IMG/VR virus record: IMGVR_UViG_3300045996_004119
Location: 32,001-96,000 of that record
Source: a virus
DNA length: 64,000 bases
Direction: 5' to 3' (one strand)
In this document: one piece after another, positions 1 through 64,000 of the stretch
How the letters are laid out: every line of letters starts with the position of its first letter
Position numbering within the stretch: position 1 is the first letter of the stretch
Position numbers and translations under genes: made by a program
The notes under the pieces: generated by a model
What the model was told of the DNA's origin: nothing
Databases searched by the model: none
What the model saw: the letters and a program-made list of their open reading frames with translations, nothing else

Positions 1-2
1 CT

Positions 3-185
3 GGCCGCCGTCTCTTCCTCCGATGCGCCGCCACCTTCCTCGGTTGCGCCGTGGAAGCTCGTGTTGGCGGCGACCTTGCCGTGGCCTCGCGCTGGGCCGA
101 GCGCGCCGAGGCGGAGCTCGACCGCTACCGCGAACCGGCTCCCGAGCTCCAGCCGTACTTCATCGCTTCCGGAGGTGCCTCTTGA
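3..185 (+). CDS. Hypothetical protein, 5'-truncated (GRRLFLRCAATFLG...YFIASGGAS*)
   Basis: Open frame from window edge with GC-rich third positions; its TGA (183-185) overlaps the TTG of the next gene. Confidence 0.5.
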   Translation, partial: GRRLFLRCAATFLGCAVEARVGGDLAVASRWAERAEAELDRYREPAPELQPYFIASGGAS

Positions 186-799
186 GCCAACTCGGCCTCG
201 CCTTCGCTCTCGACATCTACGCGCCGGCCGAGACGCCGGCCTCCACGCCAGCCACAGGGCGCGCCGCGCGCCGCCCGGATCGGAGTTCTCAGCAGGTGCA
301 GCAACAGCAGCAACGTCAGGTGCCCGCCGTCGACTTCTCGCAGTGGCTCTCTCCGGACGAGATGGAGCGCGTCCAGGCCTACGCCGACGAGGTGATGCGC
401 CAGCTGCACGAGCGGCCGGCGTTTCGTGATGGCGACGCGAAGGAGCGCGCCCACCTGCTGCGCCGGTACGCCGCGGGGCTGCTCCTCGCCGGCGGCAAGG
501 CGCTCGCGCTGGCGGATCTGGTCGAGGCGTCTGGCGCCGTGGAGAAGGTCTCGGCCGAGCCAGCGCCGCCGAAGGAGAAGCGCGGTCCCGGGCGACCGAG
601 GAAGCCATCGAGCGCTCCGTCCGCCGACCACCCCGCCGCGGCCAAGATGCGCATGCCTCCAGCGCCTCGCCTCAGCCGGACCGTGGAGGAGAGCGAGGCG
701 CCCGCGCCGGCCGCTACGAGGAAGCCGCAGCCGACCGCCGCTCAGGTGCTCGAGATGCGCCCGGCGAAGCCGCCGCGCCGCGCTGGAGGGCAGCCGTGA
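182..799 (+). CDS. Hypothetical protein with Pro/Ala/Lys-rich C-terminus (contains an AT-hook-like RGPGRPRK)
   Basis: TTG start coupled to upstream stop; 3' part of ORF 23..799; stop overlaps next GTG. Confidence 0.6.
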   Translation: MSQLGLAFALDIYAPAETPASTPATGRAARRPDRSSQQVQQQQQRQVPAVDFSQWLSPDEMERVQAYADEVMRQLHERPAFRDGDAKERAHLLRRYAAGLLLAGGKALALADLVEASGAVEKVSAEPAPPKEKRGPGRPRKPSSAPSADHPAAAKMRMPPAPRLSRTVEESEAPAPAATRKPQPTAAQVLEMRPAKPPRRAGGQP

Positions 800-1323
800 T
801 GCTCGCCAGCCTCGACACCAGCGTCGTCATCGACGGTGAGGCGGTCATCAGGACCGCGACGCGCGTGTTCCGCGACGACCTCGCCGCCGTTGCGACCGAA
901 GCGGACCGCATCGTGGCCGAGGAGCTCTGGGCGGCCGAGGGCGCGCACATCGGCCCGGAGCTGCTCTATCGCCTGGAGCACACGGCGCTGCTCCACCTGC
1001 TCGTCGGCGCCCGGCTGCTCGCCCGCGTCGAGCGGATCGAATCAGAGGGCGCGCTCGTCGAGGATCGATCGAGCGGATGGCTGCGCCGGCGCGCCCCGCT
1101 CCGTCGCTGGCATGGGCGCCTCCGCACGCTCGGCTATGCGGATCGCCGCCAGACCGACCGGCGCGGGCTCCTCCGCGCGCGGTGCCGCTGCGCGTGCGGG
1201 GAGATCGTCGTCGTTCGGAGCACCGACCTACGCGGCGAGAAGGTGCAGAGCTGCGGGTGCCTGAGAGACGAGCTGACGGCCGAGCGGAACCGCGAGCGCG
1301 CGGAGCAGAGGAGGGCGGCTTGA
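796..1323 (+). CDS. Protein with C-terminal CxCG...SCGC zinc-binding module of the type found in phage HNH/AP2 endonucleases
   Basis: RCRCACGEIVVVRSTDLRGEKVQSCGC motif; no HNH catalytic motif seen. Confidence 0.6.
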   Translation: MMLASLDTSVVIDGEAVIRTATRVFRDDLAAVATEADRIVAEELWAAEGAHIGPELLYRLEHTALLHLLVGARLLARVERIESEGALVEDRSSGWLRRRAPLRRWHGRLRTLGYADRRQTDRRGLLRARCRCACGEIVVVRSTDLRGEKVQSCGCLRDELTAERNRERAEQRRAA

Positions 1324-2183
1324 TCACCCCCGTCGTCCAGCGCTGGCGCGAGCGCCGCGACAGCTACCGGCCCGCCGGGGAGCCGATTCGGACCTCGGAC
1401 TACGAGGTGGCCATGATGCGCAGCGACGCGGAGGCGCGCGCGTTCGTGGAAGCGCACCACTACTCGGGGTCGCTGCCCGCTGCCCGGGAGCGCATCGGAC
1501 TCTACCGCCGCGGCGAACTCGTCGGCGTCGCCGTCTTCAGCCATCCGGCGAACGATGCGGTACTGAAGCGGCTCCCGTGCGACCGGCTTGAGGGCGTCGA
1601 GCTCGGACGCTTCGTACTGCTCGACGACGTCCCGGCGAACGGGGAGAGCTGGGCTCTCGCGCGGTGCTTCGAGCTCCTCCGCCGTGAGGGATACCGCGGC
1701 GTCGTCAGCTTCTCCGACCCGATGCCGCGCACGTCAGCCGCCGGAGATGTCGTCTTCGTTGGCCATTACGGTGGAATCTACCAGTCCGCCAACGCGGTTT
1801 ATCAGGGCCGAGCGACGCCGCGCACACTCCATCTGCTCCCCGACGGTCGAGTCCTCTCCGAGAGGGCCATCTCGAAGATCCGCGCCCGTGAGCGCGGCTG
1901 GAGATACAGCGCCGCGATCCTCGAGCGGTTCGGCGCGGCTCCGCTCGTGGAAAGCGATGACTCTCGCGCCTGGCTCGCGACGTGGCTGCCGCGGCTCACC
2001 CGCAAGCAGCGCCACACCGGGAACCTAACTTATCTCTTCGGGCTCGATAGGCTGACGAAGAAGCACCTGCCGCGCTCGTTGCCGTACCCGAAGCTCGACC
2101 CGACAGCGCTGCCGGGTGTCGCCCGCCGTTCGGCTGGGTCGCCGCGTCCGTCGCAACTTCGTCTCTTCGTGGGGGTCGCATGA
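1320..2183 (+). CDS. mom: Mom-family adenine-modification protein (GNAT fold)
   Basis: TTG start overlapping upstream TGA; motifs FVEAHHYSGS, LVGVAVF, VELGRFVLLD, VVSFSDP, GHYGGIYQSANAVY match the Mom-like family. Confidence 0.8.
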   Translation: MITPVVQRWRERRDSYRPAGEPIRTSDYEVAMMRSDAEARAFVEAHHYSGSLPAARERIGLYRRGELVGVAVFSHPANDAVLKRLPCDRLEGVELGRFVLLDDVPANGESWALARCFELLRREGYRGVVSFSDPMPRTSAAGDVVFVGHYGGIYQSANAVYQGRATPRTLHLLPDGRVLSERAISKIRARERGWRYSAAILERFGAAPLVESDDSRAWLATWLPRLTRKQRHTGNLTYLFGLDRLTKKHLPRSLPYPKLDPTALPGVARRSAGSPRPSQLRLFVGVA

Positions 2184-2788
2184 GCCTGTTCGTCGTCATC
2201 GAAGCGGCCGACGGCGCGGGGAAGTCCACCCAGGCCCGCCGCCTCGTCTCGACGCTCATCGCATCCGGGCGCGCCGCTGCGCTGGAGGTCGAGCCGACCA
2301 ACGGGCCGACCGGCCGGCTCATCCGCGAGATGACTGGCGCCGGCGCTCGGCCCGATCCGAAGACGCTCGCGCTGCTCTTCGCTGCCGATCGCATGGAGCA
2401 CAGCCGCCACATCCGGGCGCTGCTCGACGCCGGGGTCATCGTGGTCTGCGACCGCTACGCGCTCTCGACCGCGATCTACCAGGGCGCCGCGTCGGGCGAT
2501 CCGGAGGCGGAGCGCTGGGCTGACCAGCTCTCAGCCTACGCGGTCCCGCCGGACCTGACGCTCGTGCTCGAGGCGCCCATCGAGGTGTGCGCCGAGCGGC
2601 TGCGCTCGCGGGGGAAGCCGGCGGACTTCTTCGAGAAGGCCGAGACGCAGCGCCGGGTGCACGAGGCGTATCGCCGCGCGGAGACCTTCCGCTGGGGCGA
2701 TACGGTGGTGCGCATCGACGCGACGGGCACAGCCGACGAGGTGGCGGCGCGGGTGATGGCGGCGGTGGAGCGGAGGCTCGCGCGATGA
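2180..2788 (+). CDS. tmk: Thymidylate (dTMP) kinase
   Basis: P-loop FVVIEAADGAGKSTQ, EP, LLFAADR, VVCDRY.LS and PDLTLVL motifs. Confidence 0.9.
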   Translation: MSLFVVIEAADGAGKSTQARRLVSTLIASGRAAALEVEPTNGPTGRLIREMTGAGARPDPKTLALLFAADRMEHSRHIRALLDAGVIVVCDRYALSTAIYQGAASGDPEAERWADQLSAYAVPPDLTLVLEAPIEVCAERLRSRGKPADFFEKAETQRRVHEAYRRAETFRWGDTVVRIDATGTADEVAARVMAAVERRLAR

Positions 2789-2889
2789 GACACCGTCGCT
2801 CGCAGAGTGGCCACCTTCTCTCATGGCGCCTCTGCTCCGCGCATGACAGAGTCCGCGCTTGTCGCGTCGCGAAGGAGCGTTGTCGATGA
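2785..2889 (+). CDS. Small hypothetical peptide (34 aa)
   Basis: ATGA overlaps at both ends fill the gap between genes. Confidence 0.35.
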   Translation: MRHRRSQSGHLLSWRLCSAHDRVRACRVAKERCR

Positions 2890-3176
2890 GCGACCACAAG
2901 CAATGGTGTCCGGCGCACCCAAGCCGACAGGACGGGCGGTGTGCCTGCGCCGACGTGGAGGACACGAGGACGCTCGACCTGTTCGCGCAGGCGTGCGCAG
3001 GCGTGGTCGAGCAACAACAGCGCGCGGTGGCTGAAGCTGCCGAAGCGCAGCGTGGACCGTGTGAGTGCCCGAAGGATTTGCCCGCGTGGGAACGATGCGG
3101 TGCGCGGTGGATCCGATGCAATGCGCGCCTCGCCTTCGAGCGGAGTCGCGCGGCCATGCCCGAGGAGCTGTCGTGA
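2886..3176 (+). CDS. Small Cys-rich hypothetical protein
   Basis: MSDHKQWCPAHP...CAC and CECP...C...C clusters; coupled starts and stops. Confidence 0.55.
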   Translation: MSDHKQWCPAHPSRQDGRCACADVEDTRTLDLFAQACAGVVEQQQRAVAEAAEAQRGPCECPKDLPAWERCGARWIRCNARLAFERSRAAMPEELS

Positions 3177-3832
3177 AGCGTGCCGCGTTCCGCCGCCGCA
3201 AGGCTGCTGCGCCCGCACCCGGCGCGCCGGTCCCCGCGAAGAAGCCGCGGAAGCCGGCCAAGCCGTTCGACGTGGCGGCCGCGCTCGCCTTCATCGATGC
3301 TCGCCTCGCCGAGCCGCCGCCGCCGGAGAAGCGGCTCAAGGCCGGCCGTGTGCGCCCCGCCGTGCAGCGCGTGGAAGGCGTGGGCTCGCTGGTGCTCCGG
3401 TGCGTCCTGCCGCTCGACGACGCCCCGACGGAGAACCGTCTGATCGAGCTCGGCCGCATCGGTCCGTGGTCGCTCGAGAGCCTGAAGAAGCGCGTCCTCA
3501 AGCGCATGCTGGCGCAGGTCGGCGCGCGCGCGGCGACTCCCCTTCCGGGCCGAGCCATGGTCCGCATGGTCCGTTTCACGCACACCGCGCAGGACTACGA
3601 CACGGGCTGGACGAAGATCCCGCTCGACCGGCTCCAGCGCGGCAGGCGCACGCGTCCACAGGAGCTCTCGCCGGAGGTGTGGGCGCGGATGGTGGAGAAG
3701 ATGGGTCCCGCCGAGCTCGGGTACATCCGAGGCGACTCGCGACATGAGATCGACCTCGCCGCATGGAGCGAGACGGTGCCGCCCGGCAAGGGCTGCGTGC
3801 TGGTCGAGGTGTGGACGGGGAGGGCGACGTGA
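3173..3832 (+). CDS. RusA-like Holliday junction resolvase fold, divergent
   Basis: DYDTGWTKIPLDRL and GYIRGDS resemble the RusA DxDN..K...D and G.I.DD motifs; PGKGCVLVEV terminal strand. Confidence 0.55.
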   Translation: MKRAAFRRRKAAAPAPGAPVPAKKPRKPAKPFDVAAALAFIDARLAEPPPPEKRLKAGRVRPAVQRVEGVGSLVLRCVLPLDDAPTENRLIELGRIGPWSLESLKKRVLKRMLAQVGARAATPLPGRAMVRMVRFTHTAQDYDTGWTKIPLDRLQRGRRTRPQELSPEVWARMVEKMGPAELGYIRGDSRHEIDLAAWSETVPPGKGCVLVEVWTGRAT

Positions 3833-4512
3833 CCGAGCCGTTCCGCGTGCTGCTCGCCGACCCGCCGTGGCTCTTCCGGGACAAGCTGCCCGGGCGCGGC
3901 CGCGGGGCCTCCAAGCACTACTCCTGCATGGGGATCGATGCGCTGAAGCGCTTCGAGCTCCCGCCGCTCGCGCCGGACTGTGTGCTCTTCCTCTGGCGCT
4001 GCTCGGCCATGCCTCAAGAGGCGCTCGACCTCATCAAGGCCTGGGGTTTCACCATCAAGAGCGAGATCGTCTGGGAGAAGTGCCGGCCGTGCGGCCCGTG
4101 CAAGGGCGCTGGCTCCAGCGTGGTGCGCGGCAAGAAGACGAAGTGCCGCGGCTGCGACGGCCTCGGGATGCGCCCGTTCTTCGGGATGGGCCGCTACGTG
4201 CGCAACAGCCACGAGACGTGCCACATTGCCGCGCGCGGGCGCCCGCAGCGTCGCAACGCCACCTCGGCGCGGAACATCCTGTCGCGGTTCAAGGCACCGA
4301 TGCCGATCGGCGCCAACGGCCGCCCGATCCACAGCGCGAAGCCCGACGCCATCCACGAACTCATCGAGCGGATGTACCCGGGCCCCTACGTGGAGCTCTT
4401 CGCCAGGAGGCACCGGCCAGGGTGGGTGTGCCTTGGGAATGAACTGCCGGAGACAAAAAGCGAGACGCCGGCGGGTGGAGCCGCCGGCGTTTCAGGTGCG
4501 GAGGTAGCGTAG
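3829..4512 (+). CDS. MT-A70 family adenine methyltransferase with inserted CxxCxGxG zinc finger
   Basis: VLLADPPW, LFLW, IVWEK, GMGRYVRNSHE, HSAKPD, YVELFARR, GW..LGNE motifs. Confidence 0.9.
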   Translation: MTEPFRVLLADPPWLFRDKLPGRGRGASKHYSCMGIDALKRFELPPLAPDCVLFLWRCSAMPQEALDLIKAWGFTIKSEIVWEKCRPCGPCKGAGSSVVRGKKTKCRGCDGLGMRPFFGMGRYVRNSHETCHIAARGRPQRRNATSARNILSRFKAPMPIGANGRPIHSAKPDAIHELIERMYPGPYVELFARRHRPGWVCLGNELPETKSETPAGGAAGVSGAEVA

Positions 4513-4514
4513 CG

Positions 4515-4844
4515 ATGAAGGTCTTACAGCCCAGGCCCGAACCAGTCAAGGCGCTCCGTCGGCGCATCGCCGAGATGCAGGAGCGCGGCATCCTGGAACT
4601 GGCGAAAGAGGTCTGCTCGCGCGAGGGCGCGCTGGTCGAGGAGCTTTTCGGCGAGAGCCGATCGCTGCCGCACCGACGCGCGAGGCAATTTGTCTGGTGG
4701 GAGCTCAAGGATCGCGGCTGGACGTACGCCGAGATCGCAAAGCTCTTCCAGCGCGACGTGGAGAGCGTGCGCGCCGCGATCAAGCGCGCTGCGAGCAACC
4801 TCGGGCTGGTCAGCGGCGCCGGAGCGGACAGGAGGGCGGCGTAG
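4515..4844 (+). CDS. Stand-alone HTH protein resembling DnaA domain IV
   Basis: ARQFVWWELKDRGWTYAEIAKLFQRDVESVRAAIKR resembles the RQiamyL...S..eIg..F.RDHtTV signature. Confidence 0.65.
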   Translation: MKVLQPRPEPVKALRRRIAEMQERGILELAKEVCSREGALVEELFGESRSLPHRRARQFVWWELKDRGWTYAEIAKLFQRDVESVRAAIKRAASNLGLVSGAGADRRAA

Positions 4845-5054
4845 ATGGCGACGGCTCCGAGGAAGCGGCCACGGGCCGACCAGAAGCAAGGTGCATCGTC
4901 AGAAGATGCGAGCGGTTCGGCGCCTGCGCCGTTGCAACGCGCGACCAGGATGGGCCCGGGAGACGCACCGAAGCACATCGGCGAGGTGCTCGCCGAGGTG
5001 ATGGGCAGGCTGGTCCTGGAGTCGGCGGCGCGCCGCGGGAGGGACGGGCGATGA
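4845..5054 (+). CDS. Small hypothetical protein
   Basis: 69-aa ORF filling the gap; stop overlaps next ATG. Confidence 0.5.
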   Translation: MATAPRKRPRADQKQGASSEDASGSAPAPLQRATRMGPGDAPKHIGEVLAEVMGRLVLESAARRGRDGR

Positions 5055-5740
5055 GCGAGGTGAAGCAGCGCGTGCCCACATCCGACAAGGCGTTGCAGGG
5101 CGTACTGGAGCTGTACATGTCAGCGCGCCCTGACTTCGCCCGCGCCTTCGCCAGATGCGAGTCGCCGATCGAGCAGTTGTTTCTCGTCGCCGTGGCTCGG
5201 CTGGCCCTCAAGCACGGGTCCGACGGAGCTTATTTCGGTGATGCCGCCGCCGATGTGGCGATGTTTCGTAGCTCGTACGGCGAGGACGGGATCTGCGACG
5301 ACGACATCGTGCTGCTTCATCAGTCGACGTGGACGATGGTTCTGCAGCAGCCGAGCATCGAAGTGGAAGAAGGCACAATTCGTCCGGATTTCGCCGTCAT
5401 CAGCATCGACGCGGTCGATGGCGTCCACGTGATCACCGGCAAGACAGCCGTTGAACTCGACGGCCACGAGTGGCACGAGCGGACGAAGGAGCAGGCGCGC
5501 TCCGACCGGCAACGCGATAGGCGACTGCTGCGCGCTGGCTGGCACGTGGCCCGGTTCACGGGCTCGGAGATCCACGAAGACGTGGACGCGTGCCTTCTTG
5601 AAACCCTCGGAGCGGCGAACGCAGCGGCCGGATTCGTCTACTCGGCCGCGATGGAGATGGTCGAGGCCAGGGAGGCGAAGGATGGCGCCGGCAAGCAGGC
5701 CATGGCGCTCCCAGACCATCAGTCCACCGGAGGGACGTGA
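5051..5740 (+). CDS. DUF559/Vsr-like PD-(D/E)XK endonuclease
   Basis: CESPIE, RPDF, AVELDGHEWH, DRQRDRRL..AGWHVARFTGSEI motifs. Confidence 0.85.
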   Translation: MSEVKQRVPTSDKALQGVLELYMSARPDFARAFARCESPIEQLFLVAVARLALKHGSDGAYFGDAAADVAMFRSSYGEDGICDDDIVLLHQSTWTMVLQQPSIEVEEGTIRPDFAVISIDAVDGVHVITGKTAVELDGHEWHERTKEQARSDRQRDRRLLRAGWHVARFTGSEIHEDVDACLLETLGAANAAAGFVYSAAMEMVEAREAKDGAGKQAMALPDHQSTGGT

Positions 5741-7110
5741 TGCGGTGGGAGCACGCTCAGTGGAGGAAGCTCTACGTTCGAGAGGAGGGCTCCTTCGCAA
5801 TGCTCCCTCTCTACGTGCGGGCCCTTGCTGCGGAGCTCATGAAGTTCTGCGACGACCAGGGGCGCATCTTCGTCGGCGGACGAGCCCCGTGGGACGCGAT
5901 CGCGCGCATCGCGCGCGCTGACATGGGCGAGCGGCGTCTGCTCAAGCAGCACATCCCCATGCTCATCGCCGACGGCTACCTCGTGCAGGACGGGCAGCAC
6001 CTCATCATCAAGAACCTCGAGCGCGCGCAGGAGCGGCGCAGGCCAGGCTCCTCCGGCCCGGGTCGCAACGAGACCGGCACGACCGAGGAACGAACCGACG
6101 ACGACCTCGACACGAGCCTCGAACGAATCCGGAACGAACCGACGACGACCTCGACACGAGCCTCGAACGAATCCGGAACGAGAAGTGAGACAAGTGCGCG
6201 AAATGATTCAACCGCGACCCTCGCGTACGCGGGCGCGCGCTCAGTACAGAATAGAGAAGATCCGAGTAGATCCGAGGATCTTTCTTCATCATGGGCCGCG
6301 CCCGACGGCGGCGATCCGGAATTCGCCGAGCATCCCGCTGGGCGCGACCGTCCCCTGCCGCCTGCTTACCTCGAGCCCCAAGCCGAGCCGGAACAGCCGC
6401 GTGGAGGCAGCGGTCCATCCGGCGGGGAGCTCGCGCCGACCAACGGTCCTGCGGCTGCCCCAGGCCCCGACCTCCTGACGATGGCCACGTGGCTGGCCGA
6501 GTCGGGAAGCGGCTTCGGGCGCAAGATGGTCGACTGGGCCGCGGAACAACGGTCGTATTCGCCGTCGCAGAAGGAGAAGATCAGGGCGCTGTACGCCGAG
6601 CGCGTCGAGGCTCAGGCGAACGCGGAGCGCGCCAAGGCGGCCAAGGCCGAGCTAGACGCCGCGCCGGCCACCTCAAGGTCCCCAGCTGACGCAGCGAAAG
6701 CCGAGACCGACGCCATGGCGCTCTGGTGCGAGTTCTGGGGGAAGCGCCACGGGGGCGAGGCGTACCCGGTGACGGATCGCGACCGGGGCGCAATGCGCAA
6801 GCTCATGGCGCGCGCTCAGGCCAGGGCCAAGGAGGTCGGCTGCGAGCGCTTCCGCGAGGTGCTGGGCCACTACCTGTCCCGCTACCTCGCCATCGACGAC
6901 CGGAAGCTCGTCGCCGAGCGCTACCCGCTGCACCTGCTGGAGAGTCGAATGTCAGCGATCGGCGACTATCAGGCGGCCAAGGCGCGAGCACCTCGTCGCG
7001 CCCATGAGCCCGAGCCAGAGGGCACGCCGGCGCCGCCTGAGGCCATCGCTGCGCTGGCCAACATCCGGTTCGCTGCGCCGGTCGCGCGGCAGGCAGGAGG
7101 CGCGTCGTGA
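5737..7110 (+). CDS. Putative replication initiator/replisome organiser (lambda O-like position)
   Basis: Directly upstream of dnaB; folded N-terminal domain, low-complexity middle carrying DNA repeats, helical C-terminal domain. Confidence 0.65.
   Translation: MMRWEHAQWRKLYVREEGSFAMLPLYVRALAAELMKFCDDQGRIFVGGRAPWDAIARIARADMGERRLLKQHIPMLIADGYLVQDGQHLIIKNLERAQERRRPGSSGPGRNETGTTEERTDDDLDTSLERIRNEPTTTSTRASNESGTRSETSARNDSTATLAYAGARSVQNREDPSRSEDLSSSWAAPDGGDPEFAEHPAGRDRPLPPAYLEPQAEPEQPRGGSGPSGGELAPTNGPAAAPGPDLLTMATWLAESGSGFGRKMVDWAAEQRSYSPSQKEKIRALYAERVEAQANAERAKAAKAELDAAPATSRSPADAAKAETDAMALWCEFWGKRHGGEAYPVTDRDRGAMRKLMARAQARAKEVGCERFREVLGHYLSRYLAIDDRKLVAERYPLHLLESRMSAIGDYQAAKARAPRRAHEPEPEGTPAPPEAIAALANIRFAAPVARQAGGAS
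6087..6181. repeat. Exact 44-bp tandem repeat (2 copies plus 7 bp), candidate origin iterons
   Basis: GGAACGAACCGACGACGACCTCGACACGAGCCTCGAACGAATCC at 6087-6130 and 6131-6174, then GGAACGA. Confidence 0.9.
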
Positions 7111-9620
7111 GGCGCAAGAGCAACCTGGCCAAGGTCCTGCGGCTCGAGCCGAAGAAGGGGGCCGTCCCGCCGAACAACGTCGACGCCGAGGCGGCCGTGC
7201 TGTCGCAGGTTCTGCTTCACCCGGAGACGCTCGACGAAGTCGTCGATCTACTGAAGCCAGATCACTTCTACTCGTTCTCGAACTCCAAGGTGTTCGAGGC
7301 CATGATGGAGCTCGCCGGAACCGGCGCCGCCATTGACGTTGTGTCCGTGGCCGCTTGGCTTCAGGCAAGGGAGCTGTACCACAGGGTCGGCGGCATGGAG
7401 TACATGCTGCTGCTTCGAGACAGCATCCCGTCGTATGGCAAAAGCATCACGACGCACGCGAAGATCGTCCACGACCTGTGGCGGATCCGGGAGCTCGCCA
7501 TCGCGTGTCACCGCGGCGCCGCTGGCTGCTACGGCGACGTCGGCGACGTGCAGGCGTACGTCGACGACGTCGAGCAGTCGATTTACGACATCGCCCACGT
7601 GAGCGCGACGAACGACGCGCAGCCGATCGGCGCTGTCCTCCAGGATGCGTTCCGCGAGATCGTCGCCGTGGCCGAGAGCGGCGGGCGCATCTCCGGTCTG
7701 CCGACGGGGTACTACGATCTCGACGAGATGCTGGCCGGTCTCCATGGGGGGGACGTGACCGTCGTCGCCGGCCGACCCGGAATGGGCAAAGCGCAGCCTC
7801 TTGAGGCCAAGGTCCTCACGCCGATCGGCTGGAGGCTCATGGGTTCTCTCCAGGTCGGCGACCTCGTGATCGGTGCCGACGGTGCGTCCCACCGGATCAC
7901 AGGCGTATTCGACCGCGGCGAGCTCGACGTGTACCGCGTCACAACATCGGACGGCGCGAGCACGGAGTGCTGCGACGAGCACCTCTGGTTGACGCGGAAC
8001 CGCTCGGAGCGCCGGCGTGGCGTTCCGGGGGGCGTCCGGAAGCTCCGAGAGATCCGTGCGACCCTGGAGCGCGCAGCAAGCGGCGGGCTCAACCACAGCA
8101 TCCAGTTCATGAGGCCGGCGGAGTTCGAGCCGGTCGGCGATCTGCCAATCGACCCGTACCTCATGGGGATCTACCTCGGCGACGGGTGCGGCTCGGGGCG
8201 CCGGGTTGGCATCGACAACCCGGAGGCCGACATCCGCGAGCGCGTGAGGGAGCTCCTGCCGAAAGGTGACGCACTTACCGAGGCGCCGGACGGGCTGCAC
8301 ATGCGCATCAGGCGCGAGAAGCGCACAGGCGTCCAGAGCAACACGAGGGCATCGCTCGAGGCCATGGGGCTCACTGGGCGACGATCGTGGGAGAAGTTCA
8401 TCCCGGAGGTCTACCTGCGCGCGCCCGTCGCCGACCGCGTGGCCCTGCTCCAAGGGCTCTGCGACACCGACGGCTACGTCGTGCAGCCGAAGATCGTGGA
8501 GTACACGACGACCTCGCCTGCGCTCCTGGCCGGCCTGGAGTTCCTCGTCGGGTCGCTCGGTGGGCGCTTCACGTGGACCGAGAAGGATGCCCACTACACC
8601 AAGGCGGACGGCGCGCGGGTGCCAACGCGGAAGGCATATCGCGCCCTCATCAGCTTCCCCGGCGGGCACGTCACGCCGGTGTCGTCGCAGAAGCACCTGG
8701 CGAGATGGGCCGGTGGCCGCGTCCGCATCAGCGAGCGCTTCATTCAGCGCGTGGAGTACGTCGGGAAGAAGGCGTGCCGCTGCATCGCCGTCGACGCAGC
8801 GGACCACCTCTACGTGACCGACGGGTTCCTGGTGACGCACAATACGTCCAAGGTTTTGAACATTGCCGTCAACGTCGCGTCGCCGCGCGAGGAGCGCCGC
8901 GAGCACGGCGAGATGGCGACGGTCCCTGGTGAGGCGGCCGTGGTGTTCTCGCTCGAGATGCCGCGCGACCAGTTGGGCAAGCGCATGCTGTGCACCGAGG
9001 CGCGCGTCGACCTTGGCAAGCTCCGTCGCGGCAGGCTTCAGCCGGCCGACTGGAACAAGCTGACCGAAGCCGCAGCGCGCCTCGGCCCGCTACCGGTGAT
9101 CATCGAGGACACGCCAGGGCTGGGCCTCATGGAGATCCGCGCCCGCGTCAGGCGGCATCAGGCAACCTGCGCGCGGAACGGCATCAAGCTCGGGCTCGTG
9201 GTGATCGACTACCTACAGCTCATGCAGGGGCGAGAGGACGCCCGGAGCCGCGAGGAGGAGATCGGCGAGATTTCCCGCGGGCTGAAGCGGCTCGCGAAGG
9301 AGCTCAAGGTGCCGGTCATTGTGCTGTCGCAGCTGAACCGGGAGGTCGAGAAGCGGAGCGCCAAGACGAAGCGCCCTCAGCTCTCGGACCTCCGCGAGTC
9401 GGGCGCGATCGAGCAGGACGCCGACAACATCATCTTCATCACGCGCCGAGATTACTACGAGCAGGAGGACACGCCGAACGACTGGAAAGGGATCGCGGAG
9501 ATCGACGTGGCCAAGCAGCGCAACGGTGCCACCGGCCGCATCTACATGCGCTTTGACGCGTCGTGTACTCGGTTCGATAACCTGGCGCGCGAGGACTGGC
9601 CGCAGACTTCATGGGATTGA
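7107..9620 (+). CDS. dnaB: Replicative DNA helicase DnaB (intein-containing precursor)
   Basis: PPNNVDAEAAVL N-terminus, GRPGMGK/T Walker A, FSLEM, VVIDYLQLM, SRGLKRLAKEL, LSQLNR, DLRESGAIEQDAD, KQRNG. Confidence 0.97.
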   Translation: MRRKSNLAKVLRLEPKKGAVPPNNVDAEAAVLSQVLLHPETLDEVVDLLKPDHFYSFSNSKVFEAMMELAGTGAAIDVVSVAAWLQARELYHRVGGMEYMLLLRDSIPSYGKSITTHAKIVHDLWRIRELAIACHRGAAGCYGDVGDVQAYVDDVEQSIYDIAHVSATNDAQPIGAVLQDAFREIVAVAESGGRISGLPTGYYDLDEMLAGLHGGDVTVVAGRPGMGKAQPLEAKVLTPIGWRLMGSLQVGDLVIGADGASHRITGVFDRGELDVYRVTTSDGASTECCDEHLWLTRNRSERRRGVPGGVRKLREIRATLERAASGGLNHSIQFMRPAEFEPVGDLPIDPYLMGIYLGDGCGSGRRVGIDNPEADIRERVRELLPKGDALTEAPDGLHMRIRREKRTGVQSNTRASLEAMGLTGRRSWEKFIPEVYLRAPVADRVALLQGLCDTDGYVVQPKIVEYTTTSPALLAGLEFLVGSLGGRFTWTEKDAHYTKADGARVPTRKAYRALISFPGGHVTPVSSQKHLARWAGGRVRISERFIQRVEYVGKKACRCIAVDAADHLYVTDGFLVTHNTSKVLNIAVNVASPREERREHGEMATVPGEAAVVFSLEMPRDQLGKRMLCTEARVDLGKLRRGRLQPADWNKLTEAAARLGPLPVIIEDTPGLGLMEIRARVRRHQATCARNGIKLGLVVIDYLQLMQGREDARSREEEIGEISRGLKRLAKELKVPVIVLSQLNREVEKRSAKTKRPQLSDLRESGAIEQDADNIIFITRRDYYEQEDTPNDWKGIAEIDVAKQRNGATGRIYMRFDASCTRFDNLAREDWPQTSWD
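7791..8843 (+). mobile_element. Intein (351 aa) with LAGLIDADG homing endonuclease, class 3 signature, inserted in the DnaB P-loop
   Basis: Begins AQPLEAKVLTPIGW after GK, ends VTHN before Thr+1; DEHLW (Trp B12), CRCIAV (block F Cys), THN (Thr G5); LAGLIDADG blocks YLMGIYLGDG and LLQGLCDTDG. Confidence 0.93.
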
Positions 9621-9701
9621 CCATCTCGCCTTGCACGCCCAACCCCACCTGCTAAACAGCCATTGCGCAGCCGGGCGACCGTGAGCGCGGAGGAGACATG
9701 A

Positions 9702-9797
9702 ATGTCGACGGCTGAGGCCATCGTGGAAGTCACCAAGATCGTTGGGACGGTGACGTTGGTGCTAGGGATTTTCTGGTTCATCGGGAGGCGCGATTGA
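9702..9797 (+). CDS. 31-aa single-TM peptide (MSTAEAIVEVTKIVGTVTLVLGIFWFIGRRD)
   Basis: GGAGGAG upstream; hydrophobic stretch; TGA overlaps TTG of next gene. Confidence 0.55.
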   Translation: MSTAEAIVEVTKIVGTVTLVLGIFWFIGRRD

Positions 9798-10705
9798 GCC
9801 TCGCCACACCCGCTCTCCACGACATCGCCTCCTCGTCGCACCATCGCGACAGCGACGACCGGCTCAAGGACGCCGACAACCTCGCCTTCCTCGCCGGGCA
9901 GCCTGCCGACGTGCGCGCGGCGTGGCTTCCCGTATGCGGCGTCCTCCGCGAGCTCGACCGCATCATCGAGGCGGCGCGCCTCGACCGCGACCACGGCCGC
10001 CTGGAGCGCCTCCGCGAGGCATGGAACGCGCTCTGGACCGAGGGGCGCGTCCTCCCCAGCGACGAGGCGCGGGTTCTGCGGCGCGCTCGGGAGCTCTGGC
10101 TCGCCGACGAGAGCATCTCGGCCGTGGTGGCTGGTGCGTCCTTCGACGAGTACCTGGAGGCGGTCGTCGAGTACAGCCGGCCGGGCGTGGAGTTCCAGAG
10201 CCTCTGGGAGCACAACCGGATGCTCCTGCGCATCTCAGGCTCGATGTTTCGGCTGTTCCCGTTCGTGCAGCCGCACCAGCTTCGCGCGATCGGGCACTTC
10301 GGCGCCTTGGACCACTTCTTCAACAACCTCCGCGACATCCAGGAGGACGCCGAGGCGGAGCTCGTGTTCTTTCCGCGCGAGGTACTGGACCGCTTCGGCG
10401 TGCGGCGCGGGCACATCTCCACCGGGCGCGCCGTGGGCACACCGGAGTTCCGCGCGATGATGACGTGGTGGCTCGACGAGTACCTCCCGCAGGTGCGCGT
10501 GTGCGCGCGACCGTTCGTCGCCGCCGAGGACCTGCGCCCGTCGGTCGCGGCGCTGCGGGCGCACTCCCTGCGCCGGTACGCGCGCGTCGAGCGTGTGCTG
10601 CGGGGGCTGGACTTCGACTACCGGGCTTTCCCGCAGGTGTACGAGGCCGAGGTGCGGCGGGAGATCGGGGAGATGGCGCTGGGCGCGAAGGAGGTAACTG
10701 CATGA
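9794..10705 (+). CDS. Squalene/phytoene synthase-fold protein, divergent
   Basis: FFNNLRDIQEDAEAELVFFPREVLDRFGV matches the NxxRDxxED..G..YLP.E.L..FGV motif; first Asp-rich motif degenerate (RELDRIIE). Confidence 0.8.
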   Translation: MSLATPALHDIASSSHHRDSDDRLKDADNLAFLAGQPADVRAAWLPVCGVLRELDRIIEAARLDRDHGRLERLREAWNALWTEGRVLPSDEARVLRRARELWLADESISAVVAGASFDEYLEAVVEYSRPGVEFQSLWEHNRMLLRISGSMFRLFPFVQPHQLRAIGHFGALDHFFNNLRDIQEDAEAELVFFPREVLDRFGVRRGHISTGRAVGTPEFRAMMTWWLDEYLPQVRVCARPFVAAEDLRPSVAALRAHSLRRYARVERVLRGLDFDYRAFPQVYEAEVRREIGEMALGAKEVTA

Positions 10706-11049
10706 AGGCGAACGAGTTCTGCTACTGGCTGCAAGGGTACTTCGAGATCTGCGAGGCGCAGGGACTCTCGACGAAGCTCGATGGGGCGGCGGCGCGCTGC
10801 ATCGAGGCGCACCTGTCGCTTGTTGCGAAGGTGGAACCGGATCACAGCAACGTCTTCGTCGCGTGGCTGAATGACCACCTGAGGAAGCCGAGCCCGGTGG
10901 GGCCTGACGCGGTCCTGATCCGCCGGTTCCTCGCTGCGCAGTTCCAGCACGTGATCGACCCGTCGTACGGCGGCGACCAGATGGCGCTGGGGAAGATCCA
11001 TGGGACCGGCGGCCAGAGCTGGCCGACCGACGGGTTGATCCGGTGCTGA
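10702..11049 (+). CDS. Conserved phage hypothetical protein
   Basis: N-terminal EFCYWLQGYFEI...I.AHL.LV motif typical of a small phage protein family. Confidence 0.7.
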   Translation: MKANEFCYWLQGYFEICEAQGLSTKLDGAAARCIEAHLSLVAKVEPDHSNVFVAWLNDHLRKPSPVGPDAVLIRRFLAAQFQHVIDPSYGGDQMALGKIHGTGGQSWPTDGLIRC

Positions 11050-11060
11050 GGGAGGCCAGG

Positions 11061-14000
11061 ATGCACTGCGATCTGACGATCCGAGGCGCCACGCCGGAGC
11101 AGGCTGAGGGCGCCGTCAGCCCGAACGACCGCGAGCGCATCGGACGCGTGGTCCGCGAGATCTGGATCGACTGGGCCCGCGAGCAGCCGAGCCCGAAGCC
11201 GACGTGGCTCCTGCCGTGGGAGGACCTGACCGACACGTACCGGGAGGCTGGCTGCCGCATCGGGGAGCAGCTCTTCTCGATGGGGCTCATGGCCGGGCGC
11301 GCCGTGGGAGAGGAGGAGGTCGAGGCGCTGCGGAAGCGGGTGGCGGAGCTGGAGTTCACTCGCGACGAGCTCACCGGCATCCAGCAGGGCGACAGCGTCG
11401 TGGATGCGGCCGCGAAGGCGGAGAGCGTCGCCCTCCCGAAGCAACTGTCGGAGGCGCGCGCGGAAGCGACGACGCTGCGGGAGGACGTCGAGCGCTGGCG
11501 CAAGACCAACGGCGATATCGGAGCGGCCCTCGGGGTGAAGCCTGGCGAGGCCGTGCGCGACGCCGCAACCCGCGTCATCGCAGAGCGCGACCGCATCCAG
11601 CGCGACTGGGAGCAGCAAGGCGCGATGCTGCATGAGATCGAGGCCCGAGTGGCCGAACTCGACGCGACGTGCGATCGGGTGTGGGACGCGCTCGGCGCCA
11701 TCCGGACTGGCGAGGATCTGGCGGATGCCGTGGCGCGGCGCCTGGAGGAGGCGAGCGCGGATGCCGCCCCGGATGCCGTATCCCCGCTCCGGCCGGCGGA
11801 GGACATCGCGCGGGAGATGGTGGGCTGCGCCGTCGAGCGCTTCGGTGGCGACTGGGGCTTCACGGTCTGGACCAAGGGCACAGACGGTCGAGACGTCGAT
11901 CTGGTCGTCGATGGGTACGTGCGCGAGGAGTCGGCGAACCGCGACAGCAACAGCCTGCGCAAGACGATCGTGGACATCATCGAGCGCAGCCGCGCCGAGG
12001 GCAAGCGCGCGCCCGTCGAGGCGCCCCGCGTGGCGGCGGTGGTCGGGCCTCACATCTGCCGAGCCCACGACCGCGAGGTGTTCGTCGGCGATCGCGATGG
12101 GCTCAAGGGCTGCGACGAGACAAGCCCGCGCTTCTGGCACTGCACCATCCACCTGAACGGCGAGCACGTCGCGCTGGCCGGCAACGAGGTTTGCGCGCGC
12201 TGGCCCATCGCGCCGGCGCAGGATGAGCCGCAGGCGGCGAGCGAGGGCCGTGTGACCGGTTCGTATTGCGAAGTCGAGATGTCCTGGCCGCGCGGCGCGC
12301 AACCCGACTTGCTGGCGCTCGATGCCGCATGGCTCGTCGGGGCACCGGGCGCCCGTCAACCCGGATACATCCAGTCGCTCTACAGCCATCCCGCCGGGTT
12401 GCGCCTCGCGATGCCCAAAGACGCCGACCCCCGCGCCGTGCTCGCGACCGTGGCCGAGCTGTTGGGCCTGCAGGACCAGCAAGACGAAGCGCGCGCCCTG
12501 TCCGATCTCCGGCGCGCGCACCACGCAGAGCGTGACGACGAGCCCGCGAACATCGACGACCGTTGGCAGCACCGCCGAGAGCGGCTGTCGCGCGACACGC
12601 ACGGATCCGCGAGTGCGTTCGAGCGCGCCTATCTCCACGGGATGAGGGACGCATACACCGTGGCCGGCGTCGAGATGCGGCGGGCGCGTGGGCAGGCCGA
12701 GCGCGAGCTCGGCAACCCTGCCGTGCTCAAGCACTGGTCGGACCGGACGCCCGACGAGATCGAGCGGTGGGCCGAGGAGGCCGAGGGCGACAACCCACGT
12801 CACGCGTCGTGGTGCCGCGGCGTCGCCGCTGGCATCCGCGAGGGTGAGCGGCGGGCCGGCGAGGCGTGGCAGCGCGCGACCGAGGCGGGCTCGCCGGCGG
12901 GCGCTGCTGGAGCGATGGCCGGGTTCCGCGCGCGCAACAGGGCCTGGCAGGACGCGACGGGCGTTGAGCAGCCGGAGTATGTGCAAGCCGCGAAGGCATC
13001 TCTCGTCGAGCGCGCGATCACGCAGCTCGAGGTCGGGATCGCGGAAGGCGAGCGCCGCGCCGAGGAGAAGGCGCGCCTCGATGTCGAGCGCGCCGTGGCC
13101 GCCGAAGCCGCACGGGGCGACGCGGCGAGGCTCGAGGTGCACGAGAAGTACCTTGCGACGGCGCGGGAGCTCGTGACCGACTGGGAAGAGCGGCGCACGA
13201 ACAACATCGCTGGACGCGACGACACCAATCTTTCGCGGTTCACCCGCGATCGGCTTGGGGCGAAGGCGGACGCGCGCGAGACCTGCATCAACGATCTCCG
13301 CGCCGCATTCAACCTCTCCGACAACAAGCCGCCGACGGGGGGAGAGCCGGCGCCGGTGGACAATGGGCCAGCGCATGGTCCAGGGTGCGACGTGCGCGCC
13401 GACAGGACGCAATGCGCGTTCGACTGCCCGAAGCGGCGCGCCGACATGGCCAAGCGATCGGAGGCTGTTGCGGATCGCGCAACTACTCACGTCGAGCCCG
13501 CGCAGCAGTCGACCGACGAGCGCCCGGGGCTCGCCGCCGGGCAGACGTGGCGCGACGTTAGCGGGGCCGAGTACCTGATCCAGGAACGCGAGGAGCGCAC
13601 GCCTTGTTCTACGCTGTTCGCCGTCTCCGCGGGCGGTGGCCTCGTGCCCATGTACCGCGCCGACGCGCCGAGCGGCTGGACCATCGTGTCCGACGCGCCC
13701 GCCGCCGAGCGCTGGCGGCCGGGCGCCGTGTGGGAGCGCATCGGCGAGCGTGTCACGGTGCGCGATTCGAGCGACGATGAGATCGTGTTCTGCGAGCATG
13801 GCTGGTGCACGGATCGGCACCTGATGACCGAGCGGAACGGCTGGCGCTACGTCGGCCCCGGCGCGGCGTCGGGTGGCAACGGCATGGAGGCAGACGGAGC
13901 GCAGATCGAAGCGCCTCTTGGGGCTCAACCTGAAACACCAAACGTGCCAACCTCCTGTCAAGTTATTCCGTCGGGAGCGGAGAGTTCTACGGGCGCAGGA

Positions 14001-14630
14001 TGCTCGGGGCCAGCGCCCGTCGTCCCCGGCAAGCCCTCTGCCGAGGAGCGCGCCGCCGTGCAGCAGCAAGTGGACATCGGCGCCGGGGTCACGTCCACGG
14101 CCCCCAGCGGGATGACGCTCGGCGGGGTGTGGGAGGCGCTCAAGCGCGTCGCTCGCGTCGACCGCGAGGAGGCCATGTCCATCGAGCGCGCGCACGCGGA
14201 CGGCATCGTCGAAGGGCTCCGCCGCGCCAGGGACATCGCGCGGCGCATGTCGGACGCCGACCGGCTCCAGGCTGTCGACGTCCACGAGATGCACGAGCGG
14301 CTCGACGCGGCCGTGCGCGAGGCAGCGGCCAACGTCGCACCAGCCGACCTGCCCCACGTGGACCGGTCGGCGCTTCTGGGGCTCGCGACGGGGTGGGAGC
14401 GCGCCGACACGCGACTGAGCGCGAAGGCTGCCGACGCGAGGCGAGACGAGGCAACCCGACGCGTATACGAAGGCGAGGCGCGCGGGTTCGCGGTTGCCGC
14501 GCTGGAGCTCCGTCGCCTCCTGGACGCGCCGAGCGGGCCTGGGGGAGAGCGCGCGACCTGCCGCGTCGGTCACGGCGTCGACGACGCCTGCGCGGAGTGC
14601 GCGCCTCGGCGCGCAGGAGGATGGAGATGA
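11061..14630 (+). CDS. Large mosaic accessory protein (about 1,189 aa, Ead/Ea22-like concatenated modules, coiled coils)
   Basis: GGAGG then ATG at 11061; uninterrupted frame with high GC3; N-terminal PTWLLPWEDL module and repeated small domains. Confidence 0.75.
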   Translation: MHCDLTIRGATPEQAEGAVSPNDRERIGRVVREIWIDWAREQPSPKPTWLLPWEDLTDTYREAGCRIGEQLFSMGLMAGRAVGEEEVEALRKRVAELEFTRDELTGIQQGDSVVDAAAKAESVALPKQLSEARAEATTLREDVERWRKTNGDIGAALGVKPGEAVRDAATRVIAERDRIQRDWEQQGAMLHEIEARVAELDATCDRVWDALGAIRTGEDLADAVARRLEEASADAAPDAVSPLRPAEDIAREMVGCAVERFGGDWGFTVWTKGTDGRDVDLVVDGYVREESANRDSNSLRKTIVDIIERSRAEGKRAPVEAPRVAAVVGPHICRAHDREVFVGDRDGLKGCDETSPRFWHCTIHLNGEHVALAGNEVCARWPIAPAQDEPQAASEGRVTGSYCEVEMSWPRGAQPDLLALDAAWLVGAPGARQPGYIQSLYSHPAGLRLAMPKDADPRAVLATVAELLGLQDQQDEARALSDLRRAHHAERDDEPANIDDRWQHRRERLSRDTHGSASAFERAYLHGMRDAYTVAGVEMRRARGQAERELGNPAVLKHWSDRTPDEIERWAEEAEGDNPRHASWCRGVAAGIREGERRAGEAWQRATEAGSPAGAAGAMAGFRARNRAWQDATGVEQPEYVQAAKASLVERAITQLEVGIAEGERRAEEKARLDVERAVAAEAARGDAARLEVHEKYLATARELVTDWEERRTNNIAGRDDTNLSRFTRDRLGAKADARETCINDLRAAFNLSDNKPPTGGEPAPVDNGPAHGPGCDVRADRTQCAFDCPKRRADMAKRSEAVADRATTHVEPAQQSTDERPGLAAGQTWRDVSGAEYLIQEREERTPCSTLFAVSAGGGLVPMYRADAPSGWTIVSDAPAAERWRPGAVWERIGERVTVRDSSDDEIVFCEHGWCTDRHLMTERNGWRYVGPGAASGGNGMEADGAQIEAPLGAQPETPNVPTSCQVIPSGAESSTGAGCSGPAPVVPGKPSAEERAAVQQQVDIGAGVTSTAPSGMTLGGVWEALKRVARVDREEAMSIERAHADGIVEGLRRARDIARRMSDADRLQAVDVHEMHERLDAAVREAAANVAPADLPHVDRSALLGLATGWERADTRLSAKAADARRDEATRRVYEGEARGFAVAALELRRLLDAPSGPGGERATCRVGHGVDDACAECAPRRAGGWR

Positions 14631-15124
14631 CCGAGACGGCAACACGTTCGCGCCTCCCGACATGGCCAGCCATGCTCGTTGCTGGCGCTGCCATGGCACT
14701 GGCCTCGTACATCGCGAGACCTTCTTGGGGTGACGCCCTCCGGTTTGTCGGCCTCGCCTTTTCAGTGCTCGCCGTGGGCGAAGTGGCGGATGCCGGCATC
14801 GCTCGGCTTCAGGCGTGGACGCTGGCCCGGCTGGAGGCGCGGCGCCGCACGGCGCTCCCCGAGCGCTTCCTCCTCGACGTGCGCGAGATCAGCGGAGGCG
14901 TGCAGCGCAGGGTGCTGACGAGCCTCGGGCCGGAGGCGCTACGCGCACGACGCGAACGGAGGATGAATACGGTGTTCCTGGACATCTGGCCGCCGTGCGA
15001 GCCGGGGATGCACGTCTGGGAGGGCCGCGTCGACGGAGACGCCTGGAAGGGCACATGGCGCCGGCCGACAGTGGCAGAGCTCGCACGGCACGCGGCTGGA
15101 GAGCCGGTCTGGAGGGACGGGTGA
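14627..15124 (+). CDS. Hypothetical membrane protein (two N-terminal hydrophobic segments)
   Basis: ATGA coupling; WPAMLVAGAAMALASYIA and LRFVGLAFSVLAVG segments. Confidence 0.65.
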   Translation: MTETATRSRLPTWPAMLVAGAAMALASYIARPSWGDALRFVGLAFSVLAVGEVADAGIARLQAWTLARLEARRRTALPERFLLDVREISGGVQRRVLTSLGPEALRARRERRMNTVFLDIWPPCEPGMHVWEGRVDGDAWKGTWRRPTVAELARHAAGEPVWRDG

Positions 15125-15705
15125 TGGGACAGCCTGTGAAGATCGGCTTCGACATCGGCGGGGTGCTCTCGAAGTACCCGGACATCCTGCGGCCCGTCGT
15201 CGCGGCGCTGCTCGCGAGCCATCACGTCGAGGTTCACGTGCTCAGCGACATGTTCCCGCACGCGAAGTGCGTGGCCTTCGTGCACGGCAACGGCTTCCAC
15301 GTGCCGCCCGACCGCATCCACTCCTGCGACTACGGCGGCCACGGCGAGCTCTGCAAAGCCGAGAAGATGCGGGAGATCGGCATCGACATGATGCTCGACG
15401 ACTTCCCCGGCTACCTCGCCGAGGGCTGCGCGCTACGGCTGCTGGTGATGCCGGATCCGCGCCGGCCGTACTACCACGACGACTGGAAGACGGACGGCAG
15501 CGAGGGCGACTTCGGGCGCCGTAAGAAGAAGGCGGTGACGGACGGGGCGAAGGCGCACGTCGGCGCCCGCGTCGCGACCGTCGCGACGGCGCAGTGCCGC
15601 CCCATCCACCCCTATGCGGCAGGGGGAGGGCATCTCGGTGATTCGGGAGGGCGCAGCGAGCCGATCGGGCCCGATCCGGGCCTGAAACGAGGCAGATCGC
15701 GATGA
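15124..15705 (+). CDS. HAD-superfamily protein (5'-nucleotidase-like)
   Basis: KIGFDIGGVL motif I (second Asp replaced), VLS motif II, K and MLDD motif IV. Confidence 0.65.
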   Translation: MGQPVKIGFDIGGVLSKYPDILRPVVAALLASHHVEVHVLSDMFPHAKCVAFVHGNGFHVPPDRIHSCDYGGHGELCKAEKMREIGIDMMLDDFPGYLAEGCALRLLVMPDPRRPYYHDDWKTDGSEGDFGRRKKKAVTDGAKAHVGARVATVATAQCRPIHPYAAGGGHLGDSGGRSEPIGPDPGLKRGRSR

Positions 15706-16313
15706 CTGAACCGGAGGTCTTCTACTTCGGGGACGCGCGCCTCGAGGACGGCCCCGGTGCTGGACACCACCTGTGGTCTCCCTGCGCGGGCCACGTCGCC
15801 TGGGCACCGGCCGAGGTGCGCCGGAAGCTGCCGTGGACGCTCGCGGAGCTCGACGGCAAACTGGCGGGCGACCCAGCGCTCAAGGACCCGCGCGAGCCGA
15901 GCTGGTGGGCCAGCAAGGACCAGCCGGAGGGCATCGTCCGGGTGCATCGGCGCGGCGGGTGGACGGCGATCTCGTTCTGGGACCGCTCCGGCGACGGCCG
16001 CCACGGGTCGAGCTCGACGTTCATCGCCGCCGGCGAGCACACGGCCCGGGAGATGGTTGCGCTGTTCGAGCGGAGCTTCCCGGCGATCTGGGAGCGGATC
16101 ACGCGGCGGTTCCAGCTGGTGCTTCCGGTGGAGGCGCCGCGGCCGGAGCCGGGGACGAGGCTGCGGATCGAGGGGCCGGCGATCCGGGTGGCGGCGGTGG
16201 CGGGGGTCCGGGAGGAGCGGGTGGAGGTCGCCGAGGTGGCCGGCGAGGCGGAGGAGGCGACAGAGGGACCGCGCAGGCGCGCGGTGGTGGGCGGCGAGAG
16301 GAGGACCAGGTGA
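15702..16313 (+). CDS. Hypothetical protein
   Basis: Coupled ORF, Trp-rich globular region (GWTAISFWDRSGDGR). Confidence 0.65.
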   Translation: MTEPEVFYFGDARLEDGPGAGHHLWSPCAGHVAWAPAEVRRKLPWTLAELDGKLAGDPALKDPREPSWWASKDQPEGIVRVHRRGGWTAISFWDRSGDGRHGSSSTFIAAGEHTAREMVALFERSFPAIWERITRRFQLVLPVEAPRPEPGTRLRIEGPAIRVAAVAGVREERVEVAEVAGEAEEATEGPRRRAVVGGERRTR

Positions 16314-16594
16314 GCGAGAACTGGATCACGCTGCCGCCCGTGGCGTCCGAGGCCTCGGCGCGGCTCATGGAGTACCTGGAGGCTCGCGGGTGGTACGCGA
16401 CGCGGCGGGACAAGGACCGCGGCATCCGCTGGTTCACCCCGCCGCACGAGGACGGGGAGGTGGAGGTGGGCCCGGAGGTCGCGCCGGACGTGGCGGCCAG
16501 GATCGCGGAGCTGGAAGGGCGCCCGGTGGAGGACGTGGAGGCTGACATGCGGGAAGCGGGGGTGCTGGGGCGCGAGGAAGGAGCAGAGGGGTGA
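16310..16594 (+). CDS. Small hypothetical protein
   Basis: GTGA overlap, GAGGAG upstream; MEYLEARGW motif. Confidence 0.6.
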   Translation: MSENWITLPPVASEASARLMEYLEARGWYATRRDKDRGIRWFTPPHEDGEVEVGPEVAPDVAARIAELEGRPVEDVEADMREAGVLGREEGAEG

Positions 16595-17064
16595 ACGAGT
16601 ACGGGAAGGGCTTGAAGGCGGCCACGTCGATGTTCGGCGCGTCGAACGCGCACCAGATGGCGCAGCACCTCCTCAGCCAGGCGCGCGAGGACGTGGCGAC
16701 GCCGGCCGAGGCCGAGGGCTTCGCCATGGGCCTCAAGATGGTCGCGAACGAGATCAACCGGATCGCGCGGCAGGCCCGGGAGCGCGCCGGGGAGCAGATC
16801 GACCCGAGGCCGATGTCCGGCGACCGCGTGGCGCAGCACCGGCACATGTACGGGCCGGATGGGTTGCAGGTCGAGTGGCGCGAGACGGTGGGCGAGATCC
16901 TGGCCGTCGAGAGGCGCACAGAGGCGCTCGGCGGCTGGGTCGCGCTGGTGTTCTGGCCGGATCTGCGGGGACGGGAGCGGCTTCAGGCGCACGAGGCGTT
17001 CGACTTCGGCGAGCACGCGGGGCCAACGCGGGTCCGGATCGTCGAGGAGGTGGAAGGTGGCTGA
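16591..17064 (+). CDS. Hypothetical protein
   Basis: Coupled ORF with high GC3. Confidence 0.65.
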   Translation: MNEYGKGLKAATSMFGASNAHQMAQHLLSQAREDVATPAEAEGFAMGLKMVANEINRIARQARERAGEQIDPRPMSGDRVAQHRHMYGPDGLQVEWRETVGEILAVERRTEALGGWVALVFWPDLRGRERLQAHEAFDFGEHAGPTRVRIVEEVEGG

Positions 17065-17479
17065 GCGCGGGTTCGAGATCCCGGCGGAGGACGTCGAGGC
17101 GGCGCTGGGTCGGGGCGTGCTGAGGGGACTGACCAAGCGGGCCACGGCGGAGCCCGATGGGAAGCCGACCGAGGAGAGTGATGGCCGACCGCCGAACGGA
17201 TGGCTGGAGGCGAGGCGCGAATACGAGGCCGGTCGTCCGCCCTGCGGCATGGAGCCGCACCCCGACGTCGTGACGGCGCTCGCGAATGCTGTCGTTGCGC
17301 GGTGGGAGGTCGCCGGGATGACCTGGAACGGCGACCGGAACCTGCCGCAGCCAGCGACGGAGGGCCCTACGCCGATCTGCTACGCGAACACGTGGGTCGC
17401 TCGGGCCATCCGTAGGGGCGTGCGGTACGAGCTGGATGGGTCGGGTCTGCCGAGGCCGTCTGGAGGTGCTTGTGGGTAG
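17057..17479 (+). CDS. Hypothetical protein
   Basis: GTG start after GGAGG, 3' part of ORF 16859..17479. Confidence 0.55.
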   Translation: MAERGFEIPAEDVEAALGRGVLRGLTKRATAEPDGKPTEESDGRPPNGWLEARREYEAGRPPCGMEPHPDVVTALANAVVARWEVAGMTWNGDRNLPQPATEGPTPICYANTWVARAIRRGVRYELDGSGLPRPSGGACG

Positions 17480-17533
17480 CCCGTGCTGCGCGGTGGGAGC
17501 CAGGCCGGACGCGGCGGAGAAGGAGCAGGGCCG

Positions 17534-18184
17534 ATGAGCCGTCAGACCAAGAAGCGCGAAGCTGCGGGGGTCGTGTACTTCATCCGGGAGAAAGGGACCG
17601 GCTGCATCAAGATCGGTAAGACGACCGACGTGCGCGGACGAATCAAGGGTCTCCAGACCGGTTCTCCGCAGGGCCTCCAGCTCTTGGCCGTCGTGCCAGG
17701 GTACACGGAGGTCGAGGAGCGGCTCCACCGCCGGTTCGCAGCCGATCGCGTCAGCGGGGAGTGGTTCCGGCCATCGTCAGAGCTCCTGGCCTTCATTGAC
17801 GGTGTGGTGGCAGCCGGACATGCCGCCGATCTGGTCGTCGCAGCGGCGGAGGTGGCTGGTCTGAAGGCCCAACTCGCAGAGATGCGAGAGGAACTCTCGT
17901 GGCATCAGCGCGCCGAGAAGATGTTCGACGTGTCGCACAGAGGAATGGTGGCGGATGCGCTCGAAGTGGTGCGAGCGCAACGCGAGGCCGATGAAGTGGC
18001 GGAGCTTGGGCGACTGGACGACGAACTCGAGCGCCAGGCCGGAGGGGAAACGGCCCCGGCTACCGAGCGACGCCCGGGCGCAGAGATGAGCGAGCCCAAC
18101 CCGCTGTTTGGGTACTTCAGGACTGCGCTCCGGCAGGCCATGGAGAAGCAGGCAGCCAAGCACGCTGGAGTAGTTGTCGGATAA
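17534..18184 (+). CDS. T5orf172/GIY-YIG (MUG113-like) domain protein
   Basis: VYFIRE...IKIGKT.D...R...LQTGSP..L.LL....G....E..LHRRF...RV.GEWF. Confidence 0.85.
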   Translation: MSRQTKKREAAGVVYFIREKGTGCIKIGKTTDVRGRIKGLQTGSPQGLQLLAVVPGYTEVEERLHRRFAADRVSGEWFRPSSELLAFIDGVVAAGHAADLVVAAAEVAGLKAQLAEMREELSWHQRAEKMFDVSHRGMVADALEVVRAQREADEVAELGRLDDELERQAGGETAPATERRPGAEMSEPNPLFGYFRTALRQAMEKQAAKHAGVVVG

Positions 18185-18185
18185 T

Positions 18186-18875
18186 ATGGGCCGCCAGTGC
18201 ACAGTGTGCGAGCACCCGCAGCGCAAGGCGATCGAGAAGCTGCTCGTCGACCCGTCGTCATCGAACCGGCGCGTAGCGGCGCAGCACGGGCTCGCGGAAG
18301 CGAGCGTAAGGAGACACAAAAGCGACCACATGCCGATCCTGCTGACGCAGGTGGCCGGGTCGATTCCGACGCAATCGACGCAGCAAGCGGCGCAAACTGA
18401 CGCGGGTCCGGAGGCTGCCGCGACGCCCCAGGTTCAGGCGGCCGGGCCGACCCCGACAGCCCCGAACCTGCGTGGGCTGCACACCAGGAGGGACGTCGAG
18501 CACGCCGACCGGCTAGTGGAGGAGGTGAAGGGGCTCCAGGCGCGCGCCCTCACAGCTCTCGGGAACGCGGAACTGACCGAGGACTGGAAGGCGGTCGCCG
18601 GGCTCATCGGCCAGGCCCGCGGCTGCCTCGAGCTACAGGCCAAGCTGCTCGGCAAGCTGGGCCCGCAGGTCCAGGTGAATCTCCTCCAAGCGCCTCCAGT
18701 GGTAGACTTCGCCGTCGCAGCGGCGACTTTCTTGGAGGCCCTCTGCCCGGAGCACGCCGAGGTGGTCGATGCCTGGCTCGCCGCGGTGGACAAGGATGTC
18801 GACGGCGCCCGGAGCGATCCGGCCGGGTGGCTCGAGCGGCGTCGAGCCGTGGTCACCGTCGAGCCGGAGCGGTGA
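18186..18875 (+). CDS. Zn/HTH DNA-binding protein, candidate terminase small subunit
   Basis: MGRQCTVCEHPQR..IE..L...S.RRVA..HGL....VRRHK.DH N-terminus followed by coiled coil; upstream of terL. Confidence 0.55.
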   Translation: MGRQCTVCEHPQRKAIEKLLVDPSSSNRRVAAQHGLAEASVRRHKSDHMPILLTQVAGSIPTQSTQQAAQTDAGPEAAATPQVQAAGPTPTAPNLRGLHTRRDVEHADRLVEEVKGLQARALTALGNAELTEDWKAVAGLIGQARGCLELQAKLLGKLGPQVQVNLLQAPPVVDFAVAAATFLEALCPEHAEVVDAWLAAVDKDVDGARSDPAGWLERRRAVVTVEPER

Positions 18876-18987
18876 GGGTGGCGCCAGCAGGGACGGGGGT
18901 AGTAGGGTGTTGAGCGTGGATCGGTGTCAAGAGAAATCGACATGGCCCAGGAAGGTGCGCCGCGGGGCGGAGGCACGAGGAGAGGTG

Positions 18988-19221
18988 ATGGAGTTCTTCG
19001 TTGGTTCGCTGTTCGGCTTCGTGCTGGCCTTCGTGGCCATCCGGTTCAACGACCGCCGCGTGGACCGCGATATCGAGGCACGCCTGATGGCACTCGATCG
19101 AGAGCGCATCCGGCGCATTTTCCGGCGCCACGTAACGCCGTGCCACCGGTGCTCAGGGCGTGGGTTCGATGCGTTCAACGAAGAGGCCGCGGTGCGAGAC
19201 CCGGAGTGGGCCGAGCGATGA
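18988..19221 (+). CDS. Small membrane protein with C-terminal CxxCxGxG
   Basis: GAGG RBS; N-terminal TM FFVGSLFGFVLAFVAI; CHRCSGRG. Confidence 0.6.
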   Translation: MEFFVGSLFGFVLAFVAIRFNDRRVDRDIEARLMALDRERIRRIFRRHVTPCHRCSGRGFDAFNEEAAVRDPEWAER

Positions 19222-19409
19222 CGACCAGCGACAAACGATGGGAGCCGGGAGCCGCCTGGGAGCTCTTCGGGGAGCGGCACGTACTCGCGAAGACGTCGTA
19301 CGCGTTCGGCCTGCCATGGGCGCATTTTCCCGGCATGACACTGGCGGTGGAACTGGGCGAGATGACGCCGGCGAGCGGATGGCGGTACCTAGAACACCAA
19401 TCATGTTGA
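19218..19409 (+). CDS. 63-aa protein, paralog of a module in the 11061-14630 protein
   Basis: RWEPGAAWELFGER...MTPASGWRY versus RWRPGAVWERIGER...MTERNGWRY. Confidence 0.65.
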   Translation: MTTSDKRWEPGAAWELFGERHVLAKTSYAFGLPWAHFPGMTLAVELGEMTPASGWRYLEHQSC

Positions 19410-19541
19410 AACCCGGAGAATTTTCACAGGGAGGCGAGGAGGCGGGGAGGAAGAAGAAAATGAATTTCTCCCTCTTGCCGTCTCTCGCTCCCCGCCTCCC
19501 CGTCTCCCTGTGAAATTCCTGCTTTTTCTCGGGGTTTCAAC
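19405..19541. repeat. About 137-bp imperfect inverted repeat (long hairpin, REP/MITE-like)
   Basis: Left arm GTTGAAACCCGGAGAA-TTTTCACAGGGAGGCGAGGAGGCGGGGAG pairs with right arm CTCCCCGCCTCCCCGTCTCCCTGTGAAAT...TTCTCGGGGTTTCAAC. Confidence 0.85.
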
Positions 19542-19619
19542 CCGTTTGTCGCTCTAGGTGACGGCGTTGCCACAGAGTCGGAGCAGGCGATCATCAAACC
19601 TTGATGCACTGCTCGCCCG

Positions 19620-19647
19620 TTGCGCCTCCAAAATTTGGAGGTATGCT
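19620..19647 (+). promoter_or_regulatory. Sigma70-type promoter with a 17-bp palindromic operator in the spacer
   Basis: TTGCGC (19620-25), 16 nt, TATGCT (19642-47); CCTCCAAA-A-TTTGGAGG (19625-41); ATG 7 nt after the -10. Confidence 0.6.
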
Positions 19648-19653
19648 CCGGGC

Positions 19654-19836
19654 ATGAACCCGTTCGCCTGCCCGCACATCGAGGACATGGCGTCGCTGTG
19701 CCGGCGCGCAGAGGCCGCGCGACGCATGCGCACCGAGGCGTTCGCGAAGGTGCGCCAGGGTCGCTGGGACCTGCTGACGCCCGAGGAGCACGGCTGGGTT
19801 GTTGCCGCGCTGGCGACGGAGTGCCCGGACGCTTGA
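19654..19836 (+). CDS. 60-aa hypothetical protein, probably leaderless
   Basis: ATG at predicted transcription start; 3' part of ORF 19558..19836. Confidence 0.55.
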   Translation: MNPFACPHIEDMASLCRRAEAARRMRTEAFAKVRQGRWDLLTPEEHGWVVAALATECPDA

Positions 19837-19840
19837 TCGG

Positions 19841-20254
19841 GTGGACGTCCCTGTCTCAGCCAAGGCGGCGCTCCTCCAGGAGCTCTCTCGTGGGCCAGGC
19901 GTCGCGTACGAGCTGGCCAGGCGCTTGCGCCACGCGACCGGCGGCGCGCTCGCGCTCCGGGAGGCGAGCCTCTACGCGGCGCTGCGAGCGCTCGAGGACG
20001 AGCGGGAGGGGCTCGTGACCTCGACGGAGGAGCCGCCGGCGCGGGCCGGTGCGAAGCCGCGCCGGGTCTACCAGCTTACGCCGAAGGGGCAGCAGGTGGT
20101 CCAGGAACACCGGGCCGTGGTGGCGGCGGTGTTCTTCGAGCTCAAGGCGCCAGCGGTGGAAGCACGCCGTCCTGAGACAGCTGCGGCGCCCGCGCCCGCC
20201 GAACGCTGGGTGGAGCCGGACGGCACAGAGGCAGGCGAGGTGCAGGATGGGTGA
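19841..20254 (+). CDS. PadR-family transcriptional regulator
   Basis: LLQEL..GPG.AYELARRL......L.EASLY.AL..LE...LV......GA.PRRVYQLTPKG. Confidence 0.88.
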   Translation: MDVPVSAKAALLQELSRGPGVAYELARRLRHATGGALALREASLYAALRALEDEREGLVTSTEEPPARAGAKPRRVYQLTPKGQQVVQEHRAVVAAVFFELKAPAVEARRPETAAAPAPAERWVEPDGTEAGEVQDG

Positions 20255-20448
20255 GCCGACGATGGCTGACGGATCGTTCCAGGGGTGCCTGAAGGTGGGG
20301 CACGACGCCCGGTGTGTACCCGATGCGGCCGGATGGCCCTGATCGTCCACCCGAGCTTGGTCGACGATACGTACGCCAGCGGATACGCGACGCTGCCTAC
20401 AGTACTGCTGCCGGAAGAGCCGTAGAGGCGATCGCTGGGTGGTGAGAG

Positions 20449-21645
20449 ATGGCGATGACAGCGAAGAAGGAGACGGGATTGAGCCTACTTGAGATCGACC
20501 AGAGAGCGATGCTCTCGCTATTCCGGTTCGGGACGGAGCTCCTAGGTAAACTGCCGGCTCGAGGCGACGGGCCGCTGGCCGTGGCGGTGAAGCTGCTGGC
20601 CATCGGCGATGCGTGGGACGGCGTCTACGGTGGCAAGTCGAGCGTCTACACCAGCATCTTCAGCCGCTACAGCCTCAAGGAGCGCACGAGCGAGCCGTTC
20701 GTGAGGCTCTTCTTCGGCACGAACCTCGGCTCGACGTACAAGCTGCGCCGGATCGGGGTCTCGGAACACCTCGAGATGATTGAGGCGGTGGCGCCCGACG
20801 GCGAGCGACTCTTCTTCCAGGAGCACCGCTACGGCCGCCCGGAGGTGTCCGCCGAGTTCTTCCACACGCCGGACTTCAACTTCGGTGAGGCGATGTCGGT
20901 GCTCTGGGACCGGTACCGCGACGGGCTCTACCTCTCGCTCGTCCCGGGCCGCGGCGGCTGGGGGCACGAGGTGACGTTCTGCGGGCTCTCGCCGGACGCA
21001 ACGGCATGCCGGAGCCGGAAGGCGACCGCGCGCATCACCGAGCTCGCCGACAGCCTCCTCGAGGCCCCGCGCACGCTCCTGCTCTACGGACCTCCCGGGA
21101 CCGGGAAGACGAGCATGGTGATGGCCGTCGCGCGGCTCTGCGGTGGGCGGCTGCTCAAGATCGACGCGGCGAGCCTGCCGCAGATCGGGGTCCAGGAGCT
21201 CGGGTTTCTGATCGACGCGCTGCGGCCGCAGTTCCTACTGGTCGACGACTTCGACCGGGCCCCGGTGGAGGAGGTGCGCGCCCGCGTGCTCTTCCTCTTC
21301 GAGCGGCTCAAGGCTGCGGGCCCGAGCGTCTTCGTCACCGTGAACGACGTGGCGAAGCTCGACCCGGCCCTGCTCCGGAGCGGGCGCATCGACGCGGCGA
21401 TCGAGCTCGGGTTGCCGGACGCCGAGGAGCGCGCCGACATCCTGGGGCGCCTCGGGCTCGGCACCGATCTGGTCGCGGCGACCGACGGCTTCAATCACGC
21501 CGACCTCGATGCGCTGGCGGAGAAGGCGAGGTCGGCCCCGGTGGACGCGGTGCTCGCCGGGATGCAGCGGCTGCGCGCGCTGGCGCAGCAGGCTGCTGCC
21601 GCGGCGGGCGGCCCGGCGGAGGTGAAGAGTGCCGCCCCCTCGTGA
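20449..21645 (+). CDS. AAA+ ATPase with unknown N-terminal domain
   Basis: Walker A GPPGTGKT, Walker B LLVDDFD, sensor TVN, LDPALLRSGRID second region of homology. Confidence 0.9.
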   Translation: MAMTAKKETGLSLLEIDQRAMLSLFRFGTELLGKLPARGDGPLAVAVKLLAIGDAWDGVYGGKSSVYTSIFSRYSLKERTSEPFVRLFFGTNLGSTYKLRRIGVSEHLEMIEAVAPDGERLFFQEHRYGRPEVSAEFFHTPDFNFGEAMSVLWDRYRDGLYLSLVPGRGGWGHEVTFCGLSPDATACRSRKATARITELADSLLEAPRTLLLYGPPGTGKTSMVMAVARLCGGRLLKIDAASLPQIGVQELGFLIDALRPQFLLVDDFDRAPVEEVRARVLFLFERLKAAGPSVFVTVNDVAKLDPALLRSGRIDAAIELGLPDAEERADILGRLGLGTDLVAATDGFNHADLDALAEKARSAPVDAVLAGMQRLRALAQQAAAAAGGPAEVKSAAPS

Positions 21646-21676
21646 GCTTGTCGGGCTCTTCTACCGCGTGCGCGGG

Positions 21677-21886
21677 ATGGCTCGCGTGCGTGTCGGCGGC
21701 CCGATGGTCCACGTGGTGGCCTTTGGCCAGCGAGGGGAGGTTGCTGGCCAGGCTCCGGACAGGTCGGACAACGCCACGCCGTACACCAGCCCCGTCAAGG
21801 CGCGCCGGATCGCGAGGCTGCTGAGGCGGGATGGAGTGGAGAGCGTGCGCATCTGTCGGGTGAGGGTGTGGCGGAGGCGGGCGTGA
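21677..21886 (+). CDS. Small basic hypothetical protein (start uncertain)
   Basis: High-GC3 frame filling the gap, GTGA coupling to next gene. Confidence 0.45.
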   Translation: MARVRVGGPMVHVVAFGQRGEVAGQAPDRSDNATPYTSPVKARRIARLLRRDGVESVRICRVRVWRRRA

Positions 21887-22140
21887 CGGCGCGCACGCCG
21901 CTCGACGTGGAGATCGACCGCGTGACGGCGGCGGTGCGGCGTGCGGCGGAGGCACTCGACGCTCTGCGCTCCGAGGCTGCCGGTGGATGCTGCCCGGACT
22001 GCGTGCTCGGGGGTCGGTACACGGTTCCGGCAGAGGCGCAGACGCGGCGGCGCGCGTGGCTCGTGGTGCTGCTCGGGAAGCGCGGGGCTGCCGGCGACGC
22101 CGATCTGGCACGCTCCGTCGAGTGGGGGACATGGCCGTGA
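21883..22140 (+). CDS. Small hypothetical protein with CCPDC
   Basis: GGAGG upstream, coupled at both ends. Confidence 0.5.
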   Translation: MTARTPLDVEIDRVTAAVRRAAEALDALRSEAAGGCCPDCVLGGRYTVPAEAQTRRRAWLVVLLGKRGAAGDADLARSVEWGTWP

Positions 22141-23741
22141 CCGGCGAGCCCGCGGGCCTCGGCGAGCTCGTGCTGCGGAAGCGGCGCGAGATGGCGGCGC
22201 GCACCAAGGCGCTGCCGACGTGGACGCCGCAGCCCGGGCCGCAGCGCGCGTTCATCGAGAGCACGGCGCGGGAGATCCTGTACGGCGGCGCGGCCGGTGG
22301 CGGAAAAACTTCCGGGTTGGCCGCGCTCCCGCTGCCGTGGGCACGCCGGCGCGAACTCGTATGCCTCTACCTCCGCCGCACCAACCCTGAACTCGAGGAC
22401 CTGAAGCGCAAGGCCGAGCAGATCTACCAGCTCGGGAAGGATGGGAAGTTCGCGCCCGCGTGCCCGGAAGCGACATTCCGCGAGGACAAGGGCACCTGGA
22501 CCTTCCGCTGGGGCAAGGATGTCGGGGCCACGGCGATCTTTGGTCACTGCAACGACAAGGACGATTGGAAGCGTTACGTCGGGCATGAGTACCAGATCAT
22601 TTGTTTCGACGAGCTGACCTGGTTCACCGAAGAGCAGTACGACGAGATCTGCAAGCGGCTCCGGTCGAGCGCTGGCGGCCTGCCGCGCATGATCCGGGCG
22701 ACGAGCAATCCGGGCGGACCGGGGCACGCTTTCGTTTTTAGGCGCTGGGGACCGTGGCTCGATCCGGAGTTCGCGATGCCGGACGAGGAGATCGAGTGGT
22801 TCGACTCCGATGGCGCACGGCGAGTCGCCGTCATCCGCGGTCTGCCCACCCGCATCGAGAACGGCCGCCGTGTGCCGCCGGCCAAGTCCGGCCAGGTCCT
22901 CTACGTCGCCAAGATCAAGGACCGAGAGGTCTTCTCGACTGAGCCGTTCGAGTTCGACGGCGCCGACGCGCTGACCCGCACGTTCATCGGCGCGAAGCTG
23001 AGCGACAACCCGGAACTCCTGAAGGAGGACCCGAACTACCGGGCCGCCCTGCGCCAAGGCTCCGAGCTCCGGCGCCGTCAACTCGAGGACGGCGACTGGC
23101 TCGCGAAGCCGGCGGCGGGGATGTACTTCAAGCGCGAGTGGTTCAAGCTCGTCGAGCCGGACGAGGTGCCGGAAAAGCTAGTTTGCTGCCGGTCGTGGGA
23201 CAAGGCAGCGACCGAGCCGCACCCGAAGAATACCGACCCGGACTGGACGCGCGGGCTCAAGGGCGGCAAGTGCGCCGACGGATTCTACTGGTTGCTCGAC
23301 CTGAAGAGCCTGCGGAGCAACCCCGGCGACGTCACGGCGCTCATCAAGGACACCGCCGAGGAGGACGGCCAAGAGGTTCGCATCACCGTGCCGCAAGACC
23401 CGGGCGCCGCGGGGGTGCAAGCGTCCGCCAGCGACGTGCAGGCGCTCGAGGGCTACATCGTCACGGCGAAGAAGGCCTCGGCCAACAAGGCGGCGCGCGC
23501 CGAGCCAGCGGCGAAACAGGCGCACCCGCAGTCGACCGGCGGCATGCACGGGCGCTTCCGCATGGTCCTGGCGCCGTGGACCGAGACCGTGCTCTCGGAG
23601 TTCGAGAGCTTCGACGGGGCCGACAACAACGGAGAGCACGACGACATCGTGGATGCGCTCTCCGACCTCTACGACGAGCTCAAGGGCGTCGACCTCGACG
23701 AGGACTGGAAGCCGATCAAGGCCGGCAGGCGCAGATGGTGA
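22131..23741 (+). CDS. terL: Terminase large subunit
   Basis: PQPGPQ..F, LYGGAAGGGKT Walker A, ICFDELT Walker B, RATSNPGGPGH, C-terminal nuclease SWDKAA...DWT, EGQDPG-like and HDDIVDALS. Confidence 0.95.
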   Translation: MAVTGEPAGLGELVLRKRREMAARTKALPTWTPQPGPQRAFIESTAREILYGGAAGGGKTSGLAALPLPWARRRELVCLYLRRTNPELEDLKRKAEQIYQLGKDGKFAPACPEATFREDKGTWTFRWGKDVGATAIFGHCNDKDDWKRYVGHEYQIICFDELTWFTEEQYDEICKRLRSSAGGLPRMIRATSNPGGPGHAFVFRRWGPWLDPEFAMPDEEIEWFDSDGARRVAVIRGLPTRIENGRRVPPAKSGQVLYVAKIKDREVFSTEPFEFDGADALTRTFIGAKLSDNPELLKEDPNYRAALRQGSELRRRQLEDGDWLAKPAAGMYFKREWFKLVEPDEVPEKLVCCRSWDKAATEPHPKNTDPDWTRGLKGGKCADGFYWLLDLKSLRSNPGDVTALIKDTAEEDGQEVRITVPQDPGAAGVQASASDVQALEGYIVTAKKASANKAARAEPAAKQAHPQSTGGMHGRFRMVLAPWTETVLSEFESFDGADNNGEHDDIVDALSDLYDELKGVDLDEDWKPIKAGRRRW

Positions 23742-23769
23742 GTCGTGCTATGATTGCGGTGGAGGCGTG

Positions 23770-23985
23770 ATGCTGTCTCGGCTGTTCCAGTGGGCCTACT
23801 ACAGCGCGACCGGGGATTGCTGGTCGCAGGTGCAGCGGGACATCGGCATCCTGCCGACGCTCCGCTGGGTGGTGACCGGCAAAGAGGATGATGAGGCGCG
23901 TGCCTTCCCGCCCTTCCACGAGGCGGTTCTGCGGGGGATGCGCGAAGCCGAGAATGAGCGCGCGGAGAGGGCGCAGGGGGCGTGA
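23770..23985 (+). CDS. Small hypothetical protein
   Basis: GGAGG RBS, coupled stop. Confidence 0.55.
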   Translation: MLSRLFQWAYYSATGDCWSQVQRDIGILPTLRWVVTGKEDDEARAFPPFHEAVLRGMREAENERAERAQGA

Positions 23986-24212
23986 TGGCGGCGCCCCGCA
24001 CGGCTCTGCCCCTCCTCGGTCCGTGGGCGCCGCAGCTTTTGCCGATTACCATCACATACCACGATGGCCGCACCGAGCACGTGACCGAGGAGGAACTCCG
24101 CGCCCGCTTCGGGGCGCACGTGGCCGGGCCGACCGCTCGGTACACCTGCCTCGAATGGGTGGACCGGGCGCTTGCGGCGCGGTGTCTGGCTGACGCCTGG
24201 AGGCCCTCGTGA
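23982..24212 (+). CDS. Small hypothetical protein
   Basis: GTGA coupling at both ends. Confidence 0.55.
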   Translation: MMAAPRTALPLLGPWAPQLLPITITYHDGRTEHVTEEELRARFGAHVAGPTARYTCLEWVDRALAARCLADAWRPS

Positions 24213-24448
24213 CCGCTCGGGTAGTACCCAGAATCCTCGCGACGGAGCAAGACTTTGCCGAGGCGGCGGACGCCGTGTCTGGCGCGCGCATCGACTTCGG
24301 CGCCTTCTCCGACGCAGAGCTCCGCGCCCTGTGCGACCAGCAGCGCCTGACCGCGGCAGCCGACTACGACCGCAGGACCGCGGCGCGCATGGCGTACCTG
24401 GGCAGGCTGTGCACGAGGCCCGCTGGCCCGAAGGAGCAGCGCCCGTGA
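24209..24448 (+). CDS. Small hypothetical protein
   Basis: GTGA coupling at both ends. Confidence 0.55.
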   Translation: MTARVVPRILATEQDFAEAADAVSGARIDFGAFSDAELRALCDQQRLTAAADYDRRTAARMAYLGRLCTRPAGPKEQRP

Positions 24449-24882
24449 CCGCCTCCCGGACCGACAACCCGCCCGACGACTGCGACGCACCCGAGCGCCA
24501 CACTGACGGCGGTGCGTGCGTGAGGCCGGGGGATGAGCCGACGACGTGGGACACGCTGACATTGGGCGGCGTGCGCTTCCCAGCGGCAGGCGACGAGGTG
24601 ACCGTGTGCCGGCACCTCGGCGAGCAACTGCGGCAGATGTCCGAGGCCGTGTTGCCGATCGGCGCGACGCTGAGGATTCTCTCGCCCGTGGACGTCGCGC
24701 CGGAGCACTGCCCGCTCTGCATCGAGGCGTTGAGGTTGGATCGCCGGTTGCGCGGGGATCGGTGCCCGGTGCACGACGCTGGTCGCGCCTTCGAGGTCTA
24801 CCAGGAGGCGGTTCGCGATGCCGAGGAGAGCGACGACGAACTCAGGGCGCGACTCAAGGTCCGCATCGGAGGCGAGCGATGA
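24445..24882 (+). CDS. Hypothetical protein with C..H/CPLC/CPVH possible Zn ligands
   Basis: AAGGAG RBS, GTGA coupling. Confidence 0.55.
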   Translation: MTASRTDNPPDDCDAPERHTDGGACVRPGDEPTTWDTLTLGGVRFPAAGDEVTVCRHLGEQLRQMSEAVLPIGATLRILSPVDVAPEHCPLCIEALRLDRRLRGDRCPVHDAGRAFEVYQEAVRDAEESDDELRARLKVRIGGER

Positions 24883-25076
24883 AGAGCGGGGTCGAGATGA
24901 AGCTGGTGCTCAAGAACCATCCGGCGCCGTTTGCAGGGATGCCGGCTCAGGCTGAGGATGTGCCGGGGGACGAGCGCCTCATGCCGGGAGCCCCGGTGCT
25001 ACTCGTGGAGTGCGAGGACGCGTCGCTCAACGGCGTGTGGCTCCTCTCCGACGGGCCGTGGACGAGGGCGCTGTGA
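24879..25076 (+). CDS. 65-aa protein, truncated paralog of the fibre/decoration domain in 37652 and 52546 genes
   Basis: GAPVLLVECEDASLNGVWLLSDGPWTRA versus GDVILLKDQTDASENGLY and QDEVLCVGQSSGAQNGIWVVTAGAWTRR. Confidence 0.55.
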   Translation: MKSGVEMKLVLKNHPAPFAGMPAQAEDVPGDERLMPGAPVLLVECEDASLNGVWLLSDGPWTRAL

Positions 25077-25732
25077 TGACCAACGGCGCCATCCCCCTCC
25101 ACCCCGACGACCTCGACACTTCCGTGCTCGCGACCCGAGACGGCGTGACCGCAGCCGCGCTGGCCGCCGCCAAGGACGCGCCGGACGGCGACCTGCGGAT
25201 AGCGTCGGAGCTGCACTTCCGCGGCACCACCATGCCGAATGGACCGCTGCGAGACCTGACGCTGGAGGCGGCGCGCAGGCTTCGTGTCGCCGCGCGCCTC
25301 GTGGCCGGAGTACGCTCGGTCATGGTCGGCGACGTCCACGCCTACGAGCGCAACGACGTGGAGGAGGGCGACGGGTCCACGTGGGAACTGCGCGCCGACG
25401 GCGACGTGCGATGGGTGCCGCGCGAAGAGGCGATGGGGAGGCTCCGGCGCGAGGTGGATCAGCCGCGCGCGCCGCAGGTGTCGCCCGAGATCCAGGCGGT
25501 CACGCGCCGGGCCGCTCTCGGCGGGCGGTGGCGCGATCCGGATGGCGTCGAGAAGACGGCCAGCCGCGTGGAGCAGATCGGGGACCCGGTGTACCTGTGC
25601 GGGAGGCTCGTAGGCGTCGAAGCACGCGACTTGGACATCGTCTGGACCGATGGCACGAAGACGCCGGCGAAGATCGTTGCTCACCCGCGGCTCGGGTGGG
25701 AGGCGATTCTGGAGGCCGAGGAACGCGCGTGA
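25076..25732 (+). CDS. Hypothetical protein
   Basis: Coupled ORF with high GC3. Confidence 0.65.
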   Translation: MTNGAIPLHPDDLDTSVLATRDGVTAAALAAAKDAPDGDLRIASELHFRGTTMPNGPLRDLTLEAARRLRVAARLVAGVRSVMVGDVHAYERNDVEEGDGSTWELRADGDVRWVPREEAMGRLRREVDQPRAPQVSPEIQAVTRRAALGGRWRDPDGVEKTASRVEQIGDPVYLCGRLVGVEARDLDIVWTDGTKTPAKIVAHPRLGWEAILEAEERA

Positions 25733-26259
25733 GCTACCCGTACTACATGAAGCCCATCGAGGAGCGGGCTCGCGAGGCTGGCGTGCCCGTGGACTGGCTT
25801 CGCGACCGGCCAAGGAAGCGACGAGTCCTGTGGCGCGACGTGCCGCGGCGGTTCTTGGTGATCCAGGCGCGATGCGCGGTGATCGGCATCCTGGACCTTG
25901 ATGGGTTCGCGGAGTGGGTGCTGCCGGACGGTGCCCGCGATCCTAGCGTGTCCAACCCGGGCAGCCTCAGTTCTGCGCTGCGCACGGCGCTCGCGAGCAA
26001 GCAGATCACCGCCGACCCCCAGCTACGGCGCGCCATGCGCGCGCTCTACCGGTGGGAGTTCCGGCAGTGCGCGCGCGTGGGTTATGCGTGTGACCCGCCG
26101 GGGCCGAGCGGCGCCCCGCGTCCGCTTCCGGCAGAGGACGATCTCAGGGCCCACATGCGAGAGGCCATCCGGTGGCTCGAGTACGTGGTGGGGCTCGGCG
26201 CAGAGCCGAGCTCGGCAGCGGCGAGAGACCTCGCCCGGCTCCGGGCGGCGTGGGGATGA
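25729..26259 (+). CDS. Hypothetical protein
   Basis: GTGA coupling after GAGG. Confidence 0.6.
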   Translation: MSYPYYMKPIEERAREAGVPVDWLRDRPRKRRVLWRDVPRRFLVIQARCAVIGILDLDGFAEWVLPDGARDPSVSNPGSLSSALRTALASKQITADPQLRRAMRALYRWEFRQCARVGYACDPPGPSGAPRPLPAEDDLRAHMREAIRWLEYVVGLGAEPSSAAARDLARLRAAWG

Positions 26260-26290
26260 CACGTTGGATGGCGAGGCGAGAGGAGGACGC

Positions 26291-26641
26291 GTGAGAGACA
26301 GCCAGAATACGGACCCGACACGAGAGCTCGAAGCCGAGGCCGAAAGCCGACGCGAGGCGTGGGGCGCGTGGCTGCGCACGCTGTCCACGTTCGCCGCGGA
26401 GACGGACCCGGTTCGCGCGCGCGAGCTGGCTGCGGAGGTCGCGGGCGGCATGCCATTCGCCATGCAATCCAGGCTCGCCTTCCTGGAACTGCTCCCGCTG
26501 GAGATACGGCGACGCGAACTCGAGGCGACGCCTGCGGCGCGATTCGCCGCCGCGCTCAAGCTGGCCGGTCAGATCGGATTGAGCGATGGCGTCGTGCCAG
26601 ACTACGTGCGCGAGAAGGTCGCGCCGACGGAGGGCGGGTAG
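26291..26641 (+). CDS. Hypothetical helical protein
   Basis: AGGAGG RBS before GTG 26291. Confidence 0.55.
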   Translation: MRDSQNTDPTRELEAEAESRREAWGAWLRTLSTFAAETDPVRARELAAEVAGGMPFAMQSRLAFLELLPLEIRRRELEATPAARFAAALKLAGQIGLSDGVVPDYVREKVAPTEGG

Positions 26642-26674
26642 CCTGAAAGCACAACGCCCGCCACCTCGGCCAAG

Positions 26675-27847
26675 GTGACGGGCGTCTCGGGGCGACCGGG
26701 CGGGCGCGACCCACGCATCTACTACCGCGACGGGCAGGTCTCGTCGAGGAGGAACGCTGTGGGAGAGGCGCAGTTCATCGACAGAGAATGGGAGGCATGG
26801 GCCGCGACGCTGGGGCGCTTCCCCGGTGGTGGGCTCGCGCGGGCCAATGCGGCGCACGCAGAGGAGCTGCGCGCAGCAGGCTGGCTGCACCGGCCGCAGC
26901 GCAGCGCGGCAGATGACGACCCCGAGGACAACGGCTGGATCGCCCCGGCGCGGCACCGGCGCAGCGTGGAGGATGTTGGCGGCATGGTGAGGCGCCTCGT
27001 CGACCGGCTCGACCCCCGCTCGCCGCCGGAGCACCTGCCGCGGCCGGTGGCGCTCACGATGGTGGGCATCGTCCAGGCGCTCGGAGACCTCCTGTTCTAC
27101 CCGGACACGGAGACGCCGTGGGCGGCGGCGACTGTCGAGCTGGCCGCCCTCGTTGGCCGGCAGCGCCGAGAGGACCCGGAGCGCCCGCTCTTCCGCGGCG
27201 CCGGCCACGTGCTGGCGGTGGCCTCCGAGGACGGCGTGGAGCGGCGCCTCGGTGCGGGCGCTCAGAGCTACCAGGTCGCCGAGAGCCGGGGGAGGACGCG
27301 GGCGCACTGGCACGAGGTGGAGTGCAAGGCGACGCACGTCAGCGGTGGCGTGGTGAAGAACCTCGGCGAGGTAGAGCGCGCCATCGACGCCCAGCGCAGC
27401 ACGGCGGGCGCGAAGCTCGACCCGGTGGACCGCGCCGGCCTCGACGACTGGCTGCGCGACGGCGCGAGCCCGGTGGCTCGGGTGCTGCTCTACCGTCGCA
27501 GGCTCGCGGCGACCCGGGGGCACGGGATCCGGCGTGGGCGAGGGGCCTTCGACGTGGCGATCAGCGACGCCGAGGCGAAGGCGGCCACGGCCGACCTGAG
27601 CGACAAGGACATCCTGGGCAGGCTCACCCGGGCGAAGGGCATCCTCGAGCGTCACCTGCGGCGGCTGGCTCCGAAGGCGGAGGAGATGGCGCTGCTCACC
27701 GGGGACAAGGCCTTCTTGGCGCCGCTGACGCCGGCGGCGCGACCGAGGGGGGAGAGGGAGGATGGGAGCCGGCCTCCCCGCGCGCCGCGGCCCACGCGGG
27801 TCTTCTCCGAGCCTGCCGAGGTCATGATCGGCCCCGGGGGTCCGTGA
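26675..27847 (+). CDS. Hypothetical protein (390 aa, start uncertain), candidate late-gene regulator by position
   Basis: Long high-GC3 frame; GTG start sits in the 3' arm of hairpin 26654-26685. Confidence 0.65.
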   Translation: MTGVSGRPGGRDPRIYYRDGQVSSRRNAVGEAQFIDREWEAWAATLGRFPGGGLARANAAHAEELRAAGWLHRPQRSAADDDPEDNGWIAPARHRRSVEDVGGMVRRLVDRLDPRSPPEHLPRPVALTMVGIVQALGDLLFYPDTETPWAAATVELAALVGRQRREDPERPLFRGAGHVLAVASEDGVERRLGAGAQSYQVAESRGRTRAHWHEVECKATHVSGGVVKNLGEVERAIDAQRSTAGAKLDPVDRAGLDDWLRDGASPVARVLLYRRRLAATRGHGIRRGRGAFDVAISDAEAKAATADLSDKDILGRLTRAKGILERHLRRLAPKAEEMALLTGDKAFLAPLTPAARPRGEREDGSRPPRAPRPTRVFSEPAEVMIGPGGP

Positions 27848-28332
27848 GCGGCCCGAAGGCGCGTGGCTGGAAGGCGATCGCTGGTCGGCTCGGGATCGCC
27901 GAGAACACCGCCGTCGCCTACAGCCGACTCTGCGAGGACCCGCTGCCGGTGCGCGTCTCGCGCGGCGCACCCTGGTGCTACGAGCTCTTCCTCGACGAGT
28001 GGCTGGCCAGGCGCAGCGGCGGCGTGATGCGGGACGGCGCGGAGCTCGAGCGGCTCGAGGGCTGGGCGGCGATCTGCCATGAGCTCTTCGGCGTGGGCCG
28101 GGTCGTCGCCTTCCGGTGGGCCAAGCTGCCTCACGACCGGCTCCCCGTTATCGGCATCGGCAGCCGCGAGCCGTGGGCGTACAGGAGCGCGGTGCGCGAC
28201 TGGAAGAACCGGGGGGACATGCCCTTCCAGGCGCACGAGCGGATCCAGGTTGAGGCCACGGTAACGTGCGCCGCAAAGCGGCGAGGAAACAAGGACGCTC
28301 AGCCGCGGAGATTGCGGCACAAGCAACATTGA
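27844..28332 (+). CDS. Protein with two tandem excisionase/AlpA-like (MerR-type) winged-HTH domains
   Basis: RGWKAIAGRLG.....AVAY....EDPLPV......WCY...LDEWL and EGWAAICHELFG.....AFRW....HDRLPV......WAY...VRDWK. Confidence 0.7.
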   Translation: MSGPKARGWKAIAGRLGIAENTAVAYSRLCEDPLPVRVSRGAPWCYELFLDEWLARRSGGVMRDGAELERLEGWAAICHELFGVGRVVAFRWAKLPHDRLPVIGIGSREPWAYRSAVRDWKNRGDMPFQAHERIQVEATVTCAAKRRGNKDAQPRRLRHKQH

Positions 28333-28405
28333 TCTGCGAGCTCGGCCGGGTCACTTTCGCATCACGCTCGCGAGAGGCGTCCCCGAGGGGAGCCGTCGCG
28401 GTTCT

Positions 28406-28534
28406 GACGCCGGCCCCGCTCCCCAGCGGCGAGCCGGCGTCGGCGCTTCCGGCTGCGTGATGACCGGAAAGGAGCTGGCGCCAGGCGCGCCGGCTGAATC
28501 CGCGGCTGCCGTTCTGGGGCGGCGGCAGCCGCGG
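28406..28534 (+). ncRNA. Putative structured RNA/leader of three consecutive hairpins upstream of the head operon
   Basis: GACGCCGGC/GCCGGCGTC with inner CCGCT/AGCGG; GGCGC-TTCCGG/CCGGAA-GCGCC; perfect 12-bp CCGCGGCTGCCG/CGGCAGCCGCGG. Confidence 0.5.
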
Positions 28535-28580
28535 CGAACCCATTTCTAGCCCCACATCCCCGGCCCTCCGGGTGAGCCAG

Positions 28581-28811
28581 ATGAAAGCAACCTTCAAGGT
28601 GACCGAGCGCGGCGAGCCGGCGATTGTGCTGACGCCGGAGTCCCCGGAAGAGACCGTGCTCTGCACGGTGTTCTCCACGCGATGCATGGCCGATGGGTTC
28701 CGTATTGCCGGGACCGATCACCAGGCGCGCGGCGGCGCGGTGGATGAGATCACGCTGTTCCCGGCGCCCGTCGGTGACACGTCGCCGCCCAAGGGCCAGC
28801 CGAAGAAGTGA
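28581..28811 (+). CDS. Small hypothetical protein, first gene of head operon
   Basis: ATG 28581 in ORF 28572..28811. Confidence 0.55.
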   Translation: MKATFKVTERGEPAIVLTPESPEETVLCTVFSTRCMADGFRIAGTDHQARGGAVDEITLFPAPVGDTSPPKGQPKK

Positions 28812-28846
28812 GCCCGGCCGCGGGCCCCTGAAGCCCGCAACGACTC

Positions 28847-30670
28847 ATGCCCATCCTCGACCGCGCGCTCCGCATGTACGCCGCTGCGCGCGAGGCGCTA
28901 GCGCCGGGGCAGCCTACCGCAACGGCTGCGCCCACGGCGTCGTCGATGCCGCGTGGCGTGGCCGAGCTGCTCCACCGGCTCGTGGGCAGCGCCAACTCGC
29001 CGCCGGTATCCCCGGCCATCGAGGCGCAGCGCCTCGCGACGTTCCACGTCGAGCCGTCGGTCCGCACCTATCTGCGGTGGACGCCGTCAGACCTGACGTC
29101 CGCGCTCCAGCAGGCCGACGCCGGCAACCTCCGGATGGCGGCCGACCTGTGCGAGGCGATCCTCGGCGACGACCGAGCCGTGGCGGTGCTCAACACGCGT
29201 GTGAACGCCGTACTCGGCTCCGACCTCACGTTCGAGGCCGGGCGCGGACGGTCGAAGAAGAAGGCTGTTCGCGCGCTCGAGGCCGACGAGGACTGGTACG
29301 CCGCCTGGAGCGAGGCCGTGCTGGGGCAGATGCTGCTCTGGGGTCGCCTGCTCGGCATCTCCCCGGCGCAGCAGAACTGGCAGGGGATCGATGGGCACGG
29401 CGGGCGCCTGATCCCCGTCGTCGAGAACTGGCACGCGCGGCACCTCCGGCAGGACTCGCTGACGCGCGCGTGGTGGATGCGCGTCGGCAACGGCGGCGAA
29501 GAGGCCCAGGTCAGCCCTGGCGACGGCAAGTGGATTCTGTTCATGCCCTACGGCCCGAATCGGCCGTGGGCGCATGGACTCTGGCGCGGCTTCGCGCGGC
29601 TCTGGTTGCTGAAGCAGTACGCGATCGACGACTGGGGCAAGCACTCGGAGGCCCACGGCAACCCGATGAAGCTCGGGATCCCGCCGAAGGTCGGAGAGGC
29701 GAACCACGGGAACAAGAAGCTCCGTCAGGAGCTCGCGGACGACCTGGCGCAGCTCGGGGCGAACTCGTCGCTGGTGCTCCCGCCCGGCTTCGACTTCAAG
29801 CTGGTCGAGGCGACGGCGAACACCTGGGAGATGTTCAAGGCCCAGATCGACATGGCCAACAACGCCATGAGCGTGATGGCCATCGGCACGAACCTCCCGA
29901 CTGAGGTGGGCAACGGGGCGGCGACGGGCGCGACGGCGCAAAACCTCGTGCGGCTCGACTACAAGAAAGCCGACGCCGAGGCGCTGAGCACCATGGCCCA
30001 CGACCAGAACCTGGTCTGGTGGGCCGAGTTCAACTTCGGCGACGCAGGGCTCGCTCCGTGGCCGGTCTGGGACGTGGTGCCGCCGGCCGACCAGAAGGCC
30101 AGGGCGGATGTGCTGAGCACCTTTGCGAGCGCCCTCGACAAGCTCACCGAAGCGAACGTCCCGGTGGACATCCCGAAGCTCGCCGAGGAGTTCGAGGTGC
30201 CGCTGCGCGAGGTGGCCGAGTCCCGCGTGCAGAGCCCGCGCATCTTCGAGTACCACCTCAAATACGGCATTCTGAAGAAGAACGAGATCCGGCAATCGCT
30301 CGGGTACGACCCGGAGTCCGGCGGGGACGTCATCCCCGAACCGATCGTGCAGGTGCCCGGCACGAAGCCGACGGCACAGCGGCCGGAGGAGGAGAACGCC
30401 GCGGCGAGCGTTGCGCACCTCGCCTCGCTCGCGGAGGCGCACAACGCCGCGCACGACGACCAGCGACGCCAGACCACCGTGGAAACGCTCCGCGCGGTCT
30501 GGGGCCGCGGGGCCGCGCTAGCGACGGGCGTCGACCGCGACGCCTGGGCCATGGGCCGCGTGGAGGCCTTCCTTCACCTCCTGGCCATGGGGGAGCCGGA
30601 GCACCCGACGTACGTGGCCGACAACGATCTGCTGCCCGATGGGCACGAGCGGAGGACGACCGATGCCTGA
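28847..30670 (+). CDS. Portal protein (Mu gp29/DUF935-like) with appended C-terminal domain
   Basis: A..LCE.IL.DD..V...LNTR..AVL...L.F, GLWR......WL.KQY....W....E..G.P...G, S..VLP.G.DF.LVE motifs; position after terL region. Confidence 0.88.
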   Translation: MPILDRALRMYAAAREALAPGQPTATAAPTASSMPRGVAELLHRLVGSANSPPVSPAIEAQRLATFHVEPSVRTYLRWTPSDLTSALQQADAGNLRMAADLCEAILGDDRAVAVLNTRVNAVLGSDLTFEAGRGRSKKKAVRALEADEDWYAAWSEAVLGQMLLWGRLLGISPAQQNWQGIDGHGGRLIPVVENWHARHLRQDSLTRAWWMRVGNGGEEAQVSPGDGKWILFMPYGPNRPWAHGLWRGFARLWLLKQYAIDDWGKHSEAHGNPMKLGIPPKVGEANHGNKKLRQELADDLAQLGANSSLVLPPGFDFKLVEATANTWEMFKAQIDMANNAMSVMAIGTNLPTEVGNGAATGATAQNLVRLDYKKADAEALSTMAHDQNLVWWAEFNFGDAGLAPWPVWDVVPPADQKARADVLSTFASALDKLTEANVPVDIPKLAEEFEVPLREVAESRVQSPRIFEYHLKYGILKKNEIRQSLGYDPESGGDVIPEPIVQVPGTKPTAQRPEEENAAASVAHLASLAEAHNAAHDDQRRQTTVETLRAVWGRGAALATGVDRDAWAMGRVEAFLHLLAMGEPEHPTYVADNDLLPDGHERRTTDA

Positions 30671-31043
30671 CGACCTCGGCTACCGCCCGGCCTCCCCGCT
30701 GCCGCCCTACCTGGCGCCGGTAACCCTCGCTGCGCGCGCGCCGGCCGTCCTGTCGGCCAGCCGCTCTGGCGTGGGCCCTGCCGTGTCGGCCCAGCTCTAC
30801 CTCGACCGCGTGGTGGACCGCGGGCTGCGCGCCGCTCCGGAGGCGCTGCACGAGACGCTCGCCGCCGTCATGGCCGCCATCGAGGGCGCGCGGTCGTACG
30901 CGGAGGTCGAGGCGCGCCTCATCGAGCTCGCCCCCGGCGCGGCGGAGCGGTCGGAGGACTTCGCCGCCCTGGTCGAGGGCGCGGTGATGCTCGGCATCGG
31001 GGCGGGCGCGTGGGCGACGGGGGAAGAGGCGGACGCATCATGA
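30663..31043 (+). CDS. Small protein resembling the C-terminal helical tail of Mu gp29-like portals
   Basis: L..V...IEGARSY.EV..RL.EL......DFA.LVEGA...G..AG pattern. Confidence 0.55.
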   Translation: MPDDLGYRPASPLPPYLAPVTLAARAPAVLSASRSGVGPAVSAQLYLDRVVDRGLRAAPEALHETLAAVMAAIEGARSYAEVEARLIELAPGAAERSEDFAALVEGAVMLGIGAGAWATGEEADAS

Positions 31044-31447
31044 GCGAGAGCAAGTACCCTCTTATCAACGGCGTCTTCACGCCGGAGCTCCGCGCCGAGG
31101 AAGAGCTCAAGGCCAGCCGCGCGGTTCGCCTCCGCGTCCGGAGCGACGGCACCTTCCCGGGCACGTCCGTGGTCGCTGTTCACGAGGACGGCACGGAGCA
31201 CGCCATCGTGTTTTGCGACCGCATCGACATCAGCATCACGCCTGCCGGAGCGCGCGCCACCATCCATGTCACGGACGTGGTTGTCGACGTCGAGGCGGCG
31301 CCGGGCGCAGCGCCTGTCACCGCAGGCCCGACCATCAACAACTTCGCGGTGCATGTCCACGGCGCCGACGTCTCGCCGGAGGCGGTCAGGGGCGCTCTCG
31401 TGAGCGCGCTGGAGAGCTCCGCGGCCGTCCACGTCAGCGCCGCCTGA
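31040..31447 (+). CDS. Hypothetical beta-rich protein
   Basis: ATGA coupling; DGTF.GTSVVAV..DG motif. Confidence 0.6.
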   Translation: MSESKYPLINGVFTPELRAEEELKASRAVRLRVRSDGTFPGTSVVAVHEDGTEHAIVFCDRIDISITPAGARATIHVTDVVVDVEAAPGAAPVTAGPTINNFAVHVHGADVSPEAVRGALVSALESSAAVHVSAA

Positions 31448-31456
31448 CCCCTCCGC

Positions 31457-33034
31457 GTGCTCGTCGCCCTCGACACCATCGCGCCCGGGAGGCGCCCCGG
31501 TCTCCGTGTGTCCGCGGAGCCGGTGAAGCCGCGCGAGGCGATCGACTGGTTCGGACGCAAGACCCCGCTCGACAAGAAGGCGTGGGAGCAGCTCAGCGAG
31601 GACGCCCGAAAGCGCGCGTTCACGGCAGCGTGGGTCACCGACGTCAACGTCCTGCAGAGCGTCAAGGACTCGCTCCGGCAAGCCATCGACTCCGGCGAGA
31701 GCTTCGAGAGCTGGAAGAAGCGCGTCCGGACGGAGCTCGGCGCGAAGTGGCGCCGGGACAACGCCTACCTCGAGACCGTCTTCAGGAACAACGTCCAGAG
31801 CGCCTACGCCGCCGGCCGGTACAAGGCGCAGACCACGCCGCTCATCCTGAAGATGCGGCCGTTCTGGCGGCTTGTGGTGCTGCTGGACGACCGGACGTCG
31901 GAGTACTGCGAGCCGCTGGCGAAGCCGCCTGTCGTGCTTCCGGCGGATGACCCGTGGTGGGTCAGCAACTTCCCTCCGAGGCACCACCGCTGCCGCACGA
32001 CGACGGTGACGGCGAGTCGCCGGCAGGCCGAGCGCATCGGTATCTCGAAGGCGGCCCCGCGCGTCGGCGCGCAGGAGGGCTGGGGCAGCACTGCGGGGCT
32101 CGGCGAGTGGCAGCCGTCCGGAGAGGGCATCGCCCCGGAGTTCTTCAAGCCGGCTGAGAAGGCCGCCGAGAAGGCGCTCCCGAAGACTGAGCCGGCCGTC
32201 GCCGCGCCCGCCAGGGTGGTGCCGGAGATCGTCGCGCCGCCGGCCGAGGCAAAGCCTGATGCGCGACCTCCTGCGGAGTCGCAGCAGCCCCAGCGCGAGG
32301 CGGCCCGCAAGGCCGAAGTCGACGCCAGCACCGTGCCGGCGTGGACCAAGGCGACGGCGGGCAAGCGACGATTCCCGATCGACCGCGACGTCACCCGAGC
32401 CTCCAAGAAGGTGTTCGGCGGCAAGGCTCCGTCGTTCGACGCGCTGGAGAAGGCGTGGTCCGGCGCCGGCGTCAACGCGTCTGTGTCCGGCGTGAACTGG
32501 GACGACGCCTTGCAGACGATGCAGGTCAACGCGACCATCACCGCAGACGGCGAACTCGTCGGCCGCATGACCCGTTCCTTCCGAAGGAAGGCGGGCAAGC
32601 TCGTCGCCTACCACGACTACCTCGAGCTCAACGAGAAGGCCCAGGGCCGCGGGTACGGCGCGGCCGCGCTGAAGAACTCGATCCTGCTGTACCAGGCCAT
32701 CGGTGCGACGGAAGTCGGGCTCGATGCGCGCTGGGTCGGCAGGTACACGTGGGCTCGGTTCGGGTTCAACTGGGACGAGGCCACCGCCGGCCAGATCCGG
32801 CCGAAGCTCATTGAGCATCTCGTGCTCTCCGGCGTGCCGCGGGCAGGCGCCGAGGCGATGGCCGCCGCGACGTACAGGAGCGCAGCAGCGGTCGCAGGGC
32901 TCGAGCACAATGGCAGAGCCGTCGGCAAGGAATTCCTGCTGAGCGACGCGCTGAGCGGCTGGCGCGGCAGCCTGCGGATCGACGACCCAGAGGACCCGGG
33001 TTACCGCCGCGCAGAGGAGCGCCTCGGCCTATGA
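31457..33034 (+). CDS. MuF (Mu gp30/SPP1 gp7-like) minor head protein with C-terminal GNAT acetyltransferase-like domain (start may be 31508)
   Basis: EAIDWF.RK, AFT.A.V, LETVFRNNVQSAY.AGR, LDDRT...C, PPRHHRCR; C-terminal LELNEKAQGRGYG and VGRYTWARFGF. Confidence 0.88.
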   Translation: MLVALDTIAPGRRPGLRVSAEPVKPREAIDWFGRKTPLDKKAWEQLSEDARKRAFTAAWVTDVNVLQSVKDSLRQAIDSGESFESWKKRVRTELGAKWRRDNAYLETVFRNNVQSAYAAGRYKAQTTPLILKMRPFWRLVVLLDDRTSEYCEPLAKPPVVLPADDPWWVSNFPPRHHRCRTTTVTASRRQAERIGISKAAPRVGAQEGWGSTAGLGEWQPSGEGIAPEFFKPAEKAAEKALPKTEPAVAAPARVVPEIVAPPAEAKPDARPPAESQQPQREAARKAEVDASTVPAWTKATAGKRRFPIDRDVTRASKKVFGGKAPSFDALEKAWSGAGVNASVSGVNWDDALQTMQVNATITADGELVGRMTRSFRRKAGKLVAYHDYLELNEKAQGRGYGAAALKNSILLYQAIGATEVGLDARWVGRYTWARFGFNWDEATAGQIRPKLIEHLVLSGVPRAGAEAMAAATYRSAAAVAGLEHNGRAVGKEFLLSDALSGWRGSLRIDDPEDPGYRRAEERLGL

Positions 33035-33309
33035 GCGAACGCCTGGGCCGCGGGGATGCTGGGCTGGCAGAGGACCTCCTGCCGCTCGCCGATCGGCGCG
33101 AGGTCGGCGCCCCCGTCCCTTGGGTCGCCCTCGGCGACATCGTACTGGAGGCCGAGCGGCTCCGGGAGCACGGAACGCTCTCCCCGGCGGCCTTCGCCTC
33201 GCTGCGGCGGCGGGCGCGCGGGCTGGTTGCCAGCCTCCCCGGCTACAGGCAGGCCGAAGCCTTGATGTCGCTCGACGCGCTGGACCCCAGCCGCTCGAGC
33301 GGCAGCTGA
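33031..33309 (+). CDS. 92-aa protein, candidate immunity partner of MuF-GNAT
   Basis: ATGA-coupled immediately after the MuF C-terminal domain. Confidence 0.55.
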   Translation: MSERLGRGDAGLAEDLLPLADRREVGAPVPWVALGDIVLEAERLREHGTLSPAAFASLRRRARGLVASLPGYRQAEALMSLDALDPSRSSGS

Positions 33310-33374
33310 ACCACGAAGATCTTCGCGTCCGGGCAAGGGCCGCGAGCCCTCACGCATCAACCGGAGACATCGCG

Positions 33375-35909
33375 GTGCAGGACCTCGCAAGCGACACCGA
33401 GCCTCGCGACGCCGGCCACGTTGCCGCCCTCGGCTCGCCGAGCCAGCCCCGGGATGCCGATGGCAAGTGGACGGACGGGCGCGGGGGAGGGCGCTCGGCG
33501 CCCGCTGGTGACGTCGGCGGGCCTGGGCGAGGCGGCAACAGCAGCGATTCCGGCAGCAGCGGCTACAGGCCCGGCGGGAGTTGGCGAGGGCGCAGCCGCG
33601 GCGGGAGCAAGGGCGGCAAGGCCCCAGGTGCAGCTGACGCCTCTGGCGCATCCGACGGCCGCTCGGCGGCGCAGAAGAAGCGCCACGCCGACCAGCGCGA
33701 CACGGCCGACGTCGCGGAGAAGCGGGCGCGGTCTCACGAGGCGAAGGCGCAGAAGGCTCGCGACGAGGCCGCGCAGAAGCGACAGGAGCTCGAGGACACG
33801 AGGGACAGCGTCGAGCCGAAGAGGCGGCGCGCCGAGGAGCTGGAGGAGGCGTACCAGCGCAAGCTCGAGGCGCACGAGGAGGCAGAGCGGCGCTTCGACG
33901 AGGAGAACTTCGAGGACGTCCCCGACGCGCGCCGCAACAAACTCGCCGAGGAGGCAGACCAGGCGCGTGGCGAGATGCGCGCGGCGAAGCGCGAGGTGGC
34001 CGAAGCGGGCAAATCGCACAGGGCGGCCGAGCGCAGGGTGTCCCGCCTAGAAGACGAGTACGACGCGGCGCGCGAGGAGGCTGTCTCTCGTCGCCTCGAC
34101 GCCGACACGGCCCGCAATCGAGCAAACATCGAGCGCGAGCACACGGACCTGCTGGAGCGGCCGCACGCCGAATACTCGGCGGAGGTGCGGAAACGCGCCG
34201 CAGACGCGAAGCGCGACGTCGCCAAGGCGACCGAAAAAGCCGACGTTGCAGAGCGCGATCTCGACACGATGCGGAAGAGCGAACAGGCGGCGATCGACGA
34301 GTCTATCCGCGGGCAGCACGCGAATCAGGCAGAGCGCGCTCGAGCGTACGACCAGGCCAAAGGAGCGGAGGATGCTCGCAAGTCCGCCGAGGAGCGGGCG
34401 ATGGCCGCGGACAACGATCGCAAGGTGGCGAGCATCCGCGCCAAGTACTGGGCCGAGGCCGCTAGGGAAGCCCGCAGGCTCAAGCCAGGCCCCATCGACG
34501 GAGATGGCGACGGCCGCGTGAACGAGGCCGAGCGATCCGACCAACTATCCGACGGCCCGAGCGCCGACGAGGACACCATGACCACCATCGAGACGCTCTC
34601 TGTCGGAGACGACGTCCCGCTCGAGCTCGTCAACGGGCAGGCGCCGCGAGAGCTCCGTCTCTTCCGGAGGGGCGAGAACCCGAGCACGAAGGGGAGCTTC
34701 CTTTTCGACGACACGGCCGCGCAGAAGGTCATGTCGACCTACCAGCGGATGGGCCGCAAGTGGGTCTCCATCGACTACGACCACGGGTCGCTGCAGCGGA
34801 ACCCGGTCGACCCGAGCAAGAGCGCCCGCAGCGCGGGTAGAGCTCCGCTGGAGCTTCGCGACGGCGAGCTGTGGGCGACAAACATCCAGTGGACCCCCGC
34901 GGCGAAGGCCGGAATCGAAGCCGGGGAGTGGCCGTCGGTGTCGCCCGCGTTCGCGCACGGCGAAGACCGGCGTCCCACGTGGGTGATGAACTTCGGGCTC
35001 ACAGGCAACCCGGCACTCCACAGCCCAGCGGAGCTCGTCGCGGCCAACGTGCTGCGCGCGCTCTTCGACCCGACCGAACCAGATGACCAGGGGGTGACTC
35101 CGCTCGCCTCCACCACGACGGGCGACAGGCCCGCGCAAACCGAGGCTCCGGCCACGGAGGAACAGAGCATGAAGAAGCGAACTGCTGCCGAGGTGGCCGA
35201 GTTCTTCGGGGTCACCGAGGACGAGGCGAAGGTGTGGATGGCCGCCGCGCACGGCGAGCCGAAGAAGATGCTGAGCGCGGCTGTCGCGCTGAGCGTGGGC
35301 CTCTCGGCGGAGACCGAGGAGGACGTCCTCGTGACGCGCCTCTCCGCACTCTCGTCGGCGGAGCGGCGCGTGCTCTCCGCGCTCGACGTGAAGAGCATCG
35401 ATGATGCGCTCGGCGCGATCACCGGCCTCAAGAAGGCGGCCAAGGACGCCGAGAGGCTCGCAGCGTCGCTCGCCGACATCCAGGGGAAGCAGATCCGCTC
35501 CGAGGTGGAGACGATGCTCTCCGCAGCCAAGGACGCGAAGAAGCTCACCCCCGCCGAGGTGGCCGACGAGAGCGAGGCGAGCCTGCGCGCGACGGCGCTG
35601 TCCATGGGCGACAAGGGCCCCGGCTGGCTCAAGGCGCACATCGCGCAGCGGCCGGTGATCGAGGTGCTGAACACCACCTTCAAGCAGCCGGAGACGAAGC
35701 CGAATCCGGAGGGCGATCAGAAGCCCAAGGTCGACGTCGGCGGCAAGACGTACGCCCAGCTCTCCAACATGGAGAAGCACGAGCTCTCGCAGCGTGACCC
35801 GCAGCAGTTCGCGGCGCTGCGCGAGGCGCACCTGAACTCGCTCCCGGCGAACACCTACCCGGTCCCCGACCAGCAGCGCGGGGGCATGTTCCGCGACCTC
35901 CCCGGCTGA
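33375..35909 (+). CDS. Mu gpI-like prohead protease/scaffold with long N-terminal coiled-coil extension
   Basis: GGAG-GTG 33375; protease motifs SIDYDH, A.G...L..RDG.LWA..I.WTP.A...I..GEW..VSPAF, GLTGNPAL; in-frame internal starts at 34578 and 35169. Confidence 0.85.
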   Translation: MQDLASDTEPRDAGHVAALGSPSQPRDADGKWTDGRGGGRSAPAGDVGGPGRGGNSSDSGSSGYRPGGSWRGRSRGGSKGGKAPGAADASGASDGRSAAQKKRHADQRDTADVAEKRARSHEAKAQKARDEAAQKRQELEDTRDSVEPKRRRAEELEEAYQRKLEAHEEAERRFDEENFEDVPDARRNKLAEEADQARGEMRAAKREVAEAGKSHRAAERRVSRLEDEYDAAREEAVSRRLDADTARNRANIEREHTDLLERPHAEYSAEVRKRAADAKRDVAKATEKADVAERDLDTMRKSEQAAIDESIRGQHANQAERARAYDQAKGAEDARKSAEERAMAADNDRKVASIRAKYWAEAAREARRLKPGPIDGDGDGRVNEAERSDQLSDGPSADEDTMTTIETLSVGDDVPLELVNGQAPRELRLFRRGENPSTKGSFLFDDTAAQKVMSTYQRMGRKWVSIDYDHGSLQRNPVDPSKSARSAGRAPLELRDGELWATNIQWTPAAKAGIEAGEWPSVSPAFAHGEDRRPTWVMNFGLTGNPALHSPAELVAANVLRALFDPTEPDDQGVTPLASTTTGDRPAQTEAPATEEQSMKKRTAAEVAEFFGVTEDEAKVWMAAAHGEPKKMLSAAVALSVGLSAETEEDVLVTRLSALSSAERRVLSALDVKSIDDALGAITGLKKAAKDAERLAASLADIQGKQIRSEVETMLSAAKDAKKLTPAEVADESEASLRATALSMGDKGPGWLKAHIAQRPVIEVLNTTFKQPETKPNPEGDQKPKVDVGGKTYAQLSNMEKHELSQRDPQQFAALREAHLNSLPANTYPVPDQQRGGMFRDLPG

Positions 35910-36011
35910 CCTGACGGCGCACCCGCCTCGGCAAACCGACCACCACAACCAGAATCAATGGAGCGACGCGCTGCCCGCTGAGGCGGAGATCTGCGCGCCG
36001 AGAAGCCACTC

Positions 36012-36911
36012 ATGGGCGTCACCAAGCGTTCAGACATCATCAACACGTACATCCTGGCAGAGGCGATCCAGGCCGAGTTCGCGGGCGCCGTGGCGCTCTA
36101 CGGATCGCCCGCCGTCGTGCAGAACAACAGCCTCCCGGCGAACACCATCAACGGGGGGAAGCTGAAGGGGGGCGAGACCATCCAGGTCCCCTACTTCAAC
36201 AACCTCGGCGAGCTCGACGAGATCGCTACCGACGGCGACTCGCTCACGCCGGTCGCGCTCACGATGAGCGACGAGACGGCCACGATTCGCCACTTCGGCA
36301 AGGCCGTCGAGCTCACCACCTGGTCGCAGATCAAGGGCCTCTACTCCGACCCGTACAAGGAGTGCGCGCGGCAGCTCGTGCTGGCGGCTCAGCGCAGCTG
36401 GGATGCTGCGCTCATCCAGGTGGCCGGCACGTCGCTGCCGTCGGACAACGTCCACGACGTCTGGAACGCAGTGACGCCGGTCCTGCTGAACTGGGACGTC
36501 ATGGTCGACGCGAAGCTGAAATTCGGCGACGAGCAGTCGAGCATCGTGATGCTCTCCGTGCATTCGAAGGTCTACGGCGACCTGATGAAGCTCAAGGACT
36601 CGACCGGGCGCCCGTTGCTCGTCGACGCGAACGACGGCAGCCTGCCGAAGTTCATGGGCATCCCCGTGAAGGTCTCCGACCGGAACGCGGTGGTCCCGGC
36701 GTCCGGCAGCACCCCGGCGAAGTACAAGTCGCGCATCTACAAGGCCGGCGCGCTCGCGCTCTGGCTCAACGGCCAGCCGTCGGTGAAGGAGGACGAGGAC
36801 ATCCTCAAGGACACCGACCTCGTCGCGATTCACACGTACTTCGTCGGCCACCGGTACAAGCGCACCCCCGGCGCGACCCGCCCGGGCGTCGTCGAGATCG
36901 TCACCAACTGA
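36012..36911 (+). CDS. Major capsid protein (HK97 fold)
   Basis: 299 aa directly after scaffold; G.TIQVPYF..LG, L...LT......TIRHFGKA.E.T, M.S.VY..L motifs. Confidence 0.88.
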   Translation: MGVTKRSDIINTYILAEAIQAEFAGAVALYGSPAVVQNNSLPANTINGGKLKGGETIQVPYFNNLGELDEIATDGDSLTPVALTMSDETATIRHFGKAVELTTWSQIKGLYSDPYKECARQLVLAAQRSWDAALIQVAGTSLPSDNVHDVWNAVTPVLLNWDVMVDAKLKFGDEQSSIVMLSVHSKVYGDLMKLKDSTGRPLLVDANDGSLPKFMGIPVKVSDRNAVVPASGSTPAKYKSRIYKAGALALWLNGQPSVKEDEDILKDTDLVAIHTYFVGHRYKRTPGATRPGVVEIVTN

Positions 36912-36941
36912 CCATGGGCGTCGGGTTCTTCAGGGTCCAGC

Positions 36942-37241
36942 ATGCCCGGCGTCGGCACGGTCAGGAGATACCTGCTTCTGAAGGAGCAGGCGGCGACGCA
37001 GCGCGGGGACGAGGAGATAGCGCTGGCCTTTCGGGGGAAGCGCATGTCGGAGCCGGGAACGAACCTCCCAGCGGGGTTCCCCGGGCTGACGGAGCTGGCG
37101 GCGGTGACGCCGCCGTACACCGCGGTGGAGGACCTGAAGGGGCCAACCATCGAACGATCGGCGGACGTGGAGGAGCTGGTAGCAGCGGGCCTCCCCCGCA
37201 AGCTGGCGCGGGAGGTCATCGCCGCGCTCACGGAGCTGTGA
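36942..37241 (+). CDS. Small hypothetical head-associated protein
   Basis: High-GC3 frame between capsid and neck genes. Confidence 0.6.
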   Translation: MPGVGTVRRYLLLKEQAATQRGDEEIALAFRGKRMSEPGTNLPAGFPGLTELAAVTPPYTAVEDLKGPTIERSADVEELVAAGLPRKLAREVIAALTEL

Positions 37242-37242
37242 G

Positions 37243-37641
37243 ATGAGCGGAGAAGGCTACATCCGTCCTGGCGAGAGCGGGGCGGGCTATTTCGACGGGA
37301 CGGGCAACCAGTTCCGATCGGTCGGCAAGATCACGCTGGCTGGCGCCATCACGCGCACGGCCGACGGCAACGGCACGACGGTCGAGATCGGCGACAAGGG
37401 CACGCTGCGGCTTCTGCTCAGCGTGACCGCAGCTGACGGCACGAGCCCCACGCTGGACATCACGCTGCAGACGTCGAAGGACGGCAGCACCTGGCGCACG
37501 CTGGGGACCTTCGCGCAGGCGACTGGCACGACGACGGAGAGCAAGAGCTTCTCCGGCTGCGATCGCTACGTGCGCGCGAACGCGGACCTCGGCGGGACGA
37601 CCCCGAGCTTCACCTACACCATCGACGGCGAGGCCGTCTGA
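37243..37641 (+). CDS. Beta-sandwich structural protein (decoration/neck)
   Basis: Thr/Gly-rich; LDITLQTSKDGSTW...F...RYVRA pattern also at N-terminus of 38066 gene. Confidence 0.7.
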   Translation: MSGEGYIRPGESGAGYFDGTGNQFRSVGKITLAGAITRTADGNGTTVEIGDKGTLRLLLSVTAADGTSPTLDITLQTSKDGSTWRTLGTFAQATGTTTESKSFSGCDRYVRANADLGGTTPSFTYTIDGEAV

Positions 37642-37651
37642 GGACACCACC

Positions 37652-38059
37652 ATGTCTGTTTCCCCCGACACGTTCGTCTTCACCAGGAACGTCGGCAACA
37701 CCGTCGTTCGCATCCACACGCCGCCGCATGTCGTGGCCCGCCTCGCCTCCACAGCGAACCTCGCGGACCTCACCGCCGTGAGCACCACGATGGATGGCCA
37801 GACGATCGCCGCCGGCGACGTCATCCTCCTCAAGGACCAGACCGACGCGTCCGAGAACGGGCTCTATGCCGCCGGCGAGGTCTCCGGCAGCACGGTCCCG
37901 CTCACGCGCATCTGGCCCATGGAGGACGGCCAGGAGGCCCACCACGGCACGCTCGTGTCGGTCCAGCAGGGCACCGCGGGCGCTGGCGACCTCTACAAGC
38001 TGACGAGCACCGGCGCGCTGACGATCGGCACGAGCAATCTCGCGTTCACGCTGGTCTGA
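37652..38059 (+). CDS. Head fibre/decoration-like structural protein
   Basis: ASTANL...T.DG.T..AGDVILLKDQTDASENGLY motif shared with 52546 gene. Confidence 0.7.
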   Translation: MSVSPDTFVFTRNVGNTVVRIHTPPHVVARLASTANLADLTAVSTTMDGQTIAAGDVILLKDQTDASENGLYAAGEVSGSTVPLTRIWPMEDGQEAHHGTLVSVQQGTAGAGDLYKLTSTGALTIGTSNLAFTLV

Positions 38060-38065
38060 GAGCCG

Positions 38066-38797
38066 ATGCCGGCGACCACGGAGATCACCCCGCTCGAGGC
38101 TGCCGAGCGCAGCGCGAGCGGGGTGAGCGATGCGCTCGACCTGGGCGCGGCCACGTCGGTCGACCTGACGCTCGACGTTACGGCCGCCGCCTCGGCGTCG
38201 CTCATCGTCTACGTGGAGACGGCCAGGTCGGAGACGTCGTCGACGTGGACGCAGGCGGGGGCCTTCTCTCGCACGACCGAGGCCGGCACACGAACGCAGG
38301 TGTTCGCCGACCTCGAGCGGTGGATCCGAGTCCGGTGGGAGATCTCCGGCACGGCCACGTTCGAGGTGGCCGGCGAGAGCGTGACCGTCTACTGCCGCCC
38401 GCGCGACATGGGGCGCGTGGTCGCGGAGCGCGGACTGTTCGCGCAGCAGGGCGAGGCCTACACCCCGGTCCAACTCGACGAATACGCCCGCGACGCGTCC
38501 GACGAGATGGACGGCTCGCTGGGGGCCATGTTCTCGCTCCCGCTCACGGCGTGGGGGCGGGACGTCCGGCGGAAGGCCGCTGAACTGGCCGTCTACTACG
38601 CCTTGTTCAACCGCGGATTCTCGCCGGACGACGAGGGCGGGAAGGGCTACCGGAAGATGCACGATGACGTGCAGGCGTGGCTCAAGGCCGTGCGCGACCA
38701 GAAGCTCGAGCTCCATGGCGTCGTCGACAGCACGCCGGAGGTCGAAGACGGCGGCGCCTACATCGTGACCGACTCGCCGAGGGGCTGGGGCCAGTGA
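38066..38797 (+). CDS. Head-tail adaptor (Mu gp36/DUF1320-like) fused to N-terminal beta-sandwich
   Basis: C-half VYC...D...DAS.EMDG.L...F.LPL......V......LAVY.....RG......Y......WLK.V; N-half like 37243 gene. Confidence 0.75.
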   Translation: MPATTEITPLEAAERSASGVSDALDLGAATSVDLTLDVTAAASASLIVYVETARSETSSTWTQAGAFSRTTEAGTRTQVFADLERWIRVRWEISGTATFEVAGESVTVYCRPRDMGRVVAERGLFAQQGEAYTPVQLDEYARDASDEMDGSLGAMFSLPLTAWGRDVRRKAAELAVYYALFNRGFSPDDEGGKGYRKMHDDVQAWLKAVRDQKLELHGVVDSTPEVEDGGAYIVTDSPRGWGQ

Positions 38798-39309
38798 GCG
38801 CGGTCTTCGAGGCGCCCACCGACCAGCTGGAAGCGCTGGCCGATCGGCTTGAAGACGTGGCCAGCGGCGGAGGCCTGAGCGACCTCTACGAGCTCCTGGC
38901 CGAAGAGGGCCGGACGCTCGTCATAGAACGGTTCGAGGCGCAGGCGGACCCGGAAGGTGTGCCGTGGGCGCCGCGCAACCCGGACTTCGGCCGAGGCTCC
39001 GGCGGGCAGATCCTTCGCGACACGGACCGCTTCCAGAACGGCTTCGTCGCAGAGCCCACGGCAGACGGATTCCGGGTCGGATCGAACTTCATCGGCGCGC
39101 GCGTGCTGACCGAAGGGGCCACCATCACGCCGAAGCGCGCGCAACGCCTCCGGGTGCCGCTCGCCGCGGGCGGGTTCGCCTTCCTCAAGAGCGTCAAGAT
39201 CCCGGGCCGCCGCGTCATTCCAGTGGGCGAGGCGGGCCCGATCTGGGGGCCGCGCCTCACCGAGGTCATCGAGGACTACGGCGCTGAGGTGCTGGGAGGC
39301 GGCGCATGA
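38794..39309 (+). CDS. Virion morphogenesis protein (Mu gpG/tail completion S-like)
   Basis: ERFEAQADPEG.PWAP, ILRDT, VGSN, GATITPK....LR, VKIP.RR. Confidence 0.82.
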   Translation: MSAVFEAPTDQLEALADRLEDVASGGGLSDLYELLAEEGRTLVIERFEAQADPEGVPWAPRNPDFGRGSGGQILRDTDRFQNGFVAEPTADGFRVGSNFIGARVLTEGATITPKRAQRLRVPLAAGGFAFLKSVKIPGRRVIPVGEAGPIWGPRLTEVIEDYGAEVLGGGA

Positions 39310-39845
39310 TCCTCGATACGAGGACGCCGGAGCGCTACCCGCTCGACGACATCATGGCCCGTATCTGGGAGGACCTGGGCGTCATCCCGATCGCGCAGGC
39401 CACCAAGGGTGACGGCTCGGCCACGTGGCACAAGGGCGCTCGGTCCCTGCGCTCGAATGACCGCCGCCCGCCGAGCTACGTCTGGTTCCGCGGCGACATC
39501 GACCCAGACGCAGGGTTCAAGGGCGACTTCGGCCAGTACCAGTCTGTGCACGGGGGCGGAGAAATCGTCTTCGTTCACTCGTGGGGCGGCACGGAAGCCG
39601 CGTCGTGGGCCATGCAGCACAACCTCGTCTCGTCAGCGCGCCGCCTCCTTGGGGCCGACTGCCGATGGCGCGGGAGCCGCTGGTACGAGCCCGACGAGCA
39701 GGGGAACGGTGCCGGGTTCGTGACCACGCTCGTTTTCAGCGTGCCCGTCATCGGCACCAAGCACGCAGTCGCCGTTCCGGAAACCGTGCTCAACACCGCC
39801 TTCATCACGATCAACGGGACTGATATCCCGGCAACCGGAGCCTGA
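39306..39845 (+). CDS. Putative tail terminator/neck protein
   Basis: Position between gpG-like gene and sheath, size 179 aa. Confidence 0.5.
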   Translation: MILDTRTPERYPLDDIMARIWEDLGVIPIAQATKGDGSATWHKGARSLRSNDRRPPSYVWFRGDIDPDAGFKGDFGQYQSVHGGGEIVFVHSWGGTEAASWAMQHNLVSSARRLLGADCRWRGSRWYEPDEQGNGAGFVTTLVFSVPVIGTKHAVAVPETVLNTAFITINGTDIPATGA

Positions 39846-39850
39846 CCACA

Positions 39851-40249
39851 ATGGCAGATCGAGAGACTCCCGGGGCGGTCGCCCCGGACGAGGGCGAGCG
39901 TGCGCCCGACGCTGGAGGCGTGCGCGACTTCACCGGGCGCGCGCGGCCGCCGTCAGCGACAAAGGAGACCCCGGCGAAGACCGGTATCCAGCAGGAGCCG
40001 GCGAAGGCGCCGGACGCTCCACGCAAGAGCTTCGAGGACTGGGCGAAGGCCAGCTTCGCCGTCGCCATCGACGCGCGCGGCCGCGCGTCTGGCGTGGTGA
40101 AGGGCAAGCGCATCGGCAAGGACAGCACCCGGAACGCCGCACTCGTCAACGCCGCGCGCACGCTGCACCGCGTCCCGATCGGCAAGATCGTGACCGAAGA
40201 CGAGTTCAACAAGCTGCTCGACGCCACCAAGGCGATCCAGGTGAGGTGA
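39851..40249 (+). CDS. Small hypothetical protein before sheath
   Basis: ORF fills gap; C-terminal VTEDEFNKLL motif. Confidence 0.6.
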   Translation: MADRETPGAVAPDEGERAPDAGGVRDFTGRARPPSATKETPAKTGIQQEPAKAPDAPRKSFEDWAKASFAVAIDARGRASGVVKGKRIGKDSTRNAALVNAARTLHRVPIGKIVTEDEFNKLLDATKAIQVR

Positions 40250-40252
40250 CCA

Positions 40253-42010
40253 ATGCCCCTCGGTGACGTACGCACGGAGATCCTGGACGGGGCGCTGGGC
40301 CTCTCGCAGCAGGATTTCTCCGCGATCTCGGCGAAGGTGGGGATGTCCTCCAGCGGGGACTTCAACACCATCAGGCTCTACAGCCGGCCGCGAGACGTGA
40401 AGTCTCGGCTGGGCACCGGCCCACTCGTGGAGTCGGGCGCTTTCCACATCGCGCGTTCGAGCCGCGGCACCTACCTCTGCCGCGTCGACGGCAGCGTGGC
40501 TGGCACGACGAGCGCGGTCACGAAGAGCCGGGCGGAATCCCCCACCATCGTGCTCAGCGGCGCGCCGCTGGACACGTACCAGGGGAGCATTCGCTTCACG
40601 CAGGCTGGCACCGTCGGCAGCGGCACTGGCACCGGCGCGTTCGCATATTCGGTGGACGGCCTCGACTCGGAGAGCCCGGAGATCGCCATGCCGGCCGGGT
40701 CGGTGGACACCGCCACGGTGACCGGCTCCGTGGACATGACCACCGCCGGGCTCTACGGAGGCGGCGGGACCCTGAATGGCACGGGCTTCTCCGTGAACGG
40801 CGATCAGGTGACCTTCTCCTCGCCGGCGAACGCCGCGGCCGTGGTGACCGCCATCAACACGGCGGCCGGCGAGACGATCGCGAGCATCGACGACGACGAT
40901 CACCTCGTGTTCACGAGCGGATCGGAGATCGTCCTGGCCGCTGGTTCGCCAAGCGGCGCTCTCGCGCTGCTCGGCCTGACCGCTGGCACGACGCCGACGG
41001 TGGCCGGAGCGGCCACCTACCCACTCGGGGACACCGGGCTCACGGTGACGTTCCCGCAGGGCAGCTACGCGGTGGACGACACCTACACTTTCACCACGGC
41101 CGAGCCGAGCTACACGCTCTCGGACCTCCAGGACGCACTCGACGTGTTCATCGCAAACCACCAAATCCAGTGGTTCTGCCTGCACGTCGTCGGGGCGCCC
41201 ACGAGCGAGGCGAACGCGCGCGCGATGGCTGACTTGCTCGACACGTACGCCGCCGACTTCGAGGCGGTGCACCGCTTCATGTTCTTCGTGATGGAGACCG
41301 CAGAGGATAGCGACCCCGACATGCTGGAGGAGGAATTCGCCGACTTCGAGTCCACCCGCGTCGCGGTCGGGTTCCGGCACTGTGAGCTCACCAGCGAGGC
41401 CACACGCGACCAACTCAAGCGTGTCTTCACCCGCCCCGTGACGTGGCCGATCGTGGCGCGTTGGGCCGCGGTGCCGATCAGCGAGAAGGGCGCATGGGTC
41501 GGGCGCGGCTCGCTGCCAGGCGTCGTGTCCGTCGACCAGGAGACGCTCGACGCTGCCGAGCAGATGAGCGACGCTCGCTTCCTCGCCCTCAGGGAGGTCA
41601 TCGGCAAGGACGGCTACTACCTGGCCGACGACATGACGATGGCTCCGGTCGGCTCCGACTTCAGCCTCGTCCCGTACCGCAGGATCATGGACGTTGCGTG
41701 CCGCGTCTCGCGACAGAAGCTACTCAACTACCTGCACGCGCGCATCCTGGTCCACGAGGACACGGGCTACATCGTCGAGTCCGTCGCGAAGGCGATCGAG
41801 GATGACGTAAACGTGGCGCTCGAGGCGGAGCTCGTGAACCCGCGCCCGCAGCAGCACGCGACGTCGGCGCGGATGGTGCTGACGCGCGACAACGACATCC
41901 TGAGCACGCAGGAGTTGCTCGCGGAGACGCGCATCGTTCCGCCCGGGTACGCGAAGGACATCGTGCACACCATCGGCTTCATCAACCCGACCGTGACTAC
42001 GGCGGTCTGA
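40253..42010 (+). CDS. Contractile tail sheath protein (DUF2586-like)
   Basis: MPLGDVRTEILDGALG N-terminus; GSDF..V.YRR.MD.A.R, ILST..L.....IVP.GYAK.I...IGF.NP C-terminus. Confidence 0.85.
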   Translation: MPLGDVRTEILDGALGLSQQDFSAISAKVGMSSSGDFNTIRLYSRPRDVKSRLGTGPLVESGAFHIARSSRGTYLCRVDGSVAGTTSAVTKSRAESPTIVLSGAPLDTYQGSIRFTQAGTVGSGTGTGAFAYSVDGLDSESPEIAMPAGSVDTATVTGSVDMTTAGLYGGGGTLNGTGFSVNGDQVTFSSPANAAAVVTAINTAAGETIASIDDDDHLVFTSGSEIVLAAGSPSGALALLGLTAGTTPTVAGAATYPLGDTGLTVTFPQGSYAVDDTYTFTTAEPSYTLSDLQDALDVFIANHQIQWFCLHVVGAPTSEANARAMADLLDTYAADFEAVHRFMFFVMETAEDSDPDMLEEEFADFESTRVAVGFRHCELTSEATRDQLKRVFTRPVTWPIVARWAAVPISEKGAWVGRGSLPGVVSVDQETLDAAEQMSDARFLALREVIGKDGYYLADDMTMAPVGSDFSLVPYRRIMDVACRVSRQKLLNYLHARILVHEDTGYIVESVAKAIEDDVNVALEAELVNPRPQQHATSARMVLTRDNDILSTQELLAETRIVPPGYAKDIVHTIGFINPTVTTAV

Positions 42011-42017
42011 GGGCACC

Positions 42018-42488
42018 ATGTCAGAGCTCGAATACCCGACGATCAACGGGCACGCCGCGTCGTGGGCCAGCATCGGCCTCCAGCTCAGCGGTGCCAACAT
42101 GAACGGCTCCCAGGCGCTGCGCGGCTTCAGGGCGATCAACTACAAGACCACGGTGGAGCGCACCCCGGTTTACGGCGCGGGCCGCGAGATCATCGCCTAC
42201 ACCGAGGGCACCGTGGCCCACGAGGCCAGCGTGACGTGGATCTACGAGACCTACGACCACCTGGTACAGACGCTCGGCGAGGGCTTCATGGACAAGGGGC
42301 TCGTGCTCTCCGTGTCCTTCAAGCTCGGCACCAACGTGGTCAGGAACGTGCAGATCACGGCGAAGGGGATGAAGGAATCCGGCGGCGACTTCTCGCAGGG
42401 GACCGATGGCCTCGAGATCCCAAGCCCGCTCGATGTCCTGCGCATCCTCTACGACGGCAAGAACCCCACTACCACGACCGTACTCTGA
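42018..42488 (+). CDS. Tail tube protein
   Basis: ING...SW.SI, INYK..VE...VYG.GR....YT.G....EAS motif; follows sheath. Confidence 0.82.
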   Translation: MSELEYPTINGHAASWASIGLQLSGANMNGSQALRGFRAINYKTTVERTPVYGAGREIIAYTEGTVAHEASVTWIYETYDHLVQTLGEGFMDKGLVLSVSFKLGTNVVRNVQITAKGMKESGGDFSQGTDGLEIPSPLDVLRILYDGKNPTTTTVL

Positions 42489-42503
42489 GGCAGAAGAGCG
42501 AAC

Positions 42504-42833
42504 ATGGCTGAGATCGAATTCAAGCTGACTGACGAGCAGAAGAAGAAGAAGGCGGAGCTCGAGGCGAAGCACGGCGTCGAGTGCTACCTGATCCGCGGCG
42601 CCGGCGTGGACGCCTGGTACAAAGAGCCGACGATCGGGGACGTCGAACTCTTCATGACCGACAACGGGGATCCGAAGAGTCGGGGCCGCGCGCTGATCGA
42701 CCTCCTGCGGCGCAACCTGGCGGATGGCACCACCGAGACGGTGTTCGGGAAGCGCGCTGGCGCCATCGTCTCGCATGCGGGTAAGTACGCCGACGTGGTC
42801 GGCATCTCGACAGACGCCATCCTGGGAAAATAA
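42504..42833 (+). CDS. Tail assembly chaperone (G-like)
   Basis: 109 aa between tube and tape measure; ends in slippery G GGA AAA TAA. Confidence 0.8.
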   Translation: MAEIEFKLTDEQKKKKAELEAKHGVECYLIRGAGVDAWYKEPTIGDVELFMTDNGDPKSRGRALIDLLRRNLADGTTETVFGKRAGAIVSHAGKYADVVGISTDAILGK

Positions 42834-43009
42834 AGCGCGCACGCGCCGGCGCGAAGAAGACGCCGTATCTCGCAGCGCGGCAGCTGCTCGCGGCGCGCGG
42901 CGTGGACCCGTCCGTCATGGCGCTCGCTGGAGCCTGGGACGAGGTGGAGCACCGCCGCAAGGTCGACGCCCTCATCGAGGGTATCTGCTCGGCCGGGAAG
43001 AAGAAGTAG
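42824..43009 (+). other. -1 programmed frameshift site (GGGAAAA, 42824-42830) and GT-like extension ending TAG 43007-43009
   Basis: XXXYYYZ heptamer in frame before stop; -1 frame open (IKRARAGAKKTPYLAAR...GKKK*) and abuts tape-measure ATG at 43010. Confidence 0.8.
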
Positions 43010-45346
43010 ATGGCGAACGTCGTCGAGTGGCAGCTGAAGGTCAGCCAGGCCGGCGCGAATCAGGCGGCCCAGGCGATCGACAAGATCGCTGCGGCGGCCG
43101 GCGGCGCCGTTGGTGATGTGGGCAAGCTCGGCGACGCCACGGAGAGGGCAGCCGACGCTGCCATCAAGGCCGCGGGCGCCTACCGCGATGCCGGCGGGCG
43201 ACTGCGCGAGGCCAACGGCAGGTTCGTCAAGGGCGGCGTCGAGGGCCTGTTGGCGGCGCAGGCAGCGGCCGCGAAGCTCGCTGATACGGTCGATGGCGCT
43301 CAGCGAGTAGGCCCGGTGCTCGGTGATGGCGACATCCCGAAGCCGGCCATGGTCCGCAGCCTGTCGAGCGAATTCGACAAGTTGCAAGCGTCCCTTGGCG
43401 GCGCGAACGCGAACGCGGTCCTGTGGGCGCAGTCGATCAAGCGCGGCGCCGACAACCTGAAGGCGATCCGCGCTGCGTCGCGCGCGTCGGCTGGAGCGAC
43501 CGACGCGGAGAAGATGATCGGCGGCGCCACACCCGCGCACCTGAAGCAGGCGCAGGACCTGTCGCTCACTCAGCGTGCGGTCCGGCGCGTTCTGCAGGAA
43601 CTGAACGCCTCGACCGGGGGCGCAGCGTTCCGCGGCATCGCGCGGGTGTCGGACGGGTTCGACAAGCTGAGGCCCGCGATGGGGCTTGTGCGCGACGTCG
43701 GCAGCGACCTCGCACCCGTGTTCGGCAAGATCGGCGGCGCTGCGAGTTCGGTCCTGGGTATCCTGGGGCCGCTGACGGCTGCGGCGCTAGCCGCCGGTGG
43801 GGCCTTCGCCGCCATGACCGCCGGCGCTGCGTTTGGAGGCGCCAAGCTCGTCTCCTCCGTCGTAAAGGCTCAGGCTCAGCGCGAAGACCTCACGCGAGGC
43901 CTCTCGATTCAGCTGAAGTCGTCTGCTGCCGGCTGGGACACCCTCCAGAGAGCGGCTCGCACTGCCGACATGATTGGCGAGTCCAGGGTCGAGACCGCGG
44001 GGCAGTTCAACGACCTGCTCGCCAAGGGGTTCACGGTAGACCGCGTCGACGAACTCGTCAGGCGCATGGCCGACATGAAGGTCGTGGACCCGAAGGCCGA
44101 CATGGCCGGTATCACCCGCGCTATTGGGCAGATCGCTGGCACGGGCCGCCTCCAGGGCGATGAGCTGAACCAGCTGGCAGAGAACGGGCTGGAGACGGGC
44201 GCCGTCTACGACGCGCTGGCGAAGCGCCTCGGCAAGACGCGCGCGGAGATCATCAAGCTCAAGGAGGCCGGCAAGATCGATAGCGACACGGCAATCCAAG
44301 GCATCATGGATGCCATCGCCACCCAAACCGGTGGCAAGGCGGCCGGCGTCGTGGCGGGCGAAGCGTCAAAGGGTCTTTCGGGCACGATGAAGCGCCTGGA
44401 GAACTTCTGGGAGAACCTGACGTTCTCCATGGACGCGCGCGAAGGACTTGGCGCAGTGCGCACGTCCTTGGGTGCGATCAACGACCTGCTCGACCTCAAC
44501 ACCGAAAGCGGTGCGAAGTTCGCCACGGCCATCGAAGGGACGTTCAACGCTCTCGCCGCTGGGTTCGTCGAAGGGTTCGGCGGCAAGGCCGCAGATGGCC
44601 CGGAAGCGCTCCGACAGAACATCCAGAAGGTGCTGGACGGCATCATCGCCGCGAAGCCCGATATCAAGGAATTCGCCGCGGCACTCGGTAAGGCGGCGGA
44701 CGCCGGCGTGAGGCTCGCTGGTGCCTTTGGCGAGTCAGGCGCCATCGGCAAGGCGTTCAAGGTGATGGGGGTCGGCGTCAACGCAGGGCTCCTCGCCGGA
44801 GAGACCGTCTCGAACCAGGCGACGACGATTGGTAACGTCGGGAGGGTGCTTGAGGGCAAGCCCCCCGAGGCTCTAGCCTCCGAGCAGCGGTCGGCGTACA
44901 CGCCAGTCGGGGCGGCCATTGTGGACGGCATCGTCACTGGGATCTTCGGCAACTCATATCAGCTCCTCCAGGCGATGACGAGCCTGACGAACATCGGGAT
45001 CGACGCGTTCACCACGCAAAACAAGATCCATTCGCCGTCCAAGCTGTACGAGGAACTTGGCGGCTACCTGCCGATGGGGTTGGAGCGCGGCATCGTCGCG
45101 AACAGCAACGGCATCTTCGACGCAATGCTCGCCGCACCAGACCTTCAGCCGCCGGACCTCGGCGCCATCACCGGCGGAGCCGCGGCTGCGATCGGGCTCG
45201 TCGGCGGGCGCGGCGCCATCTCTGTCGGCGACATCTACGTGGACGCGCGCGGCGCTCAGGAGCCGGAGCGGGTCGCGGAGCTCGTGCGTGAGGAGTTGCT
45301 CAGGACCATGGAGAGCATGGGCCTGGCCACGGGAGCGGCAGCCTGA
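43010..45346 (+). CDS. Tape measure protein
   Basis: Ala/Gly-rich helical 778 aa; AIGQIAGTGRLQGDELNQLAENG tape-measure motif; KIHSPS C-terminal motif. Confidence 0.92.
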   Translation: MANVVEWQLKVSQAGANQAAQAIDKIAAAAGGAVGDVGKLGDATERAADAAIKAAGAYRDAGGRLREANGRFVKGGVEGLLAAQAAAAKLADTVDGAQRVGPVLGDGDIPKPAMVRSLSSEFDKLQASLGGANANAVLWAQSIKRGADNLKAIRAASRASAGATDAEKMIGGATPAHLKQAQDLSLTQRAVRRVLQELNASTGGAAFRGIARVSDGFDKLRPAMGLVRDVGSDLAPVFGKIGGAASSVLGILGPLTAAALAAGGAFAAMTAGAAFGGAKLVSSVVKAQAQREDLTRGLSIQLKSSAAGWDTLQRAARTADMIGESRVETAGQFNDLLAKGFTVDRVDELVRRMADMKVVDPKADMAGITRAIGQIAGTGRLQGDELNQLAENGLETGAVYDALAKRLGKTRAEIIKLKEAGKIDSDTAIQGIMDAIATQTGGKAAGVVAGEASKGLSGTMKRLENFWENLTFSMDAREGLGAVRTSLGAINDLLDLNTESGAKFATAIEGTFNALAAGFVEGFGGKAADGPEALRQNIQKVLDGIIAAKPDIKEFAAALGKAADAGVRLAGAFGESGAIGKAFKVMGVGVNAGLLAGETVSNQATTIGNVGRVLEGKPPEALASEQRSAYTPVGAAIVDGIVTGIFGNSYQLLQAMTSLTNIGIDAFTTQNKIHSPSKLYEELGGYLPMGLERGIVANSNGIFDAMLAAPDLQPPDLGAITGGAAAAIGLVGGRGAISVGDIYVDARGAQEPERVAELVREELLRTMESMGLATGAAA

Positions 45347-45948
45347 TGGCGACCATCCCTTGGCCGGAGACCCAGCCTGGCGCCTGGGACGTGCTGTTCC
45401 TTGCGGGGCGCGTGTTCCCTGGTCTCGCCAAGATCAAGGTGAAGGGCGGCCAGAAAATCGACCGCAAAGACGCGCCGGGCTCCGACGGGGAGACGACGGT
45501 GCAGCAGGGCGAGAAGGCGAAGGACGTCGACATCGTCCACCGGATGTGGACGCAGAAGCAGTGGGACGAGTTCGAGTCGTGCTTCCTGCTCATCGAGCCC
45601 ATCAGCGAGAAGCGGCGCCCGGTCGACATCGTGACCAGCCAGACGGCGTTCAGGCTGATCACCTCGGTTATCGTCGAGGAGATCGATGGCCCCGAATGGG
45701 CGGAGGACAAGCGGTGGATGGAGTTCCGGTACAAGTGCATCGAGCACAAGCCGCCTCCGCCGAAGAACACGACTAAAAAGAACGTGGCTTCGCTCTCGAC
45801 GCCGAACGCTGGGAACATGAACGACCGCATCGACCTTGGTTCGGGCGGCGGAAGGATCGGCATTTACGACGCGGCGCAGGCGAGCGTGACGACGGCGGTC
45901 TATCGCTCGATGCTCGGCTTCCCGCGCTCCGGCCTGCCGAGCGGCTGA
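45346..45948 (+). CDS. Tail tube initiator/baseplate protein
   Basis: Follows tape measure; WD...LAG...PG motif and D....G.DG......G pattern. Confidence 0.6.
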   Translation: MATIPWPETQPGAWDVLFLAGRVFPGLAKIKVKGGQKIDRKDAPGSDGETTVQQGEKAKDVDIVHRMWTQKQWDEFESCFLLIEPISEKRRPVDIVTSQTAFRLITSVIVEEIDGPEWAEDKRWMEFRYKCIEHKPPPPKNTTKKNVASLSTPNAGNMNDRIDLGSGGGRIGIYDAAQASVTTAVYRSMLGFPRSGLPSG

Positions 45949-47159
45949 TGCTCGTCTCCTGCAACGGTATCCGCGTCAACAGCGGCGAGATCGTGATGCC
46001 CCGCGTGGGCACGTGGATCGCCGACATGGCGATCGACGGCGCGCCTCCCACGGGCGCATGCACGATCAGCGTGAACGACGGCGCGGTCGTGTTCCGCGGG
46101 ACCGTGGTGCGCCCGAGTTCGTTCCGTGAGCGGCATTCGGTCCTCGTGGTCGGCGGCGCCGGCGGGCTCTCGAGCTACATCCCGCACACCCACCACCGCG
46201 CGGTGCCCGTGGAGACGCCGGTCAAGGCCATCCTCTCCGCCGCTGGAGAGACGCTCTCGTCGACGTCCGACGCGGCCACGTTGCGCAAGCGCCTGGACGC
46301 TTGGAGCCGCAGGGCAGGCACGGCCGGCGACGCGCTGACGACCCTGCTCGACGACGTGGGGGCCGCATGGCGCGTCCTGGACGACGGCACGGTCTGGGTC
46401 GGGGCCGAGACGTGGCCGGCGGTCACGGTGGCCATGCAGGTCACTGGCGACGGCGGCTCGATGGACTCCGCCGAGGTTGCCACCGATCTGCCAGTGCTCC
46501 GGCCGGGGACGACCGTGGGCGGCCGCAAGGTCTCCACCGTCATCCACCGCTTCGACCCGTCGCGGGTCCGCACCAGGTTGCTCTACGAGCGCGGGACCAT
46601 GGACCGCCTCCGCGGGGCCTTCTTCGGCCTCGCGCGACAGGCGCTCGCCGCGGTCGACTACCACCCGTCCTACGCGGCCACGGTCGTCCAGCAGCAGGGC
46701 AACGGGGATCTCGTGGTCCGGGTCGACGACGAGCGCTTCCAGCGCGGGTCGGACGGCACGGGCATCGCCGGGGTCAAAGCGTGGCCCGGCGTGCCCGGGA
46801 TCAGCTACCTCGTGCGGCGCGGCACCCGCGTGCTCGTGGGCTTCCTCGACGGGCGCGGCGAGGTGCCGATCGTGACCGGCTGGCGCAGCGAGACACCGGA
46901 GCGGGTCACGCTCGAGGCCGACCGGATCAACCTCGGTGAGAACGCAACGCGCGGCGTGGCCCGGCTCAACGACACGGCGAACGCTGGCGCGATCTCCGCG
47001 ACGCAGGTTGCGACCAACGTTGTCGCCATCACCTACGCCCCGCCGAGCGGTGCCCCGGTGGTCATCACCCTGGGCGCGCCCGGCCTGACCGTGACGCCGG
47101 CGAACGGCGCCATGACGGCCGTTATCAACTCCTCATCTTCCAAGGCCTTCGCGGAGTAG
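45948..47159 (+). CDS. Baseplate hub fused to OB-fold spike base (VgrG-like architecture)
   Basis: N-terminal hub-like region (PR.G.W.AD, WR.LDDGT.WVG); C-terminal VVQQ..NG.L.V..DD...VK..PG.PG......GTRVLVGF.DG..E.P.V. Confidence 0.65.
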   Translation: MLVSCNGIRVNSGEIVMPRVGTWIADMAIDGAPPTGACTISVNDGAVVFRGTVVRPSSFRERHSVLVVGGAGGLSSYIPHTHHRAVPVETPVKAILSAAGETLSSTSDAATLRKRLDAWSRRAGTAGDALTTLLDDVGAAWRVLDDGTVWVGAETWPAVTVAMQVTGDGGSMDSAEVATDLPVLRPGTTVGGRKVSTVIHRFDPSRVRTRLLYERGTMDRLRGAFFGLARQALAAVDYHPSYAATVVQQQGNGDLVVRVDDERFQRGSDGTGIAGVKAWPGVPGISYLVRRGTRVLVGFLDGRGEVPIVTGWRSETPERVTLEADRINLGENATRGVARLNDTANAGAISATQVATNVVAITYAPPSGAPVVITLGAPGLTVTPANGAMTAVINSSSSKAFAE

Positions 47160-47162
47160 AGC

Positions 47163-47576
47163 ATGGCTGACGAAGACCTCGACATCCGCATGTTCGTGAA
47201 CGGCGAAGGGCCACCGGACCTGGACCCGTACTTCAACGAGATCGAGGGCGCGGAAGCCATCGCGCAGTCCGTGGCGCTCCGCTGCTATACGCCCAAGGGC
47301 TACGCCGTCGGGCACAACATCGACGCCCCGAACGACGGCGTTTTCCTCCCGGACTTCGTGCAGTCTGCGATGACGAAGCAAACCATGTTCACGGTCAAGA
47401 CCCTGGTCAACGGCGAGACACGCAAGGATGATCGGGTGGAGACCGCGCGCGTCGAGGTCACCGGCGACGCCGCATCGCAGACCATGACGATCGCTGTCTC
47501 TGGAGAGGGCATCTCGGAAGACTTCGAATTCGCCCTGTCCGTCGACGCCGATGGCGTGGCGCTCACGAGTACCTAA
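47163..47576 (+). CDS. Baseplate wedge protein (gp25/Mu gp46-like)
   Basis: A.AQSV..R..TP.G, KDDRVE.A.V.V pattern; before baseplate J. Confidence 0.65.
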   Translation: MADEDLDIRMFVNGEGPPDLDPYFNEIEGAEAIAQSVALRCYTPKGYAVGHNIDAPNDGVFLPDFVQSAMTKQTMFTVKTLVNGETRKDDRVETARVEVTGDAASQTMTIAVSGEGISEDFEFALSVDADGVALTST

Positions 47577-48697
47577 TGCCGGTCACATTCGCGCAACTCC
47601 TGACGCCGGTCACCGAGGCCGAGGCGGAGCAGCTGATCCTGGCCTTGCTCGAGGCGGTCGGCTTCCCGGCCCAGGTCTGGAAGAAGTTCCGCGTCCCGCG
47701 CACGTTCGTCCGGCTGTTCGCCCAGCTGTACGCCGACTCGCGCACGGGCCTGACGAACGTCACCAAGAGCCGCCTGCTCGGGTACGCGACGGGCGACGCA
47801 CTGACCTACCTCGCGCACCACTGGTTCGACGAGGAGCGCGACCCCGCGGTTGCCACCGAGGGGGTGTTTCTGCTGACGGACGACGGGGGCGCCCCGTACG
47901 ATATCGAGCCTGGCCAGCTCGTCGTGCGCGTCGCGGCCAACCCGTCGCTCCGGTACACGAACACCGGGAGCGGCCGACTGGAGATCGACGGCTCGCTCTC
48001 GCTCGCATTCAAGGCTGAGCAGACGGGGGCCGACCACAATATCCAGCCGGGCACGGGCCTGGAGTTCGAGGAGGCGCTCGAGGGCGTCCTCGTGAGCGCC
48101 GAAGCGGACCCGGGCACGGGGACGTGGATCACCACCGCTGGCGCGGACGAGCAGAGCGACGAAAGCCTAGTCCAGGCGTGCCGGGCGAAATGGGCGACGC
48201 TCGGCGCGGGCACCGAGAACTCCTACCGCGCATGGGCGCTTGAGGGCGCGCCGACCGCCACCAAGATCCAGGTCTACGGCGACGAACTCTCTCCGCCTGG
48301 CGAGGTTCGCGTGATCCTGGCCACCGACGTTGGGGCCGCTACGAACGACGAGGTAGATGCCGCTGATGCGGTCATTCAGGCGAAGCGTCCAATCGGGCTT
48401 CGAGCGGTGTCCACGTCCGCGGCGTCCCCCGACGTGGTCACCATCGATGCGACGGTGAACACCTACCTCACCGAGGAAGCCTACATGGCAGCGCTCGTTG
48501 CCAACGCGACCGCGCTCCAGCGGGAGCTCCAGATCGGTGAAATCCTCTACCTTTCGCGCATCAGCGCGCTCCTGCACTCCCCTGGCGACGTGCGCAACGT
48601 GACCATCACAAATCCGCCGACGACTCCGGGCGGCATCGCCGAGCAGATCACCGTGATCGAGTTGGGCACGATCGTCGTCAACACGCTGGTGCGCTGA
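47576..48697 (+). CDS. Baseplate J-like protein
   Basis: ATGD.L..LA, A...G...N...G, GADEQSDE.L..., G....Y..WAL, PGEV.V motifs. Confidence 0.85.
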   Translation: MPVTFAQLLTPVTEAEAEQLILALLEAVGFPAQVWKKFRVPRTFVRLFAQLYADSRTGLTNVTKSRLLGYATGDALTYLAHHWFDEERDPAVATEGVFLLTDDGGAPYDIEPGQLVVRVAANPSLRYTNTGSGRLEIDGSLSLAFKAEQTGADHNIQPGTGLEFEEALEGVLVSAEADPGTGTWITTAGADEQSDESLVQACRAKWATLGAGTENSYRAWALEGAPTATKIQVYGDELSPPGEVRVILATDVGAATNDEVDAADAVIQAKRPIGLRAVSTSAASPDVVTIDATVNTYLTEEAYMAALVANATALQRELQIGEILYLSRISALLHSPGDVRNVTITNPPTTPGGIAEQITVIELGTIVVNTLVR

Positions 48698-49449
48698 TGA
48701 ACGTAGCCCAGATCGCTGGTCTCCTTTCGCGCGGTGTGCGCATCACGTTCGAGCAGTACCTGCGCGACGTGCTCGCGCCGGCCCACATGCGCGGCACCTG
48801 GTCGCAACGCTGGCTCGGCGTGTTCGGCGCGTTCTCGGAGCTGGTCTGGGAGGGGGCGCAGCGGTCCGCGGACGTTGGGTTCCCGGCGACGGCGCCGGAC
48901 GACGCACTCGACGCGGTCGGCTTCAACCTGAACATCGAGCGGCTCGTCGAGGAGCAGAACGGCTCGTACCGGGCCAGGCTGCTGCACCCGTTCGACCAGT
49001 GGGGCGCGAGCGGGCGCATCGGCAACGACGAGGCGCCCAACATCCAGGCGCAGCTCGAGGCGATCGGCCTGCGCAACGTCGAAGTGTACGACCTCGCGGC
49101 TGGGTGGGATCCGGGCGACGGCAATGTCTACAGCTACAACCGCTTCTGGATCGTCGCTGAGCCGCCGGCCACGTGGACGCTGAGCGGCATCGACGAGATC
49201 GACGGGATGAGCGCCGTCGACGCGCAGAACATCCGCCGCATTGTTCACAAATGGCGCTCGAAGCACAGCGCACCTGTCTCGCTCTACGTCATCTTCGACG
49301 GCACGCTCGCCGACACGACCACTGACGACGCGGACGCCATGGTGGCCGCAGGCGATGCCGCGGAGATCCCCATCACGGCGCCGTGGGCCGCGGACGACCT
49401 GATCGCCGCGGACGACCTGATCGCCGGTTTCTACATCGAGCCCATCTGA
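48697..49449 (+). CDS. Baseplate wedge protein (tail protein I/Mu gp48-like)
   Basis: APDDALD..G....IER...E....YRARL pattern after baseplate J. Confidence 0.7.
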   Translation: MNVAQIAGLLSRGVRITFEQYLRDVLAPAHMRGTWSQRWLGVFGAFSELVWEGAQRSADVGFPATAPDDALDAVGFNLNIERLVEEQNGSYRARLLHPFDQWGASGRIGNDEAPNIQAQLEAIGLRNVEVYDLAAGWDPGDGNVYSYNRFWIVAEPPATWTLSGIDEIDGMSAVDAQNIRRIVHKWRSKHSAPVSLYVIFDGTLADTTTDDADAMVAAGDAAEIPITAPWAADDLIAADDLIAGFYIEPI

Positions 49450-49455
49450 GGACGG

Positions 49456-50142
49456 ATGCTCTCCCAGCCATTTACCTCGCCCGCGCCCGCATGGCCGACT
49501 GGCCTGCGCTACATTCAGAACGGCGACAACCTCGGCACGGGCAACCACGAGACGCAAGCCGGAGACATCGCCCAGGCGCTGAGCTACCTCAAGCAGGCTA
49601 TCGGCGGCGACTCGACGGTGCCGGTGACGCTGCACGACGTCACCGTCACCGACGAGATCAAGACCAGTATCGGCGGCATCACGCGGGTGGTGCAGGCGAT
49701 CCCGACGGCCGAGGACCCGTCGGTGTGGTCGATCAACTACGCCGGTTTCGCCATTCAGACCGACGATACGCTGGCGCATCTCCGATGGGAGCTCGATCTG
49801 CCGCACGGGGCGACTCTCGTGTCCGCGTCTGTCTACGTGAAGGGCGCTGCCGGGCACATGTCGCTCCCGGCGGGGACCGACAGACTGCTGTTTGCGGTGG
49901 GATACAGCACCAACGCTGGGTCCACGCCGGGACTCGGAGACGCGTACGACTCGTCGGAGTCTGTGGAGGACTACGAAGAGACGCACGCGATCAACGTGGC
50001 TGTATCGTCGCACGTAGTGGACCGGACCGCGAATCGCTACTACGCGTACCTGCGGAATGAGCGAGGAGCTAACTACGTGGTCGGCGCCGAGGTCTACAAC
50101 GTAGAGCTCTCGTTTACGCCAGCGATCTACGACCCTGGCTGA
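49456..50142 (+). CDS. Putative tail fibre/receptor-binding protein
   Basis: Last gene of baseplate operon; beta-rich C-terminus with visibly lower GC3. Confidence 0.55.
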   Translation: MLSQPFTSPAPAWPTGLRYIQNGDNLGTGNHETQAGDIAQALSYLKQAIGGDSTVPVTLHDVTVTDEIKTSIGGITRVVQAIPTAEDPSVWSINYAGFAIQTDDTLAHLRWELDLPHGATLVSASVYVKGAAGHMSLPAGTDRLLFAVGYSTNAGSTPGLGDAYDSSESVEDYEETHAINVAVSSHVVDRTANRYYAYLRNERGANYVVGAEVYNVELSFTPAIYDPG

Positions 50143-50729
50143 GCTCGCACGCAGTTCCCTGCGCCGTCGCACCGCATGCCATCACCGCATATCGCGCCGT
50201 CGCCGTCAGGCTCCCAATACGGGCCATCGCGCGAGCATCTGGCGCTAGCGCACAGGGCCTCTTCCAGAGGCATGTCGGAGGACCAGTAGACGGTCTCCGT
50301 TCCGCCAAGCCCGTTGCAGACGACGCGCTGGCAGTCGCCGTCGACCTGCTCCTCGATGGGCGTGCCGCGCGGCTCCATCCGGAACACGCAGCGTCCGTCC
50401 TCGCACGTGGTGTGCCGGCAGTCGTCGTTGGCCCCGTTGCAATCGCCGTCGACGACGCACTGCGGCTCGACGACGCCGGTGCTGGCGGATGCGGTGGTCG
50501 ACGTCGCGCCGCCTGAGCCTCCGGCGCCGGGGCCTCCGGTTCCCCCAGCCCCGCCTTCACCTCCTGCGCCTGCTTCGCCGCCGGCGCCAGCGGCACCACC
50601 TGACCAGGCCTCGCCGCCCGATCCGCCCACGCCGGCGACCTCTGGCGGGTCGGGCGGAAAGAGCGGCTCGTCGTCGTCATCGGCCGCGCACGGGCCGAGC
50701 AGCAAAAGCAACAGAATCAGCAGCTCCAT
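50127..50729 (-). CDS. Secreted/lipid-anchored Cys-rich protein with Gly-rich linker (moron)
   Basis: Hydrophobic N-terminus LLILLLLLLGPC; GGAG repeats; C..D.DC....C...C..G.C and QVDGDCQRVVCNG repeats typical of myxobacterial surface proteins. Confidence 0.75.
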   Translation of the reverse strand: MELLILLLLLLGPCAADDDDEPLFPPDPPEVAGVGGSGGEAWSGGAAGAGGEAGAGGEGGAGGTGGPGAGGSGGATSTTASASTGVVEPQCVVDGDCNGANDDCRHTTCEDGRCVFRMEPRGTPIEEQVDGDCQRVVCNGLGGTETVYWSSDMPLEEALCASARCSRDGPYWEPDGDGAICGDGMRCDGAGNCVRAQPGS

Positions 50730-50825
50730 GGGGTCCCCGAAGCCGTCAGGATAAGGACTCGGGGCGCCCGCTGCTACTGGGATCCCGTTCAGCGGATCGA
50801 CGCCCCAGATGGAGAGGGGCGCCGG

Positions 50826-51587
50826 TCAGTTCATCACGCTCGCGTTGAACGTCATGACAGGGAAGCCGCCTACCTCGCTCTGCGGCTCTGCGGATGCGTT
50901 GCCGCGAAGCGTAAGGCTGATCTCATGGTTCCCGGCCTTGTTCGGCGACAGGACGATCCTCGGCGTGAGTTCAAGCCCGGGTTTAAGTGGGCGCGTGTAG
51001 GTGTACCGGGCGTTGCCGAACAGCTTCTCGACGGACGCGGCGGGGACCTCGATCGTCTGGAACTCGTCGCCGCCGCAGCCGTGACACAGGATGGTGAAGC
51101 TCTCGAGCGTCTGGCTGTCGAGGTTCTTCACCCTGAGATCAATGACCACGCGGCCGCCGACGCGGGAGATTGCTGGCGCGAGCTCGCCGCTCCACTCGAC
51201 GCGAACGCGCTGAGGAGGTGGTGCAGAGGGCGGCGGCACGGAAGAAGCTGCCGATGGCGCCGTTTTCGTGCCGCGCGGCGCCGAAGGAACGAGGGCCAGG
51301 AAGGCGCCGGCCATTACCAGCAAGCTGGCGATGATGGTCCACCCGGCCTTCGAGCTCTTGCTGAACGCGGGCGACGTCCACAGGAGACCGATCCCCACCG
51401 GAAAGCAGCAGAACGTCGCCATGAGGACCACCGACGCCTCGTGGAACCACTTCGGCTTCGGCGGCGGCGGCTGACCCCACCACGGAGGCGGACCGTACGG
51501 GCCCTGCGGGTGCTGCTGCGGATGCGGTGGGTACCCTTGCTGCTGGTACCCAGGAGGCGGGCCCCACCCGCTCGGCGGCTGTTGCAT
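50826..51587 (-). CDS. Membrane protein with P/Q/G-rich N-terminus, two TM helices and beta-rich C-terminal domain (moron)
   Basis: QQPPSGWGPPPGYQ repeats; KWF...VVL....CCFPVGIGLLW; WTIIASLLVMAGAFLALV. Confidence 0.75.
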   Translation of the reverse strand: MQQPPSGWGPPPGYQQQGYPPHPQQHPQGPYGPPPWWGQPPPPKPKWFHEASVVLMATFCCFPVGIGLLWTSPAFSKSSKAGWTIIASLLVMAGAFLALVPSAPRGTKTAPSAASSVPPPSAPPPQRVRVEWSGELAPAISRVGGRVVIDLRVKNLDSQTLESFTILCHGCGGDEFQTIEVPAASVEKLFGNARYTYTRPLKPGLELTPRIVLSPNKAGNHEISLTLRGNASAEPQSEVGGFPVMTFNASVMN

Positions 51588-51931
51588 GTGCTCGAGGCTA
51601 CGAGCGCCGGTCAGCGGCCGTCCACCGCTTTCGGCTCAGGCCGGCCGCCTCACTTTCGCGAGCGCTTCGTCTTGCCGGTCGGAGCCTCCGGAGCCGGGCC
51701 TCGCCGTCGAGTTCGACGACCCGCTCGCCTGGCGCAGGGCGCTCCTTCGCGGCGGCAGACTGGGCGCCGTAGCCGAGGTCGGTGGTCTCGGCGACGCGGA
51801 GGGGCTGGGCAGGCTGCACGTCATAGCTTGCCGGCCAGGACACGCCTCGCCGTCGGCACTCTTCCTCCATGCCAGAAGCGATGCGGCGACGTCGTGAGCC
51901 TGGCCGAGGCGAGGGCGCGTAGGGCGAACGC

Positions 51932-52456
51932 ATGAACGACGACGACAAGTCGCTCGTCGAGTACGCTTCAAGCATAAAAGGCGTGTCCGCTGAAGCGCTC
52001 GCCAAGTTCCTGTCCAGCGATCTGAGCGCCATCCCAAGCGACATCTTGGCGCCGGCATTGCAGGACGCGATCCGCGGCTTGATCAAGGTCTACGCGGCCT
52101 ACCAAGAGGCGGAGAAAGAGCGTGACCGATACGTCGACATCGTGGCTCGGGTCGTCGGCATGTCCTCTCGCGAGGCATCTCGCGGCAAATGGCATGTGTA
52201 CTACATCCGATCCGAGGCGAACGGACTGATCAAGATCGGGTTCTCCAATTACCCAGAGGGGCGTCGGAGGACGCTGGAGAGCCATGGCGGCTCGGCGATG
52301 ACGTTGCTCGCCAAGCACCGCGGTACCAAGACCGACGAGGCCAAGCTCCACCGTCGATTCAAGGCCCTCAGGGAACGAGGCGAGTGGTTTCGCCCCGGGC
52401 CCGCACTACTGAAGCACATCGCCTCGATCGCGCCTGGCAGCTCCACCTCGGCCTGA
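51932..52456 (+). CDS. T5orf172/GIY-YIG (MUG113-like) domain protein, second copy
   Basis: VYYIRS..NGLIKIGFS..P..R...L.......L.LL....G....E..LHRRF..LR.RGEWF. Confidence 0.85.
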   Translation: MNDDDKSLVEYASSIKGVSAEALAKFLSSDLSAIPSDILAPALQDAIRGLIKVYAAYQEAEKERDRYVDIVARVVGMSSREASRGKWHVYYIRSEANGLIKIGFSNYPEGRRRTLESHGGSAMTLLAKHRGTKTDEAKLHRRFKALRERGEWFRPGPALLKHIASIAPGSSTSA

Positions 52457-52545
52457 ACTGACCTCCCGCCGGCCACCCCGGCTCCACATCACCACCAAGC
52501 CCTCGCGGCCCGCCTCCACCACCGGAGTGCGGGCCGCTCGCATTT

Positions 52546-53547
52546 ATGGCCGACCAATCCAGCTTCCTCGTCCCGATCCTCCAGGAGATGGTCTACGGCA
52601 TCGACGCGTGGAAGAAGCCCGCGAAGGTCGTAGCGACCAGCAATCTGACGCTGACCGGCCTCCAGACCGTCGACGGCGTGGCGCTCGCGGCTCAGGACGA
52701 GGTCCTCTGCGTCGGGCAGAGCAGCGGCGCGCAGAACGGCATCTGGGTCGTCACCGCGGGCGCGTGGACGCGGCGGTTCGATGCGTCCACCTCCGAGCGC
52801 CTCTTCGAGGGCGTTCGCGTGCCGATCACCCGTGGCACGGCCGGCGCCGGGTCCGTCTACCGCCTGACGACCACGGGCAAGATCAACGTCGGCACCACGG
52901 CGCAGACCTGGGAGCTGGATTCGCAGGGAGCCGAGACCTCCCCCGAAGCCGTCGCCCCCACGCCCGACACGCTCGCCCTGCGCGGCTCCGCTGGCGAGGT
53001 GCGCGCGGTGCGGATCGAGCTCGCGGACGCTCGGATCCTCCCCGGCGATCCGACGCAGGCCGGCGACCTTGGCTTCACGTCGACCGTGCGCCGGCCGCAG
53101 GCGTGGAATCCTGGGACGGGCGCGGCAGAGCCCGTGTTACTCCAGTCGGACATCCGGCGGGAGGTGGCAATCCATCGCACTGCCGAGACCAGCGGCATGG
53201 AGACAGAATGGTTTCTCCTGGTACTTTCCCTGCCGGCATCACAGCGAATGCAATTGCTAACAGTCGGATGGTTTCAGTACGAGAACGCAACGTTCACGCC
53301 GCCGAACACCGCGACCGTCGAGGTCCGAGCCGTGCAGCCTGGCGGAGGGTTTGTGAGTCTCGCCTCCGAGGAGATCGTCTCCACCGCCGAAGAAAACCTC
53401 AACGGGTTCACCATTTCGGAAGACGAAATTCCGCCGGGTTACTGTCTCTACTTTCAGATCACGAAGGGTGGGTCGGGGTGCCTCCTGCCGAAACTGTCTT
53501 TCTTCGTCGCATGGACTATCGACCCGACATACGTCGTACCGCCGTGA
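52546..53547 (+). CDS. Fibre/decoration-type structural protein
   Basis: N-terminal WK.PAKVVATSNLTLTGLQTVDGV...Q.....NGIWVV..GAWTR domain; C-terminal beta domain with low GC3. Confidence 0.78.
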   Translation: MADQSSFLVPILQEMVYGIDAWKKPAKVVATSNLTLTGLQTVDGVALAAQDEVLCVGQSSGAQNGIWVVTAGAWTRRFDASTSERLFEGVRVPITRGTAGAGSVYRLTTTGKINVGTTAQTWELDSQGAETSPEAVAPTPDTLALRGSAGEVRAVRIELADARILPGDPTQAGDLGFTSTVRRPQAWNPGTGAAEPVLLQSDIRREVAIHRTAETSGMETEWFLLVLSLPASQRMQLLTVGWFQYENATFTPPNTATVEVRAVQPGGGFVSLASEEIVSTAEENLNGFTISEDEIPPGYCLYFQITKGGSGCLLPKLSFFVAWTIDPTYVVPP

Positions 53548-53566
53548 TCGCGGCCTCGGAGACGCC

Positions 53567-53998
53567 ATGACCATCGTCGAGACGATCGTCCCAGTCATCG
53601 CCGCTCTCGGCGTCGCCGGCGGCGGCATCTACACCGCGTCGAAGGCCTTCCCCGTGATCCTCGGCGCGCTCCGTGGGCGCAGCGTGCCGGGCGCCGACCG
53701 CGAGAGCCCCGTGCCGCCGGACCGGGCCGCCGAGCGCTCGCGCTGCGTGACGCACGCGGAGCTCGCGGCCGCAGTCGGCGCCGCCCTGACCCAGCATCGC
53801 GTCGAGTTCGGCGCCAGGATCGACGCCGTCGAAGCGGACTGCGAGCGGCGTGCGGATGAGGCGGAACGGCGGAGCGAGGAGCGTTACGAGAAGCTCGTCG
53901 ATCGGATCGGTGGAGCCGATCAGAAGGTGGCGCACGTGGTCGGCATCCTGGAGGGGCTCAGGAGCGGACAGCCGCAGAGTCGCAGGGGGCGCGGATGA
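53567..53998 (+). CDS. Single-TM coiled-coil protein, possible holin/antiholin-like lysis protein
   Basis: N-terminal TM IVPVIAALGVAGGGIY and C-terminal coiled coil; location after fibre genes. Confidence 0.5.
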   Translation: MTIVETIVPVIAALGVAGGGIYTASKAFPVILGALRGRSVPGADRESPVPPDRAAERSRCVTHAELAAAVGAALTQHRVEFGARIDAVEADCERRADEAERRSEERYEKLVDRIGGADQKVAHVVGILEGLRSGQPQSRRGRG

Positions 53999-54186
53999 GG
54001 CCCTCGTGGACATCAGGGGACGGCCTCGATAGCGGGGCCACCCACCGGGGCATGGGCGCCACGGACGGCGGCTACAACGAGGCGCTGCGAGAGGCCGACG
54101 CCCTACACGACAGCCTCGACGAACTCCTGCGCCTGCTCGACGACGCGCCGCTGGAGGCCCTGCTGGACCCGCACGGCTCCGGCTGA
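53995..54186 (+). CDS. Small acidic hypothetical protein
   Basis: ATGA coupling. Confidence 0.45.
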   Translation: MRPSWTSGDGLDSGATHRGMGATDGGYNEALREADALHDSLDELLRLLDDAPLEALLDPHGSG

Positions 54187-54190
54187 TGAC

Positions 54191-54460
54191 TCAGTGGGCG
54201 CGGCCACGTGCCGCCAGCGCCTGCTCTACTTGCCGCTCGTGCGCCTCACGCCGCGCGCGCTGACGGAGCGCCCTCTGCCGCGCTGGCTCGAGGTCGTCGA
54301 GTTTCACCCGGTCCGCGCGCTGGTCGGCGCGGTACCGCCGGAGCTGCGCCTCGAGCGCCCGCACCTTGGACCACAGCCAGAAGATGAAAAGCCCGCAAAG
54401 CCCTGTGCACGCCGCGCACACGGCCAGTAGCAGAATCAAGATCCGCGCCGGTTCGTCCAC
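54191..54460 (-). CDS. Small TM plus coiled-coil protein
   Basis: ILILLLAVCAACTGLCGLFIFWLW TM then charged helix. Confidence 0.6.
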   Translation of the reverse strand: MDEPARILILLLAVCAACTGLCGLFIFWLWSKVRALEAQLRRYRADQRADRVKLDDLEPARQRALRQRARREAHERQVEQALAARGRAH

Positions 54461-55083
54461 AGGACGAGCGTTTCATAGCTCACAACGGCGCCGAACGCGA
54501 TGAACTGGACCGTGCGAGCGACGCTCCAGTCCTCCACGGGTACACCGCGGGCGTAGGCGAAGAGCGCCGACGCCTGCCCGACCGTGAGCGCGAGCGGCAC
54601 GAGATGATGAGCCATCAGGATCTCGCCCTCCCGGAGGCGCCTCGCGATCTCGATGCCACCCAGGACGAACACCCCCGCGCAGCAGAGCCCCGTGAAGGCC
54701 GCGTAGAACCACCACCGCGGCTCAAGCCGAAGGGCGGGGTAGGCGAGCGCGGCGCCCACGGAGGCCACGGCCCAGAGCGCCGCAGCCGGCCACGGCGAGC
54801 GCCTCCGGAACACCACGAGCGCTACGCCGAGGAGCGCGGCCGGCCAGCTCAGGAGCAGCGCGGCGTGCACGTGCAGCAGGAGGGCCTCGGTGCCCGCGTA
54901 CGGCGCCGGCTCTCGCTCGAGGCGGGCAGCGATCGCCCACTGCGCCACGTCATGCAGCGGCGCCCACGCCAGCGCCAGCGCGACGGGCCGGTAGAACGGC
55001 CAGATGCCGCGCGTGCCCCAGCCCCGCCAGAGGGCGAGGCCGAGGAGCGCTGCGAGCGTGGTGAGGACCGAGAGCAAGGTCAT
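54436..55083 (-). CDS. Polytopic membrane protein (about 6-7 TM)
   Basis: Multiple Leu/Ala/Trp-rich hydrophobic segments across 215 aa. Confidence 0.7.
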   Translation of the reverse strand: MTLLSVLTTLAALLGLALWRGWGTRGIWPFYRPVALALAWAPLHDVAQWAIAARLEREPAPYAGTEALLLHVHAALLLSWPAALLGVALVVFRRRSPWPAAALWAVASVGAALAYPALRLEPRWWFYAAFTGLCCAGVFVLGGIEIARRLREGEILMAHHLVPLALTVGQASALFAYARGVPVEDWSVARTVQFIAFGAVVSYETLVLWTNRRGS

Positions 55084-55120
55084 GGAGCCCGCGAGGGTAT
55101 CCCCGCAGGCTGGCGTGGGC

Positions 55121-55318
55121 CTACTTCGCCGCCTGGTGCCCGCCGATCGGGGGCGGGTCGATGGCGACGGAGCGCGAGGTGGCGGCGTTGAGCGCCGACG
55201 AGGCGGCCTCCACGATCCGGATCTTGTCGCCGATGGTCATGGTGCGGCCGTACTCATCGAGCAGCGCCTTGGCCTTGTCCAACAGCAACTCTCGCACGTC
55301 ATCAGCAGTGTTTGACAT
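55121..55318 (-). CDS. 65-aa hypothetical protein
   Basis: MSNTADDVRELLLDKAK... amphipathic helical frame, 3' part of ORF 55121..55825. Confidence 0.5.
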   Translation of the reverse strand: MSNTADDVRELLLDKAKALLDEYGRTMTIGDKIRIVEAASSALNAATSRSVAIDPPPIGGHQAAK

Positions 55319-55387
55319 CACGCAGCTGTAGCACGGCGCGGCATACCGCGCCTTGGCTCTCTGAAAACCGATCACCCCAAGGACCAG

Positions 55388-55912
55388 ATGCATCGTTTCG
55401 CCATCTTGCTCATCTCGTTGCTCGCGCTCACCCTCACCGCGTGCCCGCCTGCGCCCACTGCGCCGCCGGCCGAGGTGACCGCCTCCTCGACCGCCGCCGG
55501 CGCCACCGGAGCTGGAGGTGACGCGGGGCCCGCTGACCCGGTCGACGCTGCGACCGCTGACGCCGCGGCCACGAGCGCCGAGGCCTCGACCACGACATCC
55601 GCGGCGACGGGCGCGCCCGCTCCTGCTTGCGAGGGCCCCACCAAGGCCCCGACGTACTGCGACTACGACAACGAATGTTGGAACGGAAACCAGTGCGATG
55701 TCGACGTCTGCGACCTCGGCGCGCCGCCGAATCCGCCGGCCCCGGACGGCCGGAAGGGCACGTGCCGCTGGACGCTGCTGCCCGACAACTCGCCGTGCGA
55801 CGTGAGCGGCCCGAGCGACACCCACGACGCCTGCCGCGCCGGCGCGTGCTGCCCGGGCGCCGCTGAGCCGCCCGCGGTCCCCGTCGCCAACGTCCTGCCG
55901 GAGGCGAGGTGA
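55388..55912 (+). CDS. Cys-rich lipoprotein
   Basis: Lipobox LTAC after hydrophobic signal; Ala/Thr linker; C..D.EC....QC..D.C...G.C.....DNSPC repeat. Confidence 0.78.
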   Translation: MHRFAILLISLLALTLTACPPAPTAPPAEVTASSTAAGATGAGGDAGPADPVDAATADAAATSAEASTTTSAATGAPAPACEGPTKAPTYCDYDNECWNGNQCDVDVCDLGAPPNPPAPDGRKGTCRWTLLPDNSPCDVSGPSDTHDACRAGACCPGAAEPPAVPVANVLPEAR

Positions 55913-56154
55913 TGCTCGCCGCCCTCAAGAGCTGGAAGAGCTCGATCGCTGGCATCCTCGCCGGCATCAGCCTCGCCGCGCAGGCCGTGCTCGAGGTTGC
56001 CGAGGCGCCCGCGCGGCTGCGCGTGGTCGCGGGGCTCGTCAACGCCATCGCGATCGCGGCGCTCGGCATCGTCTGCCGCGACAACGACAAGACCTCGGAG
56101 CAGGTCGGCGCCCCGAAGGCCGGCCAGCTCCCGCCCGCGGAGCCGCCGCGATGA
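55909..56154 (+). CDS. Holin
   Basis: KSWKSSIAGILAGI...two TM...RDND motif typical of small two-TM holins; upstream of endolysin. Confidence 0.72.
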   Translation: MMLAALKSWKSSIAGILAGISLAAQAVLEVAEAPARLRVVAGLVNAIAIAALGIVCRDNDKTSEQVGAPKAGQLPPAEPPR

Positions 56155-56633
56155 GAAAGGCGCTCGCGGTCCTCCTCGCCGCGCTGGCGCTGCTGCTCTC
56201 GGGGTGCGCCGGACCGCTCCAGGATGTCGGCCAGCAGGACAGGCGACCGATCACGGTGGCCGATGCGGCGAGCGCTCTCGTCGCCGCCCACGACCTGCTC
56301 GAGGACGTCGGCGATGCCCTCGAGGCCGTGCACACGGCGGCCGCTGCCCGGGCGCGCGCGGCGGCGCCGGACGACGAGGCGAAGCACCGCGCGATCGACG
56401 AGGTGCACGCCAAGTTCAAGCCGGCCTGGGACGCCTACGAGGGCGCGCAGGCCGTCTACATCGCCGCGGCCGCCGTGGTGCGCGCCGCGCAGCTGGCCGA
56501 GCTCGCGGGGAGGGCCCCCGACCCGACCGCGGTGGCCGCTGCCGTGCTGGCGCTGATGAGCGCGTGCGATGCCCTCGCGCGCGCCGCCGAGGCGGTGGGG
56601 CTGCCGGCGCTCCAGAAGGCGGGGAACCGATGA
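56151..56633 (+). CDS. Helical lipoprotein, o-spanin candidate
   Basis: Lipobox LSGC; Ala-rich helices; within lysis cassette. Confidence 0.6.
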   Translation: MRKALAVLLAALALLLSGCAGPLQDVGQQDRRPITVADAASALVAAHDLLEDVGDALEAVHTAAAARARAAAPDDEAKHRAIDEVHAKFKPAWDAYEGAQAVYIAAAAVVRAAQLAELAGRAPDPTAVAAAVLALMSACDALARAAEAVGLPALQKAGNR

Positions 56634-56929
56634 AGGCCGAGTCCACCTGGGCCGCCGTGGCTCTCGCCGTTGTCGGCCTCGCTACGGCCATCGTCCGCGT
56701 CATCGCCGGCAGGAAGCGCGCTGAGCCCCCGCCGGCGCCCGTCCAGCCAGCGCCGCCCATCCCGCCCGCGCCTGCCGGGCGCCGCGACGACGCCATCACC
56801 GCCGCCGAGCACGAACGGGTCCGCCAGGAGGCTGCGCGGCGCGCCCAACCTCCTCCCGCGGCCGACCTGACCAAGATCGCGCCGTCGCCGCCGAGCGACA
56901 ACGCCATCGAGCCGAGAGACCTCCAGTGA
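56630..56929 (+). CDS. Single-TM Pro-rich protein, i-spanin candidate
   Basis: N-terminal TM WAAVALAVVGLATAIVRVIA; ATGA coupling. Confidence 0.55.
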   Translation: MKAESTWAAVALAVVGLATAIVRVIAGRKRAEPPPAPVQPAPPIPPAPAGRRDDAITAAEHERVRQEAARRAQPPPAADLTKIAPSPPSDNAIEPRDLQ

Positions 56930-58401
56930 CCGCACGCATCATTTCCGCTGGAGCCGGCGCGACCAGGCCGCTCGTCCTCGCCTTCCTGGTGCCTCCTGTC
57001 CGCCGCCCGGGCGACCCGCACCTCGACGACCAGATCCGCGCGGCGCTGCCCGGGGCCTGCGTGATCGCGCACAGCGACGCCGACGGCGAGCCGCTCGCCG
57101 CCTCCGAGGAGCGGGCTCGCCGCGCCGGGCGGACGGGCGGGCCGCTCGTTCTCGTCGGCTATTCGGCCGGGTGCCTCCGGGGCGTGCGGAAGCGCCTCCT
57201 CGACGGCGCCGAGCCCGCCGCGGTCATCGCGATCGACGGCACGCACGCCTCGGTGCCTCCGGCCGCATGGCAGTTCGACGCCTGGCGATCGGTCATCGCG
57301 GACGCGCGCGACGGGCGCCGGCTGTTCGTGGCCACGGCGACACAGCAGACGTACGTGGAATCGCTGCCGGCCCATCAGCGCTACCTCGCGACCATCTCCG
57401 TGTTGCGCCGGCTGACCGGCTGGCCGCTCGCGAGCCCAGGGCCGCTGCCGCTCGGGGAGCACGTCTCCGAGGGGGACTGCCACGTCCACAGCTACGCGAG
57501 CGCCTCGATGGACGGCAATGCCCACAGCGACCAGCTCACGCGCGTGCTGCCCGAGATGCTCCGGCTGCACCTCGCGCCGTGGCTTGCGCGGCAGGGTGGC
57601 GCCGCGCCTGTCCCCGCCGAGGACCGCCACACGCCGGCGCCACCGACGCCCGAGGCGGACACGCCGCGGGTGCCGCGCGTGCTGCGCCGGGGTGACAAGG
57701 GCGACGACGTGGGCGACTGGCAGCGGCGCCTGCTGGAGCTCGGCTACGACCCCGGTTCGGCGGACGAGTCGTTCGGTCCGCTGACCGAGAGCGCCACGAA
57801 GGAGCTCCAGCGCGACGCCGGGATCGGCGTGGATGGCGTGGTCGGGCCGATGACGCGCGCCGCCGCCGAGAGCGCGGCCCCGAAGACGCTCCCGCCTGCG
57901 CCGCCCGCCGGGCTCGCCAGGGTGTTCCTCGGCAGAGCTCGTGCTGACCTCGATGCAGGCGTGCGCGAGGAGCGCCCCAACGACGGCGAGCGCGTGGGCG
58001 CCTACCTCCAGGCGTGCGGGGCGACGCCGCCGGCGAACTGGTGCGCGGCCGCGGTGACGTGCTGGCTTCGCGATGCTGCCCGCGAGCTCGGAGTCGAGCC
58101 GCCCGTGCGCGGATCGGCGGGCGCCAAGGCCTTGATGGCGCAGTTCCAGCAGGCCGGGCGGTTCATCTCGGCGGAGGAGCTGCGGCGGGACACCGCGTTG
58201 CTTCAGCCCGGCATGGTGGCCGTCTGGCACAGGGGCGCCCCCGGCGCGTGGACCGGGCACACCGCCGCCGTCGCGAGCGCGGCGACTGGGACGCGGTTCC
58301 TGAGCCTCGACGGGAACGGGGGGCAGAACGGCGATCGCGTGGCAGAGACGCAGCGCAGCCTGAACGACCCGCTGTTCCTCGGCGTCGGCCGGGTCGGCTA
58401 G
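56926..58401 (+). CDS. Modular endolysin: alpha/beta-hydrolase + PG-binding domain + CHAP/NlpC amidase
   Basis: LVGYSAG nucleophile elbow (57157-71); LRRGDKG.DV..WQ..L..LGY....D..FG..T..A...LQ...GI.VDGVVGPMT; NWCAAAV and GHT catalytic motifs. Confidence 0.88.
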   Translation: MTARIISAGAGATRPLVLAFLVPPVRRPGDPHLDDQIRAALPGACVIAHSDADGEPLAASEERARRAGRTGGPLVLVGYSAGCLRGVRKRLLDGAEPAAVIAIDGTHASVPPAAWQFDAWRSVIADARDGRRLFVATATQQTYVESLPAHQRYLATISVLRRLTGWPLASPGPLPLGEHVSEGDCHVHSYASASMDGNAHSDQLTRVLPEMLRLHLAPWLARQGGAAPVPAEDRHTPAPPTPEADTPRVPRVLRRGDKGDDVGDWQRRLLELGYDPGSADESFGPLTESATKELQRDAGIGVDGVVGPMTRAAAESAAPKTLPPAPPAGLARVFLGRARADLDAGVREERPNDGERVGAYLQACGATPPANWCAAAVTCWLRDAARELGVEPPVRGSAGAKALMAQFQQAGRFISAEELRRDTALLQPGMVAVWHRGAPGAWTGHTAAVASAATGTRFLSLDGNGGQNGDRVAETQRSLNDPLFLGVGRVG

Positions 58402-58622
58402 GCGCCGCGTCTCGGCTGCCTGGCGCTGCGAGGGTACGTCTCCGTGAGCCAGGCCCGAAGGCCGAGCGCGTTGATGCGGCGGTCCAGGGTCCTCCGGTTC
58501 ACCGAGAGTGCCTCCGCAGCGCGCTCCACGTTGCCGGACGCGGCGGCGAGCGCCTCGCGGATGGCTGCGGCGTCGGCCGCGCTCGCCTGCATGATGGCGT
58601 CTGCCGTGAGCGGCCGCGTCAT
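58398..58622 (-). CDS. Stand-alone Fis-type HTH protein
   Basis: IREALAAASGNVERAAEALSVNRRTLDRRINALGL. Confidence 0.85.
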   Translation of the reverse strand: MTRPLTADAIMQASAADAAAIREALAAASGNVERAAEALSVNRRTLDRRINALGLRAWLTETYPRSARQPRRGA

Positions 58623-58954
58623 CCGCCGGCCTCGAGCTCTCGCAGCCGGATCGCCTCGCGCTGCACGGACTGCGGCGGCTCCTCCGGCAGCCGGCGCCCG
58701 TCGGGAGCTACGAAGCTCCACGGCCCGAGCTCGCGGGCCACGGCGCCGCTGTTCCGCCGCGCCCGCACGTAGCGGGTGGTCGGGCGCCCGAGATCGTCCG
58801 TCGTCTCCCACTTGGCGCAACCGTCGGGCTCGTAGCCGGGCCGGCGGATCGACCCGCACAGGCCGAGTCCGTTGCCGTCGTGCAGGATTATGTGCGTGGT
58901 GCGCCCGCAGTTGCGGCAGGGGCGCTCAAGCGTTTCGACGTCCATGGTCACCAC
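58619..58954 (-). CDS. Small protein with CxxC...C...C possible Zn site
   Basis: PCRNCGR, LCGS, GCAKW; coupled to neighbours. Confidence 0.6.
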   Translation of the reverse strand: MVTMDVETLERPCRNCGRTTHIILHDGNGLGLCGSIRRPGYEPDGCAKWETTDDLGRPTTRYVRARRNSGAVARELGPWSFVAPDGRRLPEEPPQSVQREAIRLRELEAGG

Positions 58955-59205
58955 CTTCCTCGGCTGAACACGTCCTGCGCGAGGCCGCGGACCGTCTCCT
59001 GGATCTGCTCCTCCTCGACCGCGGACGGCCCGTCCACGAAGACGCGGTCGCGATCGCCATCGTCGCTCAGCCCGACGCTCACCTCGTCGCCCGCGTACGC
59101 ACCACGCAGACGCGCTTCGACTGCCGCGCGGTACCGCTCATGGTCCGCTGGCGAGCTGAGCGTGCCGAGGTTGCTGGTCGCGATGTCGAGGTGGATGGAC
59201 GTCAT
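58948..59205 (-). CDS. 85-aa acidic hypothetical protein
   Basis: AGGAG RBS before ATG; first gene after consensus promoter. Confidence 0.65.
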   Translation of the reverse strand: MTSIHLDIATSNLGTLSSPADHERYRAAVEARLRGAYAGDEVSVGLSDDGDRDRVFVDGPSAVEEEQIQETVRGLAQDVFSRGRW

Positions 59206-59249
59206 GGCTGTTTGCTCCTGCGTCGCCGGCCCCGCGCCGTCGATGCTTA

Positions 59250-59279
59250 GACAGTAGGACTCACGTGTCCGACTGTCAA
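59250..59279 (-). promoter_or_regulatory. Sigma70 promoter overlapped by a 28-bp palindromic operator
   Basis: Minus strand TTGACA (59279-74), 17 nt, TACTGT (59256-51); plus strand GACAGT-A-GGAC-TCACGT-GTCC-G-ACTGTC (59250-77). Confidence 0.75.
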
Positions 59280-59315
59280 CCCGGTCCGGTCGATTCCTGA
59301 GCGCCGCCGCGTCGG

Positions 59316-59693
59316 CTAGGCGGACAGCGTGAACGACAGCGCGTCGATGCTGCACGGAACGCCGTCGCGCGCATCGATACCCTCGAACATCAGCGCGGAG
59401 CCGACGTGTCCGGGCGTGCGCCACGCATCCTGAATCGGCACGCCTGCGCCGGCTTCACGCTCGCGCCACACGGCGACCCACCGCACGAATTGCTTCACAC
59501 GCAGATTCAGCGGCACTCGCCCGGTGACACCGAAGTCCGCCGGCACCCGCACGACGCGCGGCTCCGGGAATAGCTCGCGCCCGTCCTGCCCATAGACGCG
59601 GACGAACACGTCCGACCCTGGCTTCAGCAGGCTTTCGCGCGAGGCGCGAATCGCGTCATCGGCGCGGCAGCCCGTCTCTTCGCAACTCTGCAT
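59316..59693 (-). CDS. Hypothetical protein
   Basis: 125-aa ORF filling gap, divergent from the 59744 operon. Confidence 0.5.
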   Translation of the reverse strand: MQSCEETGCRADDAIRASRESLLKPGSDVFVRVYGQDGRELFPEPRVVRVPADFGVTGRVPLNLRVKQFVRWVAVWREREAGAGVPIQDAWRTPGHVGSALMFEGIDARDGVPCSIDALSFTLSA

Positions 59694-59743
59694 CTCGAAA
59701 CCCTATCACGCGCCGGCTGCGCATGCAGCCTCGGAGCATATCA

Positions 59744-60142
59744 ATGCGCGTATCCGTAGTTGTCCGAAACGATTTGGTCGACGCCTTCACCGCGGCTCTC
59801 GACGACGGCGAGATCCGCTTCTACGACGGCACCCGCCCGGCGTCCGTGGAGACGGCGATCACCACGCAGGAACTGCTCGTCACGCTGACGTTCGCCGCCA
59901 CCGCGTTCGGCGCCGCATCGAGCGCGAGCGCCGCGGCGAATGCCATCGGCAGCGGCACGGTCGCCGCCACCGGCCAGGCTACTTGGGCGCGCCTCGTGAA
60001 CAGCGGCGGCACCGCGGTGGCCGACGCGACCGTCTCGGCGACCGGCGGGGGCGGAGACATCCAGGTGAGCGGCGTGGATTTCGGCGCCGGCGGCACCGTG
60101 AGCCTGAGCTCGTTCACCATCTCGCAGCCGGCCGGGTCATGA
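59744..60142 (+). CDS. Phage structural (tail-associated) beta protein
   Basis: RN..VDA......G.I.FY.GTRP......LL..L.F...AF...ATG.ATWAR....G..V.D..V...G.DI......G..V....FT pattern. Confidence 0.75.
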   Translation: MRVSVVVRNDLVDAFTAALDDGEIRFYDGTRPASVETAITTQELLVTLTFAATAFGAASSASAAANAIGSGTVAATGQATWARLVNSGGTAVADATVSATGGGGDIQVSGVDFGAGGTVSLSSFTISQPAGS

Positions 60143-60444
60143 GCGCGCGCGTCGGCCTCTTCGCCATCCGTCACCAGCGCGGCGGCGTCATCACCGCGCT
60201 GCTCTTCTCCGCGCCGCCGAGCGAGGCGCGCCTCGCCGCCGAGAAGGTGCGGCTCGACAAGCGCTACGGCTCCGGCTGGGTGCGCGTGGTGCCCGTCGCC
60301 CTGGAGCTCGCCGACGAGCACGCCGACCTCGCCGCGCGCTTTTCCTCGCCGCCGGAGGAGCCGCCGCCGCCCGAGCCGGGGACCGCGGGCGCGCTGCCCG
60401 GCATCGTCATCCACGCCGTCGGCACGTACACCCCGCCCCGCTGA
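60139..60444 (+). CDS. Hypothetical protein
   Basis: ATGA coupling after structural gene. Confidence 0.55.
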   Translation: MSARVGLFAIRHQRGGVITALLFSAPPSEARLAAEKVRLDKRYGSGWVRVVPVALELADEHADLAARFSSPPEEPPPPEPGTAGALPGIVIHAVGTYTPPR

Positions 60445-60447
60445 ACC

Positions 60448-62391
60448 ATGGCAATCCGCACCAGCAGAGTCGAGTACGGGTGGACGACCGACGCCACCAA
60501 CCTCAACGCGGCCACGCGTCGGGAATTCGGCGCGATCACGGCCGTCATCGAGGAGACGTCGAGCCGCACCATCGTCAGCGCCTACCTCGAGGTCGCGCTG
60601 CGCGGCAACGAGACCACCGGCACGTCGATGACGTCGCGGCTCATCGGGATCCGGGTCGACGCGGTAGCCTGGAACGACGAGACGAAGAGCGAGACCATCC
60701 CCACCACGGGCGACCAGGACTCGTTCCGCTTTCGTCGGGACGTCACGAGCTACCTCCAGACGAACTTCACCGGCACGTCGCACTCGATCCAGGTTGCGCT
60801 CCAGTTCGGGACGCTGGCGACGATCAACCACTCCGCCAAGCTCGTCATCAACTACAGCTACGACGACGCGAGCGCCTCGACGCGGACGAAGACGGCGTGC
60901 ATCCCGCTGGAGTCGATCACCGGGACGCTGACCGACACGCTGGCCGAGATCGGGACGAGCCAAGTCCCGCAGCTGACGGGCGTCGGGGGCTTCCTCCCGG
61001 AGGCCAGCGTCTCCATCAAGGACATGTTCTTCGTCGTCATGGCGAACGAGGGGCACGCGTCGGGGACCACCGACTTCTCGCTCGCGGTCTCGCTCGACGC
61101 CGAGGGGGAGACGACGCTCGGGGTCTGCGAACAGGCGCTCGACAGCTCGCCCTGGTACGAGGGCGTCTGGAAGCGCACGGACATGGACCCGGCGACGACC
61201 CACGCCTTCAAGGCGAGGGGCACGGTGACCGGCAAGTTCCCGCAGATCTTTGCGCTGCTCTACGTCACGTACACGTACGACGAGAGCGCGAGCACGGACA
61301 TCCTCAACAGCCTCGACATGCCGATGCCCACCGAGCCGGGCAGCTTCGGCGGGGCCACGTCCGGGCTCCAGAGCAAGATCTCGATGGTGGTGCCCATCGA
61401 GGAGCCCGGGACCATCACGCTGAAGCAGAGCGCGGTCCTCGCCGGCTACAACATGCCGAACAGCACGTTGAGCGGGCTCACCATCGGCGTCGGGTCGCAG
61501 ACCCCGCGGGCGTACAGCCCGAGCACGCTCTACAACAGCCCTTCCGGCCAGCAGACCGTCTGCCACCGGTTCGACAGCGGGGCCGCGGCGGGCTCCGGGG
61601 TGACGCTCGCACGCGGCGAGAACACGATCACGCTGTCCTGGTACCGCACGAGCACCGGCTCCGGCGGCGCCGGCTACGGGTGGAACGCGCGCCTCATCCT
61701 CAACTACGTGTCGAGCAAGGCCTCCGCCGGCTCCGGCGCGCACAACCACACGATCAAGCTCTGGGGCGGCGGGACGGACGCCGTGGGCTCATCCACCGTG
61801 CGCGACTACACCTTCCAGCCGGCGATCCCGGAGTCGGACTACTGGGTCAGCTGCCTCGGGTTCGAGATCGACTTCTTGCAGGCCGGCCGCGGGATGTTCG
61901 CCTTCCTCGCTGAGCGCCTGTCGGGGGAGGGCGTCGCAGACGGGTGGGAGACGCTGCACACCAATGGGTTTTGCGTCAGCAACGAGAACAGCGTCAACAC
62001 GCTGTGGTGCAACGCCTCCGCGCACTTCGACCGGCACCCGGCGGACCCTGACGGGGAGCGCCTCGCTGTCGAGAGCTCGCGCACCTGGCGCATGTCGAGC
62101 TTTCTCGACGGCACGAACAGCCACGGCGGGTTCGCCGACTTCGTCGCGAGCATCACCTACAACACGCTCACGCGCTCCGTGAGCGGCGCGGTCTCCGGCT
62201 ACGACGGCGACGGCTCCGGGATCGTGGTGAACGTCCACCGCACGGACAACGGAGAGCTGCTCTACCAGGCGACGACGTCCGCGGGCGGCGGCTACTCGTT
62301 CACCGCGTACTCGGACGTGACATCGCTGTTCGCCGAGGCCCGGCAGGACGGGACGCACGTGGGGCGCTCCAACAACTTCACGCCGAGCTGA
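60448..62391 (+). CDS. Large Thr/Ser/Gly-rich tail fibre/receptor-binding-type protein
   Basis: 647 aa beta-rich; C-terminal VSGAVS....G..V.VHR...GEL....TT...GGYSF small domain. Confidence 0.7.
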   Translation: MAIRTSRVEYGWTTDATNLNAATRREFGAITAVIEETSSRTIVSAYLEVALRGNETTGTSMTSRLIGIRVDAVAWNDETKSETIPTTGDQDSFRFRRDVTSYLQTNFTGTSHSIQVALQFGTLATINHSAKLVINYSYDDASASTRTKTACIPLESITGTLTDTLAEIGTSQVPQLTGVGGFLPEASVSIKDMFFVVMANEGHASGTTDFSLAVSLDAEGETTLGVCEQALDSSPWYEGVWKRTDMDPATTHAFKARGTVTGKFPQIFALLYVTYTYDESASTDILNSLDMPMPTEPGSFGGATSGLQSKISMVVPIEEPGTITLKQSAVLAGYNMPNSTLSGLTIGVGSQTPRAYSPSTLYNSPSGQQTVCHRFDSGAAAGSGVTLARGENTITLSWYRTSTGSGGAGYGWNARLILNYVSSKASAGSGAHNHTIKLWGGGTDAVGSSTVRDYTFQPAIPESDYWVSCLGFEIDFLQAGRGMFAFLAERLSGEGVADGWETLHTNGFCVSNENSVNTLWCNASAHFDRHPADPDGERLAVESSRTWRMSSFLDGTNSHGGFADFVASITYNTLTRSVSGAVSGYDGDGSGIVVNVHRTDNGELLYQATTSAGGGYSFTAYSDVTSLFAEARQDGTHVGRSNNFTPS

Positions 62392-62397
62392 CCGAAC

Positions 62398-63354
62398 GTG
62401 GCCGACCAGGACATCGTCCTCCGCGACCCGGGTGGCGGGGTCGGCGCGATCGCGTTCGACGACAGCCTCCCGCCCGTCACCGGCGATGGTGACGCGGAGC
62501 TCCCCACGCTCGCCGCGGCTGCCGTCGGGACGCTCAGCTACACGGGATCCGCCTCCGTGGCGCTGCCCGCGCTCGCGGCGGCGGGGGCGGGCGCCCTGGC
62601 CTACTCTGGCGCCGCGTCCGCCGCGCTGGCAGCGCCGGAGGCCACCGCCGCCGGCGCGCTCACCTACACCGGGAGCGCCTCCATCGCGCTCCCAGCGATC
62701 GCCGCGGCCTCCTCCGGCCTGCTCTCGTACACCGGCGCGGGCGCGGCTGTCCTGCCGGCGCTCTCCGCCGCCGGTTCCGGCGCCCTGGCGTTCGTCGGCA
62801 CCGGCGCTGCGTCCCTGCCCGCCCTCGGCGCCGCGGCGGCAGGCACACTCCTCGTCGTCATCACGGGCGTCGGCGCTGCGGCGCTCCCTGCGCTCGCCGC
62901 CGCCGCGACCGGCACGCTCATCCCGCCGTCGGGCGGGGAAGAGCCCGGCTTCATCACGTTGCCGCGCGCGGGGACTCTGTACGAGCTCGCGCTGCCCGCG
63001 GTCGCCTCCCTCTACGTCATCACCCTCGCGAGGCCCATGTTCAGGCTCCACATCGGCGACACCGCCGTTCTCACCGGCGTCACCATCCGCGACGCCGCGG
63101 GCGATCTCGTCGACCCCGCGACGCTCACCATCCTGATCCTCTCGCCGCTCGGGGTCGAGGTCGAGCTCGTCTACGGCACCGCGCCCACGAGCGGCTCGGG
63201 GGACGCCGTCATCCGGACGGCGGAGGGGACGTTCACGGTGCAGATCGAGATCACCGACGAGCGCGGCGCGGGGGTGTACCGCTACACGGTGGTGACCACC
63301 GGGGCGCGCGCGGCTGAGACGGGCACGTTCACCGTCTACGCGAGGGCGGTCTGA
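62398..63354 (+). CDS. Repeat-containing structural protein (21-aa repeats plus C-terminal Ig-like domain)
   Basis: TG.A...LPALAAA..G.L.Y repeated 7 times; C-terminal D.AG.LVDP.TL...G.Y.Y domain. Confidence 0.75.
   Translation: MADQDIVLRDPGGGVGAIAFDDSLPPVTGDGDAELPTLAAAAVGTLSYTGSASVALPALAAAGAGALAYSGAASAALAAPEATAAGALTYTGSASIALPAIAAASSGLLSYTGAGAAVLPALSAAGSGALAFVGTGAASLPALGAAAAGTLLVVITGVGAAALPALAAAATGTLIPPSGGEEPGFITLPRAGTLYELALPAVASLYVITLARPMFRLHIGDTAVLTGVTIRDAAGDLVDPATLTILILSPLGVEVELVYGTAPTSGSGDAVIRTAEGTFTVQIEITDERGAGVYRYTVVTTGARAAETGTFTVYARAV
62479..62922 (+). repeat. Seven degenerate 63-bp (21-codon) coding repeats
   Basis: TGDGDAELPTLAAAAVGTLSY / TGSASVALPALAAAGAGALAY / SGAASAALAAPEATAAGALTY / TGSASIALPAIAAASSGLLSY / TGAGAAVLPALSAAGSGALAF / ... 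Confidence 0.85.
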
Positions 63355-63644
63355 TGGCGGTCAGGACGATGCTCATCGTGGTCAAGGTGGCGCACACCGA
63401 CCCTGCGGTCACCCCCACGGAGGCCGAGGCGCTCGCCGTCATCGGCGCCGACCGCTGGGACACGGCCCGCGGTGGCCAGCGCCCGGGGAACGGCGCCTAC
63501 CTCCTCAGCTACCGGACGGACCTAGGCCGGCGCGGCGACGAGCGGGACGCCCGCGGCGCGGCGCACGTGGAGGACACGGCAGCCAAGGGGCGGCCGGCGG
63601 ACGCGGGGCAGGGCGGCGGCGGGGGTCGAGACACGCCGGGGTAG
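63354..63644 (+). CDS. Hypothetical protein
   Basis: TGATG coupling, last gene before terminator. Confidence 0.5.
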   Translation: MAVRTMLIVVKVAHTDPAVTPTEAEALAVIGADRWDTARGGQRPGNGAYLLSYRTDLGRRGDERDARGAAHVEDTAAKGRPADAGQGGGGGRDTPG

Positions 63645-63669
63645 GCCGGCTGCGCAGGAAAGCGAGAAC

Positions 63670-63693
63670 GCGCCGGGTACGCCCGGCGCTTTT
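63670..63693 (+). terminator. Rho-independent terminator
   Basis: GCGCCGGG-TACG-CCCGGCGC followed by TTTT. Confidence 0.7.
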
Positions 63694-63724
63694 CGCGTTC
63701 CATAGGCAACTTGACGCAGGCGGG

Positions 63725-64000
63725 ATGAAGAATGTACCAAAGCGCATGCGCTCGAACGCCCGCTGCGCTCTGGTCCTGACCGCCGCGTGCTTCGTCGGCT
63801 GCGGAAAATCACAGACGACGCAGGATCGAGCGGCGGCAGCGACGGCAACATCGCCACCTACAGAGACTGCACCGCCTGCCTCGCCAGCGGCTGCTCCGGC
63901 AGTCGCGCCAGACCTACCACCCCCGTCTCTGCCGCCACTCGCGAGCGGAGCGGTAATCGAGCTGGACACAGCATATTTCGCCAGGGGTGGAGCATCGGCC
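63725..64000 (+). CDS. Lipoprotein, 3'-truncated (start 63725 or 63746)
   Basis: ALVLTAACFVGC lipobox followed by Pro/Ala/Thr linker; open to window end. Confidence 0.65.
   Translation, partial: MKNVPKRMRSNARCALVLTAACFVGCGKSQTTQDRAAAATATSPPTETAPPASPAAAPAVAPDLPPPSLPPLASGAVIELDTAYFARGGASA

Follow-up and report, generated by a model that had tools for sequence, protein, structure and literature searches.

Results

The window analysed here is a 64,000-nucleotide stretch of a virus record (IMG/VR IMGVR_UViG_3300045996_004119), in which a replication-gene operon on the forward strand comprises dnaB, a small open reading frame (ORF), a squalene synthase (SQS)-like gene, a 115-aa ORF and a 1195-aa ORF, with overlapping stops and starts. 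The upstream gene, dnaB (7107..9620), encodes a replicative helicase (Pfam DnaB, DnaB_C in two stretches; PHROG 19) with an intein bearing a LAGLIDADG domain (LAGLIDADG_3); the 613-aa DnaB of the related prophage L023 is without intein. The SQS-like gene, which encodes the 303-aa protein P0001, starts at a TTG and occupies 9794..10705 (assigned from Pfam PF00494, an AF2 model, Foldseek and family alignment A1), and its codon bias resembles that of coding DNA (GC3 0.88, GC2 0.46). Its stop is coupled through an ATGA overlap to the 115-aa ORF (10702..11049), for which we found a weak match to PHROG 28500 only. This partner is kept at the same downstream position in two of four relatives (88% identical in L082, 66% in L081), and was not found in prophages L022 or L023. 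The following 1195-aa ORF (11043..14630) has partial matches in L022, L023 and L081, and no Pfam family above cut-off. A thymidylate kinase and an MT-A70 methyltransferase belong to the same replication and nucleotide module. A scan for promoters and terminators around the SQS-like gene found none, a result of little weight for a myxobacterial host, as the patterns were E. coli-type consensus.

The small ORF (31 aa, 9702..9797) is preceded, six bases before its ATG, by the Shine-Dalgarno sequence GGAGGAG (9689..9695, by inspection), and its TGA overlaps the TTG of the SQS-like gene (TTGA), with GGGAGG at 9783-9788. The predicted peptide has a hydrophobic stretch, IVGTVTLVLGIFWFIG, with a 16-residue core of mean Kyte-Doolittle value ~2.2 (hand-counted), followed by a C-terminal RRD. 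The first-pass annotation of this DNA, made from the sequence alone, had presented peptide and enzyme as a coupled system. The ORF does exist with its ribosome-binding site and overlap, but the idea of a system finds no echo in related loci: nothing homologous to the peptide occurs in L022, L023, L081, L082 or any further locus compared, and it has no Pfam or PHROG match. In the relatives, the space between dnaB and the SQS-like gene is taken up by small ORFs unrelated to this one, and in L023 the Shine-Dalgarno context is conserved before a different small ORF. The 31-aa peptide is thus best read as a small ORF confined to this lineage, at a position whose content varies, and not as a defining part of the locus.

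The source virus record runs to 126,110 bp, with direct repeats at its termini and a completeness rating of 100%, and contains terminase, portal, protease, major head protein, sheath and tape measure genes. It is a complete temperate-type phage of Sorangium, a soil bacterium, and the SQS-like gene is flanked by phage genes (dnaB upstream, terminase and structural genes downstream), which bears out its earlier description as phage-borne. A search of the phage genome for polyprenyl synthase, UbiA and UPPS revealed no second isoprenoid gene from which a pathway could be defined, a point that counts against a metabolic reading.

P0001 is a folded protein from a distinct and as yet unnamed branch of the SQS/phytoene synthase (PSY) fold, that of the head-to-head trans-prenyltransferases. 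Pfam SQS_PSY (PF00494) matches residues 37-228 with 33.7 bits against a curated cut-off of 26 (E 4.2e-8), and is carried by all 27 close homologues. The AF2 model (pLDDT 90.3) has the same all-helical fold as CrtM, SQS, HpnC, HpnD and CrtB. It superposes on CrtM and CrtM-like structures (2zco, 3ae0, 8is6, 5iys) with Z scores of 20-21 and an rmsd of 3.2-3.5 Å over 255-260 of 303 residues, on PSL-type prenyltransferases (7vwt, 7vws) with Z 18.5-18.8, on HpnC with Z 18, on SQS with Z 17.5 and on YisP (3we9) with Z 16.5, a range which does not separate CrtM from non-condensing members of the fold. Foldseek gave E 2e-5 and TM 0.64-0.72. The isoprenoid-synthase profile match that the first-pass annotation had looked to is present, above the Pfam threshold. 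In the PDB, phmmer with the single sequence returned chance coiled-coil matches and no SQS or CrtM chain, and the family profile reached E 4e-5 for CrtM and a marginal 0.009-0.02 for PSL-type chains. Neither these E values nor the Z scores differ enough to place P0001 nearer to the PSL-type or to the condensing enzymes.

Source databases label the homologues of P0001 'phytoene synthase', but NCBIfam equivalog models for HpnD, HpnC and CrtB gave scores of 20-36 bits (20-27 for P0001) against cut-offs of 250-550, and P0001 fell short by at least ten-fold (HpnD 26.6 against 278.6 and HpnC 20.2 against 250.45, with no CrtB model reached). The canonical controls P0122 and P0128 scored 182-235 on the HpnD and HpnC models. 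In phylogeny the family stands apart as its own clade, with a branch length of ~2 substitutions per site between it and canonical HpnD-like proteins. Together with the loss of the catalytic tyrosine described below, these results uphold the initial view that the gene is not a simple CrtB or SQS copy.

The departures from the canonical active site are family-wide. The first metal-binding segment, R52-E-L-D55-R-I-I-E59 (9947..9970), was placed by hhalign against canonical HpnD-like proteins (probability 97.3). R52, D55 and E59, conserved in 97-98% of 156 family members, align with the R, D and D of canonical RxxD(D/E)xxD in two independent alignments, so that the motif reads DxxxE rather than D(D/E)xxD, with positions 1 and 5 acidic and position 2 an arginine in 140 of 156. 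The string RELDRIIE had been given from the outset as the first motif; it is there, and is altered to DxxxE, not abolished. In M143-LLRIS-G149 (10220..10240), the counterpart of YCxxVAG according to an HMM alignment to CrtM chains and to hhalign, Met143 falls in both alignments at the column of the catalytic tyrosine (CrtM Y129, canonical YMYGSA), which confirms that this residue is missing; across the 156 members the column holds Met in 137 and Tyr in one.

The second metal-binding segment, D173-H-F-F-N177-N178-L-R180-D181-I-Q-E184-D185 (10310..10348), aligns to CrtM QLINILRDVGED, and each numbered residue is conserved in 92-100% of the 156 members. N177, D181, E184 and D185 (each 98-100%) correspond to CrtM N168, D172, E175 and D176, and R261 and R264 are also family-conserved positions of the magnesium cluster or diphosphate-holding site, by their CrtM and SQS counterparts. 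The strings NNLRDIQED (N177-D185) and FPREVLDRFGV are found, as first noted, in the ORF after dnaB. A family-specific N-terminal motif, D22-x-x-K25-D26 (9857..9871; 95-99% of 156 members, 18 of 18 in the phage clade), appears to replace the canonical SKSF segment, and D22, K25 and D26 join D173 and N178 as extra invariant polar residues. All 18 phage-clade members retain every signature residue; the window's own subclade departs at three positions that are otherwise more than 90% conserved (Q174H, G189E and C191V). The active site had been called rewired. The changes are real, but they are not peculiar to the phage, as the signature is common to chromosomal genes of Sorangium and cyanobacteria.

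The family comprises ~100 clusters at 50% identity. A search of 19 Sorangium species genomes found it on the chromosome in every one, and it occurs as well in a number of other Myxococcota and in many cyanobacteria of filamentous type. Prophage relatives give Sorangium So ce134 and So ce388 two copies per genome. The cellular homologues stand alone, with no biosynthetic gene cluster around the Sorangium and cyanobacterial copies examined. A HAMP-PAS histidine kinase adjoins the gene in 10 of 10 myxobacterial loci examined, accompanied by a single-domain response regulator where this was checked, and in two deep-branching loci a hybrid PAS kinase lies directly upstream on the same strand; the kinases are mostly convergent with the gene and not co-transcribed. 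Cyanobacterial neighbours (accD, psbV, petE, petJ, rhomboid and ferrochelatase genes) were considered as a pathway and set aside, since they look like lineage synteny. P0125 (3198 aa, six weak stretches) was likewise rejected from the family as an unrelated biased protein. Fusions to HMG-CoA reductase occur in two clusters, P0056/P0130-P0132 (up to six contigs) and P0098. When metagenomes were scanned with the fusion P0130, plain HMG-CoA reductases with no family member beside them dominated the matches; at two of its loci (L148 and L127), weak canonical-type matches lie near HMG-CoA reductase.

Phage copies group apart as a clade of 18 members (SH-aLRT 97), made up of the source genome, two IMG/VR contigs, the two Sorangium prophages and metagenome proteins. 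At 42% identity to the Sorangium host copy and with a clade of its own, the phage copy was evidently not captured from the host recently. Five of five loci with DNA have the gene in the replication module (the window, L081, L082, L022 and L023), directly after dnaB in the window and L023, and the nearest full-length relatives of the window's copy are 82-86% identical (P0002 86%, P0003 82%). Among phage copies of 77-80% identity dN/dS is 0.33-0.48, against 0.24-0.28 for host copies; deep pairs (window versus L081 or L023, 41-46% identity) were saturated and left out. The first-pass annotation had named homologues that are only decaying host crtB copies as the outcome that would count against it; what we find is a phage-specific clade under purifying selection. 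The SQS-like gene is the most divergent shared gene of close phage backbones (45-47% identity, against 66-92% for its flanks), and this divergence, together with dN/dS values above those of the hosts, fits relaxed or diversifying selection.

Searches beyond this set added little. An IMG/VR scan with a conserved neighbour (A4) returned only the two contigs already included, and an IMG/VR scan with the replication initiator and a metagenome scan with P0001 found nothing. PHROGs holds no family for the SQS-like enzyme, BFVD gave no structural match below E 0.2, and our literature searches turned up neither a phage squalene/phytoene-synthase-like gene nor any mention of the P0001 family. The absence of any homologue of the family from 50,697 GenBank phage records agrees with the earlier statement that no such tailed-phage system had been described; canonical SQS/PSY genes occur in only three of the same records.

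Discussion

Taken on balance, its conserved residues suggest that P0001 is probably an active, magnesium-dependent prenyl-diphosphate enzyme of a distinct SQS/PSY branch, which catalyses a non-canonical reaction. Conservation of the ligand positions at 92-100%, across clades that are 30-45% identical, is what a working active site looks like, and the signature (DxxxE, Met for Tyr, and new invariant acids) predicts chemistry unlike squalene or phytoene synthesis. We envisage that the enzyme would bind one host allylic prenyl diphosphate (FPP or GGPP) via Mg2+ and ionise it, and that the prenyl cation would then pass to a non-canonical acceptor, as in NzsG, DmtC1 and CqsB4, or to water, as in the phosphatase YisP. 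Squalene or phytoene would not be the product, and the route through a cyclopropyl intermediate is not expected because the tyrosine that canonical enzymes need for it is absent. As the gene sits in a replication operon, its translation from that operon would time its action to replication. The metabolic role that we assign to the host gene follows from the fold and from the HMG-CoA reductase fusions, which suggest a link between the family and isoprenoid metabolism, and the phage copy may therefore add a second, 42%-identical version of an activity that every Sorangium genome encodes, as an auxiliary metabolic gene.

Known members of the fold place this proposal in context. The CrtM/SQS group shares with P0001 the second motif, N-x-x-R-D-x-x-E-D, and the arginine before the first motif; it differs in the DxxxE and Tyr-to-Met changes, in the extra D22, K25, D26, D173 and N178, and in the equivalog scores, clade and phage origin set out above. 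The PSL prenyltransferases NzsG, DmtC1 and CqsB4/LvqB4 use the SQS/PSY fold to attach one prenyl group to a non-prenyl acceptor (PMC6173783). Given their structural similarity to P0001, they may serve as a working analogy for a one-diphosphate reaction; their sequence kinship to the family is marginal, and they belong to actinomycete carbazole and diketopiperazine clusters, whereas no cluster or acceptor-forming genes lie near the phage, Sorangium or cyanobacterial copies. YisP of Bacillus subtilis, a farnesyl diphosphate phosphatase, has the same fold and hydrolyses its substrate with no condensation. YisP is not known to carry the second Asp-rich motif, which the P0001 family keeps invariant. 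A third kind of relative is NDUFAF6, a divergent protein of the SQS/PSY fold that serves in complex I assembly and is proposed to be non-catalytic; the P0001 family differs in being bacterial and phage-borne, and in retaining every metal and diphosphate ligand position.

The NDUFAF6 precedent nevertheless frames an alternative to which we give an appreciable though minor share of belief, in which P0001 would turn over no substrate and act as a ligand-binding regulator or assembly factor, the phage copy interfering with or replacing the host protein in signalling or assembly. The missing tyrosine would suit such a pseudo-enzyme, as would the kinases that adjoin the myxobacterial genes, the absence of biosynthetic clusters around any homologue examined, and a divergence between close phages of the kind seen in host-interaction genes. 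Most of those kinases are, however, convergent with the gene and not co-transcribed, and the fusions to HMG-CoA reductase suggest that the family works in metabolism. The ligand positions of the first motif remain acidic and the second motif and the arginines are invariant, which favours an active enzyme over a pseudo-enzyme. It is improbable, in turn, that the phage carries an ordinary host-derived synthase of the CrtB, HpnD, HpnC or CrtM type that boosts carotenoid or hopanoid synthesis. The database labels and the CrtM entries among the best structural matches point that way; the equivalog shortfall, the failure of phmmer to find an SQS or CrtM chain, the DxxxE motif, the methionine in place of tyrosine and the long branch to canonical HpnD-like proteins all argue otherwise, and the Z scores do not set CrtM apart from non-condensing members.

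Two further readings attract still less credence. The replication and nucleotide module, with its thymidylate kinase and MT-A70 methyltransferase, invites the thought that the substrate might be a non-isoprenoid diphosphate ester, such as a pyrophosphorylated 5-hydroxymethylpyrimidine (of allylic type) in phage DNA, and the reaction a DNA modification; the invariant D22, D26 and D173 might then suit a polar or cationic second substrate. We regard this as very unlikely, since the cellular homologues are single chromosomal genes with no DNA-modification neighbours in cyanobacteria or Sorangium, and isoprenoids are what the fusions to HMG-CoA reductase indicate; moreover, no hypermodification enzyme is known to have the SQS/PSY fold. 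That the gene might be a captured host gene in decay, no longer functional, is hinted at by its TTG start and by the subclade's three departures from family-conserved positions, and is scarcely credible beside an intact frame with strong coding bias, close full-length relatives, a complete set of signature residues, dN/dS below 0.5 and presence in all five related phage and prophage loci.

Within the preferred reading of P0001 as an active prenyl-diphosphate enzyme, we offer a more speculative extension that we consider possible, if rather doubtful. The family as a whole may catalyse an undescribed reaction in which one prenyl diphosphate is ionised with magnesium and then meets a new, polar acceptor held by D22, K25, D26, D173 and N178. 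The fast-diverging phage version might make or deplete an isoprenoid-derived molecule during replication, and that molecule may be an input to the two-component system beside the host gene. If true, no earlier case of an isoprenoid-enzyme function in a tailed phage would precede it. Genes of the isoprenoid-synthase fold are practically unknown in tailed phages. Cyanophage psbA and myxophage cysH are likewise host-type genes within complete phage genomes, and a survey of auxiliary metabolic genes in myxophages (10.64898/2026.09.14.751636) lists no isoprenoid-synthase-fold gene among them. The presence of the gene in five of five related loci, with its signature preserved, argues that manipulating host isoprenoid chemistry would pay off for these phages. 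More broadly, the analysis delimits an uncharacterised enzyme family that is core to the natural-product-rich genus Sorangium and frequent in filamentous cyanobacteria; its members are small and soluble, with orthologues in cultivable hosts, which makes the prediction directly testable.

Fold and active site

The 303-aa protein encoded at 9794-10705 (plus strand) certainly adopts the squalene/phytoene synthase (SQS/PSY) fold. It scores 33.7 bits against the Pfam SQS_PSY profile (cut-off 26), and the AlphaFold model, computed from 27 homologues, reaches a mean pLDDT of 90.3. The best Foldseek matches are dehydrosqualene synthases (E 2e-5, TM 0.64-0.72), which VIA-align superposes on the model at Z 20-21 (rmsd 3.2-3.5 A over 255-260 residues), followed by the carbazole prenyltransferases LvqB4 and CqsB4 (Z 18.5-18.8), HpnC (Z 18), human SQS (Z 17.5), YisP (Z 16.5) and class I terpene cyclases (about Z 15), although these scores cannot tell to which subfamily the protein belongs.

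Active-site equivalences were taken from two alignments, one of the family profile with CrtM chains and one, profile against profile, with canonical HpnD-like proteins (probability 97.3). Both place R52, D55 and E59 at the R, first D and last D of RxxD(D/E)xxD, Met143 at the position of the catalytic Tyr (CrtM Y129), and N177, R180, D181, E184 and D185 at CrtM N168, R171, D172, E175 and D176; the ligand set for the Mg cluster and diphosphate is kept, and the Tyr is lost. This agreement bears out the motif strings read in the first-pass annotation, which had also described the first metal motif as altered: it is indeed non-canonical, but it is a DxxxE variant rather than a lost motif, with both metal-ligand positions still acidic. 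The 'rewiring' of the active site is not specific to the phage. Across 156 aligned family members, D22, K25, D26, W44, R52, D55, E59, G149, P156, G170, D173, Q174, N177, N178, R180, D181, E184, D185, P194, R261, R264 and Y283 are conserved in 91-100%, and position 143 is Met in 137 and Tyr in one; the 'rewired' site is therefore the mark of a whole unnamed subfamily, in which new polar residues are invariant. Two of the conserved residues, K25 and D26, we take to lie on the canonical SKSF segment, judging by Pfam and structural alignment offsets and by CrtM structures; on the same footing, the extra acids would presumably exclude a second diphosphate. In the window's own subclade (P0001-P0003), three residues differ at sites that are more than 90% conserved in the family, Q174H, G189E and C191V (10313-10315, 10358-10360 and 10364-10366), and the family motif AGxCYFP reads AELVFFP there.

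In the reaction that we propose, the enzyme would ionise a single allylic diphosphate of the host, and the carbocation would then be passed to water, or to some acceptor that is not another prenyl diphosphate. CqsB4, LvqB4 and YisP are non-condensing members of the fold. The proposed chemistry would resemble that of these three and of NzsG and DmtC1, in which the carbocation likewise goes to such an acceptor or to water. NzsG and DmtC1 are themselves non-condensing SQS/PSY-fold proteins (PMC6173783). No other isoprenoid gene was found in the phage genome, and substrates must therefore come from the host.

Gene, operon and neighbouring small ORFs

Codon bias marks the ORF as a real gene (GC3 0.88, GC2 0.46). 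Its TTG at 9794, with GGGAGG 5 nt ahead, is the earliest possible start in frame and is shared in position by relatives that are 82-86% identical; the next downstream candidate would cut off invariant N-terminal residues. The TTG overlaps the TGA of a 31-aa ORF (9702-9797), the stop overlaps the ATG of a 115-aa ORF (10702-11049), and a pattern scan, which is weak evidence, found no promoter- or terminator-like site around the gene, which therefore belongs to the replication operon. Upstream lie genes for thymidylate kinase, an MT-A70 methyltransferase, a DnaA-like HTH protein, a putative initiator (457 aa; no match in Pfam or PHROG) and dnaB (7107-9620), the last carrying an intein with a LAGLIDADG domain. 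The intein-split DnaB has 837 aa (LAGLIDADG_3 at residues 445-486); its intein-less counterpart in L023 (7795-9636), a prophage locus of Sorangium So ce134, has 613 aa, and the extein parts of the two share 76-91% identity.

Translation signals of the 31-aa ORF are good, including GGAGGAG 6 nt before its ATG; it contains one hydrophobic stretch and may well encode a genuine small protein. Its proposed role as a coupled partner of the enzyme is not supported, as the peptide is not conserved: no homologue occurs in any fetched locus, including L022 (the So ce388 prophage), L023 and the IMG/VR contigs L081 and L082, with the 82-86% identical relatives left out. Instead, a variable slot separates the SQS-like gene from dnaB, or from whichever gene precedes it (9621-9793 in the window, 9637-9943 in L023, about 9740-10004 in L082, 9672-10001 in L022 and 9606-9941 in L081), and holds an unrelated small ORF in each phage: about 77 aa and Cys-rich in L023, Cys-rich in L082, 109 aa in L022 and 111 aa in L081. 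The slot ORFs of the window and L023 both follow a conserved leader and Shine-Dalgarno sequence. Those of L023 and L082 are zinc-finger-like in their cysteines. The downstream, ATGA-coupled 115-aa ORF is a better partner candidate than the 31-aa peptide, as L082 and L081 carry it in the same place with 88% and 66% identity, respectively; it is absent from L022 and L023, and matches only PHROG 28500, weakly. Its end is overlapped by a 1195-aa ORF (11043-14630) whose product belongs to no Pfam or PHROG family. Large proteins also occupy this position in L022 (1146 aa), L081 and L023, but share only short stretches with it.

The phage and its branch of the family

The virus record (126,110 bp; direct terminal repeats) is rated 100% complete, and its bases 32001-96000, which are the window and have about 70% G+C, encode (in window positions) a large terminase (21987-23741), portal protein (28847-30670), MuF-like head protein, head protease (33120-35909), major head protein (36012-36911), tail sheath (40253-42010) and tape measure protein (43010-45346); the structural genes, tail sheath and tape measure among them, therefore identify a contractile-tailed phage. 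No close relative of it has been deposited; terminases match at no more than 34% identity.

A maximum-likelihood tree with canonical proteins as its root (quick search, SH-aLRT support only) places the protein within a clade of 18 (SH-aLRT 97) that also holds L081 (101 kb) and L082 (98 kb), the only two IMG/VR contigs with a homologue, the second copies of So ce388 and So ce134 (L022 and L023), and metagenome proteins. The L023 prophage is syntenic with the window (MT-A70 92%, DnaB 76-91%, thymidylate kinase 74% and putative initiator 71% identical), with the SQS-like gene again directly after dnaB, and L081, L082 and L022 have other module genes in common with the window. Both lysogens thus hold a host and a phage version. 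Scanning IMG/VR with a conserved neighbour gene revealed no further relatives, so the gene is present in all five known members of the phage group, a conservation specific to the phages.

In this tree, which does not settle the basal branching order, the phage clade is not nested inside the Sorangium chromosomal clade, and is about 42% identical to it; this is therefore not a recent capture. Nei-Gojobori dN/dS, a crude measure in a 70% G+C genome, is 0.33-0.48 among phage copies (77-80% identical), versus 0.24-0.28 among host copies. Between close phages (the window versus L023, L081 and L082), no shared gene has diverged further than the SQS-like one, at 45-47% amino acid identity compared with 66-92% in the flanks, and one phage group carries two deep allelic lineages. 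Replacement, an arms race and relaxed constraint are candidate causes.

No homologue of the SQS-like protein was found in PHROGs, BFVD or 50,697 GenBank phage records. Only three of the GenBank records, two from Staphylococcus and one from Ralstonia, contain canonical SQS/PSY genes. Auxiliary genes of myxophages were surveyed in 2026, with no mention of such a gene (10.64898/2026.09.14.751636). The gene represents an uncharacterised, divergent branch of a familiar fold, and its carrier is unusual.

Cellular homologues

A word-indexed search returned 27 homologue clusters. An exhaustive phmmer search yielded 103 representatives (clustered at 50% identity), of which 80 had E-values under 1e-10; the canonical synthases reached only E ~1e-5 in this search, and the NCBIfam equivalogs HpnD, HpnC and CrtB were missed by an order of magnitude. 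Every Sorangium genome found has a chromosomal copy at a syntenic site (19 of 19 species genomes searched), and members also occur in Chondromyces and, among MAGs, in a small number from Polyangiaceae and other Myxococcota. The family is rare elsewhere (a sample of 301 Myxococcota had 1 carrier, and one of 101 Polyangiaceae had 4), and is carried by many filamentous cyanobacteria, including Leptolyngbya-like forms, Limnothrix and Stenomitos. Besides the fold, isoprenoid metabolism is directly indicated only by two metagenomic clusters of natural fusions, with HMG-CoA reductase N-terminal and the SQS-like domain C-terminal (P0056 and P0130-P0132, 691-692 aa; P0098, 720 aa).

The cyanobacterial copy is divergently oriented from accD in 35 of 39 loci (L017-L080), with genes for psbV-type cytochrome c550, plastocyanin (petE) and cytochrome c6 (petJ) beyond. 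We considered these neighbours as a pathway, but the arrangement looks like synteny instead. In 13 cyanobacterial loci, the gene directly downstream of the homologue encodes a protein of 151 aa that faintly resembles HD or DUF2336 domains. Stretches that illustrate the cyanobacterial gene context as a whole lie, for example, at 8519-9448 in L049, 7085-7582 in L027 and 4187-4606 in L056.

In all ten myxobacterial loci examined, a convergent HAMP-PAS-HisKA-HATPase histidine kinase follows the homologue, and a single-domain response regulator is also adjacent in the loci checked for one. Two deep-branching MAG loci have a hybrid PAS kinase-receiver directly upstream on the same strand. These two-component flanks lie at 10897-13652 in L014, 10938-13968 in L041, 1979-4837 in L065, 11240-13591 in L068, 4227-6356 in L055 and 3301-5430 in L072. 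Lastly, one Sorangium genome with a full chromosomal copy also holds a 62-residue family fragment (G401:C1:820020-820205; E 2e-22), which may be the remnant of a prophage copy.
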